Shown here: piece after piece, positions 1 through 64,000 of the stretch | Layout of the letters: every line of letters begins with the position of its first letter | Numbering within the stretch: position 1 is the first letter of the stretch | Assembly (NCBI GenBank): GCA_000002445.1 | Contig: AE017150.2 | Coordinates: 1-64,000 of the forward strand | From: Trypanosoma brucei | Lineage: Eukaryota | DNA length: 64,000 nt | Direction of reading: 5' to 3' | Position numbers and translations under genes: made by a program | Notes under the pieces: generated by a model | Told to the model about the DNA's origin: nothing | Databases searched by the model: none | Seen by the model: the letters and a program-made list of their open reading frames with translations, nothing else

Positions 1-1682
1 GAATTCCCTATCGCTCAAATGTTTTAGTCCTCAGTAACATTCACTTTGCTATTCTATTGGCTCCTGAAACCAATGCCATGATGTACGGATGGCTTTGTGT
101 GTGGGAACTGCAATAAAAATAAGAACAATAATAATAATTCCTTTCACCAATGAGTTTACTATTGGTTGTGAAAGTGCTCTTGGTGTCACTCCATTATTCT
201 TTTTGAGTCCCCAGCTGTTGAGAGCCGCTGTATTTTTTATTTAAAGAGTGATGCACCGTTTTATTCTCCACCCCTTTCAGGTGAATTTCTCCTGCACGGT
301 TGATACTTTCCCATCGTAGAATGTTTCTCAAGGTGTTTCCTTTGTGAAGCTTTGGTTATGCTATAATTAAAGAACACTCAACTCCCTGCTTCAGGGACCT
401 GTTGTTGCATTTATTTCCCTTTAGTTGCTGCAAATTTGTTCACTTGACAAGTTGTAGTGCAATACTTCACTTGACCATATGTGTAACATCGTGTCTCGTT
501 GCTTTATAAAAATTCAAAAAGAACACATCAGGTGATATTCTTCTGTTCTTACTTCGTACATTCACATCTCTTCCCGTCAGTTCGGAAACTCCCACACAAA
601 CTCACCACTCTGTGAAGATTTGTAATTTCTGTTAGTGATGGGCGTACTGAAGTGGGAATGTTTGGCACTTCAAAAACTAAGTTTTTTAAACTTACACCTT
701 CCTTCTTGCATACAGCTTCAGTGCGAGAGTAAAAGAATAGTTGAGTATTATGAGAAAACATAAGCCCAAAACATTCTCAATGCAAGTTTTCAATAAAAGC
801 AAACGCATTAAGATGGTTTATTGAACACATGCAGTATAATCCCTAGCAAAGGTATTATTCACACCCAATAAACAACTCAAACAAATAACACCACCATACA
901 TATCGCAGACATATAAGTTGCACCTGCACAAATAAATAAAGGCTGCTGTAACTCATCATGTGTAAAATATTATGAGCACAAAAACATAAATGTCCTTGAT
1001 CTTCCATGAATGTATAACACAATATTATTTTGCATTATCATCGGAAAAAAAATGTATATTGATATATATATTCAGCTAAAAGTCAAGAGTGAGCTCTGGC
1101 CTTGTAGAACTGTAAATGCGTGCATGTTCTGATATTATTGTTTCCCATTTTAAAATAAAGATACTTGCAGATGTGGAGAAACGTCTCCCTTAATGCTTAT
1201 GATGCACCAAATAATTCTCTCGCAAAGAAAGGAGCGAGCAAATGCTCAGTACACGTGTCCCTATTTGTATCTTTCAATGAAGGTTCTCTTGAGTGGAGTA
1301 AAGAAAAAAACAAATAAAAAGCAAGAAGTATATGATGTAAGAGATAATACATAATGAAATGACCCAACAAGAGGGAAAGGAAGTTACATGCCTTCACTAC
1401 AGTCATACAAATAAAGCCAGACCCTTCACACTCGTTTTACAATGTTCTGTCGTATCGCTCTGTATAAACAAAAAATTACTAATAGGAAATGGAAATGTAA
1501 GAAGAGAGTAAAAAAGTATCAAGTAGCTTGAGGATTATCGACACTCAGCTACGTGGAATGATACGCATCGCAAATTTGTGTTTGAAATGCTCACCATCCT
1601 AATGAACTTACTCGTATGTTACTTAATCCTAGGAAATACTTCTCTGTTCGCTCAAGTTACCTGACAACTTTCCTTCCGCACC

Positions 1683-4172
1683 CTATGCATTGTTACCACC
1701 TCTATTGTTAACTCCGTTGTTATTGTTACCTCTTGCTTTCAATTCAACGTATAGTGCAGTAATGTGGTTACTAAGAGAAACTGAGAATTGACGCACCTCC
1801 TGTTCCCAAAACCTTTTTTCACCTTCATTATCTTGTCCATCTTCTCTGTTGGTCATGCTGCAAGGTTGTGGTTTCGTAATTTTTTCGCTATCAACCCTTT
1901 GAACATATATTATTTCCCATACCATATCATTGGAAAAATTGTCCCAACCTTGGAAGTAACTTCGCAAATACCTTTTCATCTTCAATAACCCTCCGACGCT
2001 GCAGGGATGTTTATCGGAAATTGTGAATTGTAGTCCCACAAAAGTCTTCTGGTTCTCAACAAAAAAGAACGCATCAACAACTGGGAAACTCCTTGATTGC
2101 GGCTTGTACAATTTCATGTATTGAATTTCAGCTCCAGCTACAATTGGAACATCCTCAGGAACCTCAATCGAAGGACCAATGAGTCTTGGTTCTTGCAGCA
2201 CCTGCAGCACACTTTGTGGAATTTGATTCCTAGCAAATGAGAGGCCCTGCAACTCCCTTGCCAACTCAATTAGCGTATCCTCATGCGACAGTGCTTCAAT
2301 GCCACTCTTCTCAAACAGGTGGGCAGTGAGAGCGCGGTTAGACAGCAAAGCAGACATTGCAGCATATTTATTCAGTAACCAAGGTCTCAGAAAGTCTAAA
2401 ATAGCTTGTCCCGTGTAAGATGAAAGCGGTCTGCAGCGATACGTATCACTCAGAAGCTCCTCCTCCTTCACTCGAACAACCCTCACCAACTTGTGTGATG
2501 CTTTGTCTGTTTGCCACATAGCTGCGTTTTGGAAAATTTCTGCGTAATCATTCATATATGTATCATTCAATTTGTTAATGTATCCCCGAATTAGTGTCCA
2601 CTGACTGTCATACGAAACCAAATTACCTATATGACGAAGCAGTGGACCAACGAAAAGAATTCGACCTTGAATTTCTTGCCATTCTCTTTCAATTTTCTCT
2701 TTCGCAACTGGAGGACTCCAACCGTAAGCAGGAGCAATTTTCCCCCACCTCGATATGTGTATGGCTTCCAAATCCTTCAATGTATCACAGTTTATGTAAA
2801 TATGTGAGGCGGTGTTTTGCTTGGACCATTCATGGAATTGTCTAACGTTTGGAGAACTCAAAGCAATACCGGCACAACCAACAGGTGGTTTCACTGGAGC
2901 ATGATGGTCCTTGTCCACGTCGAATATGAGGTATCCCTTGATATCCTCACCGCTACTCGAATCTCTGACTATTTGCTCAACAACTGTAAATGCATTCTCA
3001 TAATTACTGTAAAACGTAACATATCCTGCTCGACCACCTATGGGTTTGTGAAACACGTACGCCTTACCCCTCACAACGTATATGATAATCTGAAGTTGAC
3101 TCGCTTCATAATGCAGTAGTTTGTATAACAGTAGGGATCCCACGGAAAAGGATTTACCAATACCAGGCGTACCAATAACAACATGAAACATCGGATTGAT
3201 AGCCACTTCACCCATAAGCCACTGGTTAAGCCGTTCCTTAACCTTATGCCACACCCTCAGTGTTTCCCTGCGGATATAAACATCACTATTAAAAACGTAC
3301 CCCACTCCCTTCTTGTGATTAATATCATAATCATTTGGGTTCTTTTCGAAAGACGTGTATGGCCAACCCACTTGAGATGTGAGTACCGCAATCTCCAAGT
3401 TACCGTGACGAGGAAGTGGTTCGTTCATAGTTTTCGGAACGTGACTTACATCAACTTCCTCCTTCGTCCACATGCGCGGCGGTCTTCCATCGAACACTTT
3501 CAATCCAAGTGGCTCTTCATCATAGCCCGACATCACATAGCTCCATTTCGCATTGCAAATGGAATCATACAATCCTCTCAGTTCGCTACCATCAGCTGCT
3601 AGGACAGCTCGCTTTTCCGCTCTCTTGGCGGCTATCACTGCAGCATCCAACCTTCCCCTCGCCACGGGACCAACAAATTCCCTTATTTCCACTGTCCCCT
3701 TCTCCTCCCACTGACTGAGGGTGCTAATTTCCTTTTCGTCAAGATACCTTGCTTTCCGCTTCATTTCAGAGAATTGGTTATATAATTCTTTATATTCCTC
3801 AAACTCATCAAGCCGCTGTATCCTTTCTAGAATCCTGGCATCCAAAATATAATCCCGTGGGCTTTGAACAAACACATCCATGGCCACATTCTCTGTGTTA
3901 TACGTGTTTAAAAACTTTTTCAGCAAAAAGTCATGCAGCGTCATATTACGCAAACCCGCATAATCTTCCAGCAGCACATTCCTCACCTTACTATCCATTG
4001 TCCAGTTGGGCCTCTCTTCAGTTCTCTGCCGTATTTGTGGAGGCTGAGCAGCAGCAGGCGGTGGCGGTACATTTTCATCCCGCGGTCTCCTCACGGCTGC
4101 TCCAAAATTATCTGCCACTTGTTGGTTTGCATTATTTCCTTGTGGAGCTGCGGGACTATTTGCCCTTGACAT
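1683..4172 (-). CDS. RHS: Retrotransposon hot spot (RHS) protein, 829 aa, intact
   Basis: Long minus-strand ORF; ATG confirmed at 4170-4172. P-loop IGTPGIGKS, LEIAVLTSQVGWPY, VYIRRETLRVW, WEIIYVQ; N-terminus MSRANSPAAPQGNN...PPPPAAAQPP. 5'-flank ~90% identical to 55836..58340 and protein ~90% identical to its product. Confidence 0.9.
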   Translation of the reverse strand: MSRANSPAAPQGNNANQQVADNFGAAVRRPRDENVPPPPAAAQPPQIRQRTEERPNWTMDSKVRNVLLEDYAGLRNMTLHDFLLKKFLNTYNTENVAMDVFVQSPRDYILDARILERIQRLDEFEEYKELYNQFSEMKRKARYLDEKEISTLSQWEEKGTVEIREFVGPVARGRLDAAVIAAKRAEKRAVLAADGSELRGLYDSICNAKWSYVMSGYDEEPLGLKVFDGRPPRMWTKEEVDVSHVPKTMNEPLPRHGNLEIAVLTSQVGWPYTSFEKNPNDYDINHKKGVGYVFNSDVYIRRETLRVWHKVKERLNQWLMGEVAINPMFHVVIGTPGIGKSFSVGSLLLYKLLHYEASQLQIIIYVVRGKAYVFHKPIGGRAGYVTFYSNYENAFTVVEQIVRDSSSGEDIKGYLIFDVDKDHHAPVKPPVGCAGIALSSPNVRQFHEWSKQNTASHIYINCDTLKDLEAIHISRWGKIAPAYGWSPPVAKEKIEREWQEIQGRILFVGPLLRHIGNLVSYDSQWTLIRGYINKLNDTYMNDYAEIFQNAAMWQTDKASHKLVRVVRVKEEELLSDTYRCRPLSSYTGQAILDFLRPWLLNKYAAMSALLSNRALTAHLFEKSGIEALSHEDTLIELARELQGLSFARNQIPQSVLQVLQEPRLIGPSIEVPEDVPIVAGAEIQYMKLYKPQSRSFPVVDAFFFVENQKTFVGLQFTISDKHPCSVGGLLKMKRYLRSYFQGWDNFSNDMVWEIIYVQRVDSEKITKPQPCSMTNREDGQDNEGEKRFWEQEVRQFSVSLSNHITALYVELKARGNNNNGVNNRGGNNA

Positions 4173-7165
4173 AACTCTCTTAATATTATTAACTTAACTT
4201 CCTTTCCTTTCCTTTTTTCTCTGAAATTATAAATAACTGAAGTAAAATAATAGATAAGAAAACAATAGCGGGTGAACAGTGTAACACAATATCAAATGTA
4301 ATAGAGGAGGATAATGTTTACTCACTATAGTTTGTATAATATGATATCATAGTGCATTTGGTATTGAGAGGAACAATTTCAAAATATAGCAGCTGTATAA
4401 ATATTTCCCTTGCTTCATTATTATGTGCTAAATATAATGAACTTCATACATCATTTCTTTTTAAACCATGAATAATATGGAAACAAAAAATATTACTGCC
4501 TCATACACCTGCATCAACACTACGTATATATAATCAATATTTAAAGAGAGTCAAATTCTATCAATTAAAATCAAGTAAAACAATAAACAAAAAAATATAT
4601 GGATATTAATGAAGCGAAGAAAAAGAGTATCGGCACAACATATAGATATACACACACATGAATACGCACTACACAATTGCTTCTTTGTATATCCTCCCCA
4701 TTTTTACAATACGTAACATTCAGTTTCACTGATAAACTCATTGAAGTTGAAATCACTTATCCCCTCCGCCGTGTATTCACTTACTTCTAAAGGAGAATAT
4801 TAAATAATGTCTGTAGGACAGGTAAAAAAAAACTGATAGTCTTTTTGCATCAGATAACCAGAAGGTATTTCTGTTTACTTTCATAATAAACAAAAACATC
4901 ATTTTGCCCTCAGTAGAAATAAAATTGAATTACTTGCCTCCTCATTGCTCACAACTATCAACAACTAATTCAGCCCCACACATTCACATGAATCTTATGT
5001 GCCATCGTTGTTTGATGAATTCACACACCTTTTATAATGGTGATTGTAAAACATATTGTAAAAAATTGGAATAAAATTAACACAATTAATTGAGGAAACC
5101 GTAAAAGATTATCATAACATATCTTTTATTTTCCCTCCTTTCATTTACGCAAATTAAATATGTAATGATACAATTCCCTTTCAGTACGTGTCCACACCTA
5201 TTGTATCATCATTGTAAGTTTCCTATTGCTCACATACACGAAGCTATTGGAATAACAAAAACATAAAACAACACATTGAAACAACTTAAAAATATATAAC
5301 AAATAAAGGTAATAAAGAGAATAAGCGTGAACTGACAGATAATAAAATGAAACACGTTTCGCACTTTCCTTATAAATATTCAATAGTTGGTGGATTACAA
5401 ATAAAAACAATTACACATTATAGAAAGGAAGGGATATAATTACATTATACACCTGCATGTGGATATGTAACAGTGAGTCATAGTAGAAATAAATTGACTA
5501 AACACAATAGTTATGGAAGATAACATAATTCAAAATATCAAAAATATTATTCTATCAACATTCCCTTCCTTCTCCATTAAGTTTCCAATGGTTTCAAATA
5601 ATAATTCACATAATTCCATACATATGTTATGACGGGCATTGCATGCAGTACAATTGAAAGAAAGTGCAACTCATATAACATTTTCAAAAAAAAAAGGTAT
5701 TGAATGGTTGTTTGCTACCATCAATTACATTTCCAATGCCTGATTACACTTTTATATGCATGAAGGAAGTTACTGATCATAACTTTAACATGCTCGAGAA
5801 TCCATAACACAAAGCGACCGCTGCATGCAATTAAAAAAATATAAATATAAATAACATCCGAATTCATTTACTGACAGATGAGTGCAAGTCATTCATCCAA
5901 ACTTCATAGCTGCAAACATAAACTCGTTGTTGCCAATAGGAAATAATAGCGCATAAATATTGAGTATCTGAAAATGATAGCAACGGGTTTCCATCTTTGA
6001 AATATATACATAAACTACATGAGGTATATGAAGCCATATTGGTAAAGTGTCACTACGCATGTTGCAATTTACTATCAAAAGTGTCTGCCTTATTTTATTT
6101 CTTGTGTTACTGTAACTCATGAGTATTATTCATTATTCTTTACAATACAACTGTAAGTCATTTTGCATTTTTTTACATATTTCCTTATTCCCTCATACTG
6201 GAAGTATTCCACATATAATATTCCTCAATATCGTTCACAAAATAAAAATAATTTCATTTACTTCTGCATTCAGTTTCTCGTGTAGCAGTGTGCACTAATC
6301 ATCCATAAAGTTTTTAATTTGCCAAATACATCATTACGAAACTATTTTCCACAAATAAACAAACAAACAAATCATTGGGACAATATCTTTGAGATATTTC
6401 CTTCACCATATTCGCAGTTCAGTAGTGATTAAAAGAAACTTTCTGTATAATTCAACACATGGTGGAATTGCAAAGAAATGTGATGGTACTTATAATCAAT
6501 AAGTTCCCAATTTTCCTCACATGGTCTCCTTTTTATGCCTTTACATCCTTATATAATTCACAGAGAATTACTTCAATTTCTTTCATATGCTTTCAGGATT
6601 CCATATGTCACAACACAAATAATATATATATATATATATATTTACACATATATATAATTTGGACATAATATTGCTTAACATATAAATTATCACAAACCTA
6701 TGATATTACACTCTTCCTAAGAATAATAGAATCAAATTATTTCTATTTTGCATCATTACATGAAGCTTTGGAAAATGGAAAAAAAAAGAATCAAACAAAA
6801 GGTAATGTAAAGAACACAGTTTCATAATACAGATTATAACTTGTTTGTGAGTGTCAGATGCAAACACAAAATGTTCAAACAGGGAAACAGTAAAGGATGT
6901 TACTGGTGATGTAAGCACAAATTAACCAAAAATAGAAACATAAATAAAATTTAAAACTTGTAAAAACACAAATATATATGATACAAATATTTACCACATA
7001 TTATAATTCGCCACCCTCACACTTGAATTATAAAGAGTACATAACACACATATGTGGTAAAACTAATACAACTCGAATATACATATGTGACATCTTCTTA
7101 ACATAATCATTCCAATATTTACTCAGTATGTATGTCTGTGTGTGTGTAGAAATGATGAAATGTAA
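4173..7165. repeat. AT-rich RHS 5'-flank repeat unit, copy 1 (family A; other copies at 32760-35000, 38255-41135, 49300-50800, 58341-60540, 63769-64000)
   Basis: Long shared blocks, e.g. aactctcttaatattattaacttaacttcctttcc immediately 5' of each RHS ATG, agtcaaattctatcaattaaaatcaagtaaaac, and catgctcgagaatccataacacaaagcgac. Contains a (TA)n tract at 6622-6641. Confidence 0.85.
6622..6641. repeat. (TA)n microsatellite
   Basis: aatatatatatatatatatatattt. Confidence 0.9.
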
Positions 7166-10100
7166 TCGGCAGTCCCTTGACTCGGAATGCGGTATTAACA
7201 TGTCTCAGATTTTAAGCATTCTTGTTCTACAAGGGAAGTCATTCGCCTATTTTTTCCTTTTTGCGGAAACAAAAAATAAAAAGAAGAATTCAGGGGTTGT
7301 AGCGGATAACTAGCTTTTTGAATCGTAGCAATATATTATGAAGCATGTACCACAGTCTACTCAGTATTTTTTTTATTATTATTTTTTTTGACTTCCTCTG
7401 ATTTCATTATCTTTCGTCCATGTTTATAAATGATACTTTTGAAAGTTATAACAAGAAACTAACTCGTATTTTTAGTCACTAGCTTCACAGTTCTAAATTT
7501 CGCAATTGTACCATGGCAAAATATCATTCTTGCTTCTTATTTTATTGAAGAGTTACTCTCGTAGAAGAAAGCAGGATGAAAATACTCAAGACTTCACCAA
7601 CAGGGGCCAGACATCCTTCAAAAAAGAACGAACAAAGAAGTTAACCACGCAACCCTTCTTACAAATGAGAGTGCCAATATATATACAAAACAACACGACT
7701 CTTCAACTGCACGCAACACAGGAAACGGTATCAGCGCCTCCAATCCCACAGTTAAAGCCACTTGACGAGACACTTGGAATACGAGACCCTTGCAAAGCAA
7801 TGTATTGGTTATTGAAAGAAAAAGAAAACGTATTCCTTCAGGTGCTGTTTCAACAAACTGCTAGCCTAGAACTAAGAGTATCAACACACATGCATGTGAT
7901 ATCCACGCGTCGAATATTTGCTGTCCAGCTGACTCCAAACTCACAAAGAGGAAACCAGACGTAACCACTTACAGATCAGCCGCTAGTGTCCTTTAAGTGC
8001 ATACAAATACACAACAGCAATCATTGTCACACTACTAATTTTAGGCATCATTTAATGCACATTTAACAAACATGATGCCCGACTCCAAATGTGAAAGGCA
8101 CTTGTCACGCCCGCCTCCCTCCAATTCTACAGGATGGTGGAAACGGAGCGGCAAAGAAGCGGCGCGGCGCTGTTAAAATAGAGCAGCTGCGCATCAGTTG
8201 CATTGAGTTTGTGGAATGCGGAGAAACCACCAGTTGAGCTTCGAGAGTGAGGGATGCCTCCCATAGAGTCGTGGCGGCAGAATATGATGAAGACGTCACG
8301 AATCTTTTTTCTTTTTGCTGCACCCTCCCGAAATGCGTTGAAACGCCAAGCGCTACCGTCACCCCCAGAGCAAAAACGTTGGGGAGAAAAAGCGAAACAA
8401 TGCGTGGGTTGTGGCGCTGAAACCGCAATTACCAACTGGCAAGGTGGATGGACCGCGACATGTGAGCGTGAAAGGGGAGGCATCGCGATATGTTTGTGGA
8501 ATGTGGGGAAATGTAAGAAAAGAGACCACTAAATATGATAACGATGTCAGAGCAACGAATATGAATGGCGTACAATTCCGTTTAGAAACACTGTCTGGAA
8601 ACTCTGTCCGTAAAACAACAACCGGCAGCGCCGACGAATTAAGGACAGAGGGCTGCGGGATGCCAGCCAAAAAAAAAAAAACCAACAACAGGCCACAGCG
8701 ACCCCAAATCAGAAAGTCTACATAAAAGTAACCAAATACACGCAGCTCAAACGCTCAAATGCCGGATACGCAGCAGGTGACACGGCGGAAGGAATATTAT
8801 CCGGCGCTTGGAAGCATGTCACCACCGCAACGACTCCTCAGAAACTGGACAGCTTCAAGTTTGGAGTGGCGGTTTGCATATGAACGCGGTGAGTGTCAGA
8901 AAAGGGGTGAAAGGCACAGCGGGAGGAACGGCAAAGTAAAAAAGGCAGGGAGGCGGTGCCAAGACTCCCGAGCAGCTATCCGCTAAAACCTACGGCATAT
9001 GACATGTTTGGTATGGCGGCACAGCGCAGTAGGAACTGTTGCAACGGATCAGACATGACTGTTATAGCCCCGTCACTGCCTTCGGAGACTTTTTCAAACG
9101 AAAGGAAAGAGAGTGATGCTGACGTGTGCAGAAGTCTGAAGGCATTATATCAGCGAGGTCTGTGGTGACTAAAAGCCTGAGTTGGATGCATGGTTGGAAG
9201 GGTGGTGGATCTTGCGAATAGTTGAAAGTAGGGTGCCTGTACTTTATTTCTCATATACTCGTGTGCTCCGTATACAAAATATAAGTGAGAAATGGAGCCA
9301 ACAAACGCGCCAGCAAAGTGGATGTGTTCCTTTGCAATGTCCAGACAATTCGTACTAAGACTCTTAAAGCTACTGGACCGAAGGAACCTCACGACCATGT
9401 GCAGCCGGCAAACGCACGAAAATGGAGAGCTGGCCGGCATTTCACCCTCCACTCAGCAGTTGCTCTCAACTGGAATATCGGGATTATGGATGGTGCAGAA
9501 AGCTCACCATTTTGTGGATTCTTCTGAATAGCAATGGAATCTGAAGGTTAACCCAAAGAGTTAAAACATTGAACAGGCCTGGTGACCCACATGGTCTTTT
9601 TTTGTGTGAAAAATGCCGGGCTGCGTTACTGCATCCCTTCGCGTGCATGCAAACTGAGCACAACCCAATGTCTCCTTTATTATTTGAAGCATGAAAGCTC
9701 ATGGATCATAGCCATGTGACATAACGCCTTGATTACGTTAGACTGATAGGACCGCTGTGTATTTTTGTCGTTTATGTTGGGATGTGCATTTGATAGTAGC
9801 ATCTGCTAGTGTACAATCATTCTAGTGAATTTGGCACATTACAGTGATTTCTTTTGAGAGTTTCTCTTCCCCCTCACTCTGAGTAAATGTGGGGTAACTG
9901 GTTTCTTTTCTGACGTTAACATGGTTTGCCAGCTCTGTTTGGAAATGTTACGGTATCATCACGCACAGTTTCGAAAATTGTCTGTAAAGCTGCTTTGAAT
10001 CCATGTTGCGGTTGTCACGAATCAGAAAAATGATAACGGAGACGGGTCTGCAAAAAGGCATTGTGAGTAAGCGACAATACTGCGTATCAAATAATGTCAC

Positions 10101-11830
10101 ATCACGATGATTACAGTGCTGCTTCACAACTTCAGCATAGGGGAATGGCGGAATCGTTTCAAATGCGGAACAAATAATGAGAGTCCAAATCTCCCTCTTA
10201 AATTCCCGTGTCCGCATAAACTGTATGCAGGTGAAACATTTCTTTCAAGGAAACTGTATTTACGAGACTTAATCCAAGGAGAGATTAGGAATGCAGATAC
10301 TTCATGCCTTCAATGAACAGTCGTACATCAGACCTGTCAACTCCATTAAGTGACTGAGGAGTTAACCTATTGTAAGGTGTATGGACATGGAGACATGGTT
10401 GGAGCAACCAACAGCCAGTATTCAGTACAGTTGGCTTATGTGAAACCAAAACATATGCATCCGTGTATGTTCAACCTGACAGCTTCGCGTACCCTTTTGT
10501 TAAGCTGTACGACACTCTTCCAGGTGTATACAACAAAATACAGTTATATGCATGACCTTGAGAATGAGGATGGTAGTCTACAGGAAGCATGCGAAACAGG
10601 GAAAATATATATTGAGCTGATCTGAATCCATTTGATGCAGAATGTAAGAGCGTTAACCCGGCTGATATTTTCGTATTAACCGACATACTAAAGAATGATT
10701 TAAGAAGCAGGAAAAAGTTGATCCAAACTGCATTTAGCCTGGAGTTATTTCCAATGCTCCTAGATAATATTGTGTATGATCCGTATGGGGGTTCATTACT
10801 TTTTGAGGGAGTATGAAGAAGGATGAGGAGCAGAAACTGTTCGGAAGATGACAATATTTACGATTCTTATTATTAGGTTGACATCCTTTTTGTGATGCCT
10901 TAACGGTTTAGTATGTATGAGTGCTTTACACTCGTTTTATTTGAACACAAACTGATGCATGAACAAATGCCCATTGCCAAGCTTCTTATAGAGATATTTC
11001 AATACCTGAAAAAGGGACCGGGACGCAAAGTTTGGGAATGGAATTTCCCCGCCCGTAACGCTGATTACATAAGACGATCAATCAACACATTTCCGCCTGT
11101 CCACAGTTAATCGGAAACCGTAGTGCCCATATGTCTCCCTAATTACTGTTGTCCCTTCAGTTTTCACAGTAGATGTTTCAATTGGTTTCTACGGCCGAGC
11201 TAAATAAAGCGTGTGTGTCATATCGTGGAGGTGTTTCCATGTGTCTTCGCTTTCCGTTTTGTCACTGCGTTTGGGCTCACGCAGTGACATTAATTGAAAA
11301 TTCAGGCCACTACCATAGATGGGTGGCTCGCGGAGAGAGTGAGGATTGGGATTATTCTAACGGCTTTGTGGTTGTGTGTCCCGTGCCTTTGGAAAATATT
11401 GCAGCCAATGAAAGGGAAGGCAAGTGTCACCTTGCTTTCCATGCTGCGACATCAATGCATCACGATTTTATGCTAGTTGCCCTGCGAGGGAAGGCCGTGA
11501 AGGCGAAGGTTAGCTTCCGGTTTAAGGAAATGTAGAGACTTCCTGATACTACTGTCAGAAACTACTGTTGCTGCGTGCTCCAGGCACTGGGTCAGTAATT
11601 CATAAATACAACAACGAGAATAAAATTAATCCCTTGTGGCTGCTAAGCGTGTAAGCAACTGAGAATAATAAACAGTATATTTTTGCCACACCTTATTGAT
11701 TTCTATATATATATACAAAACAACCTCATTACAATTATCATTTCTTTTGTGCCCAAAGGCTGCTGAATGAAGGTTAGGATTACTGACCATAACACATTTT
11801 GGCATGCACCTCAATTACTTCCTTATAACA

Positions 11831-11846
11831 CTTCCCCCCCCCCCCT
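11831..11846 (+). promoter_or_regulatory. Polypyrimidine (C12) tract, candidate trans-splicing signal upstream of the LRRP ATG
   Basis: cttcccccccccccctcg lies ~90 nt upstream of ATG 11937, with AG dinucleotides downstream (e.g. cttAGctc ~11868). Trypanosomatid trans-splicing uses a polyY tract plus a downstream AG. Confidence 0.45.
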
Positions 11847-11936
11847 CGTTTGATTCATCGCTTAGCTCTATTATTAAAAAAGAAAAAGCATTTCCTCAAC
11901 ACTCAGCACCTCAAGGAATCGGAAACGGGAACTACA

Positions 11937-14900
11937 ATGTCAGGAAACCAAGGAAGAAAGCGACAGCGCATCTCATCACCTGAGCAGTCAGAAGCTTTAA
12001 AGGAACCATCAACTACTGAACAAAATAAACTCACCACCGTTACAATCACCGAAGAGACGCGTGACGCCAGTAATGATGAAACTGTGGTATCATTACTGAA
12101 TGAGCATGAGAAATTGATTAAACAAACGACACGGCTGGAAAGCAGTGTGAAGGCACTTAGGTGTTTCATGAGTAATCTCACAGCTATGAGTGGCGAAAGG
12201 CAAGGTGGTGTGTGTGATGACACCGAATGCATACATAGAGTAACGTTATATAATGCTGCTGATAATGCCTTCAGTGACGAAGGACTATATGAAGGTGCTC
12301 TTTCCTCACTCTGTGGCCGCATTCAAGCTAAGAAATTAACCATCACGTTATCAAAGGGTGGGAAACTTAACTTAAAACGAGTCAGTAAGCTAAAGCAGTT
12401 AGAAGAGTTACGCATTGAATATCCGCGTGGAAAACTTGTGAATATCATATCTTTGAATAACCTTGATATGTTGAAAAGGCTTTGTCTCAGGAGCAACAAT
12501 GTTGACAACAATGACGTTTGCCATTTATTCAGTGTTGGAACATTGGAAGAGTTGGCTATTACTGACACCATGCAACTGACAAATATCAGAGGAATCTCTC
12601 GCTTGACTAACCTGATGTGTCTTGAGTTAAATTCCACAGATATTGATGATACCTGTATAGGGGAAATAAGTGCATGTGCTAAACTGTCCAAATTGAGTGT
12701 ATCCGAATGCAACAATATCACGGATGCAACCCCAATTTCACAGCTTGCAGCGCTTGAAGAGTTGAATCTAAACAGCTGTTACCACATAACGAAGGGAATA
12801 GGAACACTTGGCATGTTGTTACGATTGCGTATGCTTGACTTGAGTGGTGTTCCTGTGGAAGATAATTGTCTGAAGGATTTGTGTGACTGTGGATCGCTTG
12901 AAAGGCTGAACATTTCTTATTGTATTCAGCTGACAGATATCAATCCACTCTCCAATGCCACTGCTATTGAGGAATTGAACCTTAACGGTTGTCGCCGAAT
13001 AACAAGGGGGATAGACGTTGTGTGGGCATTACCAAAGCTCCGTGTATTTCACATGAAGGATGTGCACCTGAGCGAGCCATCTCTCGATTCAGTTGGGACT
13101 GGTGGATCACTTGTAAAGGTCAGTCTTGATAACTGCGCAGGCTTTGGTGATATGTCACTCTTATCCAGCATTGTTACACTCGAGGAGCTGAATATTCAAA
13201 AATGTGCTGACATCATTAGTGGTGTGGGTTGCCTTGGTACACTACCGTACCTGCGTGTGCTTAACATAAAGGAGGTACACATCTCGTCCCTTGACTTTAC
13301 TGGTATTGGTGCCTCAAAATCCCTTTTACAGCTCAATATGGAGAGTATCACGGGACTGAGTAATGTGGAAGCACTCGCCAACATTTTGACTCTGGAAAAA
13401 CTAAGCCTTCACGGCTGCACGGATATTGACGCTGGAATTGGATGTCTCGGAAACCTGCCACAGCTTAAAGTGTTGGATCTGTCTGGCACAAATACCGACA
13501 ATGAGTCTCTCAGAAGTTTATGCCTATCGCAGACAATGGTGTCCCTCAACCTTTCCCATTGTTGGAAAATGACAAATGTGTCCCATATTTCAAGCCTTGA
13601 AGCATTGAATGAACTGAATCTGAGCAACTGTATTAGGATAAATGCAGGATGGGAAGCACTTGAAAAACTTCAGCAGCTACATGTGGCAATCCTCTCGAAT
13701 ACACATATTACTGATAGAGGCATATCCTATTTTAGCAAGTGCAAAAACCTTGTTACGCTTGATCTTTCTTTCTGCAATAAGTTACTTGATGTTACAACTC
13801 TCTCCAACATCACTACGCTTGAGGAGTTGAATCTTGATAGTTGTTCAAACATCAGAAAAGGGCTGAGCGTTCTTGGAGAGTTGCCACGGCTTTGTGTGTT
13901 GAACATAAAGGGTGTACAGTTGGAAGACTCAGTTATTGGTTCACTAGGGAATGGTAAATCACTTGTAAGGCTCAGTCTTGAGAATTGCAAAGGGTTTGGT
14001 GATGTCACGCCTCTCTCGAACCTTGTTACACTTGAGGAACTGAATCTCCACTACTGTGACAAAGTAACCTCTGGAATGGGAACACTGGGCAGGCTACCGC
14101 AGCTTCGTGTACTGGATTTGGGACGGACACAAGTTGATGATAATTCCCTTGAGAATATCTGCACAAGCTCAATCCCACTTGTGTCATTAAATTTTTCGCA
14201 TTGCAAGAAAATAACATCTATTTCTGCAATAGCTTCCCTTACAGCATTGGAGGAACTCAACATTGACAACTGCTGTAATGTAACATCCGGTTGGAATGTA
14301 TTTGGTACACTTCACCAACTGCGTGTAGCCACACTGTCAAACACACGCATTAATGATGAAAAAATACGGCACGTTAGCGAGTGCAAGTCTTTGAATACAC
14401 TCAACCTTGCGTTTTGCAAAGATATAACAGACGTCACAGCACTTTCTAAAATTACTATGCTTGAGGAGTTGAACCTTGATTGCTGCCCTAACATCAGAAA
14501 AGGTATTGAAACTCTTGGAACGCTTCCCAAGGCACGTATCCTAAGCATGAAGGAATGTTACATGGGAGACGGATATGCGCAACAATGTTCCATCCTTGGG
14601 AATAGTAAGTCACTTGTGAAACTGAATCTTGAGAGGTCAAGAGGGCGCATATCTGTGAAAGCTCTCTCTGACATTGCGACGTTGGAGGAGTTGGTACTTG
14701 ATCATGCACGGGAAGTATGTTGCATACCGTCATTTTCCTGTCTACCGCGCCTTCGAGTACTGAATCTGAAATATACGGATATCAATGGTGATGCAACTAA
14801 AAATATTTCCGAATCAAAATCGCTGCGATCACTCAACTTATCACATTGTAAATGGGTAACTGATATATCAGTATTATCTTCCTTATCGACACTGGAGGAG

Positions 14901-16118
14901 CTGAATGTTAACTGCTGCAATGCAATACGAAAAGGCTGGGAGTCGCTCGGGAAGCTGCCTCTACTACGTGTAGCAATTCTATCTGATACTAACATCACCG
15001 CTAAAGATATAGCTTGCCTTAGCAGTTGCAAAAAGCTGGTGAAACTAAAGTTTTTTCGGTGTAAGAAGTTGTCAGATGTTACGGTGGTGTATAAAATTCA
15101 ATCACTGGAGGAGCTGATAGTTAAGAACTGCTCAGGCGGCCTCAAGGGACTGAATGCCCTTGGTACACTTCCACGGTTGCGTTTTCTCCATCTGCGAAAT
15201 GTGAGTGGTAGTGATATATCTGTTGAATCTATTGGGACGAGCAAATCTCTCGTGAGGCTTAATATTGAAACGCGCGAGGAGTTAACAGACACAACACCCC
15301 TCTCCAACATCACATCCCTTGAGGAATTGTCATTGCGGAAATGCGGTAATAATCTGGAAGGAGTCGGAACACTTGGGAAACTGCCACGGCTTAGATCGCT
15401 GTATCTGGGTTTATCTCGCATTAACGATAGCACACTTTATTATATTTGTCTGTCTCGATCAATTACGTCACTTAACCTAGCCTCCAGTTGGAAACTAACA
15501 GATATATCTCATATATCAAAGCTTACGGCACTGGAGGAATTGAATCTGAGAGGATGTTACCCCATAACTTCAGGCTGGGAAGCACTAAGCGAATTACCAC
15601 GACTTCGTGTGCTCAACTTGGAATCCACCAGAGTTACGACCCGTTACGGTGGATATTATATCAGAAGATGCAAATCCCTCGTCACACTCAGCCTTGAATC
15701 GTGTGATATGACCGATGCTTCATGTCTTGCTAATATCAAGACACTGGAGGAGTTGCATATAGGGAGATGCAAAGAGCTAAGGTGGGGGTTTAGTCCACTT
15801 TTCACTCTTCCGCGGTTGCGCATTCTTAACTTGATTTGTTCTCTCATTACAGATGAAGACCTCAGGGAAATTCAACCACCCCATACCATTGAGGAGCTCA
15901 ATCTCTCTTATTGTGAGGAGCTCAATGATATTACACCACTTGGGAGAATAAAATCAATTAAAAAATTGCATCTCCGTCAGAGCCATGATGCCAGAAGGCC
16001 TACAGAAGGATTCAGAAGTCTTTTGGAGTTGCCGTGTCTTTCTTGGGTTGACCTAAACAACGTGTACGGCTGGTTTGATGTTTCTTGTGAACTGAGAAAA
16101 AGGAGGGTACATACCTAA
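11937..16118 (+). CDS. LRRP: Leucine-rich repeat protein (LRRP / ESAG8-like), ~1393 aa from first ATG
   Basis: Uninterrupted 4.2 kb ORF of ~24-aa LRR units (LEELNL..C..I..G...LG.LP.LRVL.L) grouped into higher-order ~5-repeat supermodules. The ORF-track start at 11850 is TTG; the first ATG is at 11937 and follows a C12 polypyrimidine tract (11834-11845). Stop TAA at 16116-16118. Confidence 0.85.
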   Translation: MSGNQGRKRQRISSPEQSEALKEPSTTEQNKLTTVTITEETRDASNDETVVSLLNEHEKLIKQTTRLESSVKALRCFMSNLTAMSGERQGGVCDDTECIHRVTLYNAADNAFSDEGLYEGALSSLCGRIQAKKLTITLSKGGKLNLKRVSKLKQLEELRIEYPRGKLVNIISLNNLDMLKRLCLRSNNVDNNDVCHLFSVGTLEELAITDTMQLTNIRGISRLTNLMCLELNSTDIDDTCIGEISACAKLSKLSVSECNNITDATPISQLAALEELNLNSCYHITKGIGTLGMLLRLRMLDLSGVPVEDNCLKDLCDCGSLERLNISYCIQLTDINPLSNATAIEELNLNGCRRITRGIDVVWALPKLRVFHMKDVHLSEPSLDSVGTGGSLVKVSLDNCAGFGDMSLLSSIVTLEELNIQKCADIISGVGCLGTLPYLRVLNIKEVHISSLDFTGIGASKSLLQLNMESITGLSNVEALANILTLEKLSLHGCTDIDAGIGCLGNLPQLKVLDLSGTNTDNESLRSLCLSQTMVSLNLSHCWKMTNVSHISSLEALNELNLSNCIRINAGWEALEKLQQLHVAILSNTHITDRGISYFSKCKNLVTLDLSFCNKLLDVTTLSNITTLEELNLDSCSNIRKGLSVLGELPRLCVLNIKGVQLEDSVIGSLGNGKSLVRLSLENCKGFGDVTPLSNLVTLEELNLHYCDKVTSGMGTLGRLPQLRVLDLGRTQVDDNSLENICTSSIPLVSLNFSHCKKITSISAIASLTALEELNIDNCCNVTSGWNVFGTLHQLRVATLSNTRINDEKIRHVSECKSLNTLNLAFCKDITDVTALSKITMLEELNLDCCPNIRKGIETLGTLPKARILSMKECYMGDGYAQQCSILGNSKSLVKLNLERSRGRISVKALSDIATLEELVLDHAREVCCIPSFSCLPRLRVLNLKYTDINGDATKNISESKSLRSLNLSHCKWVTDISVLSSLSTLEELNVNCCNAIRKGWESLGKLPLLRVAILSDTNITAKDIACLSSCKKLVKLKFFRCKKLSDVTVVYKIQSLEELIVKNCSGGLKGLNALGTLPRLRFLHLRNVSGSDISVESIGTSKSLVRLNIETREELTDTTPLSNITSLEELSLRKCGNNLEGVGTLGKLPRLRSLYLGLSRINDSTLYYICLSRSITSLNLASSWKLTDISHISKLTALEELNLRGCYPITSGWEALSELPRLRVLNLESTRVTTRYGGYYIRRCKSLVTLSLESCDMTDASCLANIKTLEELHIGRCKELRWGFSPLFTLPRLRILNLICSLITDEDLREIQPPHTIEELNLSYCEELNDITPLGRIKSIKKLHLRQSHDARRPTEGFRSLLELPCLSWVDLNNVYGWFDVSCELRKRRVHT

Positions 16119-16388
16119 TAATATTTGATCCATTGTTTCACTTTGTATTATTGTAACAACTTATTGCTGAGAACACGTTACTAAATTTAACAGCCAGTTC
16201 GAGTGGTTCGCTCACTGTAGGCACTATTACTCAAACAGATACCAGTAACAATTCACATGGATGATATTGTATGTTACACTATATTAAATACGAGAAATAC
16301 GAGGATTTCATTACGGTTATTTAAGTGCTTCGTATTTTACTAAGTCATACCAATCATATGTTGTGAAGAATAAAGAACAGTTAGGAAA

Positions 16389-16405
16389 GTGTGTGTGTGT
16401 GTGTA
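16389..16405. repeat. (GT)n microsatellite in the LRRP 3' region
   Basis: agtgtgtgtgtgtgtgtatg. Confidence 0.9.
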
Positions 16406-19400
16406 TGCACAAGGCTTTTTTCTCAGTGGAAATTTGTATTTTAGTTGCAAGCGTAGTAATTATTGTATTACGCTCATTTATGCTACAACCATGTCAATTG
16501 AATATCTCATTTCTTGTATGTTTTTCTGTCTTTACAGCTACATACTCTCACCCAAATGTCGAATGAAATATTATCGTTATTATTATTATTATTTCTATCG
16601 TTCTTATTGTTATTACGTGAAACACAACATTCACATTTAATTTTTACTCATAACGACACCCGAAAAGTAAAAGCACTCAACATTCTGCAGTACTGTATAC
16701 CTGTCAATGATATGAGGAGGTGAAGTTTATATACCATTAAAGTATGGTGAATATATTTCATTATTATTATTATTATTTGTTTTACTGAAAGAAATGACAG
16801 AGTGACTTTACAATAAATTATATCAGAGCAGCATGTTGTGCACCAAGTTCTTACATGGGAAACGATAATAAAACACATTACGTGTCTCGTGATTCTTTTT
16901 TACATTTGCTGCTGGCAGATACATATTCTCAAACAGTGTAATCGAATCCCCTTGTTTCATTAAAATATTTTAAATTATTTTATTTATTTTTGTAATAACA
17001 TAATTTATTTTACTACATTTCCTTTCAGAATTATTTGGGCCAAACTTTTGTAAAGATGTCATACATTCCGAATTCCCTTGCACAGCAAAGGGTTGTGTAC
17101 CGCCTTAACCCATTAACATTTGTGCTACTTGTGCATGGGAGAATGTAGTAACCATTTCACTGGCTTTGGGAACTATTATTTTCTTACAACATGATGCCTC
17201 AGAAGAACTGAAGGCGAGAGCAAATCCTTTCATTCATTTTATTTTCCTTTTCTTACCGTATCCGTATATGTTTATTACTTTCCAGAAAATACTGCTGAGG
17301 TAAATTATGTATTTCTTCATATTTACTTTTTATTTGACAATAACAAGAAAAGGATTTCCTCCTCACACACTTAAATTAATTAGACACTGCTGTTAGCTGA
17401 TAAGTTATGGACAGCCGCACATTTAAGTTACACAAATCCACACCGATTCGAAATAGTAAAATATCAAATATTATGTATTTATTTGAGGAAAAAAAAAGAG
17501 ACGAAAAGAAGCGCTGCATCTGAAGCAAGATGCATGTGAAATCGAAGAACAACTGTCATTTGAATATCATATCCCCAAATTGTTTTGATTACATTATTAG
17601 CAGTAAATGCTTACGGAACTTGGGAAGTGAATGACTACTGAAATTAAAAGCATGAGGACGCATTGCGATGACACATGAGAGAAACATGGGTGGGATTTTT
17701 ATATATTGGAAAGTGGAGTGGCTTTAAGGTATTTTACATGATGTTTAGTTGGAGATTGAAATACTTCAGAAAATAGTGAAAGAGTGTTATGATACAGGAA
17801 TCTTTTCGTTTACTAATTTCAAGCGGACTTCCACGACGCACTATTTTCGGTTTACATTGCAAGAAGTGGTATGATATATGCAACCGCTTATTTCTTATTT
17901 ATTTTTTGTGAGTTTATATAAGTGTGGTTTGGTGACGTGGAAAATTTTAGCATATGGTTAATGTCTTTGTGACAAGCAACTGCTCTGCTCGAGCTATGGT
18001 ATTGGAAGGTTAAATATAAATTATATGTTTTATGAGTTATCAAATGCTGAATGCTTCAACTGACTCACTCTTCAAACCAAAACACTTTCTCAGCTTTTCC
18101 ACTCTGAGCTAAAAATGTAGTTCAGTTTCCAAACAGCACACCACATCTCATTCATTATCGGGTAAAGAGATATTTGTTGTATGGGCAACACGAAAGTGGA
18201 GAAGTGCAGAAAGTAGAAATAAAGAAATATATATATATATATCGAATTATGTTGGAACTGGAGGTATCATTCAACCTAAGAGCAAAAGCACCTTTCCTTC
18301 TGTTGTGAGCCGCAACCATGCCGTGACGAAGTTACAAGTGGAAGGAGTTGACTCAAATCATTCATCACCTAATATCTGTAATGTGAATATGTTTGTTGAG
18401 AGATATTCGTATGTTAATGAGAGACCATTATGCAGAGGGAAGAACAACCGACGACTGCAACCTAAAACCCGTAATTTGCGGACTGTGATAAACTTTAACA
18501 GTTTCATTTTATTATGTAAAGATGGCATCAGCAGATTACACTTGTAAGCTGTTTGAAGTCAAAACAACGATACACGGAAGGGAATGTGCAAGTGGTGATT
18601 TAAATCGTATGTTTATGAGAAATTTGTAGTGTGAATCAACTGTTGAAATATGTTGCGCGATATTAACAGCAGATGTTGTTTTTTTCATATTATTCTTTTT
18701 TTTTTTTTTTTACTTGTCTGTCGAACAATCTGAGGTTTAGTTGATATATTCCTGAGTTTCATCACATGTGTTTCTGTTTATATAATACTAATCGTTACAA
18801 ACTAAATATCTGCAGTAAGTATATTAAAAACATACGATTTGTCACCACCTCTTGCTTCATTTCTCTTTATTCAAACGGCACTTTCTTTTAATCTTGTAAA
18901 TAATTTTTTTATCGTTGTTTCATTTGTTTGTACCCTTCATCCTCTGCGCACGCTGCTGTATTTATTTGCTTCTACACGCTCGCAAAAAAAAAAAGAAAAT
19001 ATAAATTATTTTGAAACAAATACAGGTTGCGACTGATGTTTGTTCTGTTTGCGTCGTATTATAAGGGGAATGTAAGATTCGTTGATTAAACATTTCATGG
19101 CGCATCATTACCGAGTTGTTTGTCATGAATTCATAATTAACCATGAGACAGGTTTTTACGAGTCATACTCCCTGCATAAATGCAATGCACTGAAGGAATG
19201 TAATTTTATTTATTTTTTATTACTACCATTTTTATTGTCAGTATTAATATTCAGGTTTTCATCCATCACTATTTTATTATTTATATTTTCTTTCCAACAT
19301 CTGTTTCAAGCAACATGGTCGATTGGAAATAATGTAAACATCAATGGTTAGAGAAACTTTGATTTGCCTTGAGCGTGCAGATGCGCAAAGTTCAAAAGGT

Positions 19401-22245
19401 TTCAGAAAGGTGATGGGGAAGTTTAACCATATTTTTTTATTACTGAATTATTTCTCTAAAATGCTTTTTTTCTTTTGTGTTGCACTTACATTCAAAACCA
19501 ATTGGGCAGCACTTTGAAGACAGTCAGGTGGCGTATGGAAATATTTGCCATTTTGGGAAATTTTCTACCGCTTACTAAAGTTTGATATGTTTTAACACTT
19601 TTTGATGAAAATGTGAATATTGTTGAAAAACTCGAAAATATAAAACTTCTACTAAAAATTGTATAATAGTGGACTACGGATGTAAAGTAGTATAGTGATA
19701 GGGTATTAAAAAATGAGTGCTATTTTTATTTTGTTTATTTTATTGATACTCGTTATGCGTATCATAGTAAGGATAATGATAATGATAGGAGTATGTTGTG
19801 ACTGTGTATATACGAATATAATAAGAGTAGTTGTATGGAACAACTGGAAACCAAAAATAGAAGCGCTTAAAACAATTCTAAGAATACTATATGAAAAATG
19901 ATGCAATGGGAGTAAGCGAGTATGAGATAGAACGCAAAGGTGAATGAGAAATATTGATGGAGGAAAGTAAGAGGGAGGAAGAAAAAAATGTAGCTGTAAT
20001 ATGTGTAGCTTCACCTGCAAATATGAAGATTGGTATTATACACACAACGAAATGACTAAAGAGGAAACGAAGGAGAGAAACAGTCCAGTTTAGAGTCTAA
20101 ATGGAGTTGGTACGTGATCATTACCGATAGGAAAAGAGAGAGAGAAGACGAAAAGAAATTAAAGAAAGTACGGAGTGAAGTGAAAATATATGCGAGTGCA
20201 CGGCGAAAAACAAAATGATACTTGACGATAAAGAGGATAACCCACAAATTTGCGGTATTATACTGAAAATGGATACAGTCTTTTCAGAGATGATTGCAGT
20301 AGCAGCAGCTTTAAACGCTACGCTGATGGGGGTCTTATGATGGAAACCGTGTAATTGGAATAGCTAGCACACGCAACTGGTAAAATTTCTAGTATATCTG
20401 AACTAATCAGTGCAACCAGCTACTTCCATCAACATAACTATGCGTAGAGGTGAAATGTAAAGAATGCAATAAAGGAGTAGAATTCCTCTAGTGTGCTCTG
20501 CACCAGCTGTTGCTAAAACTGACTTCTAAAACAAAAAACTGTAGATGCACGCTCAAAGATAAGCTGCACACACTAAGCAAACATGTAGCAGCAGATACAT
20601 CATAATAATATCAAGTCGATGCCTGTATATAAAACTGTTTCTTAACTAAACAGCTTAGTAGTACATCTGACTTATCTTCCTTGAGTTTTCTACATTTTTT
20701 GCTAATAACAGCCTAAAATTATAAAGGTATATTAGGCAATAAAGTTTCGTATATTGAGAAATTTACTACTACCGTTGTTATTACATTGTGTATTTAAGTA
20801 CAGTATCTCTTGAAAGTGAAAATAAATAACATAAACAATGTGTCAGTGAATTATACTAAGAAACCAAGGGTCTTTGTGGTTGTAGTTCAAACTCATGCAA
20901 CACAAGGGATGGTGTAGGCTCATATTGAGTGCCAAACTAAGTAACATTGAAATTATTACAATTGCGATGGGAGTTTTGTATATCCATGTTACGAGACCGA
21001 CATGGGTTATGGAATTTTAAAGAAACAGAATGCAAGTGATGAGGATATTTTAATTCATTCAGACGGATCTGATGTTATTGTTACTGATGGACAGAAGTAT
21101 GAAAATGCTGTGGAATATTTTATACAAAATACTGCAGAAAATGAAGAGAATTTTAGTGGAGAGGATATAGTCAAAGAAAAGCGGATTTCTCCAATTCTAT
21201 TTATGTCGACAGCTGAGTATTATTAACCTCAGTTGGATTTGCTTATGAACTCACATCACAAGGAGAATATGGAGAGATGTTATTGGTTTTTAAAGGCTCT
21301 TTACTCAGGGAAGGAAAAACTCAACCTAACTCATTTGCTAAAATGGTGGATAACTAAAAAACCTTAGTTGAGCAGTTGTGGTATAATAGCTAGTGTGGAA
21401 ATTCAGAAAGTTTTAGAAAGCGTTTAATGAAATGCTTAAAATGAGCAGCGGGTGGTGGTCGGACCAGAGTAATTACAATCCTTTACTTATTTGTAGTGCG
21501 ATTCAGGAGGAAGCTGTTGGCCAGGAATTTGTTTTGAAGCGAGGAATGATTGGATTAGATTATGAAGAACATTTATTCTCCATCCCAGTCAGTGGCCCTA
21601 TTACAGAAGCTGCGTTCCTTCATCTTGTGGGCAACGCCTTATGGAAGGAAAGGGCAAAGGAAATAATGACAAACTTAACTTGGTTCTACAAGTTTGCGAG
21701 TAAGGAATTTATAAATCAAAACCTAACAAGCTTCAAACTTATGTAGTATCAGGAAAAAGGTTGCATTTTGGTTATGAAAGTATTTGTGGTGATGCATTTA
21801 AAGAAGGGGACTCATCTAAGGCTAAAAAATTATGAAGACAGTAAAAATAAGGACATTAAAATTCATTGGAATTTCCCAAAGTGACTAGGAAAGAAGCAGC
21901 ACTGCCAAGCAAAAATCCAACAGCAGACTGGCGCACTCAAAACTTGTAGAAGACTTCTACACCCAATGTTCGTTGAAAATTACAAGGTAAAAACAAAGCG
22001 GGAATATGATTAACAGGAACAGCGATGAGTTAACCTACCTCAGCAGAGAGGCGCAGATAAAAGACGATACAGCCCTTTTGGCCGCAGCGCTCGTAAGCAG
22101 CACAACAGCTAACGCTGCGAGCGACACATTGCCTGACACCAACCTAAAAGGGCAGATAACAATTAAGTGCGACGAAGCAGCATATCTAGCTGACAGGACG
22201 CTGGCTTTTAGAAACGTTATAGACCAGCACATCGCTGTAATGGCA

Positions 22246-22255
22246 TTTTTTTTTT
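22246..22255 (-). other. Candidate poly(A) tail remnant (T10 on + strand) ~490 bp 3' of the zinc-finger ORF on the minus strand
   Basis: tggcaTTTTTTTTTTggaat; on the minus strand this is A10 following ...ccagtggggggaaattctcacgaaagcacgaagaaaattcc. Consistent with the 3' end of a non-LTR element but short. Confidence 0.3.
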
Positions 22256-22746
22256 GGAATTTTCTTCGTGCTTTCGTGAGAATTTCCCCCCACTGGCGCG
22301 GCCATCAGCCATCACCGTAGAGCCCTGAGATGCTATCGTTCTGGCGACTGTGGCAGAGTCTCCATTTTTTTATTCATCCTAACACACTCTCTATAACTTT
22401 TTGTTGTAGCTCCGCAGTTGAACGGAACACAGCAGATGGGGCGAGATGTCCCTCACCCCGGACTCTCCAAAAGATGTCAATTAGCAATCCTTTTGTTTTG
22501 ATTTTTGTTATTCGTTTATTATTCTCTTCCCCTCTTTCTGTTTCTGTTGCTTGTTGACAGCATACCTCCTCTGTCTCTGAGGGTGTCTGGACTATTCCTG
22601 CGTCCGGTGCTTTTCCTGCTAGCTCCACATTCGGCAATGAGGGGGGAAGTTGCAGAAGGGAGAGTGGGTTGTATGACTGTTACCTTAGGTGAGGACTTCA
22701 CCTGCGGCCGGCTCCGTTCAACCGCAATGAGAAATTGCGCCAGCAT

Positions 22747-23829
22747 TTAAGAGAAACATACATGCTGCACACACACACCCTCTACCGCAAACCTGACACG
22801 TAACTCCTTCAAACCGGGACAGCTCATCAAGTGCAGCGACATTTCTTCACAGTCGCCGCGTTGGCTGGTAACAGTGTGCTCTACCTTCATACCGTTCATC
22901 TTCTTTTGATGTAGGGTGAGGCCAGTTTTGCTAGCACACTGCCTTCCGCATGTCGGGCACACCAACATGGATGTGTTTGTATGCGGGGAATCAGTGGCAC
23001 GCAATTTTGTGCTTTTGCTGCATTTAAGCTCGACTCCCTCACCTTTGTGGAAAGCCTTACAGTGTCGGATGAGGGAGTCCCTGCAACTGAGCACTTTTTG
23101 GCACACACCACACTGCACCTCGCCCTTCCCCGGGACGTCAACGTTTTCCTCACGGGCACGCTTACGAGGGAATTGCACCAACACCACGGTACCGTCCTCC
23201 TTCACTATGCTTTTATGTTTGAATTTCTTGTGTAGTGACAGGGAAGAACGTGTACCGAAGCTCGCCTCGCACAGGTCACATTGAAACGGCAGCTTCCGTG
23301 TATCCTGAGAGGCTGGCGCTGCTGGGGCTCTACCATCTCCTTGCAATGAGTCTTCGTTCTCTCGCCCCCTTTTCACGCGGCAACTACCGCTGCCTATGCC
23401 ATGTATTGTTCTAAGGTGGTGAAATACTCGGCCTGGCACTGCGAATTTGGAGGCACAGAAGGTACAATGAAGCACCTGCGGTCTCATCGGGACTCGTGTG
23501 CTCGATGGTAGGGGAACGATCGCCACCACTGGAGGGGGCTCCGGGGGGATGTCCACTGCAGGTGTTGCATCGCCGTATTTGATCCTCCGGAGGGCATCAG
23601 CTCGCACAAAGCCGTGTTTGTTTACCATATGCGTTACAGCACTCGAGCGGCATTGGTATGTGGCATCACACTCCGTACATTTGGTCGGTTCGGAGGTTCT
23701 CTGAAGAGTGCGTGTCGCAACAGTTGGGGCTGTTTGTATTGTTGGTCCTATCGCTGCATGTTTCGGGTTACACCATCGGCACTGTGGAGGCACACTAGGG
23801 TTGATCTTCCGCACCCTCTTGAATTGCAT
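22747..23829 (-). CDS. ORF with five tandem C2H2 zinc fingers (C-x2-C-x12-H-x4-H), abutting the truncated RHS; possibly retroelement-derived (ingi/DIRE-like C-terminal domain) or a novel gene
   Basis: 361 aa from first ATG (23827-23829). The track start at 23886 is TTG and lies inside RHS-derived sequence. Fingers: CTECDATYQCRSSAVTHMVNKH, CTFCASKFAVPGRVFHHLRTIH, CDLCEASFGTRSSLSLHKKFKH, CGVCQKVLSCRDSLIRHCKAFH, CPTCGRQCASKTGLTLHQKKMNG. Confidence 0.4.
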   Translation of the reverse strand: MQFKRVRKINPSVPPQCRWCNPKHAAIGPTIQTAPTVATRTLQRTSEPTKCTECDATYQCRSSAVTHMVNKHGFVRADALRRIKYGDATPAVDIPPEPPPVVAIVPLPSSTRVPMRPQVLHCTFCASKFAVPGRVFHHLRTIHGIGSGSCRVKRGRENEDSLQGDGRAPAAPASQDTRKLPFQCDLCEASFGTRSSLSLHKKFKHKSIVKEDGTVVLVQFPRKRAREENVDVPGKGEVQCGVCQKVLSCRDSLIRHCKAFHKGEGVELKCSKSTKLRATDSPHTNTSMLVCPTCGRQCASKTGLTLHQKKMNGMKVEHTVTSQRGDCEEMSLHLMSCPGLKELRVRFAVEGVCVQHVCFS

Positions 23830-24570
23830 ACTGCGGAATACTGAAAGAGTTATATGGCCAACCCTTCTGCGAGGTGAGCACAGCAATCTCTAAATTACCG
23901 TGACGAGGCAGTGGGTCGCACAAGTCAAAAGGCGTGTGACTGACATTCACCTCCTCTTCTGTCCACAACTCGGGTTTGCCGTCACAATTACCCACTACCT
24001 TCATGCCAAGAGGTAAATCATTGTGACCCGACTCCACATAACCCCATGTCGCATTGTATATGGATTCATATACTCCTTTCAGTTCTGCACCACCAGCTGT
24101 TTGGTCAGCTCGTTCCCTTGCCTCTTTGGCAGTATCCAATGCCGCATCCAGCATTGCTCTCGCCCTGGGACCAACAAATTCCCTTATTTGCGCTTTTGCC
24201 ATCTCCTCCCATTGCTGCATGTCTTAAATTCTATTACTAGGAAGGTAAATAACTGCCCTCAGTAATTGAAACTCGTCAGTATCCTGTATATCCTCAAGAA
24301 TCTCGGCATCAACATTAATATATCTTCTGAGATTATTAACAAACACATCCATGGACACATTAACTGTGTCATACGTGTTTGAGGAAAACTGATTCAAAAA
24401 GTCATGCAGTTTTATTTCATCCAAACCCGCATAATCTTCCAGCAGCACATTTTCAATAGAGTTGTTAATTGATCAAGTTGGCCCTTTTTCGCCTCCACGC
24501 AGTCAATTCAAAAAATATATTGCCGCATGCAACCTATTACTATGGAAACGCCTTATTGAATTCCACACTT
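23780..24570 (-). pseudogene. RHS: RHS pseudogene: N-terminal ~230 codons only, with a premature TGA, truncated upstream of the P-loop at the retroelement hot-spot region
   Basis: ORFs 24224..24448 and 23795..24220 (-) match intact RHS N-termini (LLEDYAGL..., IREFVGPRARA..., LEIAVLTSQKGWPYNSFSIP). GPTW is replaced by GPT* (tgg to tga, ~24480). Nucleotide homology to the 35798 copy continues down to ~23785 and then stops. Confidence 0.75.
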
Positions 24571-25547
24571 CTGAAAACTTGCCCCCTGATTCTTCACAAG
24601 CTTGCGATAAAAGCATAAACAAAAATAGAATCAGAAACAGAGACAGAGACAGTTTACACTGTAGAAAAGGACACCACAGTGAGTCACTCATTCTAGGAAG
24701 ATAATCACAAAAGCGAACACCCTCAAAAAGACAGCTCAGCGCCATAAAGCAGAACCTACTTACTACTAATAAGGAGTTGTGCCCCTTCCCTGCCAGTAAA
24801 GACACAACATTCCCCAACAAACACAGTGGAAGATCACAAGACTTATGACCCCTCCATGCTAACCTAAACAAGACAGCGCGAATCACAATTGCATGCAATG
24901 CGCTAAGAACCCAAAACGGTTCCGCACATTTGCCTCTGAGGATCCCTACTCAATCGCACCCCTACGCGGGAATCAATATTCTGCCTGTCACAAAATAACA
25001 CAGCGGACAGCAGAAGGAAAGGGGGAAAATAAAGAAACCCATCACAACACATAAGGATTTTAATGGGAACTTAAAGGAAACCTTCTAGATGAGAATGCTA
25101 ACACCCATACCACAACAGTGCTCACAATCCTCTTGTATATCAGTGTTTAATTAGTTTTTCACAAAATGATTTGATAATCGTATCGATTCAAGGAATAAAA
25201 AAAATGTAAATGATAAGACACGACGCAACAAGCTGCCACATTGCCATTAATGGATGTATGTAATACCATTGTTACTATCCATTTCATTGTGACAACACAT
25301 GCAAAATACAATCGATACCACGGATTTCGTACGCCTTCCGTCGTGCGGTGAATCGCAGAGTGGATGTAAACAGTTGCGAAAGGATTACACCAACGCAACT
25401 GCAAGTTCGTTATGCTGCCAGGAACCTGTCCAGGATATATGATGAGTGAACTCCATTACCCAGACAAAAAATGTGACGCCTCCTCTTGCCCTTTCATTCG
25501 TTCTTCACAGTGTTTACCTCGTTGTTGGCTTGCCTGAGGTTCGTCAA

Positions 25548-27572
25548 TTACCTTCGGCCCACAGCAGCCACCGCAAGCATTTTGGTAACTATGTTATCCT
25601 CATACTGCACATGGTACTGCTGCACATTGTTCTTCCAGAATCCCTCCACAAACTGGTGACTGCGGTGCTTTGCCTTACCCTGTGTAATTTCACACTTCTG
25701 CTCAGACCTCATCGCTGTGGATTCGAAGTGCTGAACGTAAATGATTTCCCAGTGAAACATCTCAGTAATTTCCTTCAACTGCTCAACGGTAGCCTCATTC
25801 TGGTGACCACCCCCCTCCGCAGTTGGCAAGAGGGATTGTAACAAATGAATGAATTCGTCGGTTGCTGTGTCATGGCTGCTGGCAACAGTAAACTGCAACA
25901 ACACAATAGTTTTCTTCCCTATGGTTCCTGAAGCCTGTGCAGCCTGCTTTTCATCAACAATAAAGAATGCATCCGCTACGGGGTAGTTGGGAATGCATGG
26001 CACATATAATTCCACCGGAGCCCCCTTCGACTCAGCCCAGTTGATGTCACCTGACACTGTGTTTGGTCGACAAGCATTGAGGAGGTCATCCCTTACGTGT
26101 TGCAAAATGCTTTTGCGTGTCCTCGTGCGCCTGGCCCTTTCATTTGCTGGAAGTTTCGTTATTAGGCTTACGAAGCAAGTTAACACTCTGGGGGAACACA
26201 AATATTTAATTGCATTCTTCTCAAAATAATGCCCGGTGACAGATGCGTCCCGCGTCATACCAGACACCAGTGCCCACTCCTCAGCAATGCCGGAAAACAC
26301 TACATTCAAAATTCTTTTCTTTATAGATTCAGAGTGAGGTACGCATATGTATATCTCACTATTGTTTCTCCCACAGGCACGAACAATCTTCACGAGTTTG
26401 TGAGACGCGTCACTTTCTCTCCATTCGCCTTTGTTACCCACCACGCCAATATAGAGTTCACGCCGCTTATGGGACTTGATGGAATTTATTTCATTGTCTA
26501 TGTCGTCCTCACGCGTGGCATGCTTTGCTTCATCGAACACATAACGAAGTGAAGGTCCAACATGCTCCACACGGTTCTCATACATGTTCCACTTTTCCCT
26601 CAACTCAACAGGCGTGGCTTGAGGAAAAAGCTTGGGTCCCACACGTGAGAAGAAAGCCCGCATTTCACTCATTTCCCAGCAGTTAACAACAATACGTGCA
26701 CATCTTTCCCTCTGCTGGAACCAGCTGTCAAAATTTCTTTCATTAGGTGAACTGATCAAAATGCTTCCCCATTTTGGAGCCACATCTGCCGGTGGCTGCT
26801 CACCTTTGTTGACGAAGTCATAAATAATATAACCACGTGTATTAGATGATATATTCTTCATAAACGTTATAGCCGCTTCTTTACTGTACTCCCTAACTCT
26901 GCCAACGCCACCACCACCAGATTTCTCAAATATATATGCGGCTACACCGCAGAAATACGCAACAATAGGCAACTCTTCCGCATCATAATGCAGTAACTTG
27001 TAGAGGATAAAAGAACCCAAATTCTGAGATTTTCCAATCCCCGGGTTACCAATGGCAAGGTATGATCGTGGAAAATAAAGACATCTTGGCATAACACGTT
27101 GTGTACGCCATAATTCAATTCCATTCCTTACAACATTCCATACACGGAGCTCTTCTCTGCGAATGAATATGTCACTGTTACTTCCCCGGGCAAAGCCTGT
27201 ATATGGCCAACCCATTTCAGACGTAAGAACCAACAGCTCCACTCCTTTAGTGCGTTCCGGCTTCTGTTCAAGAGCTTCCTCAATTTCAGGCACGACATCA
27301 ACTTCCTCATCCTTCCACATCAAACCCTCATTGGGCATTCCATCAACCAACCTCATTCCCAATGTTTGAGTTCCATCGTCGATAATAATATGACTCAATT
27401 TCGCATCATAAATGGTATCGTATAATTTCTCTTCGAGAGACTTGCCCTCTCCGGTTTCTAATGGGTTCTCGTTTTCTCGGCCGGCTTGTCTCTTCATCGG
27501 GCGGTACGCACCATTCAACCATCCATTTAAAATATTCCGAGTATCTCCCACACTACCGCCGTTCTGATTCAT
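25548..27572 (-). CDS. RHS: RHS protein, 674 aa, shorter divergent subfamily
   Basis: ATG confirmed at 27570-27572. P-loop IGNPGIGKS, LVLTSEMGWPYTGF, IFIRREELRVW, WEIIYVQ. N-terminus MNQNGGSVGD lacks the Pro/Ala tract. Own 5'-flank type, shared with the 46167 copy. Confidence 0.85.
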   Translation of the reverse strand: MNQNGGSVGDTRNILNGWLNGAYRPMKRQAGRENENPLETGEGKSLEEKLYDTIYDAKLSHIIIDDGTQTLGMRLVDGMPNEGLMWKDEEVDVVPEIEEALEQKPERTKGVELLVLTSEMGWPYTGFARGSNSDIFIRREELRVWNVVRNGIELWRTQRVMPRCLYFPRSYLAIGNPGIGKSQNLGSFILYKLLHYDAEELPIVAYFCGVAAYIFEKSGGGGVGRVREYSKEAAITFMKNISSNTRGYIIYDFVNKGEQPPADVAPKWGSILISSPNERNFDSWFQQRERCARIVVNCWEMSEMRAFFSRVGPKLFPQATPVELREKWNMYENRVEHVGPSLRYVFDEAKHATREDDIDNEINSIKSHKRRELYIGVVGNKGEWRESDASHKLVKIVRACGRNNSEIYICVPHSESIKKRILNVVFSGIAEEWALVSGMTRDASVTGHYFEKNAIKYLCSPRVLTCFVSLITKLPANERARRTRTRKSILQHVRDDLLNACRPNTVSGDINWAESKGAPVELYVPCIPNYPVADAFFIVDEKQAAQASGTIGKKTIVLLQFTVASSHDTATDEFIHLLQSLLPTAEGGGHQNEATVEQLKEITEMFHWEIIYVQHFESTAMRSEQKCEITQGKAKHRSHQFVEGFWKNNVQQYHVQYEDNIVTKMLAVAAVGRR

Positions 27573-30500
27573 TTCACTCTCCGAATAATAATCTTAACTG
27601 AGTGTGTTGTGTTATTTCCTTTCTTTGTAACATAAATAATGAAAAAAATTAAGATGAGGAAATTTAAAATGGATACGCTTATAAACTAAAGCAAATATAC
27701 AATCAATGAATATTAGGAATTAATATGGCAGATGGAAACTATTTACTAAAATTGAGATTCAATACAAATCTTATCATGTGTTAAGAACTCACAGCAACTT
27801 AAGCACAAATGAGGTATGACAGTATGAATAAACATTTCTGTTTGGAGGAAAGCTCAAACAACAATTCCCATTCATAAAACACAATCATTTCAGAAAAAAT
27901 AATATACTTAGATATATATATGTATGTATTGAAAAGCAAAAAAAATAAATGTGGCATTGCTATGAAAAACAGGAAATAATAGTTTTACTGATAAGCTATG
28001 CAAAACGTAGAATACTCGGTTAAAAGTACTCATGTGCATAATGAAGGCGCTTCACATTAAGAAATAATACAAACAACTATCAGAATTTGCGCATAATCTC
28101 ACATGACCCGTCACTCGGAATGACATTTTGTCATAACTTCCTAATGTGGAAAAACTATTTCTAATGCCAACTCTCACGCTCCGAATCAGTACACAGTGTG
28201 CAAATAAGAGTACGAGATTTAAAAACATATACAATAATAGTCGTCGTAAAAAGTAAAACCAATAAAAATAAAATCTTATACATCAAAGAGGAACCTCTCT
28301 CACCTGACGCACAAATGCTGCTCACTTTCTTTATTCTTTATTTAAGTGATCCTGTTTTTTTTTCTTTTTCTTGCAACCATGGAACCATGAATCTAAGAAA
28401 TATATATATGAAGGCACGAATGATATTTGTTTTGCTTTGGTATTGGAGCATCTTGCCATGCGTCTGCTTTTGTGCCTTGGTGAAACTCAAAGAAACCAAA
28501 GGCTCACGGAAGGGAACAAATATATTTGTGGGAATAATAATTCAACATTAGGCCTCTTTTGAGCAGAGGGCTGAGTGGAATAATGGTGAAAAAGAAGTAT
28601 TGAAAATTTATGCCACATGGACAGATGCTTTACAATGTTTTCTCTCTATCTGAAAATATGGAATATATGGAATATATAAGGAACAAGAAACATAGGGAAT
28701 ATATGAAGTATAAGGAAATATATGATATATTCTGAAGTGCCGGATGTGCTTGTGCGTGTCTTTGTATGTGTTCTCTGCTTTATATATCACTAAATATTTT
28801 ACACATTTCATTTTACTTTGCGTATGCTAATCGCTTGTTTCTCCCTGAATAAATTAGTGTAAATATCCATTGGAGAAATAATAATTTACTTTTTTCTCTT
28901 CCCTTCTCTTCCCTTCCCGCTAATGTTTCACCCGCCTATTTCCATTCCTTCTAAATACTGTAAATTTCTTTTTGTCAATGTAACTATTTCCAAAAAGAAA
29001 AGTGTAAGTAAGAAACTTTAGTATTACATATCATAATATTTCTAAACTCCTTCTGTGTTATGTTATGCTACTAATATTTTTATTCCCATTCATTTTATTC
29101 AGCAGAACATACAAAACCCCCTCAAAAGTCCTTCCTTGTTTTTTTCTTCAACATAATAATATATCTTGTGGAATATACAAATATATAATAACCATAAATG
29201 TGTTATATATCATCACAACACCAGAAGCTATACAACATAATTATGTTCCTCAAGAAGCAGTGGTTGTGTTTCCTTTTATTTTATCTCAGAGTCAAACTAA
29301 TTAATTAATTAATTACTAATAACTTCCTCCAGATATATTGCTTCCATTTTCTTGGATCACTCAGCAGCGTAACACCGGAGTCTTGAAATAAAGAGTCACA
29401 GTTCAAATAATATAAAACAGTAAAAAAAAATTAACAGAGACTCGCACCTTCACAATTGGTTGCATTTGGATACATCAAACATATTTATTCGCCTCCTTGT
29501 GTTTTCTTTGGAGGGTGAGAGTAAATGCAAAATGTATCAAGTTGACGAGTAGCAGAAATACAACACTTGATATAATTTCACTTACATATAAGCTTTCTTT
29601 TCCAACTTTATTCCAAATCATAATATTTTGATAGCAATGTAATGCAGCATTCAGCTATAAACATTTTAACCATAAATACAGTAACTAATATGTGAATGGT
29701 AACCCATGGTGATACATTCCATATGGAACAATACCACATTGTTAAATATATACATCGAATTAAAACTATAGCACTAAATTGAAAATGAAAAATTAGAAGA
29801 GAGAAAGATATGAATTATCAAAAGAGGCATATTATTCACTAACATGCACTTGTTTCAATACAATCATAATTTGAAATTACTTTAAATGATAAGTGACCCA
29901 ATATCCTGAAACGACACAATAACAATGATTTCATTATAGCATCTGTAAAATAATGATATGCAATAAAATAAATAATAAAAATAAATTAAAATACAGCAAG
30001 CAGTGCAGAATATATTCTATTGCTATATATAAACATTTGCCAACAGATGAATACCTTTACGCATTGGAAGAAAATAATTAAATTCAAACTTCCAATGATT
30101 CTGCCCAGTGTTTGTCGGCTACATGTGGGACTCAAAAAAAAACAAAAATTTATTTTAAATAAACATGAAAAAAAGAAAAACTTCGCATGAAACCATAAGG
30201 GTACCCCTGTGAGTTATTCGCTACTGTCAAACATAGTTAACTTCACAACCCTCAAGAAAGAAAGAATTAAATAATAAAAGTAAAAGTAAAATTTCAAGTT
30301 AAAAAAATAAAAATAAAAATTAAGGAAATATAACATAATTATGCTTAACTAACTGTAATGTGAGGAATGTAAAAATAACAAAATGTTACTCACAATTTAA
30401 TGTTATCAATGTTTTCCTTCACAAACAAAAACTGTCACATCTCAATGTGTTCCTTCAAATTAATGTAAAGGAACCAGATATGTTTGTATAATATTCTACA

Positions 30501-31014
30501 ATGTCATTTGGCATTGTCTGATGCTCACTCAAAAAAAAAAACTTATTCGTTTTGTTGCGATGTAGCTGTTGACAGTGTTGTGCTCTTTTTTTTTTATTTT
30601 ATTTTTTTTAACATACCGCTCCGCACTTCCGTAATCCCTTCAATATTCTTGCAGTTCCCATCATAAAAGATACAAAAGAAATCCATCAAAATAAAGTAAC
30701 TGAAGTCCAAGATGCTGTAGATCGCAATGTATTTATTTTGAATAATGGAACCCTGTGATATCAAAGACAATCATCTGCAATGAATAAACTGAAACATTCA
30801 CTGACTCATGCCACTAAAATAATAATTAAATTGTTAAACACATGTTCCCATCGTGTGGTAAGTAATTCAAACAATTCTGTGACCACATGAAATACTCGAC
30901 GAAAAAGGAAACGTATACAATGCATAAGCCATTAGTAAAGTATAAATACAGTTTTTGGTATCGAATCCATCATATGTTACAAAGTTGCATTTCATTAACA
31001 CACAAGAGCACAAT

Positions 31015-32759
31015 TTAACTCATCATCATATTTCGAATCATCAGTGAAAGAGCTTGGCAACTGTATGATTCGATAACTCCAACATTTGCCTTCACTCTTA
31101 CAACCTTCACTAACTTGTCCGTAACTTCATTGTTCTTCCAGGCAGCCGTATGCTCAATAATATCATTATAGGAATATTCATCCGACTTCTTCATAGTTTC
31201 CAGCGCATCATGCACTCTTTTCAGACGCCATTCATAACAGCTTAAACAAAATATATATAACGAGGCAAAAGCCCAATTGGATTAATACGTCCCTCCACTA
31301 TTCTCCACTCATCTTCCATTTCCTTCCTCAATTCGTATCTTCTTCTGTTGGATACCTTTTCCCTTGTATGTATTGACAGTTTTTTCCATGCCACAAATGC
31401 CTTCATGTCACGCACATCATCGCAGTTTATAATAATTTGGCGGCCTCCCGTATTTGTAGTCCAGTCATCAAAGTGGGAACTATTCGGGGAAGTGAAAATA
31501 GTTACACTCCAAACATCAGAGGGAAGTTGAGTGTAAAGGTGCTGCATTGCGTACCTTATGTCCATAATAATGTGTCCTCTGTTTTCAAATTTCATTTTAT
31601 TTATGGCGTTGACCGCAGCTCTCAAATATTCGTACCGCACAACCCTCCCTCTTTCATCACCCTTTCTGTTATATATTAAGTAGGCGATCGTGTCTGTGAA
31701 ATATGCAACAACATCAAGCATTCCTTCATGGAAGTGAAGCAATGAATGAAGTAAAAATGATCCAAGGCCACATGATTTACCAATACCAGGTGTACCAATA
31801 ATAATATGTATCGGTGGGCCCTCAGCTGTTGCTTCCACCCACCATGCTTTCAGACCTCGTTGGATTATATACCACACGCGCATAATTTCACGACGGATAT
31901 ATACATGTTTAAATACTGCTTTGTGCCCCGTAGTGTAATCCAATGCAAACCTGTTGTATGGCCAACCCTTCTCCGAAGTGAGAACAAAAATCTCTAAACC
32001 ATTGGGTCTCTCCTCAATCTCTGCATCTACATCCGCAGGTTCAGGACTTACATCCACCTCCGCTTCGGTCCAAATCCGCTGTGGTTTTCCATCGAATATC
32101 TTCATTCCAAATGGCTCTTCATCATAACCCGACATCACATAACTCCATTTTGCATTATAAATGGAATCATAAGCGCCTTCAACTTCAACAGCACCATCAG
32201 CTGTTTGGGCAGCTCGTTTCCTTGCTTCTTTGGCAATGCGCAGTGCCCTGTCCAACTTTGTCGCTGCCACGGGACCAACAAATTCCCTTATTTGCGCTGT
32301 TGCATTTTCTTCCCATTGGTGAATGTCTTCAATCCTATTACGAGGCAGATAAATAACTGCCCTCAGTAATTGAAACTCATCAAGCCCCCGTACCCTTCCT
32401 AGAAGCCTGGCATTCACAATATAATCCTCCGGGCTCTGAACAAAAATGGGCATCCTAACATTTTCTGCTTCAGCCACCGCAAAAGTCCCGCCAACGAACT
32501 CCTGAATAAAGTCGTTCACTGTCATTTTACGCAAACCCGCATAGCGTTGCAGCAACACATCCCTCACCTTACTATTCATCGTCCATGTTAGTCCCCCTTC
32601 AGTTCTCTGCCGTATTTGTGGAGGCTGAGCAGCAGCAGCAGCAGGAGGCGGCGGTACATTTTCATCCCGTGGCCTCCTCACTGCTGCTCCAAAATTACCT
32701 GCCACTTGTTGGTTTGCATTATTTCTTCGTCGACCCCCACCTCTTCGACGTCTTGACAT
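31015..32759 (-). pseudogene. RHS: RHS pseudogene: frameshifted and C-terminally truncated mosaic copy
   Basis: 505-aa ORF 31242..32759 has an N-terminus like the 1683 copy (MSRRRRGGGRRRNNANQQVAGNFGAAVRRPRDENVPPPP) but a core like the 46167 copy (IIGTPGIGKSCGLGSFLLHSLLHF...DVVAYFTD). After a frameshift, ORF 31015..31215 continues ...KLVKVVRVKANVGVIESYSCQALSL, which is RHS-like, then ends. About 270 C-terminal codons are missing. Confidence 0.8.
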
Positions 32760-35000
32760 AACTCTTTTAATATTATTAACTTAACTTCCTTTCCTTTCCT
32801 TTTTTCTCTGAAATTATAAATAACTGAAGTAAAGTAACATATGAGGAAAAAAAAATAGCGTGTGCACAGTGTAACATAATATCAAATGTAATAGAGCAAG
32901 ATAATGTTTATTCACTATCATTTGTATAATATGATATCATAGCGCATTTGGTATTGAGAGGAACAATTTCAAAATATAGCAGCTGTAAATAAATTATTTC
33001 CCTTGCTTCATCATTATGTGCTAAATATAATTAATTTCCTGTATCATTCTTTCTAAACCATATATAATACGGAAAAAAAAATATTACTGCCTCATATACC
33101 TGCATAAGCACTTCGTATATATAATCAATATTTAAAGAGAGTCAAATTCTATCAATTAAAATCAAGTAAAACAAAAAACAAAAAATTTATGGATATTAAT
33201 GAAGCGAAGAAATAGAGTATCGGCACAACACATAGGGATATATACACACATGAATACGCACTACACAACTGTTCCACTGGAGTTTCCTCACTTCTGTCAA
33301 TACGTAATATTCACTTGCATTGAATAAACTCATTGAAATATAAATCACTTATCCCCTCCCCCGTGTATTCACTTACTTCCAAAGAAGAATATTAAATAAT
33401 GTCTGTAGGACAGGTAAAAAAGAAACTGATACTCTATTTTGCATCAGATAACCAAAAGGTATTTCTGTTTACTTTGATTATAAACAAAAACATCATTTTG
33501 CTCTCAGTAGAAATAAAATTTAATTACTTGCCTACTCACTGTTCACAACCATCAACAACTAATTCAGCCCCACAAATTCACATGAATCTGATGTGCCATC
33601 GTTGTTGGATTCATTCACACACCTTTTATGATGGTGATTATACAACATATTGTAAATAATTGAAATAAAATTAATACAATTAATTGAGGAAACCGTAAAA
33701 GATTATCATAACATATCTTTTATTTTCCCTCCTTTCATTTACACAAATTAAATATGTAATGATACAATTCCCTTTCAGTGTGTGTCCTCACTTATTGTAT
33801 CATCATTGTAAGTTTCCTATTGCTCATATACACAAAGCTATTGGAATAACAAAAAATAAAACAACACATCTAAACAACTTGAAATAATATATAACAAATA
33901 AAGGTAAAAAAGAGAATGAGCGTGAACTGACAGATAATAAAATGAAACACGTCTCGCACTTCCCTTATAAATATTCAATAGTTGGCGGATTACAAATAAA
34001 AACAATTACATAATATAGAAAAGAAGAGATATAATTACATTATACACCTGCATGTGGATATGTAACAGCGAGTCATAGTAGAAATAAATTGGCTAAACAC
34101 AATAGTTATGGAAGATAACATAATTCAAAATATTAAAAATATTATTCTATCAACATTCCCTTCCTTCTCCATTAAGTTTTCAAATGGTTTCAAATAATAA
34201 TTCACATAATCTCATACATATGTTATGATGGGTTTTGCATGCAGTACAATTTAAAGGAAGTGTAGCTCATATAACATTTTCAAAAATAGGTATTGAATGA
34301 CTGTTTGCTACCATCAATTACATTTCCAATGCCTAATTACACTTTTATATGCATGAAGGAAGTTACTGATCATAACTTTGACATGCTCGAGAATCCATAA
34401 CACAAAGCGACAGCTGCATGCAATTAAAAATAAAAATATAAATAACATCCGAATTCATTTACTGACAGATGAGTGCAAGTCATTCACCCAAACTTCATAG
34501 CTGCAAATATAAACTCGCTGCTGCCAATAGGAAATAATCCCGCATAAATATTGAGTATCTGAAAATGATAGCAACGGGTTTCCATTATTGAAATATATAC
34601 ATAAACTACATGAGGTATATGAAGCCATATTGGTAAAGTGTCACTACGCATGTTGCAATTTACTATCAAAAGTGTCTGCCTTATTTTATTTCTTGTGTTA
34701 CTTTAACTCATGAGTATTATTCATTATTCTTTACAATACAACTGTAAGTCATTTTGCATTTTTTTATATTTTCTTATTCTCTCATACTGGAAGTATTCCA
34801 CATATGAGATTCCTCAATATCGTTCACAAAATAAAAATAATTTTATTTACTTCTGCATTCAGTTTCTCGTGTAGCAGTGTGTACACTAATCATCCATAAA
34901 GTTTTTAATTTGCCAAATACATCATTACGAAACTATTTTCATACACAAACACAAACACATACAAATAAACAACCAAACATTTTTAAATGTTGTTGTGAAA
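32760..35000. repeat. RHS 5'-flank repeat, copy 2; runs into the 3' flank of the next RHS
   Basis: Collinear with 4173-6350. After ...cgaaactattttc it switches to cacaaacacaaacacatacaaataaacaacc, as in copy 5. Confidence 0.8.
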
Positions 35001-35797
35001 CGAAAATTGAATCACGGAAAATTGTGGGGCGCACACGTAATGGGCACCATGAATGCCTCTTTGGATATTCCTCTATGGATTTTCACCAGCATCATCAACT
35101 TACTTTTTGTGTAAAAAAATAATAGAAACAAGACAGAACAGAAAAAAGAAATAAAGGTACAAATGCATTAATAAACCCAACTCCTCAGCAGGAAATCAAG
35201 AACAGGAAGCCACGAAAAGCGTATGGCACATATGATTTTCACCTCTCAGTTACTTAAGGTGGATCGCATGATTTACCCACCTTCTAAGAACACACCCTCC
35301 GAGAGGCCCGATTAAAAGAAAAAAAAACGCTATGACGGTTGAAAAGACGTTTTTCATAAACCTTCACTTTATACGTGAGGATGCATGAATAAACAATGAT
35401 AACGATGAGAATGCTAACGGAAACAATGACGAACCGTGAGGATCCTAGAAAAAAAAATAAAATAAAATCATCACGTACCTTCGCAGTAGGGAAACTTAAT
35501 AAATAACAAAATATAAATATTCCCTACACAGAGGTATAGGGAGTGTTCGTCAACTTCGTAATGCTAATCAAAAAGCCTTCAAATGTATCGATCATTCGTG
35601 TAGTCAATCAAATAAGAAGTAACATGTACTACACGCACAAAAGCACACTTATAAAGCCTACAAACCCACTTGCCCCCTTTTAGAGAATACCACTCTCTAG
35701 TCAGTGATAGGAGAGGTGATATTAAAAGTATTCCCTTTATAATTATTTCTGACTCATCAATTCGTTGCAACATAACATAACATGCAAAGATGTTGCA

Positions 35798-38167
35798 TCA
35801 GGCAGCGGGGCCACCAGCAATAGCGTTTGGTTCATCCTGGGTGATCTCCTTAACAATATTCCCTTCCATCTTCACTTGAAACTGGTTGATTCTATTCCAC
35901 AACTCTGTAGTATAATCGCCTCTGCCCCCAACTGGTTCGCACTTCTGCCTCTCCTCGATTGGCTTGCTGTCACTGTACTGTATGTAAATCAGTTCCCATT
36001 TCAAGTTTCTTGCGAGCTCATCCCATTCACCAAACAATTTTTTCATTGCCTTGATAAACTTATCTACCTTCGCTCGTGTCGTGTGATGCGTTGGTGCCAC
36101 TGTCGCCTGGAGCAGAACAATTGTTGTTGCGGTGATCGCCCTTCCTTCTCTATCAACAGCTGGCTCAGTTACAAAGAAAAAGGCGTCCACAACGGGGAAA
36201 TTTCCCTGTACAGGTCGGTAGAAGCACCCGACCTCAATGTCTTGGCCTGTCGTTTCGGGGTTAAACTGACGAAGTGAAGTTGGAACACGTCCCACGGCAT
36301 TACCACTTGCCAGAACGGATACATTTGAATCCATTTCTTCTCCAACGCGAGGGAGATACCGCAGGTGCGTCACAATCGTCTGCACAACATTTCCCATCGT
36401 GAAGGCATATACGCCCACATTTTCAAATTCATCAGCGGCCCGCTCTTCTTTCCCACGAAAAACCTTTCGAAGGTAATTGTCTCGCATACATGCTGTGTTC
36501 GCCCACACTCTCAATTTCTGCTCAATATCAATGGAAACAGCTCTGTTTCTGCATTCTTCTCCATTCTCAGTTACAACCCGGACCAACTTAGCTAACATGT
36601 AAGTAGTCCCGTCCTGGCGCCATTGAACTCGACTATTCAGCACCTTCATGTAGTGACTATCATCGCCTCTACTGATTTCTGCCAGTGCCTCATTTATTTC
36701 TCTAACGCGGCCCTTGTAGCGTTTTTCACCTTCCAGTACTTGGCGGGCCAGTGGGCCCACCTTCTTAATCCATCCCAATGTTTTCTGCCATTCATTCTCA
36801 AGGTTTATGATGTGAGCTTCGGTGATTTTACTTTCCTCCAACTTCGACAGCCGCCTCCACGCAACCGCAGCCTTCAGTTCCACCTCTTCATAGCAATTGA
36901 TGCAAAGGAACTCGCAACCCCGTGGTTCCTTCCAGTCTTTGTAGTTATTTGGATCTGGAGATGTCAACACAATTACGGGCCACGCTCCCGGCAAGTCTGC
37001 GGGTATGGGTTGGTGCCTGTCTTTCCAAAAGTCGTATATAATGTAACCAAGAACTTTTTCAACAACGAAGGCCTCAACAGCATCCAATCCATCTTTTTCT
37101 TTTTCATAGAATACAACCTTTCCCGGATGATCGTTTGTCGCCCTGAAGAAAATATATGCCCTACCCTTCACAAAATAAGCGATATTCCGCAACAGCTCCG
37201 AATCGTAATGCAGCAACCTTTGAAGCAGAAACGAGCCAACACCAAATGATTTCCCAATACCTGGAGTGCCAACGAGGACGCAAGGAATCTGTTTTTTATT
37301 CACGCCTGGCCCTAACCACAAATCCAGCCTGTGCTTCACGAGATACCACACTCTCATTACCTCTCGACGAATGTACACATCCCCGTCAAACACGTAGTCT
37401 CCTGGTTCTTCCGCTTCCTCTTGAATTGCATGTTCCGGAATGCTGAAAGAGTTATACGGCCAACCCTCCTGCGAGGTGAGCACAGCAATCTCTAAATTAC
37501 CGTGACGAGGCAGTGGGTCGCACAAGTCATAAGGCGTGTGACTGACATTCACCTCCTCTTCTGTCCACAACTCGGGCTCGCCGTCACTATTACCCACCAC
37601 CTTCATGCCAAGAGGTAAATCATTGTGACCCGACTCCACATAACCCCATGTCGCATTGTATATGGATTCATATACTCCTTTCAGTTCGACACCATCAGCT
37701 GTTTGGTGAGCTCGTTCCCTTGCTTCTTTGGCAATGCGCAGTGCACTGTCCAACTTTGTCGCTGCCACGGGACCAACAAATTCCCTTATTTGCGCTGTTG
37801 CATTTTCTTCCCATTGGTGAATGTCTTCAATCCTATTACGAGGCAGATAAATAACTGCCCTCAGTAATTGAAACTCATCAAGCCGCTGTATCCTTCCTAG
37901 AAACCCGGCATTCACAATATAATCCTCCGGGCTCTGAACAAAGACACCCACTGACACATTAGAAGTGCCGAGGGTTTCACCGAAGTGATGATTCAAAAGG
38001 TCATGCAATTTCATATCCCTCAAACCCGCAAAGCGTTGAAGCAATACATCTTCAATAGAACTATTCATCGTCCATGTTGGTCCCTCTTCATCCCCGCGCA
38101 GTCTCTTGAGAAAACGCCTTGCCGCATGTAAGCCATCAGTATAGAAACGCCGCATTGAATTCCACAT
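35798..38167 (-). CDS. RHS: RHS protein, ~789 aa from first ATG
   Basis: The track start at 38254 is GTG. The first ATG at 38165-38167 gives MWNSMRRFYTDGLHAARR, identical in position to the start of paralog 61399..63768 (~97% identical). VGTPGIGKS, LEIAVLTSQEGWPY, VYIRREVMRVW, WELIYIQ. Confidence 0.85.
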   Translation of the reverse strand: MWNSMRRFYTDGLHAARRFLKRLRGDEEGPTWTMNSSIEDVLLQRFAGLRDMKLHDLLNHHFGETLGTSNVSVGVFVQSPEDYIVNAGFLGRIQRLDEFQLLRAVIYLPRNRIEDIHQWEENATAQIREFVGPVAATKLDSALRIAKEARERAHQTADGVELKGVYESIYNATWGYVESGHNDLPLGMKVVGNSDGEPELWTEEEVNVSHTPYDLCDPLPRHGNLEIAVLTSQEGWPYNSFSIPEHAIQEEAEEPGDYVFDGDVYIRREVMRVWYLVKHRLDLWLGPGVNKKQIPCVLVGTPGIGKSFGVGSFLLQRLLHYDSELLRNIAYFVKGRAYIFFRATNDHPGKVVFYEKEKDGLDAVEAFVVEKVLGYIIYDFWKDRHQPIPADLPGAWPVIVLTSPDPNNYKDWKEPRGCEFLCINCYEEVELKAAVAWRRLSKLEESKITEAHIINLENEWQKTLGWIKKVGPLARQVLEGEKRYKGRVREINEALAEISRGDDSHYMKVLNSRVQWRQDGTTYMLAKLVRVVTENGEECRNRAVSIDIEQKLRVWANTACMRDNYLRKVFRGKEERAADEFENVGVYAFTMGNVVQTIVTHLRYLPRVGEEMDSNVSVLASGNAVGRVPTSLRQFNPETTGQDIEVGCFYRPVQGNFPVVDAFFFVTEPAVDREGRAITATTIVLLQATVAPTHHTTRAKVDKFIKAMKKLFGEWDELARNLKWELIYIQYSDSKPIEERQKCEPVGGRGDYTTELWNRINQFQVKMEGNIVKEITQDEPNAIAGGPAA

Positions 38168-38254
38168 TGCTAATGCCCTATTGTCTCGTTGTCTAGCAAC
38201 TGCAAAATTAAAGTAACGTATGAGGAAAATAATAGTGTGTAAATAATGTAACAC

Positions 38255-41135
38255 AATATCAAATGTAATAGAGCAAGATAATGTTTATTCACTATAGTTT
38301 GTATAATATGATATCATAATGTATTTGGTATTGAGAGGAACAATTTCAAAATATAGCAGCTGTAAATAAATATTTCCCTTGCTTCATCATCATGTTCTAA
38401 AAATAATTAATTTCCTGCATCATTCTTTCTAAACCATATATAATATGGAAACAAAAAATATTACTGCCTCATATACATGCATCAACACTACGTATATATA
38501 ATCAATATTTAAAGAGAGTCAAATTCTATCAATTAAAATCAAGTAAAACAAAAAACAAAAAAATTTATGGATATTAATGAAGCGAAGAAAAAGAGTATCG
38601 GCACAACACATAGATATATACACACATGAATACACACCACACAATTGCTTCTTTATTTATCCTCCCCATTTTTACAATTCATAATATTCACTTGCATTGA
38701 ATAAACTCATTGAAAATATAAATCACCTATCCCCTCCCCCGTGTATTCACTTACTTCCAAAGGAGAATATTAAATAATGTCTGTAGGACAGGTAAAAAAA
38801 AAAAACTGATAGTCTTTTTGCATCAGATAACCAGAGAGTATTTCTGTTTACTTTCATAATAAACAAAAACATTCTTTCACCTTCAGTTAAAATAAAATTG
38901 ATTTACTTGCCTCCTTACTGTTCACAACCATCAACAACTAATTCAGCCCCACATATTCACATGTATTTTATGTGCCATCGTTGTTTGATTTATTCACACA
39001 TCTTCCATGATGGTGATGATACAACATATGAAAAATTATTGAAATACAATTAATACAATTATTTGAGGAACCCATGAAAGACTATCATAACATATCTTTT
39101 ATTTTCCCTCCTTTCATTTACAAAAATTAAATATGTAATGAGACAATTCCCTTTCAGTACGTGTCCACACTTATTGTATCATCATTGTAAGTTTCCTATT
39201 GCTCACATACACAGAGCTATTGGAACAACAAAAACATAAAACAACACATCTAAACAACTTGATAAAATATATAATAAATAAATAAAGGTAATAAAGAGAA
39301 TGAGCGTGAACAGACAGATAATAAAATGAAACACGTCTCGTACTTTCCTTATAAATATTCAATAGTTGGCGGATTACAAATAAAAACAATTACACATTAT
39401 AGAAAGGAAAGGATATAATTACATTATACACCTGCATGTGGATATGTAACAGTGAGTCATAGTAGAAATAAATTGTCTAAACACAATAGTTATGGAAGAT
39501 AAAATAATTCAAAATATCAATAATATTATTCTATCAACATTCCCTTCCTTCTCCATTAAGTTTTCAATGGATTTAAATAATAATTCACATAATCCCATAC
39601 ATATGTTATGACGGGTATTGCATGCAGTACAATTTAAAGGAAGTGAAACTCATATAACATTTTCAAAAAAAAAAGGCATTGAATGGTTGTTTGCTACCAT
39701 CAATTACATTTCCAATGCCTAATTACACTTTTGTATGCATGAAGGAAGTTACTGATGATAACTTTGACATGCTCGAGAATCCATAACACAAAGCGACTGC
39801 TGCATGCAATAAAAAATAAAAATATAAATAACATCCGAATTCATTTACTGACAGATGAGTGCAATTCATTCATCCAAACTTCATAGCTGTAAACATAAAC
39901 TCGTTGCTGCCAATAGGAAATAATCCCGCATAAATATTGAGTATCTGAAAATGATAGCAACGGGTTTCCATTTTTGAAATATATGCATAAACTACATGAG
40001 GTATATGAAGCCATATTGGTAAAGTGTCACTACACATGTTGCAATTTACTATCAGAAGTGTCTGCCTTATTTTATTTCTTGTGTTACTGTAACTCATGAG
40101 TATTATTCATTATTCTTTACAATACAACTGTAAGTCATTTTGCATTTTTTTATATTTCCTTATTCTCTCATACTGGAAGTATTCCACATATGAGATTCCT
40201 CAATATCGTTCACAAATAAAAATAATTTTATTTACTTCTGCATTCAGTTTCTTGTGCAGCAGTGTGTGTACTAATCATCCATAAAGTTTTTAATTTGCCA
40301 AATACATCATTACGAAACTATTTTCATACACATGCACAAACAAACCGTTGGGACAATATCTTTGAGGAATTTCCTTCACTATATTTGCAGTTCAGTAGTA
40401 ATTAAAATACACTTTTTGTATAATTCAACACATGGTGGAATTGCAAAGAAATGTGATGGTACTTATAATCAATAAGTTCCCAATTTTCCTCACATGGTCT
40501 CTTTTCATGCCTTTCCACACATATATAATTCACAGAGAATTACTGCAATATCCTTCATATGCTTTCAGGATTCCATATGTCACAATACAAATAATATACA
40601 TTTACACATATATATAATTTGGACAGCATATTGCTTAACATATAAATTATCACAAACCTATGATATTACACTCCTCCTAAGAATAATAGAATCAAATCAT
40701 TTCTATTTTGCATCATTACATGAAGCTTTGGAAAAGAAAAAAAAAGAATCAAACAAAAGGTAATGTAAAGAACACAGTTTCATAATACAGATTATAACTT
40801 GTTTGTGAATTTCAGATGCAAACACAAAATGTTCAAACAGTAAAACAGTAAAGGATAGTACTGGTGATGTAAGCACAAATTAATCAAAAATAGAAACATA
40901 AATAAAATTGAAACTTATAAAAACACAAATATATATGATACAAATATTTACCACATATTATAATTCGCCACCCTCACACTTGAATTAGAAAGAGTACATA
41001 ACACACATATGTGGTAAAACTAATACAACTCGAGTATACGTATGTGCCATCTTCATAACATAATCATTCTAATATTTACTCAGTATGTGTGTCTGTGTGT
41101 GTGTCTGTGTGTGTAGAAATGATGAAATGTAATTG
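38255..41135. repeat. RHS 5'-flank repeat, copy 3
   Basis: Collinear with 4240-7165, including the ggtggaattgcaaagaaatgtgatggtacttataatc block. Confidence 0.8.
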
Positions 41136-42480
41136 TAACAAATCAGGCACAACACAAACAAAATATATGAATTATATTATTCTCTAAAAAGTAGAAGAAT
41201 AAAAATCAAGAAATATTACGCAGCTTTTCTCACAAGTAATTTTGTTTCTGTATATAACACGACAGCTGACAACATTAAACTCTCAATTCCATAATATCTG
41301 ACACCTGAAGTGATAATTAGCAGCGGATGCCTTTAACAAAAAACAACAGAAATAACAACATCAAAGCATGTTTTGAAAGCTTAAATAAACTTCCTCATGG
41401 ATAAACCATTTGTACGAAGTTTGAGTGCCAAGTTGGAGGAACAAAGAAAAAATAAAAAAAGAAGAATTAAATGGTAAAACAATTGCGTGTGATATAACTA
41501 AAGGATTTGTTAGGCACTACACTCATTAAACTCCAGTTTCATAAAAATACTGCAAGGCATAATATTTACTGCTTTACCGGTTATGTGCCTCCAGCAAGCA
41601 ATAATAAATACTTCGAGTATTATTCAATTTCTGATGCTATGAAGTGTGTAATAAATTAGTGCGGGAGCAAAATATTCAAATGTTGGTGTTCACTTCAAAT
41701 TATAACCTCTGCACTATGAATGTCTCTCGATGTTTATAATTTGAGAGAGCAAAAGTGACGGCGCTATTACTTATTTCTTCCAGTTCATGAATACATACAC
41801 ATATTTATACATATATAATCAGAGGTGACACGCAAAAGCGTTTAAACATCAGGCATGAACATCTTTCCATTCAAAGTAAGACGATACAATAAGGTAAGTT
41901 TAGGATGAAGTGAAGGTATCATAATGTTAATATCTTCCTTCAAGCGGAGGATTCAATTCAAATAGGCGTACTTCACAAACAATAGTAAAATAACTGAGAA
42001 AACTTATATCACTTAATCGTTATTTCCTTCAATTCTTATTTTGAATCGCTCTGTACCGTCACACCTTCAATAAAGTATATAGTGACGCATTTCATACATC
42101 CTCCCTAAGCCATCTCTCATAGTCATTAGCTCTCAACAGCAATAATAACAAATAATGAATAGTTTAGTTCTTACCTTCCCTTTTTTACTACCCACAAGAA
42201 AGATATACGAAATAATTATCATACTGAATAAACAGTAGGCGTTCCTCATTATCCTACACAAAATATGAATTGAAACGATAATTTACTAACGGAGCGGAAG
42301 TGTCTGAAAGCGTCTTTAACTCGTCTCCTGTGCGGGGCGAAGAGGGTTGTGTTGTGTGGGCTTTCTAAAAATTTCACTCTCTTGCAGACAGCTGTGTAAA
42401 TAAACGGGGAGTACAGGTGTGTTTAGAGAAAGATAACCGTACAAAATAATACTCTGCACTCCTATGACCAAAACAACCAT
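41130..42480. repeat. 1.35 kb repeat also present at 50790-52170
   Basis: aattgtaacaaa(t/c)caggcacaacacaaacaaaatatatg...ggggcgaagagggttgtgttgtgtgggctttctaaaaatttcactctcttgcagacagctg is shared; the copies diverge after ~42500 and ~52195. Confidence 0.8.
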
Positions 42481-43149
42481 TCATAATGCAGGCTTTCAAA
42501 ATACACGATATCATCTCAACAAATTGTAATTTTTTTTTGCATAATGTCCTCCAGAAGACAGAACAACAGATGACACAGTTAAATAACACATGACAAACAA
42601 GGAATATAACCGCACATCCTCAGCAGTAAATGTTTCAGTTTCTCCTTTAAAAAAAAAAAAGAAAAATAAAACAGTTTCACACGTGTGGTCCAAAAGCTGC
42701 ATCAGCCAATACAATATCTTGACAGCTTGTCACGCAGTCTTGCCTCAAGAAGAAAATAAATCATTCATCTCTGCTTTCCTTAGTTGATAAATGAGATCCC
42801 ATGCTGTGTTAACTCCCGTCTCCATTCAAAAAGTTGACTCAACGTTATGACGAGGCAGTGACCAAAAACAATCCAAATGCAATTCTAAATTTCTTCATAT
42901 TACGTTTTCAGTTTTATTACACATTTCCCCAACCATTCCAAGTACTAACAGGAATAATTTGGTTCTATAATAATGCATGTGTTTTCTACAGCTCTTTCAT
43001 TTTGTTATGATCCGCACAAAAATTATATATGTGGTTGTTGATTCGTCCTGTCAATCAAAGTAACAATCATAATAATTAATTTTCCCCTTTTCTTCATTTT
43101 TTCTATTAGCACATGTGCACCTTGGTGAGATCACTTTCACTCATTTGCA

Positions 43150-45100
43150 CTGATTGGTCAACACTATTTAGTTCGTTATTCAACACACTCCCTTACATGT
43201 CCTCCTCTCACCATTTATAACCCACACGAGCAGCATCAAATATAAATTGTGAAGAGGTATGAGATCACAAGGAGCTCGCTCTCATTGAGAAGGTTGGATG
43301 CGTCATATATATATAATCATGTAATCCCTTTCCATTTCAACAATACGCAAACCTCAACTGCGGAATCGACTTTGAATGAGTTGACCTCGTCAGCATGAAA
43401 CGGGGCCCGCCAAGTGGCATGAACATTAATCTTATCAGTAAACATGTGTTTGAGGTGTTGGTAATAAATGGGGTCAAAGAAAACATAAGTGCGTATCATC
43501 TTCCCCGTTATGCCCGAGTGGAAAATATACATCATCTCCGTGAAGATAATTGTATCCATGTTGTATCAATTCCTCATCCAGCTCTTCATCCTTATCAGTA
43601 CCCAAACGAAGTGCCATCGCCTAACTTTTTCCGTGAATGCACTCACACCTTTGAGCTAACGAGTTCCAGCAACTTTGCAACTGTCATACGGCTCGGGAAT
43701 CCATGAGAATTTATGATCATATCTGTGCAAATGCCTTTACTCATTGAAGGGCATGTTAACACACCATCAGTCATGAGATCCACTACTCCCTCCAGCCAGC
43801 GCCGTGAGGAAAACTTATTTCAGACCTCGGGACCGCGAACTTCTCTCGTAGTAACTTTAACTTTATTGTTCTACATCCATTGATATATCCGAGTCACTGG
43901 AAGGTGAGAGATGAACACATTTGGTCCACAACAGCAGGCTGAGGGTATTTATTATATTCAAGAAAATTAGGTCTTGGTTCCTTGAAAGGCACGGGAGTGT
44001 ATTTGTTTACAAAAATATCAAACTGACAAACAGCCGCACCTTTACTACTGGCAATACCATCACTACTAAAGGCATTGTGTCTCGCAACATTCCAATCTGT
44101 TGGAAGAATTATATCATACATACTCACCGTTGGGAAGTCTTTCCAGTTCCATCTCATGCTTACAAAAAACAACATAGCACCCATAGCCACAATTGAGCGA
44201 ACTGCGGTTGTGTACACCTTTGCGTCTTCAATATTGTAACCTCTATAGCTCATAATGCATACCATCGTATTAATTCCTGCACCTAATATTTCGTAGTTGC
44301 TTAGGTTCATAGCCTTCGTCCGGCAAAGGGACAGTTGAGAGTAAGCACTCAACATAAGTACTGTGTCCATTTCTAATGTACTGATTATACGCAATGGTTC
44401 CAACAGCTTGCTTGCCCATGGCTGACTGTAATGTGTTTCGTGCAAATTGATTGTGATGTGGAAAGGAAAATAATGCTAGCGACAACTCCAAGTGAGCCTC
44501 GTGTACTGCTCAATGTCTTTGTGGTGAACTGCTATAAGAGAGTCATTCGCTTCGTCATATAAGTCAATGAATTCCACAACAAGCCCTCAACTAAAATATC
44601 GTTAATCGATCACTTGCTTGAACTCAAGTTATCCAGATGTTAAGAAATTACAGCGTGTTTCCCATCGCAAACGAAAACATACAACCTCACGATCCTTCCG
44701 CCAACACAAACAATTTGAACACTCTTCTGACGGTCATTTATCGCAATTGAAACGTAAGGATGCAAGCGGCCTGTGTTCCTCAGGGTTCGTAATACATCCC
44801 GACACAAACGGCTCATGTATCGATAAACGCACATCAGCACTTCATTGAGGAAAACTGTGTAGTATTTAAGAAATTCGTTAAGACTGATATAATCTATTTC
44901 CTCCACTCCAATATTGTACGCATCCGCGTGTAAACAAACAAATTATCCATGTCTAGTGTTACCTGACTAAGAATGGCAAAATTATTAACCAAACAGCAAC
45001 AACTTTCACCCTCTGGGGTATCGCAAGGAGGGATATACACCATTCCCCATTGACTTGAATAGAGAAATAATGATCCGCACATGTGGGTCAATAGACGAGG
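43150..45100 (-). pseudogene. Pseudogene fragment of the second-largest subunit of a multisubunit DNA-directed RNA polymerase (RPB2/RPA2/RPC2 family), C-terminal half, with multiple frameshifts and stops
   Basis: Minus-strand ORFs 44894..45091 (YSSQWGMVYIPPCDTPEGESCCCLVNNF), 44270..44491 ([27 protein letters not shown]), 43894..44445 (MDTVLML...[23 protein letters not shown]...AVVDQ) and 43317..43559 (GKMIRTYVFFDPIYYQHLKHMFTDKINVHA) match, in colinear order, conserved RPB2 blocks ([22 protein letters not shown]; [22 protein letters not shown]; [52 protein letters not shown]). One frameshift is pinned to ~44355 (...aat cag tac att aga a|atg gac aca...). A PSRMTVAKLLE block lies in another frame at ~43640. 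Confidence 0.7.
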
Positions 45101-46166
45101 CCATGGTCACTCCACTGCTGCCGTTACATATGATCACTGCATGGTTTTTATATCAATGTTGATGATGATGTGGGATTTGCTGCTGGAGGCAACCAACAAC
45201 ATAAGTTTAAGGTTGCCACGTGTGAAGAGAGGCCCAACTGCCAACCCTCAACCAGGATAACAGAAGTGATTATAAGGAAAGAGAAGACAACATATCATAG
45301 TATGTTTACCCACCGACAAATAACTGAAGAAAGAGAGAGAGAGAGAAAGAGAGGAAAATAGAAACAATCACGTCACCTGCTGCGCGTCTGCGAAGAACAC
45401 CATCAAGAGCTGCTCCATAACTGCAACCATAACTAACATGTATAATATAATTATAACAGCTCGTATATGAAACAGCACATCCAGTAACTGCTTCTAATGT
45501 TTGCATATTTCACTCCGTCACAATCTCTCTCCCATGACACCTACTGGAAACACAACTCAGAGGAGTTATAGTTGAGGCATGTTTCCAATACGCCCTCTCC
45601 ACCACGGATGGCAAAGAAGCAAAAAGTACCATTACATTTTTGTTCCTTTTATCATTGGTCTATAGATCCCTATCTCTACACGGATGGAAAATTTAGATTG
45701 TATAAATGAAAAGAAGATGTGAAGAGTTAGTGTAGTATAATCCAATTCTTTAGTTAGTAACAGCACAAATGAAAACAAAACGTTACAATGTTTTCTTACG
45801 TCCGTCGATAACATTATTTCTGTCTTTCTCTGTGCCCCTTAAGATTACGATGTGGCTTAACTCCAGTTACGCGTTAGCCGATAAAATACTACTTTTGCTA
45901 TTCCTTAGTCGTCTTCATTTCCACTTCCCTTCCCTCACCTCCGGCACTCAAGTGAATTATCACGTCCCTTTCCTTGCAGCAGCTGCGGAAGCTCATTACT
46001 GGTGGACAAACAACACACTTGGAATGGCGCAACGGGGCACTTCAAGTTGTGATCATAAACCAAACCAGGTACAAAAACGAACCCGCTCCTCCTAATGGTT
46101 GGTTCCCTCCTCTTTAAGCATTTGTCACTCTTAACAGCAACGCCGTGCACTGCTAAAAAAAAACAA

Positions 46167-48743
46167 TTACGCGTCTTCACCTCCTTCCACGTCGTCCATT
46201 GCTACGTCACCTCGCCCCTCCACAACCTCTTCACGAGCGCGCCGCCTTCCCGCCAGTCCCATCAATGCTGGTGCATCTCGCATGCCAGATTCTCGGCGAT
46301 ATGCCTGAATTAATTCCGCTTGCATCGTTTCCTTGAGTGTCACTTGGAATTGGTCGATGGATTCCCAAAATGTTTGCGGTCCCAGAGGACCTCCGTCCTC
46401 ACCTCCAGCTCTATCGGGAGGTCCTTCGCAAAGTTGCCTGCGGGTTATCGTGCCACCGTTAACCGAATTAATGTATATCATTTCCCAAGCCATGTTACCC
46501 GAAAACGTGTTCCAGTCGGAAAAATAACTTGCTATGTTTTCTCGGAACTTCTGCACCTTATCCGTAGTGGTGGGGTGCCTCTCCGACTTGGTTACTTGTA
46601 AAAGCACAGCTATATTTGGAGTGGTCGGTGGCGCTGTTCCGTCACGGTTTCTCCTGAGCCGCCCCTCAACGAAAAAAAAGCCATCCACCACGGGTTCATT
46701 GCCTGTGGCAGGGAGGTAGAGAACCATGTGTTCACAGCGTTCAATTGGTCGCTGTTGGGCCGCAGGTAAGGCCTTCTGCCCAATGAGTCTCAACTGCTGA
46801 GGAGCCATGTCGTTCAGTATGCTTCGACGGTCAGCTATTTCTCTGCCTCGTCGCAGGTATTTCAAGTTGTTTGCGATAACTTTAAAAACTCGAGGGAAAA
46901 GAAGCGAAAGCAACGCAAGCCTTTCAAAAGCGTTGGCCCCGACACTCTCGTCTGACATTATAATCTCCTTTGACGTCATCTCCACAATAAGAATGCCAAA
47001 TAATGTGCAAATCAACATATTCCAAATGTTGACAGAAAGCGATCTGCAACGATATGATTCGACATTGACAGTCCCAGAGCTTACCCGCACTATCTTCACC
47101 AATTTGTGCGTTACCACATCATTTTGCCAGTCCGAAGATTTTCCAATAATCTTATCATATTTCTTTCCGTTTTCGCTATCGAGCTGCCTAGCTTCTTTAC
47201 GCACACATTCCAGTCGTGCGTCATAGTCAGGGGCTGAGAAAACAAAACGAGGCAATGGACCAACCATGTCAATGCGCTCTTCCACAATTTTCCACTCGCT
47301 TTCAAGCTCCTCCATTAACTGCTGCCTCGTTTTGTCGCGCGGCGCCTCCTCCGAAAGCACACACAGCTTTTTCCATGCCACAAATGCCTTCATGTCGCGC
47401 ACATCATCACAGTTTATAATAATATGGCGGTCTCCCCTATTCTTTGCCCAGTGCTCGTAATGTGCCGTATCCGGAGAAGTGAGGATAGTTACACCCCAAA
47501 AAGGTGAAGGAAGATTCTGCGGTGGAGTTTCATTCTTTTCACTGATATCAACAATTACGTGCCCCTTCTTTTCGTACTTTACTGCATCTATGGCCTTAAC
47601 AGCAGCTTTCACGTGTTCATACTGCACAACCCTTTCCTCTTCTCCGGGTTTCTTGTTATATATGAGGAAGGCGTTCCCGTCTGTGAAATATGCAACAACA
47701 TCAAGCATTCCATCATTGAAGTGAAGCAATGAATGAAGCAAAAATGATCCAACTCCATACGACTTTCCAATACCAGGTGTACCAATAACAATATGTATCG
47801 GTGGTCTGTGGGCTGTGTCATTCAGCCACCATGTTTGCAGCCCTCGTTGGATTATATACCACACGCGCATGATTTCACGACGGATGTATACGTGGTTGCA
47901 AATTGCTCTGCATTTCTTCCTTAAGCACAGTGAAAACCCGTTGTATGGCCAACCCTTCTCCGAAGTGAGAACGAAAATCTCCAAACCATTGGGTCTCTCC
48001 TCAATCTCTGCATCAACATTCGCAGGGTCAGGAGTTATATCCACCTCCGCTTCGGTCCATATGTGCTGTGGTTTTCCATCAAACACTTTCATGCCAAGTG
48101 GCTCTTCATCATAACCCGACATTACATAACTCCATTTTGCATTATAAATGGAATCATACACTCCTTTCAGTTCGACAGCACTAGCAGCTGTTTGAGCAGC
48201 TCGTTCCAATGCTACATTGAGTGCATCATTCAACATGTTAGTGACAATAATCCAAAGCCGCTCTCCATCTCTCAGTCCACGAATATTCACCTGTAACCCG
48301 GCCTTTACTACCTCATCTGCTTGTTGCCAGCGCTGAAGATTCAATATTCCCTCTCTGAACAACAGGGGGTAAGCAGTAGCAAAAACTTGGTACACTTGAT
48401 ACTCTGTTGTCGCGAATATTCGATTGAGCGCATTAACGTCATTAATATACTCTTCAGGTTCCAGTACGAACACAAACATTGATACATTATTTTCTTCATT
48501 CACATTATATCTTCTGCCAAAATTACGCCTCAAAAAATCATTCAACGTCACATTTTCAGGATGAGCCCGACCATTCAGCAAAACTGCTTCAACGCTGCTG
48601 AAAAGACCCCATCGTGGTTGGTTATTATTCTCCACTCGTTGCTGGACTGCTGGAGGTTCCGCATCGTTACGCGCAGCCTCCTCATTTTCTCGTCTCCTTC
48701 CCTCAATGTCACCCCTTCCTTCAATAGGAACCTGTTGATTCAT
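46167..48743 (-). CDS. RHS: RHS protein, 858 aa, intact
   Basis: ATG at 48741-48743. IGTPGIGKSYGVGSFLLHSLLHF, LEIFVLTSEKGWPYNGF, VYIRREIMRVWYIIQRGL, WEMIYINSVNGG. N-terminus MNQQVPIEGRGDIEGRRRENEE. Confidence 0.9.
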   Translation of the reverse strand: MNQQVPIEGRGDIEGRRRENEEAARNDAEPPAVQQRVENNNQPRWGLFSSVEAVLLNGRAHPENVTLNDFLRRNFGRRYNVNEENNVSMFVFVLEPEEYINDVNALNRIFATTEYQVYQVFATAYPLLFREGILNLQRWQQADEVVKAGLQVNIRGLRDGERLWIIVTNMLNDALNVALERAAQTAASAVELKGVYDSIYNAKWSYVMSGYDEEPLGMKVFDGKPQHIWTEAEVDITPDPANVDAEIEERPNGLEIFVLTSEKGWPYNGFSLCLRKKCRAICNHVYIRREIMRVWYIIQRGLQTWWLNDTAHRPPIHIVIGTPGIGKSYGVGSFLLHSLLHFNDGMLDVVAYFTDGNAFLIYNKKPGEEERVVQYEHVKAAVKAIDAVKYEKKGHVIVDISEKNETPPQNLPSPFWGVTILTSPDTAHYEHWAKNRGDRHIIINCDDVRDMKAFVAWKKLCVLSEEAPRDKTRQQLMEELESEWKIVEERIDMVGPLPRFVFSAPDYDARLECVRKEARQLDSENGKKYDKIIGKSSDWQNDVVTHKLVKIVRVSSGTVNVESYRCRSLSVNIWNMLICTLFGILIVEMTSKEIIMSDESVGANAFERLALLSLLFPRVFKVIANNLKYLRRGREIADRRSILNDMAPQQLRLIGQKALPAAQQRPIERCEHMVLYLPATGNEPVVDGFFFVEGRLRRNRDGTAPPTTPNIAVLLQVTKSERHPTTTDKVQKFRENIASYFSDWNTFSGNMAWEMIYINSVNGGTITRRQLCEGPPDRAGGEDGGPLGPQTFWESIDQFQVTLKETMQAELIQAYRRESGMRDAPALMGLAGRRRAREEVVEGRGDVAMDDVEGGEDA

Positions 48744-50800
48744 TTCACTCTCTGAATAATAATCTTAATTGAGTGCGTTGTGTTATTTCCTTTCTTTGTA
48801 ACATAAATTTTAAAAAAGGGATAAAAGATGAGAGAATTTAAAATAGATACATTTCTAAACCAAAGCAAATATACAATCAATGAATATCAGGAATTAATAT
48901 GGCAGGTGGAAACTATTTATTGAAATTAGAATTCAATACAAATCTTATCATGTGTTAAGAACTCACAGCAACTTAAGCACAAATAAGGTATGACAGTACG
49001 AATAGACATTTCTGTTTGGAGGAAAGCTCAAACAACAATTCCCATTCAGAGCACACAATCATTCCAGAAAAAAAAAATATACTTAGATATATTTATTTAT
49101 GAAAAAGCAAAAAAAATAAATGTGGCATTGCCATAAAAAACAGCATATAATAGGTTTAGTGATAAATCATGCAAAACGTAGAATCCTCGGGTGCATACAG
49201 AAAAGTGCCTTACTTACCTTACAAAATTAAAAATATACCAAAAGTAAAAATAAATATAAAACATTATCTTCACAAATCAAACCAGACACGTATTAAGCAA
49301 GAGAAAATAATTCATATAATCTCATACATATGTTATGATGGGCATTGCATGCAGTACAATTTAAAGGAAGTGTAACTCATATAACATTTTCAAAAAAAGG
49401 TATTGAATGGTTGTTTGCTACCATCAATTACATTTCCAATGCCTAATTACACTTTTATATGCATGAAGGAAGTTACAGATGATAACTTTGACATGCTCGA
49501 GAATTCATAACACAAAGCGACTGCTGCATGCAAATAAAAAAATATAAATATAAATAACATCCGAATTCATTTACTGACAGATGAGTGCAATTCATTCACC
49601 CAAACTTCATAGCTGCAAATATAAACTCGCTGCTGCCAATAAGAAATAATCCCGCATAAATATTGAGTATCTGAAAATGATAGCAACGGGTTTCCATTTT
49701 TGAAATATATGCATAAACTACATGAGGTATATGAAGTCATATTGGTAAAGTGTCACTACGCATGTTGCAATTTACTATCAGAAGTGTCTGCCTTATTTTA
49801 TTTCTTGTGTTACTGTAACTCATGAGTATCATTCATTATTCTTTACAATACAACTGTAAGTCATTTTGCATTTTTTTATATTTTCTTATTCCCTCATACT
49901 GGAAGTATTCCACATATGAGATTCCTCAATATCGTTCACAAAATAAAAATAATTTTATTTACTTCTGCATTCAGTTTCTCGTGTAGCAGTGTGTACACTA
50001 ATCATCCATAAAGTTTTTAATTTGCCAAATACATCATTACGAAACTATTTTCCACAAATAAACAAACAAACATTCCATTGGGACAATATCTTTGAGATAT
50101 TTCCTTCACCATATTCGCAGTTCAGTAGTGATTAAAAGAAACTTTTCTGTATAATTCAACACATGGTGGAATTGCACAGAAATGTGATGGTACTTATAAT
50201 CCATAAGTTCCCAATTTTCCTCACATGGTCTCCTTTTTATGCCTTTACATCCTTATATAATTCACAGAGAATTACTGCAATTTCTTTCATATGCTTTCAG
50301 GATTCCATATGTCACAACACAAATAATATATACATTTACACATATATATAATTTGGACATAATATTGCTTAACATATAAATTATCACAAACCTATGACTT
50401 TACACTCCTCCTAAGAATAATAGAATCAAATTATTTCTATTTTGCATCATTACATGAAGCTTTGGAAAAGGAAAAAAAGAATAAAACAAAAGGTAAAGAA
50501 CACAGTTTTTTAATACAGATTATAACTTGTTTGTGAATTTCAGATGCAAACACAAAATGTTCAAACAGGGAAACAGTAAAGGACGTTACTGGTGATGTAA
50601 GCACAAATTAACCAAAAATAGAAACATAAATAAAATTGAAACTTATAAAAACACAAATATATATGATACAAATATTTACCACATATTATAATTCGCCACC
50701 CTCACACTTGAATTATAAAGAGTACATAACACAAATATGTGGTAAAACTAATACAACTCGAATATACATATGTATGTATGTATGTGTGTGTAGAAATGAT
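48744..50800. repeat. Composite flank: 48744-49200 matches 27573-28030 (type-Y RHS 5' flank); 49300-50800 matches family A (5600-7165)
   Basis: ttcactctctgaataataatcttaattgagtgcgttgtgttatttcctttctttgtaacataaat at 48744 versus the same at 27573; the later part is collinear with A-repeat copies. Confidence 0.75.
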
Positions 50801-53800
50801 GAAATGTAATTGTAACAAACCAGGCACAACACAAACAAAATATATGCATTATATTATTCTCTAAAAAGTAGAAGAATAAAAATCAAGAAATATTACGCAG
50901 CTTTTCTCACAAGTAATTTTGTTTCTATACATATATATATACATATATAACACGACAGCTGACAACATTAAACTCTCAATTCCATAATATCTGACGCCTG
51001 AAGTGATAATTAGCAGCGGATGCCTTTAACAAAAAACAATAGGAATAACAACATCAAAGCATGTTTTGAGAGCTTAAATAAACTTCCTCATGGATAAACC
51101 ATTTGTACGAAGTTTGAGTGCCAACTTGGAGGAACAAAGAAAAAATAAAAAAGAAGAATTAAATGGTAAAAGAATTGCGTGTGATATAACTAAAGGATTT
51201 GTTAGGCACTACACTCATTAAACTCCAATTTCATAAAAATACTGTAAGGCATAATATTTACTGCTTTACCGGTTATGTGCCTCCAGCAAGCAATAATAAA
51301 TACTTCGAGTATTATTCAATTTCTGATGCTATGAAGTGTGTAATAAAGTAGTGCATGAGTAAAATATTCAAATGTTGGTGTTCACTTCAAATTATAGACT
51401 CTGCACTATGAATGTCTCTCGATGTTTATAATTTGAGAGAGCAAAAGTGACGGCGCTACTATTTATTTCTTCCAGTTCATGAATATATAAATATATTTAT
51501 ACATATATATAATCAGAGGTGACATGCAAAAGCGTTTAAACATCAGGCATGAACATCTTTCCATCCATTTAAAGTAAGACGATACAATAAGGTAAGTTTA
51601 GGATGAAGTGAAGGTATCATAATGTTAACATCTTCCTTCAAGCGGAGGATTCAATTTAAATAGGCGTACTTCACAAACAATAGTAAAATAACTGAGAAAA
51701 CTTATGTCACTTAATCGTTATTTCCTTCAATTCTTATTTTGAATCGCTCTGTACCGTCACACCTTCAATAAAGTATATAGTGACGCATTTCACACATCCT
51801 CCCTAAGCCATCTCTCATAGTCATAGCTCTCCACAGCAATAATAAAAAATAATGAATAGTTTAGTTCTTACCTTCCCTTTTTTACTACCGACAAGAAAGA
51901 TATACGAAATAATTATCATACTGAATAAACAGTAAGGTTTCCTCATCATCCTACACAAAATATGAATTGAAACGATAATTTACTAACGAAGCGGAAGTGT
52001 CTGAAAGCGTCTTTAACTCGTCTCCTGTGCGGGGCGAAGAGGGTTGTGTTGTGTGGGCTTTCTAAAAATTTCACTCTCTTGCAGACAGCTGCGTAAATAA
52101 ACGGGGAGTACAGGTGTGTTTAGAGAAATATAACCGTACAAAATAATACTCTGCACTCCTAAGTCCAAAACCATTCATAATGCAGGTTTTCATTAAAAAA
52201 ATAAGTAGCAGTAGTAGTAGTAAGGAGAAAGCTATTGTTTTTTCTCACTCCTGCTGCCACGTACATCATGCGTAATACAACAGTTTCCATTTATTCTATG
52301 GTAGATTTTTTCACATAGCAAGGGATACTCGGAATTGCTGTATCACTTTCGTTGTCCCAGCCATACTGTCTGCTTTTCATGGTTAAACTAAAACTCCAAT
52401 GAAATCACATTGTTGTGTCATCTTTTGCGAGTCACCAATAATGGTTGTGCCCCACATTCCTCCATGTTCGTAACTATTTTGTTTCCACGACATTTAACCA
52501 CGTCATGTGCCTCACACTGATAAATATGTTGCATATCCATGTTTGAGTCCTCAATCTTTCAGGGGTCGCCTGCTGCAGCCTCACGAGAAGTGCATGTCCT
52601 GAAAAAACTCTTGTGATGGTGTGTAAAATTCCAGGAGTCCATTTTATTAACTGATGGGGAGTCGATTCAAATTCACTAATTCCTCATTTTTGCTAACGTA
52701 TCGGAACCCCAGCCGAATATCTTCAGGCAACTTCACTTGAGAGAGGAATGACTTTAGATCAAACAATGCCACCGACTGGTCATGGAGAGTATTTAAATAC
52801 TGGGAAAAGTGACCCAATGGGGCATATGCCTCATAATCATCCCTGCTCTTTTTAGCCTTTGGTCATGCAATAAACCAACACCTTCTTCCAAATCTGTGTT
52901 TCCTCCATCACAAATAATGGCACACAACCCATCCTGTCGTATGTCTCTCTGAAACTGGGCCAATGATACGCGGCTGCTTCATTATTTGGGCATACTTTTC
53001 TACAATGCGCAATTCTGACTCCTTCTTTGATACTTTCTCTCTTTCTTTCTTTCTGCATCATCTGTGCTATTCATGATGCTCCAAACCTCATCAAATCGTT
53101 TACTCGCTGCTTACATCATCCTCTGTCAAATCCACGGAAGGGAAATCATTCCCACATTCATTTCCTATTGGAGAGGTGAAGTCTTTTTTTTTTCTCTTCC
53201 CGTGAGGTCACCTTCATTTCCCCTTGTGAGTGTCAAGGAATGCTGTGCAATCGATAATTTGGGAAGATATTCACCGTTATAAGTCCCGGCTTCCCTCACA
53301 CTGAGGCCGCACATTTCTTTCAATTGTATCTTACATCAAAAACATTAAAAGAACCGGCTTGCTTACGGAAGCTGTCACACATCTGAGATACCACACTGTG
53401 CCTCGTGGAAGTTCTATTGTGTAGATATGCTTTCCCAATTGTATTAATAATATGTTGTCAATGTCGTGTTCCATTGCAACTACTTCCGCTGCGCGTGTCA
53501 GCAGTGCTCTTCTCTTTATGGGATGTTCTATCATTACGTATGGTCTTTTCAGTATGGTGTCACTTTTCCCCTTTGTGGTAATGGCTATGAACTTCTTCCT
53601 CTTTCCTCCAGAGGTTCCTCCCTATGACTTTTCTCACACTGGCAATATCCTTTTCCCAGTTGATATTTACGCATCGTGTGACTCTGTGGGTATCGCTTTT
53701 GAATTTCTTTGGAAGGTTCCCTCGAAAAAAAATCCACTATTGAGGCTTGCCTGCCGTGTGAGTGTGGTATAACATTTTTCTCTTTTTTTTTGGAGCTGTG

Positions 53801-54144
53801 TAATTTCTTTTTGCCATCGCATGGCTGGGTGTAATTCAGGTCACTACTCATATTGCGACTGGATACCACTCTGGACGGAACTTCCTGCAAGATATTATCG
53901 AATCCCCATTACAACATGTGTTGTGTTTGTTTGATGGGTTTACCTGTTACCGTATTGTAAAGATGGACCCAAAAACAAAATCCGCGTCGGTGTGTCCAAT
54001 AGAGATGATGGAAGAGTTCTCCTGTACTGAAATAGCAATGCTTTTTGCGAGTCGTAAACTTACAACAACAAATAGAAGTGCAGTTGCATCCTATGCTGGA
54101 ATGCGGTAATGATTTTCCGCCAATGCATAAAAACACCGCATGAT

Positions 54145-55835
54145 GAATTCCCTATCGCTCAAATGTTTTAGTCCTCAGCCACATTCACTTTGCTATTCTA
54201 TTGGCTCCTGAAACCAATGTCATGATGTACGGATGGCTTTGTGTGGGAACTGCAATAAAAATAAGAATAATAATAATAATAACTCCTTTCACCAATGAGT
54301 TTACTATTGGTTGTAAAAGTGCTCTTGGTGCCACTCCATTTTTCTTTTCTTGAGTCCCCAGCTGCTGAAGACCTGTTGTATTTTTTAAAAAGAGTGATGC
54401 ACCGTTTTATTCCCCACCCCTTTCAGGTGAATTTCTCCTGCACGGTTGATACTTTCCCATTGTAGAATGTTCCTCAAGGTGTTTCCTTTGTGAAGCTTTG
54501 GTTATGCTATAATTAAAGACCACTCAACTCCATGCTTCCGGGACCTGCTGTTGCATTTATTCCCCTTTAGTTGCTGCAAATTTATTCATTTGACAAGTTG
54601 TAGTGCAATACTTCACTTGACCATATGTGTAACATCGTGTCTCGTTGCTTTGTAAAAACTCAAAAAGAACACATCAGGTGATATTCTTCTGTTCTTACTT
54701 CGTACATTCACATCTCTTCCCGTCAGTTCGGAAACTCCCACACAAACTCACCACTCTGTGAAGATTTGTAATTTCCGTTAGTGATGGGCGTACTGAAGTG
54801 GGAATGTTTGGCACTTCAAAAACTAAGTTTTTTAAACTTACACCTTCCTTCTTGCATAGAGCTTCATTTCGAGAGTAAAAGAATAGTTGAGTATCATGAG
54901 AAAACATAAGCCCAAATATTCTCAACGCAAGCTTTCAATAAAAACAAACACATTAAGATGGTTCAGTGAACACATGCAGGATAATCCCTAGCAAAGGTAT
55001 TATTCACACCCAATAAACAACTCAAACAAATAACACCAGCATACATATCGCAGACACATATAAGTTGCACCTGCACAAACAAATAAAGACTGCTGTGACT
55101 CATCATGTGTAAAATATTATGAGCACAAAAACATAAATGTATTTGATCTTCCATGAATGTATAACACAATATTATTTTGCATTATCACCGGAAAAATATT
55201 TTTTTTATATTGATATATATATATTCAGCTAAAAGTCAAGAGTGAGCTGTGGCCTTGTAGAACTGTAAATGCGTGCATGTTCTGATATTGTTGTTTCCCA
55301 TTGTAAAATGAAGATACCTGCAGATGTGAGGAAACGACTCCTTTAATGCTTATGATGCATCAAATAATTCTCTCGTAAGGAAAGGAGAGAACAAATGCTC
55401 AGTACACGTGTCCCTATTTGTATCTTTCAATGAAGGTTCTCTTGAATGGAGTAAAGAAAAAAACAGAGAAAAAGCAAGAAGTATATGATGTAATTGGTGA
55501 GACATAATGAAATGACCCAACAAGAGGGAGAGGAAGTTACATGCCTTGACTAAAGTCATACAAATAAAGCCAGACCCTTCACACTCGTTTTACAATGTTC
55601 TGTCGTATCGCTCTGCATAAAAAAAAAAATACTAATAGGAAAGGGAAATGTAAGAATAGAGTAAAAAAGCATCAAATAGCTTGAGGATTATCGACACTCA
55701 GCTACGTGGAATGATACGTATCGCAAATTTGTGTTTGAAATGATCACCATCCTAATGAACTTACCCGTATGTTACTTAATCCTAGGAAATACTTCTCTGT
55801 GCGCTCAAGTTACCTGGCAACTTTCCTTCCGCACC
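54145..55835. repeat. Segmental duplicate of 1-1682 (RHS 3' flank), continuing through the RHS gene and its 5' flank; the whole 1-7150 unit matches 54145-60540
   Basis: gaattccctatcgctcaaatgttttagtcctcag at position 1 and at 54145; high identity thereafter, including the small ORFs 549..761 and 54695..54925. Confidence 0.9.
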
Positions 55836-58340
55836 CTATGCATTGTTACCACCTCTATTGTTAACTCCGTTGTTATTTTCACCTCTTGTTTTCAATTCAA
55901 CGTATAGTGCAATAATGTGTTTATAAAGTGAGACCGCGAACTGACGCACTTCCCTTTTCCAAAATCTTTCCTCAACCTCATTATTTTGCCCTTCATCTCT
56001 GTCAGTCCTTTCACAGCACTGCGGCTTCGTAATTTTTTCGCTGTCAACCCTTTGGACATAAATTATTTCCCATACCATATCATTGGAAAAATTGTCCCAA
56101 CCTTGGAAGTAACTTCGCAAATACCTCTTCATCTTAAATAACCCACCGGTGCTGCAGGGATGTCTACCGGAAACTGTGTACTGCAGTCCCACAAAAGTCT
56201 TCGGGCTCTCAACGAAAAAGAACGCATCAACAACTGGGAAGCTCCTTGATTGCGGCTTGTACAATTTCATGTATTGAATTTCAGCTCCAGCTACAATTGG
56301 AACATCCTCAGGAACCACAATCGAAGGACCAATGAGTCTTGGTTCTTGCAGCACCTGCAGCACACTTTGTGGAATTTGATTCCTAGCAAATGAAAGGCCC
56401 TGTAACTCCCTTGCCAACTCAGTTAGTGTATTCTCATGCGACAATGCTTCAATGCCACTCTTCTCAAACATGTAGGCGGCGATAGCGCGGTTAGACAGCA
56501 GAGCAGACATTGCAGCATATTTATCCGTTAGCCAAGGTATCAGAAAGTCTAAAATAGCTTGTCCCGTGTAAGATGAAAGCGGTCTGCAGCGATACATTTC
56601 ACACAGGAGCTTCTCCTCCTTCACTCGAACAACCCCTACTAACTTGTGTGATACTTCATCTGTTTGCCACATAGCTGCGTTTTGGAAATATTTAGCGTAA
56701 TCATTCATATCATCATCTTTCATTTTGCCAATGGCTTCCTGAACCTTTCCCTCCTGCCTATTATACGAACTAAGACGACCAATATGACGAAGCAGTGGAC
56801 CAACGATACGAATGCGAGCTTGAATTTCTTGCCATTCACTTTCAATTTTCTCCTTTGCAACTGGAGGACTCCACTTGTAAGCAGGAGCAATTTTCCCCCA
56901 TCTCGATATGTGTATGGCTTCCAAATCCTTCAATGTATCACAGTTCATGTAAATATCTGAGGCGGTGTTTTGCTTGGACCATTCATGGAATTGCTTGACG
57001 TTTGGAGAGCTCAAAGCAATACCGGCACAACCAGCAGGTGGTTTCGTCGGAGCAGGATGGTCCTTGTCCACATCGAATATAACGTATCCCTTGATATCCT
57101 CACCGCTACGTGATCCTCCGATTATTTGCTCAACAACTGTAAATGCATTCCCATAATCATTGTAAAACGTAACATATCCTGCTCGACCACCTATGGGTTT
57201 GTGAAACACATACGCCTTACCCCTCACAACGTATATGATAATCTGAAGCTGACTCGCTTCATAATGCAGTAGTTTGTATAACAGTAGGGATCCCACGGAA
57301 AACGATTTACCAATACCAGGTGTACCAATAAGAACATTAGACGCATCGTCAACAATCACTTCATCCATAAGCCACCGGTTAAGCACATTCTCCACCTTGT
57401 ACCACACCCTCAGTGCTTCCCTGCGGATATAAACATCACTTTTAAAAACATACTCCACTCCCTTCTCATGATTAATATCATAATCATTTGGGTTCTTTTC
57501 GAAAGACGTGTATGGCCAACCCATTTGAGATGTAAGCACAGCAATCTCCAAGTTACCGTGACGGGGAAGTGGTTCGTTCATAGTTTCCGGAGTGTGACTG
57601 ACATCAACCTCCTCCTTCGTCCACATGTGTGGCGGTCTTCCATTGAACACTTTCATTCCAAGTGGCTCTGTATCATGACCCGACTCCACATAACTCCACG
57701 TCGCATTGTATATAGAATCATATACTCCTTTAAGTTCGCTACCATCAGCTGTTTGGGCAGCTCGCTTTTCCGCTCTCTTGGCGGCCGTCACCGCTCCATC
57801 CAACCTTCCCCTCGCCACGGGACCAACAAATTCTCTTATTTCCACTGTCCCCTTCTCCTCCCACTGACTGAGGTAGTAAATTTCTTTTTCATCAAGGTAC
57901 CTTGCTTTCCGCTTCATTTCAGAGAATTGGTCATATAATTCTTTATATTCCTCAAACTGATAAAGCCGCTGTATCCTTTCTAGAATCCCGGCATCCAAAA
58001 TATAATCCCCTGGGCTTTGAACAAACACATCCATGGCCACATTCTCTGTGTTATACGTGTTTAAAAACTTTTTCAGCAAAAAGTCATGCAGTGTCAAATT
58101 ACGCAAACCCGCATAATCATCCAGCAGCACATCCCTCACCTTACTATCCATAGTCCAGTTGGGCCCCCCTTCAGTTCTCTGCCGTATTTGTGGAGGCTGA
58201 GCAGCAGCAGCAGCAGCAGGAGGAGGAGGCGGCGGTACATTTTCATCCCGTGGCCTCCTCATGGGCCCTTCAAAATTATCTGCCACTTGTTGATTTTCAT
58301 TATTTCCTTGTGGAGCTGCGGGACTATTTGCTCTTGACAT
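55836..58340 (-). CDS. RHS: RHS protein, 834 aa, intact; paralog of 1683..4172
   Basis: ATG at 58338-58340. IGTPGIGKSFSVGSLLLYKLLHYEASQLQIIIYVVRGKAYVFHKPIGGRAGYVTFY is identical to the 1683 copy. Longer (GCA/GGA)n tract gives PPPPPAAAAAAQPP. Confidence 0.9.
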   Translation of the reverse strand: MSRANSPAAPQGNNENQQVADNFEGPMRRPRDENVPPPPPPAAAAAAQPPQIRQRTEGGPNWTMDSKVRDVLLDDYAGLRNLTLHDFLLKKFLNTYNTENVAMDVFVQSPGDYILDAGILERIQRLYQFEEYKELYDQFSEMKRKARYLDEKEIYYLSQWEEKGTVEIREFVGPVARGRLDGAVTAAKRAEKRAAQTADGSELKGVYDSIYNATWSYVESGHDTEPLGMKVFNGRPPHMWTKEEVDVSHTPETMNEPLPRHGNLEIAVLTSQMGWPYTSFEKNPNDYDINHEKGVEYVFKSDVYIRREALRVWYKVENVLNRWLMDEVIVDDASNVLIGTPGIGKSFSVGSLLLYKLLHYEASQLQIIIYVVRGKAYVFHKPIGGRAGYVTFYNDYGNAFTVVEQIIGGSRSGEDIKGYVIFDVDKDHPAPTKPPAGCAGIALSSPNVKQFHEWSKQNTASDIYMNCDTLKDLEAIHISRWGKIAPAYKWSPPVAKEKIESEWQEIQARIRIVGPLLRHIGRLSSYNRQEGKVQEAIGKMKDDDMNDYAKYFQNAAMWQTDEVSHKLVGVVRVKEEKLLCEMYRCRPLSSYTGQAILDFLIPWLTDKYAAMSALLSNRAIAAYMFEKSGIEALSHENTLTELARELQGLSFARNQIPQSVLQVLQEPRLIGPSIVVPEDVPIVAGAEIQYMKLYKPQSRSFPVVDAFFFVESPKTFVGLQYTVSGRHPCSTGGLFKMKRYLRSYFQGWDNFSNDMVWEIIYVQRVDSEKITKPQCCERTDRDEGQNNEVEERFWKREVRQFAVSLYKHIIALYVELKTRGENNNGVNNRGGNNA

Positions 58341-60540
58341 AACTCTCTTAATATTATTAACTTAACTTCCTTTCCTTTTCTTTTTTCTCTGAAATTATAA
58401 ATAACTGAAGTAAAATAATAGATAAGAAAACAATAGCGGGTGAACAGTGTAACATAATATCAAATGTAATAGAGCGCGTTAATGTTTATTCACTATAGTT
58501 TGCAGAATATGATATCATAATGTATTTGGTATTGAGAGGAACAATTTCAAAATATAGCAGCTGTAAATAAATATTTCCCTTGCTTCATTATCATGTGCTA
58601 AATATAATGAACTTCATACATCATTTCTTTAACTATGAATAACATGCAGACAAAAAATATTACTGCCTCATATACCTGCATAAACACTTCGTATATATAA
58701 TCAATATTTAAAGAGAGTCAAATTCTATTGATTAAAATCAAGTAAAACAATAAACAAAAAATTTATGGATATTAATGAAGCGAAGAAAAAGAGTATCGGC
58801 ACAACACATAGATATACACACACATGAATACACACCACACAACTACACAACTGTTCCACTGGAGTTTCCTCACTTCTGTCAATACGTAACATTCACTTGC
58901 ATTGAATAAACTCATTGAAATATAAATCACTTATCCCCTCCCCCGTGTATTCACTTACTTCCAAAGGAGAATATTAAATAATGTCTGTAGGACAGGTAAA
59001 AAAAAACTGATAGTCTTTTTGCATCAGATAACCAGAGAGTATTTCTGTTTACTTTCATAATAAATAAAAACATTCTTTCACCTTCAGTTAAAATAAAATT
59101 TAATTACTTGCCTCCTCATTGTTCACAACTATCAACAACTAATTCAGCCCCACACATTCACATGTATTTTATGTGCCATCGTTGTTTGATTCATTCACAC
59201 ACCTTTTATGATAGCGATAATACAACATATGGAAAATAATTGGAATAAAATTAATACAATTAATTGAGGAAACCGTAAAAGATTATCATAACATATCTTT
59301 TATTTTCCCTCCTTTCATTTACACTGATTAATTATGTAATGAGACAATTCCTTTTCAGTACGTGTCCACACTTATTGTATCATCATTGTAAGTTTCCTAT
59401 TGCTCACATACATAAAGTTATTGGAATAACAAAAAAATAAAACAACACATCTAAATAACTTGAAAAAATATATAACAAATAAAGGTAATAAAGAAAATAA
59501 GCGTGAACAGACAGATAATAAAATGAAACACGTCTCGCACTTTCCTTATAAATATTCAATAGTTGGCGGATTACAAATAAAAACAATTACACATTATAGA
59601 AAAGAAGAGATATAATTACATTATACACCTGTATGTGGATATGTAACAGTGAGTCATAGTAGAAATAAATTGTCTAAACACAATAGTTATGGAAGATAAA
59701 ATAATTCAAAATATTAAAAATATTATTCTATCAACATTCCCTTCCTTCTCCATTAAGTTTTCAAATGGTTTCAAATAATAATTCACATAATCTTATACAT
59801 ATGTTATGATGGGTATTGCATGCAGTACAATTTAAAGGAAGTAAAACTCATATAACATTTTCAAAAATAGGTATTGAATGACTGTTTGCTACCATCAATT
59901 ACATTTCCAATGCCTGATTACACTTTTATATGCATGAAGGAAGTTACTGATGATAACTTTGACATGCTCGAGAATTCATAACACAAAGCGACTGCTGCAT
60001 GCAATAAAAAATAAAAATAAAAATAACATCCGAATTCATTTACTGACAGATGAGTGCAATTCATTCACCCAAACTTCATAGCTGCAAATATAAACTCGCT
60101 GCTGCCAATAGGAAATAATCCCGCATAAATATTGAGTATCTGAAAATGATAGCAACGGGTTTCCATTATTTAAATATATACATAAACTACATGAGGTATA
60201 TGAAGCCATATTTGTAAAGTGTCACTACACATGTTGCAATTTACTATCAAAAGTGTCTGCCTTATTTTATTTCTTGTGTTACTTTAACTCATGAGTATTA
60301 TTCATTATTCTTTACAATACAACTGTAAGTCATTTTGCATTTTTTTATATTTTCTTATTCCCTCATACTGGAAGTGTTCCACATATGAGATTCCTCAATA
60401 TCGTTCACAAAATAAAAATAATTTTATTTACTTCTGCATTCAGTTTCTCGTGTAGCAGTGTGTACACTAATCATCCATAAAGTTTTTAATTTGCCAAATA
60501 CATCATTACGAAACTATTTTCATACACAAACACAAACACA
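58341..60540. repeat. RHS 5'-flank repeat, copy 5
   Basis: Collinear with 4173-6350 and with copy 2. Confidence 0.8.
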
Positions 60541-61398
60541 TACAAATAAACAACCAAACATTTTTAAATGTTGTTGTGAAACGGAAATTGAATCACGGAA
60601 AATTGTGGGGCGCACACGTAATGGGCACCATGAATGCCTCTTTGGATATTCCTCTATGGATTTTCACCAGCATCATCAACTTACTTTTTGTGTAAAAAAA
60701 AACAAAAAAGAAAAAAAGAAAAAAGAAATTTAAAAAGAAAACAAAAAAGAAATAAAGGTACAAATGCATTAATAAACCCAACTCCTCAGCAGGAAATCAA
60801 GAACAGGAAGCCACGAAAAGCGTATGGCACATATGATTTTCACCTCTCAGTTACTTAAGGTGGATCGCATGATTTACCCACCTTCTAAGAACACACCCTC
60901 CGAGAGGCCCGATTAAAAGAAAAAAAAACGCTATGACGGTTGAAAAGACGTTTTTCATAAACCTTCACTTTATACGTGAGGATGCATGAATAAACAATGA
61001 TAACGATGAGAATGCTAACGGAAACAATGACGAACCGTGAGGATCCTAGAAAAAAAAATAAAATAAAATCATCACGTACCTTCGCAGTAGGGAAACTTAA
61101 TAAATAACAAAATATAAATATTCCCTACACAGAGGTATAGGGAGTGTTCGTCAACTTCGTAATGCTAATCAAAAAGCCTTCAAATGTATCGATCATTCGT
61201 GTAGTCAATCAAATAAGAAGTAACATGTACTACACGCACAAAAGCACACTTATAAAGCCTACAAACCCACTTGCCCCCTTTTAGAGAATACCACTCTCTA
61301 GTCAGTGATAGGAGAGGTGATATTAAAAGTATTCCCTTTATAATTATTTCTGACTCCTCAATTCGTTGCAACATAACATAACATGCAAAGATGTTGCA
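60540..61398. repeat. Duplicate of 35000-35797 (3' flank of the 35798-type RHS); with the gene and 5' flank, 35000-38250 matches 60540-63790
   Basis: Shared blocks cacaaacacaaacacatacaaataaacaaccaaacatttttaaatgttgttgtgaaacg and ccttctaagaacacaccctccgagaggcccgattaaaag. Copy 2 carries an A-rich expansion at 60690-60760. Confidence 0.85.
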
Positions 61399-63768
61399 TC
61401 AGGCAGCGGGGCCACCAGCAATAGCGTTTGGTTCATCCTGGGTGATCTCCTTAACAATATTCCCTTCCATCTTCACTTGAAACTGGTTGATTTTATTCCA
61501 CAACTCTGTAGTATGATCGCCTCTGCCCCCAACTGGTTCGCACTTCTGCCTCTCCTCGATTGGCTTGCTGTCACTGTACTGTATGTAAATCAGTTCCCAT
61601 TTCAAGTTTCTTGCGAGCTCATCCCATTCACCAAACAATTGTTTCATTGCCTTGATAAACTTATCTACCTTCTCTCGTGTCGTGTGATGCGTTGGTGCCA
61701 CTGTCGCCTGGAGCAGAACAATTGTTGTTGTAATGATCGCTCTTCCTTCTCTATCAACAGCTGGCTCAGTTACAAAGAAAAAGGCGTCCACAACGGGGAA
61801 ATTTCCCTGTACAGGTCGGTAGAAGCACCCGACCTCAATGTCTTGGCCTGTCGTTTCGGGGTTAAACTGACGAAGTGAAGTTGGAACACGTCCCACGGCA
61901 TTACCACTTGCCAGAACGGATACATTTGAATCCATTTCTTCTCCAACGCGAGGGAGATACCGCAGGTGCGTCACAATCGTCTGCACAACATTTCCCATCG
62001 TGAAGGCATATACGCCCACATTTTCAAATTCATCAGCGGCCCGCTCTTCTTTCCCACGAAAAACCTTTCGAAGGTAATTGTCTCGCATACATGCTGTGTT
62101 CGCCCACACTCTCAATTTCTGCTCAATATCAATGGAAACAGCTCTGTTTCTGCATTCTTCTCCATTCTCAGTTACAACCCGGACCAACTTAGCTAACATG
62201 TAAGTAGTCCCGTCCTGGCGCCATTGAACTCGACTATTCAGCACCTTCATGTAGTGACTATCATCGCCTCTACTGATTTCTGCCAGTGCCTCATTTATTT
62301 CTCTAACGCGGCCCTTGTAGCGTTTTTCACCTTCCAGTACTTGGCGGGCCAGTGGGCCCACCTTCTTAATCCATCCCAATGTTTTCTGCCATTCATTCTC
62401 AAGGTTTATGATGTGAGCTTCGGTGATTTTACTTTCCTCCAACTTCGACAGCCGCCTCCACGCAACCGCAGCCTTCAGTTCCACCTCTTCATAGCAATTG
62501 ATGCAAAGGAACTCGCAACCCCGTGGTTCCTTCCAGTCTTTGTAGTTATTTGGATCTGGAGATGTCAACACAATTACGGGCCACGCTCCCGGCAAGTCTG
62601 CGGGTATGGGTTGGTGCCTGTCTTTCCAAAAGTCGTATATAATGTAACCAAGACCTTCTTCTTCAACCAAGGCCTTAACAGCATCCAATCCATCTACTTC
62701 TTTTTCATAGAATACAACCTTTCTCGGATGATCATTTGTCGCCCTGAAGAAAATATATGCCTCGCCCTTCACAAAATAAGCGATATTCCGCAACCGCTCC
62801 GAATCGTAATGCAGCAACCTTTGGAGCAGGAACGAGCCAACACCAAATGATTTCCCAATACCTGGAGTGCCAACGAGGACGCAAGGAAACGGTTCTTCGA
62901 CCAGCTCTGGCCCTAACCACAAATCCAGCCTCTGCTTCACAAGATACCACACTCTCATTACCTCTCGACGAATGTACACATCCCGGTCAAACACATGGAC
63001 CTTTGGCTTTTCCTCACCCTCTTGAATCGCTCTTCGCGGAGTGCGGAAACGATTATATGGCCAACCCATTTGAGATGTGAGCACAGCAATCTCTAAATTA
63101 CCGTGACGAGGCAGTGGGTCGCACAAGTCATAAGGCGTGTGACTGACATTCACCTCCTCTTCTGTCCACAACTCGGGCTCGCCGTCACTATTACCCACCA
63201 CCTTCATGCCAAGAGGTAAATCATTGTGACCCGACTCCACATAACCCCACGTCGCATTGTATATGGATTCATATACTCCTTTCAGTTCGACACCATCAGC
63301 TGTTTGGTGAGCTCTTTTCCTTGCTTCTTTGGCAATGCGCAGTGCACTGTCCAACTTTGTCGCTGCCACGGGACCAACAAATTCCCTTATTTGCGCTGTT
63401 GCATTTTCTTCCCATTGGTGAATGTCTTCAATCCTATTACGAGGCAGATAAATAACTGCCCTCAGTAATTGAAACTCATCAAGCCGCTGTATCCTTCCTA
63501 GAAACTTGGCATTCACAATATAATCCTCCGGGCTCTGAACAAAGACACCCACTGACACATTAGAAGTGCCGAGGGTTTCACCGAAGTGATGATTCAAAAG
63601 GTCATGCAATTTCATATCCCTCAAACCCGCAAAGCGTTGAAGCAATACATCTTCAATAGAACTATTCATCGTCCATGTTGGTCCCTCTTCATCCCCGCGC
63701 AGTCTCTTGAGAAAACGCCTTGCCGCATGTAAGCCATCAGTATAGAAACGCCTTATTGAATTCCACAT
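61399..63768 (-). CDS. RHS: RHS protein, 789 aa, intact; near-identical paralog of 35798..38167
   Basis: ATG at 63766-63768 (MWNSIRRFYTDGLHAARR). VGTPGIGKSFGVGSFLLQRLLHYDSE, WELIYIQYSDSKPIEERQKCEPVGG. Confidence 0.9.
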   Translation of the reverse strand: MWNSIRRFYTDGLHAARRFLKRLRGDEEGPTWTMNSSIEDVLLQRFAGLRDMKLHDLLNHHFGETLGTSNVSVGVFVQSPEDYIVNAKFLGRIQRLDEFQLLRAVIYLPRNRIEDIHQWEENATAQIREFVGPVAATKLDSALRIAKEARKRAHQTADGVELKGVYESIYNATWGYVESGHNDLPLGMKVVGNSDGEPELWTEEEVNVSHTPYDLCDPLPRHGNLEIAVLTSQMGWPYNRFRTPRRAIQEGEEKPKVHVFDRDVYIRREVMRVWYLVKQRLDLWLGPELVEEPFPCVLVGTPGIGKSFGVGSFLLQRLLHYDSERLRNIAYFVKGEAYIFFRATNDHPRKVVFYEKEVDGLDAVKALVEEEGLGYIIYDFWKDRHQPIPADLPGAWPVIVLTSPDPNNYKDWKEPRGCEFLCINCYEEVELKAAVAWRRLSKLEESKITEAHIINLENEWQKTLGWIKKVGPLARQVLEGEKRYKGRVREINEALAEISRGDDSHYMKVLNSRVQWRQDGTTYMLAKLVRVVTENGEECRNRAVSIDIEQKLRVWANTACMRDNYLRKVFRGKEERAADEFENVGVYAFTMGNVVQTIVTHLRYLPRVGEEMDSNVSVLASGNAVGRVPTSLRQFNPETTGQDIEVGCFYRPVQGNFPVVDAFFFVTEPAVDREGRAIITTTIVLLQATVAPTHHTTREKVDKFIKAMKQLFGEWDELARNLKWELIYIQYSDSKPIEERQKCEPVGGRGDHTTELWNKINQFQVKMEGNIVKEITQDEPNAIAGGPAA

Positions 63769-64000
63769 TGCTAATGCCCTATTGTCTCGTTGTCTAGCAA
63801 CTGCAAAATTAAAGTAACGTATGAGGAAAATAATAGTGTGTAAATAATGTAAAATAATATCAAAAGTAATAGAGCGCCTTAATGTTTACTCACTATTGTT
63901 TGTATAATATGATATCATAATGTATTTGGTATTGAGAGGAACAATTTCAAAATATAGCAGCTGTAAATAAATATTTCCCTTGCTTCATCATCATGTTCTA

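What the first reader, a model, noticed from the sequence alone, without database searches (positions are those of the whole stretch)
7900..11800. GC-richer, non-repetitive island with overlapping ORFs on both strands in the divergent strand-switch region
Seen in sequence: between the leftward RHS (ends 4172) and the rightward LRRP (starts 11937) the AT-rich repeat gives way at ~7.9 kb to ~3.8 kb of clearly higher-GC sequence. It carries many 60-130-aa ORFs overlapping on both strands (8105-9530, 9948-11535). None has recognisable motifs or a periodic codon signal, and it is not one of the repeat families in this window. Inference: overlapping ORFs on both strands are a composition artefact, so this is probably non-coding. 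Candidates are a decayed gene or retroelement remnant (DIREs are GC-richer than flanks), or sequence associated with bidirectional Pol II transcription start in a divergent strand-switch region.
Basis: partly seen in the sequence, partly recalled or inferred. Interest (0 to 1): 0.5.

Follow-up and report, generated by a model that had tools for sequence, protein, structure and literature searches.

The report
Non-coding gap between diverging trypanosome genes
The GC-richer stretch is mostly non-coding DNA between two gene groups that point away from each other at the left end of Trypanosoma brucei chromosome 2; it is copied on chromosome 1, holds one small annotated ORF, and is ordinary.

Summary
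The window is positions 1-64000 of T. brucei TREU927 chromosome 2. Four gene starts match published splice-site tables exactly.

The composition change is real, but it begins at about 7.15-7.5 kb, where the RHS-upstream repeat ends, not at 7.9 kb.

From 7148 to about 11100 I found nothing coding:
- no Pfam, protein, Rfam or tRNA match;
- no codon bias and no 3-base periodicity;
- ORF numbers and lengths close to what the base composition predicts;
- indels between paralogous copies are mostly not multiples of three.

The ORF at 11173-11535 (+) is the annotated gene Tb927.2.160, a full-length Pfam DUF1181 match. It is restricted to T. brucei, shows no purifying selection, and gives no confident predicted fold.

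The island is unique within the window but not within the genus. A 16.1 kb block (3443-19548) is collinear at 93.6% with a T. equiperdum chromosome 1 locus.

No retroelement signal was found. The island fills the gap free of assigned splice sites between the leftward RHS1 gene and the rightward DUF1181/LRRP genes, and strand asymmetry switches at about 9.0 kb. The likeliest role is a dispersed bidirectional Pol II start region. That is inferred, not shown. The finding is ordinary and of low interest.

The parts
1683..4172 (-). RHS1 gene Tb927.2.100, the first gene of the leftward unit
   Evidence: Pfam RHSP, RHS_N and DUF7578. The published main splice acceptor at 4220 with a 48-nt 5'UTR gives ATG 4172. 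Named RHS1 in PMC6393297.
4173..7147 (.). AT-rich RHS-upstream spacer repeat, shared with the other RHS units of the window
   Evidence: Self-BLAST: 4258-7147 matches 38225-41104 at 92.5%, 1-6372 matches 54145-60547 at 91.7%, and 5600-7088 matches 49306-50773 at 94.8%. GC is 0.26-0.32.
6766..6800 (-). Polypyrimidine tract followed by AG on the minus strand; a probable splice acceptor of the spacer transcript
   Evidence: Near-identical to the sequence at 40726-40760. That lies just upstream of the listed, rounded start (40700) of published transcript Tb2.NT.70 (40700-38300, -). No reads are reported at this copy, so this is inferred by homology.
7148..11172 (.). The island: non-coding, unique in the window, and the core of the divergent strand-switch region
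   Evidence: No self-match. No Pfam match. No protein hit for any stop-free stretch of at least 30 aa in 7500-11172. No Rfam or tRNA match. No codon bias and no period-3 signal. Indels against L002 and L004 are mostly not multiples of 3. No assigned splice acceptor or novel transcript in procyclic data.
7500..9600 (.). GC-rich (0.42-0.52) core, purine-rich and T-poor on the plus strand; the strand-asymmetry switch lies at about 9.0 kb
   Evidence: Base composition of 8100-9200 is A .31, C .22, G .29, T .19. The cumulative G+T skew minimum is at about 8600-9000. GT-rich 10-mers dominate on the minus strand over 4500-9000 and on the plus strand over 9000-10000.
8669..8681 (+). A13 run
   Evidence: It is 2-4 nt shorter in the paralogs. 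No target-site duplication was found.
10944..10961 (.). Point where one T. equiperdum chromosome 1 copy carries a 6.3 kb insert holding a frameshifted GRESAG4 pseudogene
   Evidence: Window 7516-10961 matches L002 1-3457, and 10944-19548 matches L002 9773-18387. The insert holds an adenylate-cyclase fragment. L004 lacks the insert.
11173..11535 (+). Tb927.2.160, a 120-aa DUF1181 ORF (T. brucei-specific; coding status doubtful)
   Evidence: PF06680 positions 1-119 of 120, E 1.1e-72. 100% identical to XP_951475.1. dN/dS is 1.25, 1.08 and 0.74 against the three other copies. A 4-nt deletion breaks the frame in L004. Only 2 representative clusters turn up among 1.84 billion proteins. AlphaFold2 mean pLDDT is 37.
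11834..11866 (+). C12 polypyrimidine tract, AG, and the mapped LRRP splice acceptor at 11866
   Evidence: Sequence. One spliced-leader read is listed at 11866 for Tb927.2.170. Paralog Tb927.2.690 has 65 reads at the equivalent site, with a 72-nt 5'UTR.
11937..16118 (+). LRRP gene Tb927.2.170
   Evidence: LRR Pfam families. 100% identical to XP_951476.1. Period-3 z is 5-14. dN/dS is 0.37-0.59.
3443..19548 (.). Extent of the segmental duplication that contains the island
   Evidence: Collinear with L004 638-16754 (T. equiperdum chromosome 1) at 93.6% over 16.2 kb. The blocks shared with L002, L003 and L004 all end at 19548.

Best explanation
The island (7148 to about 11100) is the non-coding core of a divergent strand-switch region at the left end of T. 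brucei TREU927 chromosome 2.

Shown:
- RHS1 (Tb927.2.100) lies to its left and is read leftward.
- To its right a short rightward unit begins with the small DUF1181 ORF (Tb927.2.160, 11173-11535) and the LRRP gene (Tb927.2.170).
- The whole arrangement (RHS 5' end, AT-rich spacer, island, DUF1181, LRRP, and 3.4 kb downstream) is one 16 kb segmental-duplication unit. It is also present at least twice on T. equiperdum chromosome 1 at 92-94% identity.
- The many ORFs come from a T-poor, GC-richer composition. No frame is conserved between copies.

Inferred:
- Every mRNA in this organism is cut out of a long primary transcript.
- The first processing signals on the two strands lie at about 6.77 kb (-) and at about 10.98 or 11.87 kb (+).
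- RNA polymerase II therefore most likely starts in both directions inside the island, as a dispersed promoter without a defined motif. The turning point would be near 9.0 kb, where GT-richness changes strand.
For: Identity of the locus: published splice acceptor coordinate minus 5'UTR length equals the window ATG for Tb927.2.100 (4172).340 (48743).370 (58340) and .380 (63768).

Non-coding:
- The six-frame Pfam scan hits only DUF1181.
- No protein hit at E<=0.01 for any stop-free stretch of at least 30 aa in 7500-11172.
- tblastx and sensitive blastn find nothing against everything else in hand.
- The codon-usage score is flat, while LRRP stands out.
- Period-3 z is -1.4 to +1.3 from 7800 rightward and peaks at 3.2 at the left edge (7400-8000). 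LRRP scores 5-14 and RHS 15.
- ORF statistics are close to shuffles.
- 15 indels against L002 and 13 against L004 (7500-11172) are mostly 1, 2 or 4 nt.
- The majority consensus of three copies opens only 179 codons.

Duplication.

Start-region reading:
- Gene orientation is divergent.
- No assigned spliced-leader site or novel transcript lies between 4236 and 11866 in procyclic RNA-seq.
- A conserved minus-strand polyY-AG sits at about 6765.
- The same study lists a divergent pair of Pol II units flanking the chromosome 9 DUF1181/LRRP paralogs (Tb09.211.4920 on the minus strand, Tb09.211.4980 on the plus strand).
- The G+T skew minimum lies at 8.6-9.0 kb, and GT-rich 10-mers switch strand at about 9.0 kb. 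This matches the reported GT-richness on the coding strand of T. brucei start regions (PMC5579346).
Against: - There is no direct evidence of initiation here. Kolev et al. Table S14 lists no Pol II unit on chromosome 2 left of Tb927.2.1560.
- I could not obtain H2A.Z, H4K10ac or 5'-triphosphate data for this locus.
- The GT asymmetry is modest (G+T 0.51-0.57 on the right half), and there are no long G runs.
- The locus is multi-copy, so short-read maps may under-report it.
- RHS/LRRP regions are often treated as subtelomere-like (PMC5359979) and could be poorly transcribed.
- The GC-rich, purine-rich core has the composition of a T. brucei coding strand. Being a start region does not explain that.
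Confidence: 0.6

Rival explanations
1. The GC-rich core (about 8.0-9.6 kb) is the wreck of an old protein-coding gene on the plus strand. It decayed before the unit was duplicated and now has no function of its own. This could be true as well as the start-region role.
For: GC of 0.48-0.52 is like coding sequence and unlike the 0.26-0.32 spacer. The plus strand is purine-rich (0.59-0.62). In L002 two stop-free stretches (174 and 123 codons) share a frame and are separated by a single stop. The majority consensus of three copies lengthens the longest open frame from 127 to 179 codons.
Against: No Pfam or protein homolog. No period-3 signal (z about 0) and no codon-usage signal. Equally long open frames occur on the minus strand, and the longest open stretch is within the shuffle expectation. 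tblastx finds nothing against the neighbouring GRESAG4 pseudogene, RHS, LRRP or ingi-like sequence.
Confidence: 0.2
2. The island is a degenerate retroposon remnant (DIRE, ingi, RIME or SIRE) of the kind that litters RHS regions.
For: There is an A13 run at 8669-8681 after an A-rich, T-poor stretch. The setting is a retrotransposon-hot-spot gene array. The chromosome 9 paralog has an annotated 'Ingi-like sequence' ORF (Tb09.211.4940) just upstream of its DUF1181 copy.
Against: No RVT_1, Exo_endo_phos or RNase_H trace in any frame at E<=1. No similarity to the ingi 5' end in L002 or to the region upstream of DUF1181 in L001. No flanking target-site duplication. No other copy among the seven RHS units of the window. 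I had no DIRE, RIME or SIRE consensus to test directly.
Confidence: 0.05
3. The island encodes a non-coding RNA: either a structured small RNA or a long non-coding transcript with a function of its own.
For: Three-way variability is lower over 9216-10515, at 3-11 variable sites per 100 bp against about 14 to its left. One 120-nt window, 11228-11347, folds unusually well (z -4.65; z -3.75). Tb927.2.160 reads rise during RBP6-induced metacyclogenesis (PMC7952579).
Against: No Rfam hit at E<=1 and no tRNA. Folding z-scores across the island centre on 0 (mean -0.03, sd 1.02). The one strong hairpin lies inside the DUF1181 ORF, is perfect only in this copy, and carries uncompensated mismatches in L002, L004 and L001. 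No spliced or polyadenylated novel transcript is listed here in procyclics. The mosaic divergence pattern fits gene conversion.
Confidence: 0.07

Closest known systems
Divergent strand-switch regions / Pol II transcription start regions of T. brucei (dispersed promoters; Siegel 2009, Kolev 2010, Wedel 2017)
   Same: It lies between two gene groups that diverge. It is several kb long and has no defined motif. No assigned trans-splice site lies inside it. GT-richness sits on the respective coding strands and switches in the middle (PMC5579346).
   Different: No chromatin-mark or 5'-triphosphate evidence is available for this copy, and it is not in the published list of Pol II units. It sits in a repeated RHS/LRRP region rather than in the housekeeping core. 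The rightward unit is very short (about 10 kb).
Pfam PF06680 (DUF1181), T. brucei-specific hypothetical proteins found upstream of LRRP genes
   Same: ORF 11173-11535 matches the whole model and is one of at least 12 annotated TREU927 members. DUF1181 sits immediately upstream of an LRRP gene in the window, in L001 and in L002.
   Different: This concerns only the last 360 bp of the reported span. The family itself shows dN/dS of about 1, variable starts and stops (98-187 aa), no relatives outside T. brucei and no confident fold.
RHS/LRRP segmental duplications of T. brucei chromosome-internal 'subtelomere-like' regions
   Same: A 16 kb block is shared with T. equiperdum chromosome 1 at 93.6%, with mosaic divergence typical of gene conversion.
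   Different: The island is not part of the tandem RHS repeat unit of this window. It occurs only where an RHS unit abuts a DUF1181-LRRP unit.
ingi / RIME / DIRE retroposons
   Same: An A-rich strand and an A13 run, next to RHS genes.
   Different: No reverse transcriptase, endonuclease or RNase H remnants, no target-site duplication, and no similarity to ingi-derived sequence in hand.

Membership tests
Pfam PF06680 DUF1181 | Score above the curated gathering threshold over most of the model | tested here: met
   241.8 bits against a cut-off of 25; model positions 1-119 of 120; ORF 11173-11535
Functional protein-coding gene (applied to DUF1181 ORF 11173-11535) | Purifying selection and frame conservation between copies | tested here: not met
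   dN/dS is 1.25 (L002), 1.08 (L004) and 0.74 (L001), with mismatches by codon position 10/7/5. A 4-nt deletion is present in L004. Counts are small, so weak constraint cannot be excluded.
Functional protein-coding gene (applied to island 7148-11172) | Homolog, codon bias, 3-base periodicity, and a frame kept between copies | tested here: not met
T. brucei divergent strand-switch region / Pol II start region | Flanking genes transcribed away from each other | tested here: met
   RHS1 is on the minus strand with its start at 4172. DUF1181 and LRRP are on the plus strand from 11173 and 11937.
T. brucei divergent strand-switch region / Pol II start region | No RNA-processing (spliced-leader) sites between the first genes of the two units | tested here: met
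   Kolev 2010 Table S4 lists 4216-4236 (-) and then 11866 (+), and Table S7 has no novel transcript in between. The data are procyclic only, and only assigned sites are listed.
T. brucei divergent strand-switch region / Pol II start region | Mapped 5'-triphosphate transcription start sites | tested here: inconclusive
   Table S14 lists no unit on chromosome 2 left of Tb927.2.1560, but it does list a divergent pair around the chromosome 9 DUF1181/LRRP paralogs. Repeats may have hidden this locus.
T. brucei divergent strand-switch region / Pol II start region | Enrichment of H2A.Z, H2B.V, H4K10ac, H3K4me3 and BDF3 | not testable with these tools
   No ChIP-seq tracks were available. Siegel 2009 is not held, and the Wedel 2017 supplements have no chromosome 2 coordinates.
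T. brucei divergent strand-switch region / Pol II start region | GT-rich sequence on the coding strand of each diverging unit | tested here: met
   GT-rich 10-mers on the minus strand number 11-34 per 500 bp over 4500-9000. On the plus strand they number 10-26 over 9000-10000 and 15 at 11000-11500. The cumulative skew minimum is at 8.6-9.0 kb. The effect is modest.
ingi/RIME/DIRE non-LTR retroposons | Reverse transcriptase, AP-endonuclease or RNase H coding remnants | tested here: not met
   The six-frame Pfam scan at E<=1 finds none.
ingi/RIME/DIRE non-LTR retroposons | 3' poly(A) plus a flanking target-site duplication; the conserved 5' signature | tested here: inconclusive
   An A13 run is present, but no target-site duplication and no match to the ingi 5' end in L002. 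No RIME or DIRE consensus was available.
RHS tandem-array spacer repeat of this window | Sequence shared with the other RHS units | tested here: not met
   The shared repeat stops at 7147, and 7400-12000 has no second copy in the window.
Known structured RNA families (Rfam 15) / tRNA | Covariance-model or ARAGORN match | tested here: not met
   0 matches at E<=1 in 4000-13000, and 0 tRNAs in the window.

The most novel reading that the evidence does not exclude
The island is a sequence-defined bidirectional Pol II promoter module (or a stage-specific long non-coding RNA locus) that has been copied together with RHS-LRRP units to several chromosomes. The less variable 9.2-10.5 kb segment would be its functional core. 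The DUF1181 ORF would be a T. brucei-specific microprotein or an upstream regulatory ORF for LRRP expression during metacyclic development.
Probability: 0.1. Interest if true: 0.45.

Novelty: already known. Interest (0 to 1): 0.15.

Why it matters
It matters little beyond housekeeping.
- It fixes the identity of the window: the left end of T. brucei TREU927 chromosome 2.
- It shows that one ORF in the flagged span is an annotated, if doubtful, gene.
- It shows that the rest is an ordinary non-coding strand-switch region inside a segmental duplication.

If the start-region role were confirmed, the several 92-94% identical copies would be natural replicates. They could be used to ask which sequence features of trypanosome dispersed promoters are kept.

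Tried and rejected
It was replaced by all stop-free stretches of at least 30 aa, which gave no hits.
- The look-up of encoding contigs found no record for P0001, P0002 or P0011, so TREU927 itself appears not to be indexed. A protein from L002 could not be looked up, so I could not extend L002 to the left.
- The chromosome I and chromosome II genome papers and Siegel 2009 are not held.
- The supplements of Wedel 2017 and Tiengwe 2012 gave no coordinates for this locus.
- Tandem Repeats Finder found nothing in the whole window, so the 'AT-rich repeat' is an interspersed RHS-spacer repeat, not a tandem array.
- The bacterial-type promoter and terminator scan is irrelevant to a trypanosome and was ignored.
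- The 18-nt exact direct repeat at 7677 and 11707 was considered as a target-site duplication for a 4 kb insertion. It was rejected because there is no extended similarity around it, and the chromosome 9 paralog's homology starts at 11257, not 11707.
- The strong hairpin at 11259-11288 was rejected as a conserved RNA element because the paralogs carry uncompensated mismatches.
- AlphaFold2 on DUF1181 gave pLDDT 37, so no fold search was worth running.
- The minus-frame pseudo-dN/dS values are not independent, because of a frame bug in my script, and were not used.
Full report
**Where the window comes from.** The 120-aa ORF at 11173-11535 (+) is 100% identical to XP_951475.1, a 'hypothetical protein, conserved' of T. 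brucei brucei TREU927, on a 1,193,948-bp contig. The large ORF at 11937-16118 is 100% identical to the LRRP XP_951476.1 on the same contig. The published spliced-leader acceptor table of Kolev et al. 2010 (PMC2936537, Table S4) fixes the coordinates. For Tb927.2.100.340.370 and .380, the acceptor position minus the 5'UTR length gives 4172, 48743, 58340 and 63768. These are exactly the ATGs of the window's minus-strand RHS ORFs. The window is therefore Tb927_02_v4 positions 1-64000. The flanking genes are RHS1 (Tb927.2.100; PMC6393297), the DUF1181 gene Tb927.2.160 (PMC7952579) and the LRRP gene Tb927.2.170.

**Checking the observation.** GC is 0.26-0.32 from 4250 to 7500. It climbs to 0.42-0.51 between 7500 and 9750 and stays at 0.37-0.47 up to 11800. 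The AT-rich stretch is the RHS-upstream spacer, shared at 91-95% with the other RHS units of the window. That repeat stops at 7147, so the island begins about 0.4-0.75 kb left of the reported start. It is not a tandem array. The region 7400-12000 has no second copy in the window. The ORFs exist as described. In 7900-11172 there are 23 stop-free stretches of at least 60 aa, against 16.9 +/- 2.9 in block-wise dinucleotide shuffles. The longest is 133 aa, against 145 +/- 32 expected. The plus strand of 8100-9200 has only 19% T, which depletes stop codons in all six frames. The ORFs are therefore close to what composition predicts.

**Is anything coding?**
- A six-frame Pfam scan of 7400-12000 gives one hit. 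ORF 11173-11535 matches PF06680 (DUF1181) end to end, with E 1.1e-72.
- All stop-free stretches of at least 30 aa from 7500-11172 were searched together against 5.8 billion proteins and gave no hit at E<=0.01. Short decayed fragments scoring below about 45 bits would be missed at that database size.
- A codon-usage log-odds trained on the window's RHS and LRRP genes separates the LRRP frame clearly. It shows no preferred frame anywhere in 7500-11100. The DUF1181 frame is only slightly favoured.
- Period-3 power is at shuffle level in the island, with z between -1.4 and +1.3 and one blip of 3.2 at 7400-8000. LRRP gives z 5-14, RHS gives 15 and DUF1181 gives 1.9.
- No Rfam family at E<=1 and no tRNA.
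- Folding z-scores of 228 windows centre on zero.

**Related sequences elsewhere.** Loci encoding DUF1181 and LRRP relatives were fetched.
- L004 (T. equiperdum chromosome 1) is collinear with window 3443-19548 at 93.6%. This block covers the RHS 5' end, the spacer, the island, DUF1181, LRRP and 3.4 kb beyond.
- L002, a second chromosome 1 copy, matches 7516-10961 (92.0%) and 10944-19548 (93.9%). Between the two it carries a 6.3 kb insert holding a frameshifted GRESAG4 adenylate-cyclase pseudogene.
- L003 (T. equiperdum chromosome 2, at a contig end) matches from 11842 onward.
- L001 (T. b. gambiense; the orthologue of Tb09.211.4950/4960) matches only from 11257.
- The blocks shared with L002, L003 and L004 stop at 19548; L001's stops near 17090.

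The island is thus one part of a multi-copy segmental duplication. Divergence between copies is mosaic. For example it is 0.8% for window against L004 at 9250-9499 and 13% at 10750-10999, which is typical of gene conversion. Within the island there are 15 indels against L002 and 13 against L004 (7500-11172). Most are 1, 2 or 4 nt, and no long frame is shared. A majority consensus of the three copies lengthens the best open frame only to 179 codons. tblastx and sensitive blastn of the island against every other sequence in hand gave nothing. That set included RHS, LRRP, the GRESAG4 pseudogene, the start of an ingi element in L002 and the remaining flanks of the four related loci.

**The DUF1181 ORF.** The family has at least 12 annotated members in TREU927, on chromosomes 1, 2, 4, 7 and 9 and on one further 1.62-Mb chromosome. 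They are 83-90% identical, with variable starts and stops (98-187 aa). An exhaustive HMMER search of 1.84 billion representatives finds only the two T. brucei clusters. dN/dS is 1.25, 1.08 and 0.74 against L002, L004 and L001, with no third-position excess. LRRP in the same copies gives 0.37-0.59. The L004 copy has a 4-nt deletion. AlphaFold2 gives mean pLDDT 37. Kolev et al. list three paralogs (Tb927.2.940, Tb927.4.150, Tb09.211.4950) among ORFs without a detectable transcript. Tb927.2.680 has 3 spliced-leader reads, against 78 for its LRRP neighbour. Reads over Tb927.2.160 rise during RBP6-induced metacyclogenesis, together with RHS genes. It is a bona fide Pfam member and an annotated gene, but the evidence that it encodes a functional protein is weak.

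**How the island most likely works.**
- Shown: the genes on either side diverge.
- Shown: the published procyclic data list acceptor sites at 4216-4236 (-) and next at 11866 (+), with no novel transcript in between.
- Shown: the 11866 site follows a C12 tract and an AG.
- Inferred by homology: a minus-strand polyY-AG at about 6765 is nearly identical to the sequence at 40726-40760, just upstream of the listed start of transcript Tb2.NT.70. A DUF1181 acceptor should lie near 10980-10995, from the 182-199-nt 5'UTR of Tb927.2.680.
- Inferred: transcripts of both strands must therefore begin within roughly 6.8-11.0 kb, which is the island.
- Compositional support: G+T content favours the minus strand up to about 9.0 kb and the plus strand after it. 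The cumulative skew minimum is at 8.6-9.0 kb. GT-rich 10-mers number 11-34 per 500 bp on the minus strand from 4500 to 9000, then 10-26 on the plus strand from 9000 to 10000. Wedel et al. 2017 report GT-rich 10-mers on the coding strand of T. brucei start regions and show that they drive directional initiation.
- Support from a paralog: Kolev et al. also list a divergent pair of Pol II units around the chromosome 9 DUF1181/LRRP copies.
- Not shown: initiation at this copy. Table S14 has no unit on chromosome 2 left of Tb927.2.1560, and I had no chromatin data.

**Rivals.** A decayed gene would explain the coding-like GC and purine skew of 8.0-9.6 kb, and it is compatible with the start-region role. 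However, nothing but composition supports it. A retroposon remnant has only the A13 run in its favour. A non-coding RNA gene is not supported. The one strongly folding element (11259-11288, inside DUF1181) is perfect only in this copy and is not compensated in the paralogs.

**Verdict.** The composition step and the ORFs are real. The island is non-coding, belongs to a known type of RHS/LRRP segmental duplication, and is most plausibly an ordinary divergent Pol II start region. There is nothing here a trypanosome specialist would find surprising.

Noticed in passing
window 10944-10961; L002 3458-9772: One T. equiperdum chromosome 1 copy has a 6.3 kb insert with a frameshifted GRESAG4 adenylate-cyclase pseudogene exactly here. 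This gives the order GRESAG4 pseudogene, DUF1181, LRRP. From my own knowledge, that echoes the ESAG4-ESAG8 order of VSG expression sites. The two insert edges share an imperfect 'AACACAAAC..TGCAT' motif.
   Followed up: partly
window 7677-7694 and 11707-11724: An exact 18-nt direct repeat, ATATATATACAAAACAAC, 4030 bp apart, brackets the island plus DUF1181. There is no extended similarity around it, so it is probably low-complexity chance.
   Followed up: yes
window 11259-11288 (+), inside the DUF1181 ORF: A perfect 11-bp inverted repeat with an 8-nt loop. The 120-nt window 11228-11347 folds with z -4.65. The paralogs have uncompensated mismatches. Homology with the chromosome 9 copy (L001) begins at 11257, right at this hairpin.
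   Followed up: yes
window 19548: The blocks shared with L002, L003 and L004 all end at this same position. Just to the right lies a strongly purine-rich stretch (19600-20400, purine 0.63-0.69). The published novel transcript Tb2.NT.67 (17348-20603, +) spans the boundary.
   Followed up: no
window 7400-8000: A weak period-3 signal (z 3.2) coincides with ORF 7506-7964 (+, 152 aa). The frame is broken by 1- and 2-nt indels in L002, and no homolog was found.
   Followed up: partly
window 9216-10515: This 1.3 kb segment has about half the three-way variability of the left half of the island (3-11 against about 14 variable sites per 100 bp). It has no indel against L002 between 9109 and 10197. The cause could be constraint or recent gene conversion.
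   Followed up: partly
window 22747-23886 (-): A 379-aa ORF with C2H2 zinc-finger matches lies between the rightward LRRP unit and the next RHS genes. Its 3' side (23805-24567) resembles the N-terminal regions of RHS genes.
   Followed up: no
window 1-64000: According to Kolev et al. Table S2, the left end of chromosome 4 starts in the same way: an RHS pseudogene at 1682-3133 (-), then a GRESAG4 pseudogene Tb927.4.130, Tb927.4.140, and DUF1181 Tb927.4.150 at 18000. This suggests that several chromosome-end assemblies share this unit.
   Followed up: no

What the first reader, a model, noticed from the sequence alone, without database searches (positions are those of the whole stretch)
22240..24570. 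RHS pseudogene broken upstream of its P-loop, joined to a five-finger C2H2 ORF and a short A-tail
Seen in sequence: the RHS N-terminal fragment (24570 to ~23785, minus strand) is homologous at nucleotide level to intact copies. Homology ends where intact copies read ...DGDVYIRRE, about codon 250 and upstream of the GTPGIGKS P-loop. From exactly there an ORF runs 22747-23829 with five tandem C-x2-C-x12-H-x4-H fingers. It is followed ~490 bp later by A10 on the minus strand (22246-22255). RHS coding does not resume beyond the A-run. Established knowledge: RHS genes were named for a fixed hot spot upstream of the P-loop where ingi/RIME/DIRE non-LTR elements insert; ingi/L1Tc-type elements end in a C-terminal C2H2 domain followed by a poly(A) tail. 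Inference: this is the 3' part of a 5'-truncated or degenerate ingi-like element, or an unrelated multi-finger gene captured at the hot spot. Five consecutive classical C2H2 fingers are unusual for trypanosomatid proteins, so an undescribed RHS::zinc-finger chimera is also possible.
Basis: partly seen in the sequence, partly recalled or inferred. Interest (0 to 1): 0.7.

Follow-up and report, generated by a model that had tools for sequence, protein, structure and literature searches.

The report
Truncated ingi retroelement beside dead RHS
The zinc-finger reading frame is the tail end (last 1.55 kb) of an ordinary Trypanosoma brucei ingi retrotransposon, joined to a decayed fragment of an RHS gene, so it is a known kind of subtelomeric debris and not a new zinc-finger gene.

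Summary
A decayed RHS N-terminal fragment (23798-24568, minus strand) stops 45 codons before the P-loop. It abuts a 360-codon ORF with C2H2 fingers, and an A10 run lies 492 bp after that ORF.

The ORF is the C-terminal domain of an ingi-clade non-LTR retrotransposon:
- Its only homologues among billions of proteins are "Tbingi protein" fragments of T. theileri and T. grayi, plus one T. cruzi protein.
- In those proteins the finger array follows RNase H in the same ORF.
- Homology runs through the TAA at 22747-22749 to the natural ORF end.
- Seven of the eight published RIME LAMP primer sites map in order (129/141 nt) to 22267-22485, just before the A10.

So 22246-23804 is the 3' 1.55 kb of an ingi, truncated at its 5' end.

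- Four fingers are canonical. The fifth has lost its last His.
- The fingers are dispersed, not tandem.
- The RHS and finger frames differ, and a TAG sits at the junction, so there is no fusion protein.
- The one accessible paper places the hot spot after the P-loop, so this is not a canonical hot-spot insertion.
- There is no 12-bp target-site duplication, and the 3' flank holds an oppositely oriented ESAG3-like pseudogene.

The junction shows about 8 nt of microhomology. Ordinary; low interest.

The parts
23798..24568 (-). Decayed RHS N-terminal pseudogene fragment, about 257 codons in one frame. GTG replaces the ATG. Internal stops lie at 24503-24505, 24473-24475 and 24224-24226, and a terminal TAG at 23795-23797.
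   Evidence: blastn gives 82% and 81% identity to intact RHS copies. tblastn gives 72% aa identity to residues 30-283 of the 35798-38254 copy. Pfam RHS_N E=1e-36, cut at position 83 of 127. The translation shows the stops.
23805..23812 (-). Junction microhomology GCGGAAGA. This stretch matches both the RHS parent and the ingi parent (codons R-K-I of the ingi frame).
   Evidence: Alignment of the junction with two intact RHS copies and with T. theileri and T. grayi ingi DNA. R-K-I lies at the same distance from C-R-W-C in T. theileri P0004. The T. brucei ingi reference itself was not available, so this is an inference.
22522..23804 (-). Remnant of the ingi ORF, the last ~428 codons downstream of RNase H. 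It has one internal nonsense codon (TAA, 22747-22749). The natural double stop is at 22516-22521.
   Evidence: Only homologues are Tbingi proteins of T. theileri and T. grayi. The window aligns to P0162 residues 371-450, after its RNase H domain at 158-294. The alignment to P0163 runs through the stop to the C-terminus.
23770..23781 (-). C-R-W-C, the C-x2-C motif that follows RNase H in ingi-clade ORFs. It is the first conserved landmark of the retained part.
   Evidence: Conserved as CRWCNP in P0004, P0011, P0156 and P0162. Coordinates.
23614..23679 (-). C2H2 finger 1 (CTECDATYQCRSSAVTHMVNKH)
   Evidence: Pattern scan. Conserved in T. theileri, T. grayi and T. cruzi homologues.
23401..23466 (-). 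C2H2 finger 2 (CTFCASKFAVPGRVFHHLRTIH)
23215..23280 (-). C2H2 finger 3 (CDLCEASFGTRSSLSLHKKFKH). This is the best Pfam zf-C2H2_4 match.
23047..23112 (-). C2H2 finger 4 (CGVCQKVLSCRDSLIRHCKAFH)
22894..22959 (-). Degenerate finger 5 (CPTCGRQCASKTGLTLHQKKMN). The last His is replaced by Asn. T. theileri has H-RMSR-H here.
   Evidence: P0026; P0154.
22816..22851 (-). CEEMSLHLMSCP, the H-x4-C-P half of the C-terminal Cys/His motif common to non-LTR ORFs.
   Evidence: Aligned to QCEETGMHLLSCP of T. grayi P0163. The general motif is from my own knowledge.
22256..22515 (-). 3' untranslated end of ingi, equal to the 3' half of RIME.
   Evidence: Seven of eight published RIME LAMP primer sites (PMC4358998, Table 1) map collinearly at 22267-22485 with 129/141 matches, and nowhere else in the window.
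22246..22255 (-). A10 tail of the retroelement
   Evidence: Sequence. It lies 11 nt after the RIME-B3 primer site.
21833..22245 (.). 3' flank of unknown origin. It is not RHS and no 12-nt duplication partner was found.
   Evidence: No homologue was found for its + strand ORF.
20855..21832 (+). ESAG3-like pseudogene in the opposite orientation, with frameshifts and stops. Together with the + strand LRR gene it makes this a convergent strand-switch point.
   Evidence: 57-60% aa identity in three frames to P0164 (UniRef Q26748, 368 aa). Calling it ESAG3 is from my own knowledge; the source names it 'variable surface glycoprotein'.

Best explanation
Window 22246-23804 (minus strand) is the 3'-terminal ~1.55 kb of a Trypanosoma brucei ingi (Tbingi) non-LTR retrotransposon. 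It holds the last ~428 codons of the single ingi ORF, which is the region downstream of RNase H. That region carries the multi-finger C2H2 domain, homologous to the nucleic-acid-chaperone domain characterised in L1Tc. It is followed by the ~260-nt 3' end that ingi shares with RIME, and then a short A-tail.

The copy is dead. It lacks the endonuclease, RT and RNase H parts, has one nonsense codon, and has lost a zinc ligand in the last finger.

Its 5' end is joined to an already decaying RHS N-terminal fragment. The join lies inside an ~8-nt stretch shared by both partners, about 45 codons upstream of the P-loop. This is not the canonical hot spot. The join is therefore an illegitimate, microhomology-mediated junction. 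It arose either when a 5'-truncated cDNA was attached during retrotransposition with loss of target DNA, or during later break repair. It is not an in-frame hot-spot insertion.

The composite sits at the end of the minus-strand RHS array, where that array converges on plus-strand genes. It has no protein-coding function. At most it contributes RHS-pseudogene/ingi transcripts of the kind known to feed the RNAi pathway.

Shown: the identity of the parts, their order, the frames, the stops, and the absence of a duplication and of a second RHS half. Inferred: the microhomology mechanism and the order of events.
For: - Homologues: word-indexed and exhaustive HMMER searches return as true, single-stretch homologues only 'Tbingi protein' or hypothetical fragments from T. 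theileri and T. grayi, plus one T. cruzi C2H2 protein.
- Domain order: in T. grayi P0162 and P0011 the RNase H domain (Pfam, residues 158-294 of P0162) precedes ...RFRTG..LLRK....CRWCNP and the fingers in one ORF. The window aligns from residue 371. In T. theileri locus L001 the order is RT-like, then RNase H-like, then fingers, then an A-rich end.
- Natural ORF end: the alignment to T. grayi P0163 continues across the window's TAA to the C-terminus.
- RIME-type 3' end: the RIME LAMP primer sites F2, LF, F1c, B1c, LB, B2 and B3 map in the right order and orientation at 22267-22485 with 3, 4, 1, 1, 1, 0 and 2 mismatches. F3, expected in the 5' half of RIME, is absent (primers from PMC4358998).
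- Size: ingi is 5.25 kb with a 4,971-bp ORF flanked by RIME halves (PMC3447711). This fits an ORF end about 260 nt before the tail.
- Junction: the RHS frame and finger frame differ, with a TAG at the junction. GCGGAAGA is shared by RHS copies and T. theileri ingi DNA.
- Missing hot-spot hallmarks: no 12-nt duplication, although Tbingi/RIME make 12-bp TSDs (PMC3820030). No RHS lies downstream.
- Composition: GC is 0.52 in the ingi piece, 0.44 in the RHS fragment and 0.39 in the flank.
Against: - No T. brucei ingi reference sequence could be reached with these tools. Assignment to Tbingi, rather than another ingi subclade, rests on 141 nt of RIME primer sites at 91.5% identity. The reported median RIME divergence is 4%.
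- The microhomology is inferred from T. theileri and T. grayi DNA, not from the T. brucei parent.
- Only one stop occurs in ~428 codons, despite ~8% divergence from the RIME primers. That is fewer than a rough neutral expectation of several, so the divergence may be between subfamilies, or the copy may be younger than it looks.
- The position of the canonical hot spot comes from a secondary source (PMC7563717). The primary paper was not held.
Confidence: 0.8

Rival explanations
1. A canonical hot-spot insertion. An ingi inserted by target-primed reverse transcription at the RHS retrotransposon hot spot, and the downstream RHS half was lost later.
For: RHS genes are known preferred targets. The element has the same orientation as the RHS fragment and abuts it directly.
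Against: The break is 45 codons upstream of the P-loop, whereas PMC7563717 places the hot spot five codons downstream of that motif. The element starts about 3.7 kb into ingi rather than at its 5' signature. No 12-nt duplication is present. No RHS 3' half exists within 6 kb.
Confidence: 0.07
2. An ancient DIRE, or an ingi of another subclade, rather than Tbingi. The RIME-like 3' end would reflect shared ancestry only.
For: There is 8.5% mismatch to the RIME primers, about twice the median RIME divergence (PMC3820030). No T. brucei protein homologue is present in the databases.
Against: DIREs are described as conserving only the 5' signature (PMC1874656). Here the 3' 220 nt match RIME at 91.5% in perfect order. 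The ORF has a single stop in 428 codons, which is unlike heavily degenerate DIREs.
Confidence: 0.1
3. An expressed chimeric or domesticated zinc-finger gene. The ATG at 23829 would start a 360-aa multi-finger protein driven by the RHS fragment's upstream processing signals.
For: The 360-codon ORF is open. A polypyrimidine tract followed by AG lies upstream of the RHS fragment. There are few stops for the apparent divergence.
Against: The ORF is out of frame with RHS. 25 ATGs precede its start on the presumptive transcript. The ORF is cut by a nonsense codon relative to the conserved C-terminus. The last finger has lost a ligand. No identical protein is on record anywhere. All homologues are retroelement fragments.
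Confidence: 0.03

Closest known systems
Tbingi (ingi) non-LTR retrotransposon of Trypanosoma brucei, and its partner RIME
   Same: The 3' ~220 nt match RIME primer sites in order. An A-tail is present. The C-terminal ORF region is homologous to 'Tbingi protein' of other trypanosomes. The ORF end lies about 260 nt before the tail, as expected for a 5.25-kb element with a 4,971-bp ORF.
   Different: Only the last ~30% of the element is present. It has one nonsense codon, no target-site duplication, and ~8% divergence from the RIME primer sequences.
C2-L1Tc, the C-terminal C2H2 nucleic-acid-chaperone domain of T. cruzi L1Tc
   Same: Same position in the ORF, after RNase H at the 3' end. Same CX2CX12HX3-5H finger type (PMC5814959).
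   Different: L1Tc is described with two fingers. This element has four intact and one degenerate finger. T. theileri relatives have six and T. grayi relatives at least five. Only the first-finger region shows detectable homology to a T. cruzi protein (P0129).
Canonical RHS pseudogenes with RIME/ingi at the hot spot
   Same: An RHS reading frame is interrupted by an ingi-family element in the same orientation, in a subtelomeric-type RHS array.
   Different: Canonical cases have the element flanked by two RHS halves, at a fixed site near (by the accessible source, just after) the P-loop. Here the break is 45 codons before the P-loop, the element is 5'-truncated, and no second half follows.

Membership tests
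ingi clade non-LTR retrotransposon (Tbingi/RIME) | 3' end shared with RIME, followed by a poly(A) tail | tested here: met
   Seven RIME LAMP primer sites are collinear at 22267-22485 (129/141 nt). A10 lies at 22246-22255.
ingi clade non-LTR retrotransposon (Tbingi/RIME) | Single ORF with APE, RT, RNase H and a C-terminal C2H2 domain, in that order | tested here: inconclusive
   Only the post-RNase H part is present here. It is collinear with the part after RNase H in T. grayi and T. theileri homologues. The APE, RT and RNase H parts are absent because of truncation.
ingi clade non-LTR retrotransposon (Tbingi/RIME) | 5' 77-79-bp signature (Pr77 hallmark) | tested here: not met
   The element begins ~77 residues after the RNase H equivalent. 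The sequence at the junction encodes conserved ORF residues. Absence is expected for a 5'-truncated copy and does not argue against origin from ingi.
ingi clade non-LTR retrotransposon (Tbingi/RIME) | 12-bp target-site duplication | tested here: not met
   No direct repeat flanks 23798-23812 and 22234-22245. The 12-mer after the tail has no partner in the window beyond chance.
ingi clade non-LTR retrotransposon (Tbingi/RIME) | Nucleotide identity to a full-length Tbingi reference over the ORF part | not testable with these tools
   No trypanosome nucleotide collection is available, and no T. brucei ingi protein is in the protein collections.
Canonical RHS hot-spot insertion | Insertion at the fixed site next to the ATP/GTP-binding motif | tested here: not met
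   The break is at codon ~255 and the P-loop at codon 300. PMC7563717 places the hot spot five codons after the motif. The primary source could not be read.
Canonical RHS hot-spot insertion | Retroelement flanked by the two halves of the RHS gene | tested here: not met
   tblastn with seven RHS proteins finds nothing in 16000-22245.
RHS gene family | RHS_N and RHSP (P-loop) domains | tested here: inconclusive
   RHS_N is matched (E=1e-36) but cut at profile position 83 of 127. The RHSP domain is absent. There are three in-frame stops and no ATG. This is a pseudogene fragment of the family.

The most novel reading that the evidence does not exclude
The open 360-codon frame starting at the ATG at 23829 might be translated from a trans-spliced RHS-pseudogene transcript. 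That would give a stand-alone multi-finger nucleic-acid-binding protein, a domesticated ingi C-terminal chaperone domain. A milder novel point is that ingi relatives in T. brucei, T. theileri and T. grayi carry a 5-6-finger array placed between the C-x2-C and H-x4-C-P motifs, whereas only two fingers have been characterised in L1Tc.
Probability: 0.03. Interest if true: 0.45.

Novelty: already known. Interest (0 to 1): 0.1.

Why it matters
It matters little beyond annotation. The locus should be labelled as an RHS pseudogene fragment plus a 5'-truncated ingi remnant, not as a zinc-finger gene.

Two minor points are useful:
- The junction is an example of a non-hot-spot, microhomology-type RHS/ingi join at a convergent strand-switch. 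This is relevant to how subtelomeric RHS arrays are rearranged.
- The ingi C-terminal domain in this lineage holds more C2H2 fingers than the two studied biochemically in L1Tc.

Tried and rejected
- **5' end of an element:** I first suspected the junction sequence CCCTAGTG... was the 5' Pr77-type signature, which would make the fingers an N-terminal domain. I rejected this once T. theileri locus L001 and T. grayi P0011/P0162 showed the fingers downstream of RNase H.
- **Rfam:** a scan of 21000-25500 at E<=1 gave nothing.
- **Exact-protein look-ups:** the finger ORF, the RHS-fragment ORF, the post-stop ORF, two neighbouring RHS proteins and the LRR protein all returned nothing. The source assembly could therefore not be identified, and other copies of the junction could not be sought.
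- **Primary literature:** the RHS paper (Bringaud 2002) and the C2-L1Tc paper (Heras 2005) are not held.
- **Pfam on flank ORFs:** nothing found.
- **Chimeric retrocopy:** I considered RT template switching onto an RHS mRNA. I rejected it because no spliced-leader sequence precedes the RHS part and a genomic-type polypyrimidine/AG acceptor lies upstream.
- **SLACS/CZAR (CRE clade):** I considered these as the source of the fingers. I rejected them because the RIME-type 3' end and the RNase H linkage are ingi-clade features.


Full report
**Context**

The window is an array of retrotransposon hot spot (RHS) genes on the minus strand. Pfam RHS_N and RHSP match ORFs at 1683-4172, 25548-27572, 31242-32759, 35798-38254, 46167-48743, 55836-58340 and 61399-63768. 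A large leucine-rich-repeat gene lies on the plus strand at 11850-16118. Sequences specific to the Trypanozoon RIME element are present, so the source is a Trypanosoma brucei-group genome. Exact-protein look-ups failed, so the assembly itself could not be identified.

**The observation**

- Nucleotide homology of the fragment to intact RHS copies spans 23805-24567, at 82% and 81% identity to the two closest copies.
- The alignment shows where homology stops. The fragment reads ...GCGGAAGATCAACCCTAGTG. The intact copies read ...GCGGAAGAACCAGGAGACTACGTG, encoding ...AEEPGDYVFDGDVYIRRE.
- Counted from the ATG of the intact copy, the break is at codon ~255 and the GTPGIGKS P-loop starts at codon 300.
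- The ORF from the ATG at 23829 to the TAA at 22747-22749, and the A10 at 22246-22255, are as stated.
- tblastn with all seven RHS proteins of the window finds no RHS coding between 16000 and 22245.

Some details need correction.
- A pattern scan of all six frames finds four full C-x2-C-x12-H-x4-H motifs in this ORF. A fifth ends H-QKKM-N and so lacks its last zinc ligand. Only one other full match occurs in the whole window, in low-complexity sequence.
- The fingers start 51-71 residues apart. They are dispersed rather than tandem.
- The RHS fragment is a decayed pseudogene. It has GTG instead of ATG, three internal in-frame stops, and a TAG exactly at the junction.
- The finger ORF is in a different frame from the RHS fragment.

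**What the finger ORF is**

A word-indexed search of 5.8 billion proteins returned only three hits, all 'Tbingi protein' of T. theileri (best E=9e-37).

An exhaustive HMMER profile search of 1.84 billion representatives gave about a dozen single-stretch homologues. Generic multi-finger proteins followed at much lower scores. Of the five top hits checked, the four that carry a source name come from T. theileri, T. grayi and T. cruzi. A second profile search added more T. theileri and T. grayi 'Tbingi protein' fragments and nothing else.

In T. grayi P0162, Pfam finds RNase H at residues 158-294. The window ORF aligns from residue 371, across the conserved ...CRWCNP... landmark and the first finger. 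P0011 shows the same order in one ORF. In the T. theileri locus L001 the reading frames run RT-like, RNase H-like, fingers, then an A-rich end. The finger array is therefore the C-terminal domain of ingi-clade elements, in the same position as the C2H2 nucleic-acid-chaperone domain characterised in L1Tc (PMC5814959).

T. theileri copies have six fingers. The window lacks the equivalent of their third. The window's last finger has Asn where T. theileri has His.

BLASTP alignment to T. grayi P0163 runs straight through that stop...CEEMSLHLMSCPGLKELRVRF...CFS*MLAQFLIAVERS aligns with ...CEETGMHLLSCPVLKSLRCHF...CFMKEFATYLLEVKR. It continues to within a few residues of the T. grayi C-terminus. The TAA is therefore a nonsense mutation in a ~428-codon remnant, whose natural stop is at 22519-22521.

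**The 3' end**

No trypanosome nucleotide database was available, so I used the published RIME LAMP primers as a reference (PMC4358998, Table 1). Seven of the eight sites map to the minus strand in the correct order and orientation:

| Primer site | Window coordinates | Mismatches |
|---|---|---|
| F2 | 22466-22485 | 3 |
| LF | 22448-22465 | 4 |
| F1c | 22424-22445 | 1 |
| B1c | 22345-22366 | 1 |
| LB | 22325-22344 | 1 |
| B2 | 22305-22323 | 0 |
| B3 | 22267-22286 | 2 |

That is 129 of 141 nt, and these sites occur nowhere else in the window. The missing primer, F3, is the most upstream one. It would lie in the 5' half of RIME, which is not contiguous with the 3' half in an ingi.

Ingi is a 5.25-kb element. 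A 4.75-kb specific part is flanked by the two RIME halves, and the ORF is 4,971 bp (PMC3447711). An ORF end about 260 nt before the tail, as seen here, fits those numbers. I conclude that 22246-23804 is the last ~1.55 kb of an ingi.

Assignment to Tbingi rather than a DIRE rests on this RIME-type 3' end. DIREs are described as conserving only the 5' signature (PMC1874656). The 8.5% mismatch is about twice the median RIME divergence of 4% (PMC3820030), so this is a moderately old or variant copy.

**The junction and the flanks**

Aligning the junction with two intact RHS copies and with T. theileri and T. grayi ingi DNA shows that GCGGAAGA (23805-23812) matches both kinds of parent. RHS has GCGGAAGA and T. 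theileri ingi has GCGAAAGA. In the ingi frame this encodes the R-K of a conserved LLRK(I/M/L) located ten residues before CRWC. This looks like ~8 nt of microhomology at an illegitimate join. It remains an inference until the T. brucei ingi sequence is compared.

There is no 12-nt direct repeat at the two ends, although Tbingi/RIME insertions make 12-bp duplications (PMC3820030).

Downstream of the A-tail lie 413 nt of unidentified sequence. Then comes, on the opposite strand, a frameshifted pseudogene at 20855-21832. It is 57-60% identical to a 368-aa T. brucei protein, UniRef Q26748. From my own knowledge I recognise that protein as ESAG3-like. With the plus-strand LRR gene, this places the ingi remnant at the point where the minus-strand RHS array meets plus-strand genes. 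Retroelements are reported to be enriched at strand-switch regions (PMC5814959).

**The hot-spot question**

The only accessible statement, PMC7563717 summarising Bringaud 2002, says that the ATP/GTP-binding motif lies five codons upstream of the hot spot. It also says that hot-spot pseudogenes carry retroelements flanked by two RHS halves. On that basis the break here is about 50 codons from the hot spot.

Independently of that source, none of the hallmarks is present: no element 5' end, no duplication, no second RHS half. I could not read the primary paper, so the exact coordinate of the hot spot remains second-hand.

**How it most likely arose and what it does**

The parts and their order are shown. 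The history is inferred. There are two likely routes:
- An ingi cDNA was 5'-truncated and its end captured by microhomology in an RHS gene, with loss of the downstream target DNA.
- A pre-existing ingi at the array boundary was joined to a broken RHS copy by microhomology-mediated repair.

The evidence does not separate these.

The composite encodes no fusion protein. The frames differ, a TAG sits at the junction, and the RHS part has no ATG and three stops. In addition, 25 ATGs precede the finger ORF's ATG on any transcript starting upstream of the RHS fragment. A polypyrimidine/AG acceptor upstream of the RHS fragment makes a non-coding chimeric transcript plausible. Ingi/RHS sequences are the main source of siRNAs in T. 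brucei, and convergent transcription units also yield siRNAs (PMC3447711). That is the only activity I would expect, and it is not special to this locus.

**Comparison and verdict**

This is a 5'-truncated Tbingi remnant next to an RHS pseudogene fragment. About 40% of ingi/RIME copies are incomplete, a figure recalled from the abstract of Bringaud 2004 and not re-read here. Most annotated RHS genes are pseudogenes through insertion or truncation (PMC6393297).

The multi-finger array is the normal C-terminal module of this retroelement lineage, not a novel trypanosomatid zinc-finger gene. The finding is real as sequence, correctly guessed in its first interpretation, wrong in its premise about the hot spot, and of low interest.

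Noticed in passing
window 20855-21832 (+): A pseudogene with frameshifts and stops, 57-60% identical over three frames to a 368-aa T. brucei protein (UniRef Q26748, labelled 'variable surface glycoprotein'). It looks ESAG3-like from my own knowledge. It lies convergent to the RHS array.
   Followed up: partly
window 11850-16118 (+): A 1,422-codon ORF with many leucine-rich repeats (Pfam LRR_4, E=9e-62), on the strand opposite to the RHS array. It is probably an LRRP/ESAG8-like gene of the kind found in RHS clusters.
   Followed up: no
window 21991-22245 (+): An 85-codon open frame (…NRNSDELTYLSREAQIKDDTALLAAALVSS…) directly abutting the ingi A-tail. It has no homologue in the protein search and no Pfam match. 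Its origin is unknown.
   Followed up: partly
window 25548-27572 (-) and 31242-32759 (-): Two atypical RHS ORFs. One lacks the N-terminal DUF7578 region and has GNPGIGKS instead of GTPGIGKS. The other is cut after 180 of 312 positions of the P-loop domain profile. They may be further RHS pseudogenes or chimeras.
   Followed up: no
window RHS copies, ~14 codons after GKS (e.g. within 1683-4172, 25548-27572, 55836-58340): Three of the seven RHS copies carry CTGCATTATGA at the conserved LLHY(D/E) codons. This contains the TATGA core of the L1Tc/NARTc target pattern quoted in PMC6967402. It may mark the actual retroelement target downstream of the P-loop.
   Followed up: partly
T. theileri L001 8001-9419; T. 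grayi P0163: In ingi-clade ORFs of T. theileri and T. grayi, the 5-6 C2H2 fingers lie between a C-x2-C motif (CRWCNP) and a later H-x4-C-P motif. It looks as if the finger array were inserted into the usual C-terminal Cys/His motif of non-LTR elements. L1Tc is described with only two fingers.
   Followed up: partly
window 36623-37249 (+) and 62224-62850 (+): Identical-length 208-codon ORFs antisense to two closely related RHS genes. They are probably a by-product of RHS codon composition.
   Followed up: no

Follow-up and report, generated by a model that had tools for sequence, protein, structure and literature searches.

A heavily decayed fragment of an RPC2 gene among the RHS genes of chromosome 2 in Trypanosoma brucei

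The locus and its surroundings

We analysed the first 64,000 nucleotides of contig AE017150.2 of Trypanosoma brucei (forward strand; this whole stretch is called the window below). Seven of its open reading frames (ORFs) are exactly proteins of chromosome 2 of T. brucei brucei TREU927, namely XP_951473, XP_951476 (LRRP) and XP_951477 to XP_951481. The part of the window with which we are concerned, a degenerate gene fragment (the relic) and what surrounds it, is composed as follows.

38225 to 42498, minus strand: 5'-flanking block common to the RHS units, which bounds the unique stretch on its low-coordinate side (self-megablast)
42499 to 43220, minus strand: unique spacer downstream of the relic, with an A-rich tract at about 43105 to 43080 and one copy of a 12-nt repeat (sequence, Pfam, alignments)
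43221 to 45076, minus strand: RPC2 pseudogene fragment, about 1.86 kb (frameshift-aware alignment, tblastn, Pfam, phmmer against PDB)
45077 to 46166, minus strand: unique spacer from the RHS stop codon to the relic, with no recognisable coding relic (Pfam in six frames, RPC2 alignments)
46167 to 48743, minus strand: intact RHS gene directly upstream of the relic and on the same strand (Pfam RHSP, RHS_N and DUF7578; exact match to XP_951479 / AAL14355.1)

When the window is compared with itself by megablast, the 5' block of the RHS units is found at 38225-42498, 48736-52192, 4258-7147 and 58426-60538, these copies being 92-96% identical, and no other part of the window repeats the interval 42499-46166. 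The protein XP_951479 shares no more than 28-35% identity with the RHS proteins encoded elsewhere in the window (blastp). Since this gene diverges so far from the others and the interval next to it has no second copy, we read 42499-46166 as the 3' flank proper to XP_951479. The original prediction had seen here a unique insert between two RHS units: the uniqueness within the window holds, but the interval is rather to be called the 3' flank, specific to its subfamily, of the gene at 46167-48743. The relic lies inside this flank and shares the strand of the RHS genes. In Pfam, neither the relic nor its unique flanks carry RHS domains (RHSP P-loop, RHS_N), and an exact look-up of ten ORFs in or near the relic returned no entry in the protein collection.

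Elsewhere in the window, a 120-aa ORF at 11173-11535 (plus strand), before the LRRP gene, matches Pfam DUF1181 from end to end (E 5e-75). At 22747-24567 (minus strand) an RHS_N ORF fragment (23795-24220) is directly followed by a C2H2 zinc finger ORF of 379 aa (22747-23886), and the whole looks like an RHS pseudogene interrupted by retroelement-derived sequence. The truncated RHS ORF of 505 aa at 31242-32759 (minus strand), whose P-loop domain ends at position 180 of the 312 positions of the profile, is probably another RHS pseudogene. Between 7150 and 11100 the G+C content is raised (0.40-0.49), with a strong excess of A over T at 8-9 kb; several ORFs of 90-130 aa in this interval have no Pfam match. 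A short TGTGTGTCTGTG tandem repeat at 41086-41114 lies at the junction of two differently related blocks (39579-41045 and 41094-42498) and may be a recombination joint.

Parent gene and anatomy of the relic

The relic was mapped by a dynamic programming alignment, tolerant of frameshifts, of reference proteins against the DNA. Read on the minus strand from 45076 to 43221, it yields about 605 codons of the second-largest subunit of an RNA polymerase, in the correct order. The separate ORF pieces match the Pfam RNA_pol_Rpb2 domains 3, 4 and 6 collinearly, with E values from 3e-4 to 5e-13 (3e-4 for domain 3, 1e-11 for domain 4, and 2e-6 to 5e-13 for four successive parts of domain 6). In the frameshift-corrected translation, domain 6 covers 366 of the 373 positions of the profile (6-371) with an E value of 1e-68, and domain 4 has an E value of 3e-10. 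The RPB2-type motifs quoted by the original prediction were all found again on the minus strand, where it had placed them, in a three-frame translation of 42400-46200.

That prediction had left the parent open and had proposed a comparison among the paralogues of Pol I, Pol II and Pol III. Searched against the PDB chains with phmmer, the corrected translation scores 381 bits with human RPC2 (E 1e-112) and 372 bits with yeast RPC2, as against 252 bits with archaeal Rpo2, 240 with yeast RPB2 and about 140 with the RPA2/A135 subunit of Pol I. A translation stitched together roughly and compared with all PDB chains already ranked the paralogues in this way (E 5e-87 and 5e-83 for human and yeast RPC2, 3e-54 for RPB2, about 1e-25 for Pol I), and the correction of frameshifts widens the lead of RPC2 over RPB2 and Pol I. 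In a collection of 5.8 billion proteins, the named entries among the 120 best matches are all RPC2 except one archaeal subunit B, the other entries being uncharacterised. Judged by these comparisons, the parent of the relic is the second-largest subunit of Pol III, RPC2 (C128). An origin from RPB2 of Pol II was rejected, given 240 bits against 381 and 372 for RPC2. A match by chance or by low complexity was likewise rejected on the E value of 1e-112 obtained with human RPC2; the original prediction had named non-collinear or low-complexity matches as grounds for abandoning it, and what we found instead are collinear domains.

The nearest relatives among the matches listed are kinetoplastid: a protein from a Logan contig (P0001) and the proteins of Trypanoplasma borreli, T. 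rangeli and Angomonas deanei. The closest reference is the C-terminal part (434 aa) of the RPC2 of T. rangeli, which aligns to the relic over 382 codons, with 68.1% identity, so that this value and the identities of 66.6% with T. rangeli, 59.5% with Angomonas, 60.3% with P0001 and 51.2% with Trypanoplasma found in a comparison of all four are to be read as distances to these references and not to the RPC2 of T. brucei itself. In the 50%-representative protein library, no match to the relic exceeds 60% identity. As the relic is nearer to T. rangeli than to Angomonas, P0001 or Trypanoplasma, it derives from the RPC2 gene of a Trypanosoma.

Aligned to P0001, the relic corresponds to residues 324-927 (45076 to 43221 in the window, 59.5% identity, 20 inserted and 7 deleted codons). 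This is equivalent to residues 474-1080 of the 1128 of Angomonas RPC2, and 471-1084 of the 1133 of human RPC2. The numbering used for Angomonas is that of the full-length gene, which we read directly from contig LR877148.1 (L002, 7916-11302); there it forms a single unbroken ORF of 1128 codons, of which the public annotation holds only the last 433 (P0038). The parts of the relic that can be recognised are the following.

44933 to 45076, minus strand: first segment, end of Rpb2 domain 3, SQWGM..PCDTPEGES..LVNNF (Pfam PF04565, E 3e-4)
44577 to 44930, minus strand: Rpb2 domain 4 segment with two in-frame stops, GVEEIDY...LRTLRNTGRLHPYVSI...GGRIVRLYV (Pfam PF04566, E 1e-11)
43385 to 44491, minus strand: Rpb2 domain 6 (hybrid-binding region), in about nine frame segments (Pfam PF00562, E 1e-68, corrected translation)
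43221 to 43383, minus strand: last recognisable stretch, GLR..EMERD...LLNE...C.SCG (frameshift-aware alignment)

Altogether there are 14 in-frame segments separated by 13 frameshifts, and six in-frame stops, whose first bases are at 44642, 44612, 43822, 43645, 43356 and 43238. Earlier, four ORF pieces in different frames had been described: the frames do differ, but the number of pieces was too low. A frameshift placed at about 44355 exists and is located at 44368, and the PSRMTVAKLLE block reported near 43640 falls within the segment 43864-43601. The homology ends within the C-terminal zinc-ribbon motif.

Decay of the copy and loss of both ends

Between 28 and 31% of the residues that are invariant in kinetoplastids are altered in the relic. 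The proportion is 29.7% for the 387 positions at which P0001, Angomonas and T. borreli agree, and again 29.7% for the 236 of them which are also identical in three other eukaryotes. Because the amino acid is invariant, the ancestral base at codon positions 1 and 2 is fixed, and it can be compared directly with the base present in the relic: at these positions of the invariant codons 13.6% of the bases are substituted, which corresponds to a Jukes-Cantor distance of 0.15. The substitutions are strongly biased, 64 going from GC to AT and 12 from AT to GC, with G to A and C to T predominating. The decay is uniform, and invariant positions are altered as often as expected under neutrality. Such a pattern is what long neutral decay leaves in a sequence, and it excludes a functional gene as well as sequencing error.

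The block order of the relic is perfectly collinear with that of RPC2, as it would be in a second RPC2 gene, functional or recently inactivated, whose frameshifts were sequencing errors or were somehow bypassed. We give this practically no credence. An intact full-length reading frame with the invariant residues of the catalytic core is absent from the relic: it has 13 frameshifts and six stops, some 470 N-terminal and some 48 C-terminal codons are lacking, and about 30% of the universally invariant residues are replaced. As for errors of sequencing, the window gives seven reference proteins exactly, from which we take the quality of its sequence to be high. The functional paralogue was therefore rejected on its frameshifts, stops, missing ends and altered invariant residues, and the same defects bear out the original description of a non-functional fragment.

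Neither the N-terminal codons of RPC2 (about 470) nor the last ones (about 48) could be detected beside the relic, at the level of protein or of DNA. In protein-to-DNA alignments, the N-terminal 335 residues against 45040-46200, and the last 60 or so residues against 42400-43260, scored no higher than shuffled queries. Nucleotide alignments of the relic flanks with the genes of T. rangeli, Angomonas and P0001 also remained at the level of shuffles; as a positive control, an adjacent stretch of 180 nt within the relic reached a score of 73, where shuffles gave at most 28. The full Angomonas protein, aligned to the whole window, has no match outside the relic and shows no N-terminal homology, and a six-frame Pfam scan of both unique flanks gave no credible match. 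On these alignments the relic is an internal fragment, truncated at both ends. This modifies the original estimate of the C-terminal 600 codons or so: the size (about 605 codons) and the assignment to the C-terminal half were right, but the last 48 codons or so are absent.

A long polypyrimidine tract with an AG after it, at about 45366-45324 on the minus strand, lies between the RHS gene and the relic, some 250 nt upstream of the latter, and resembles a signal for trans-splicing and polyadenylation. Such a tract with its AG is the usual RNA-processing signal in trypanosomes.

As judged from its reading frames, the relic cannot encode a protein, and we infer that it has no present role. Trypanosome genes are transcribed polycistronically; since the relic is oriented as the RHS genes are, it is probably carried along passively when the RHS polycistron is transcribed, and would then be spacer or UTR in the RNA. 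It could also be imagined that the relic is a regulatory pseudogene, whose sense or antisense transcripts would give siRNAs, or a non-coding RNA modulating the expression of RPC2 or of the RHS genes. The relic does lie inside an RHS array; in T. brucei more siRNAs come from RHS and ingi sequences than from any other source, and some pseudogenes yield siRNAs as well (PMC3447711; PMC3683921). However, a survey of the procyclic form found siRNAs accumulating at just two annotated pseudogenes, Tb927.5.290 and Tb09.160.3400, neither of which is on chromosome 2 (PMC3447711). Scans of the whole window for Rfam families and for tRNAs gave no match, and a uniform decay biased from GC to AT, reaching invariant positions at the neutral rate, speaks against any constraint. 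We therefore regard a regulatory role as very improbable.

Origin of the fragment and comparison with known systems

A repeat search with a shuffle control found an exact direct repeat of 12 nt around the relic.

45070 to 45081, no strand assigned: copy of ATGATCCGCACA at the 5' edge of the relic
43007 to 43018, no strand assigned: second copy of ATGATCCGCACA, about 200 nt past the last RPC2 homology

Such a repeat might be taken as the target-site duplication of a processed pseudogene, a 5'-truncated RPC2 cDNA inserted by the ingi/RIME machinery. The first copy abuts the start of the robust homology and has its partner downstream, and a 12-nt repeat meets the boundary of the relic in only 1.9% of block shuffles; on the other hand, some exact 12-mer repeat occurs somewhere in 42% of the shuffles of the region. 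RHS genes are known hot spots for the insertion of ingi/RIME, elements that are abundant in RHS arrays. An A-rich tract (43105-43080) is also present downstream, but it is about 60 nt away from the second copy of the repeat and not adjacent to it. The length of the repeat agrees with the target-site duplications of the ingi clade (ingi/RIME), which are of 12 bp (PMC3820030). Nevertheless, what is expected of a processed pseudogene, the 3' end of an mRNA followed by poly(A), is absent at the relic: the last 48 codons or so and any 3' UTR are undetectable in protein and in DNA, and the downstream repeat lies only some 200 nt past the last homology. Moreover, at a decay of about 14%, the probability that all 24 bases of the two copies survive intact is about 3%. 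We hence consider retroposition unlikely, and its specific version, in which the relic would be an ancient ingi-mediated retrocopy of RPC2 truncated at its 5' end, flanked by a 12-bp target-site duplication and deprived of its 3' end at a later time, quite doubtful. If this were true, it would mean that the LINE machinery of trypanosomes mobilises housekeeping transcripts in trans into RHS arrays.

The original prediction had proposed either ectopic recombination or retroposition. The missing 3' end and poly(A) lower the standing of a classical retrocopy; as both ends of the relic break inside coding sequence, and neither the 3' end of an mRNA nor a poly(A) next to it is present, a capture at the DNA level (or a larger duplicate since overwritten) is favoured. 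The relic is a dead internal fragment of RPC2 in the 3' flank of an RHS gene, and we find it probable that it was captured as DNA from the functional gene and then decayed neutrally over a long period. In this reading, part of the functional RPC2 gene would have been copied into the recombination-prone RHS array by ectopic recombination or by a capture of fragments associated with repair; alternatively, a larger RPC2 duplicate may have had both its ends erased by later rearrangements of the array. The captured fragment would afterwards have decayed for long without selection. Its divergence along a single lineage, about 15%, is greater than the 4-8% of pairwise divergence between the repeated RHS blocks of the window.

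The position of the functional gene can be anticipated from synteny. The genes of Angomonas follow one another as BRCA2, ASF1, a gene without a name, PHO4, DOT1, IPI3 and RPC2, and the T. brucei identifiers are Tb927.1.640 for BRCA2, Tb927.1.630 for ASF1A and Tb927.1.570 for DOT1B. By this synteny, the functional RPC2 of T. brucei should lie on chromosome 1 beside DOT1B, ASF1A and BRCA2, at the low-numbered end of the chromosome core, which we take to border the RHS/LRRP cluster of chromosome 1. The intact LRRP gene of the window (XP_951476, 11937-16118, plus strand) is 90.8% identical to an LRRP of chromosome 1. The RHS1-type protein XP_951480 (55836-58340, minus strand) is 94% identical to two RHS1 proteins of chromosome 1 and 83% identical to the copy at 1683-4172 (minus strand) of the window. 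That it is closer to the copies of chromosome 1 than to its paralogue in the window, together with the identity of the LRRP, points to exchange between the RHS arrays of chromosomes 1 and 2. It is thus plausible that RPC2 left a fragment here because the gene would border the exchanging cluster of chromosome 1. Relics of the neighbours of RPC2 in Angomonas (IPI3, a 370-aa protein and RFC) were not found in the window. With both ends of the relic breaking inside coding sequence and homology into the neighbours of the parent gene absent within the window, nothing positively shows a segmental duplication at the DNA level.

The relic was not mentioned in the literature that our searches returned; TriTrypDB may already have a pseudogene entry for it. 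Taken alone it matters little, being a further degenerate piece of a gene in one repeat array of a reference genome curated for a long time. It is of modest use as a historical marker, since it is unique and old (about 0.15 substitutions per site) and lies in an array that otherwise keeps its units 92-96% alike. As it comes probably from a gene bordering the RHS cluster of chromosome 1, it could help to date and orient the exchanges between the RHS arrays of chromosomes 1 and 2. Its substitutions also allow the neutral mutation spectrum to be estimated locally, and this is strongly directed from GC to AT.

Finally we must place the relic among known systems. It resembles RPC2 / C128 (POLR3B, Ret1 in yeast) by its collinear Rpb2 domains 3, 4 and 6 and by its nearness to the kinetoplastid RPC2 proteins, and differs from a functional RPC2 in having no open reading frame, no domains 1 and 2 and no C-terminal end, with about 30% of the invariant residues altered. 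With the LINE-mediated processed pseudogenes it shares a 5' truncation and a 12-nt repeat having the length of an ingi target-site duplication, but it lacks the mRNA 3' end and the poly(A) at the downstream repeat, and the repeat is too well preserved for its age. A loosely comparable case is known in Leishmania major, where LmjF.02.0680, a truncated copy of the RNA polymerase III subunit C82, was once considered a pseudogene; its origin is ascribed to recombination between chromosome ends (PMC11894013). Like the relic, it is an additional, incomplete copy of a Pol III subunit gene in a trypanosomatid; unlike the relic, it keeps an open reading frame of 501 aa (PMC11894013). The closest likeness in form is with the non-processed pseudogene fragments of RHS and subtelomeric arrays, as the relic is truncated, frameshifted and placed among RHS genes and RHS pseudogenes. 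It departs from duplicated pseudogenes in that flanking homology to the parent locus could not be shown, and from the typical pseudogenes of these arrays (RHS, VSG, ESAG, LRRP) in that its parent is a single-copy housekeeping core enzyme, which is less usual. For the rest, it is an ordinary duplicated and fragmentary pseudogene, with no sign of function.
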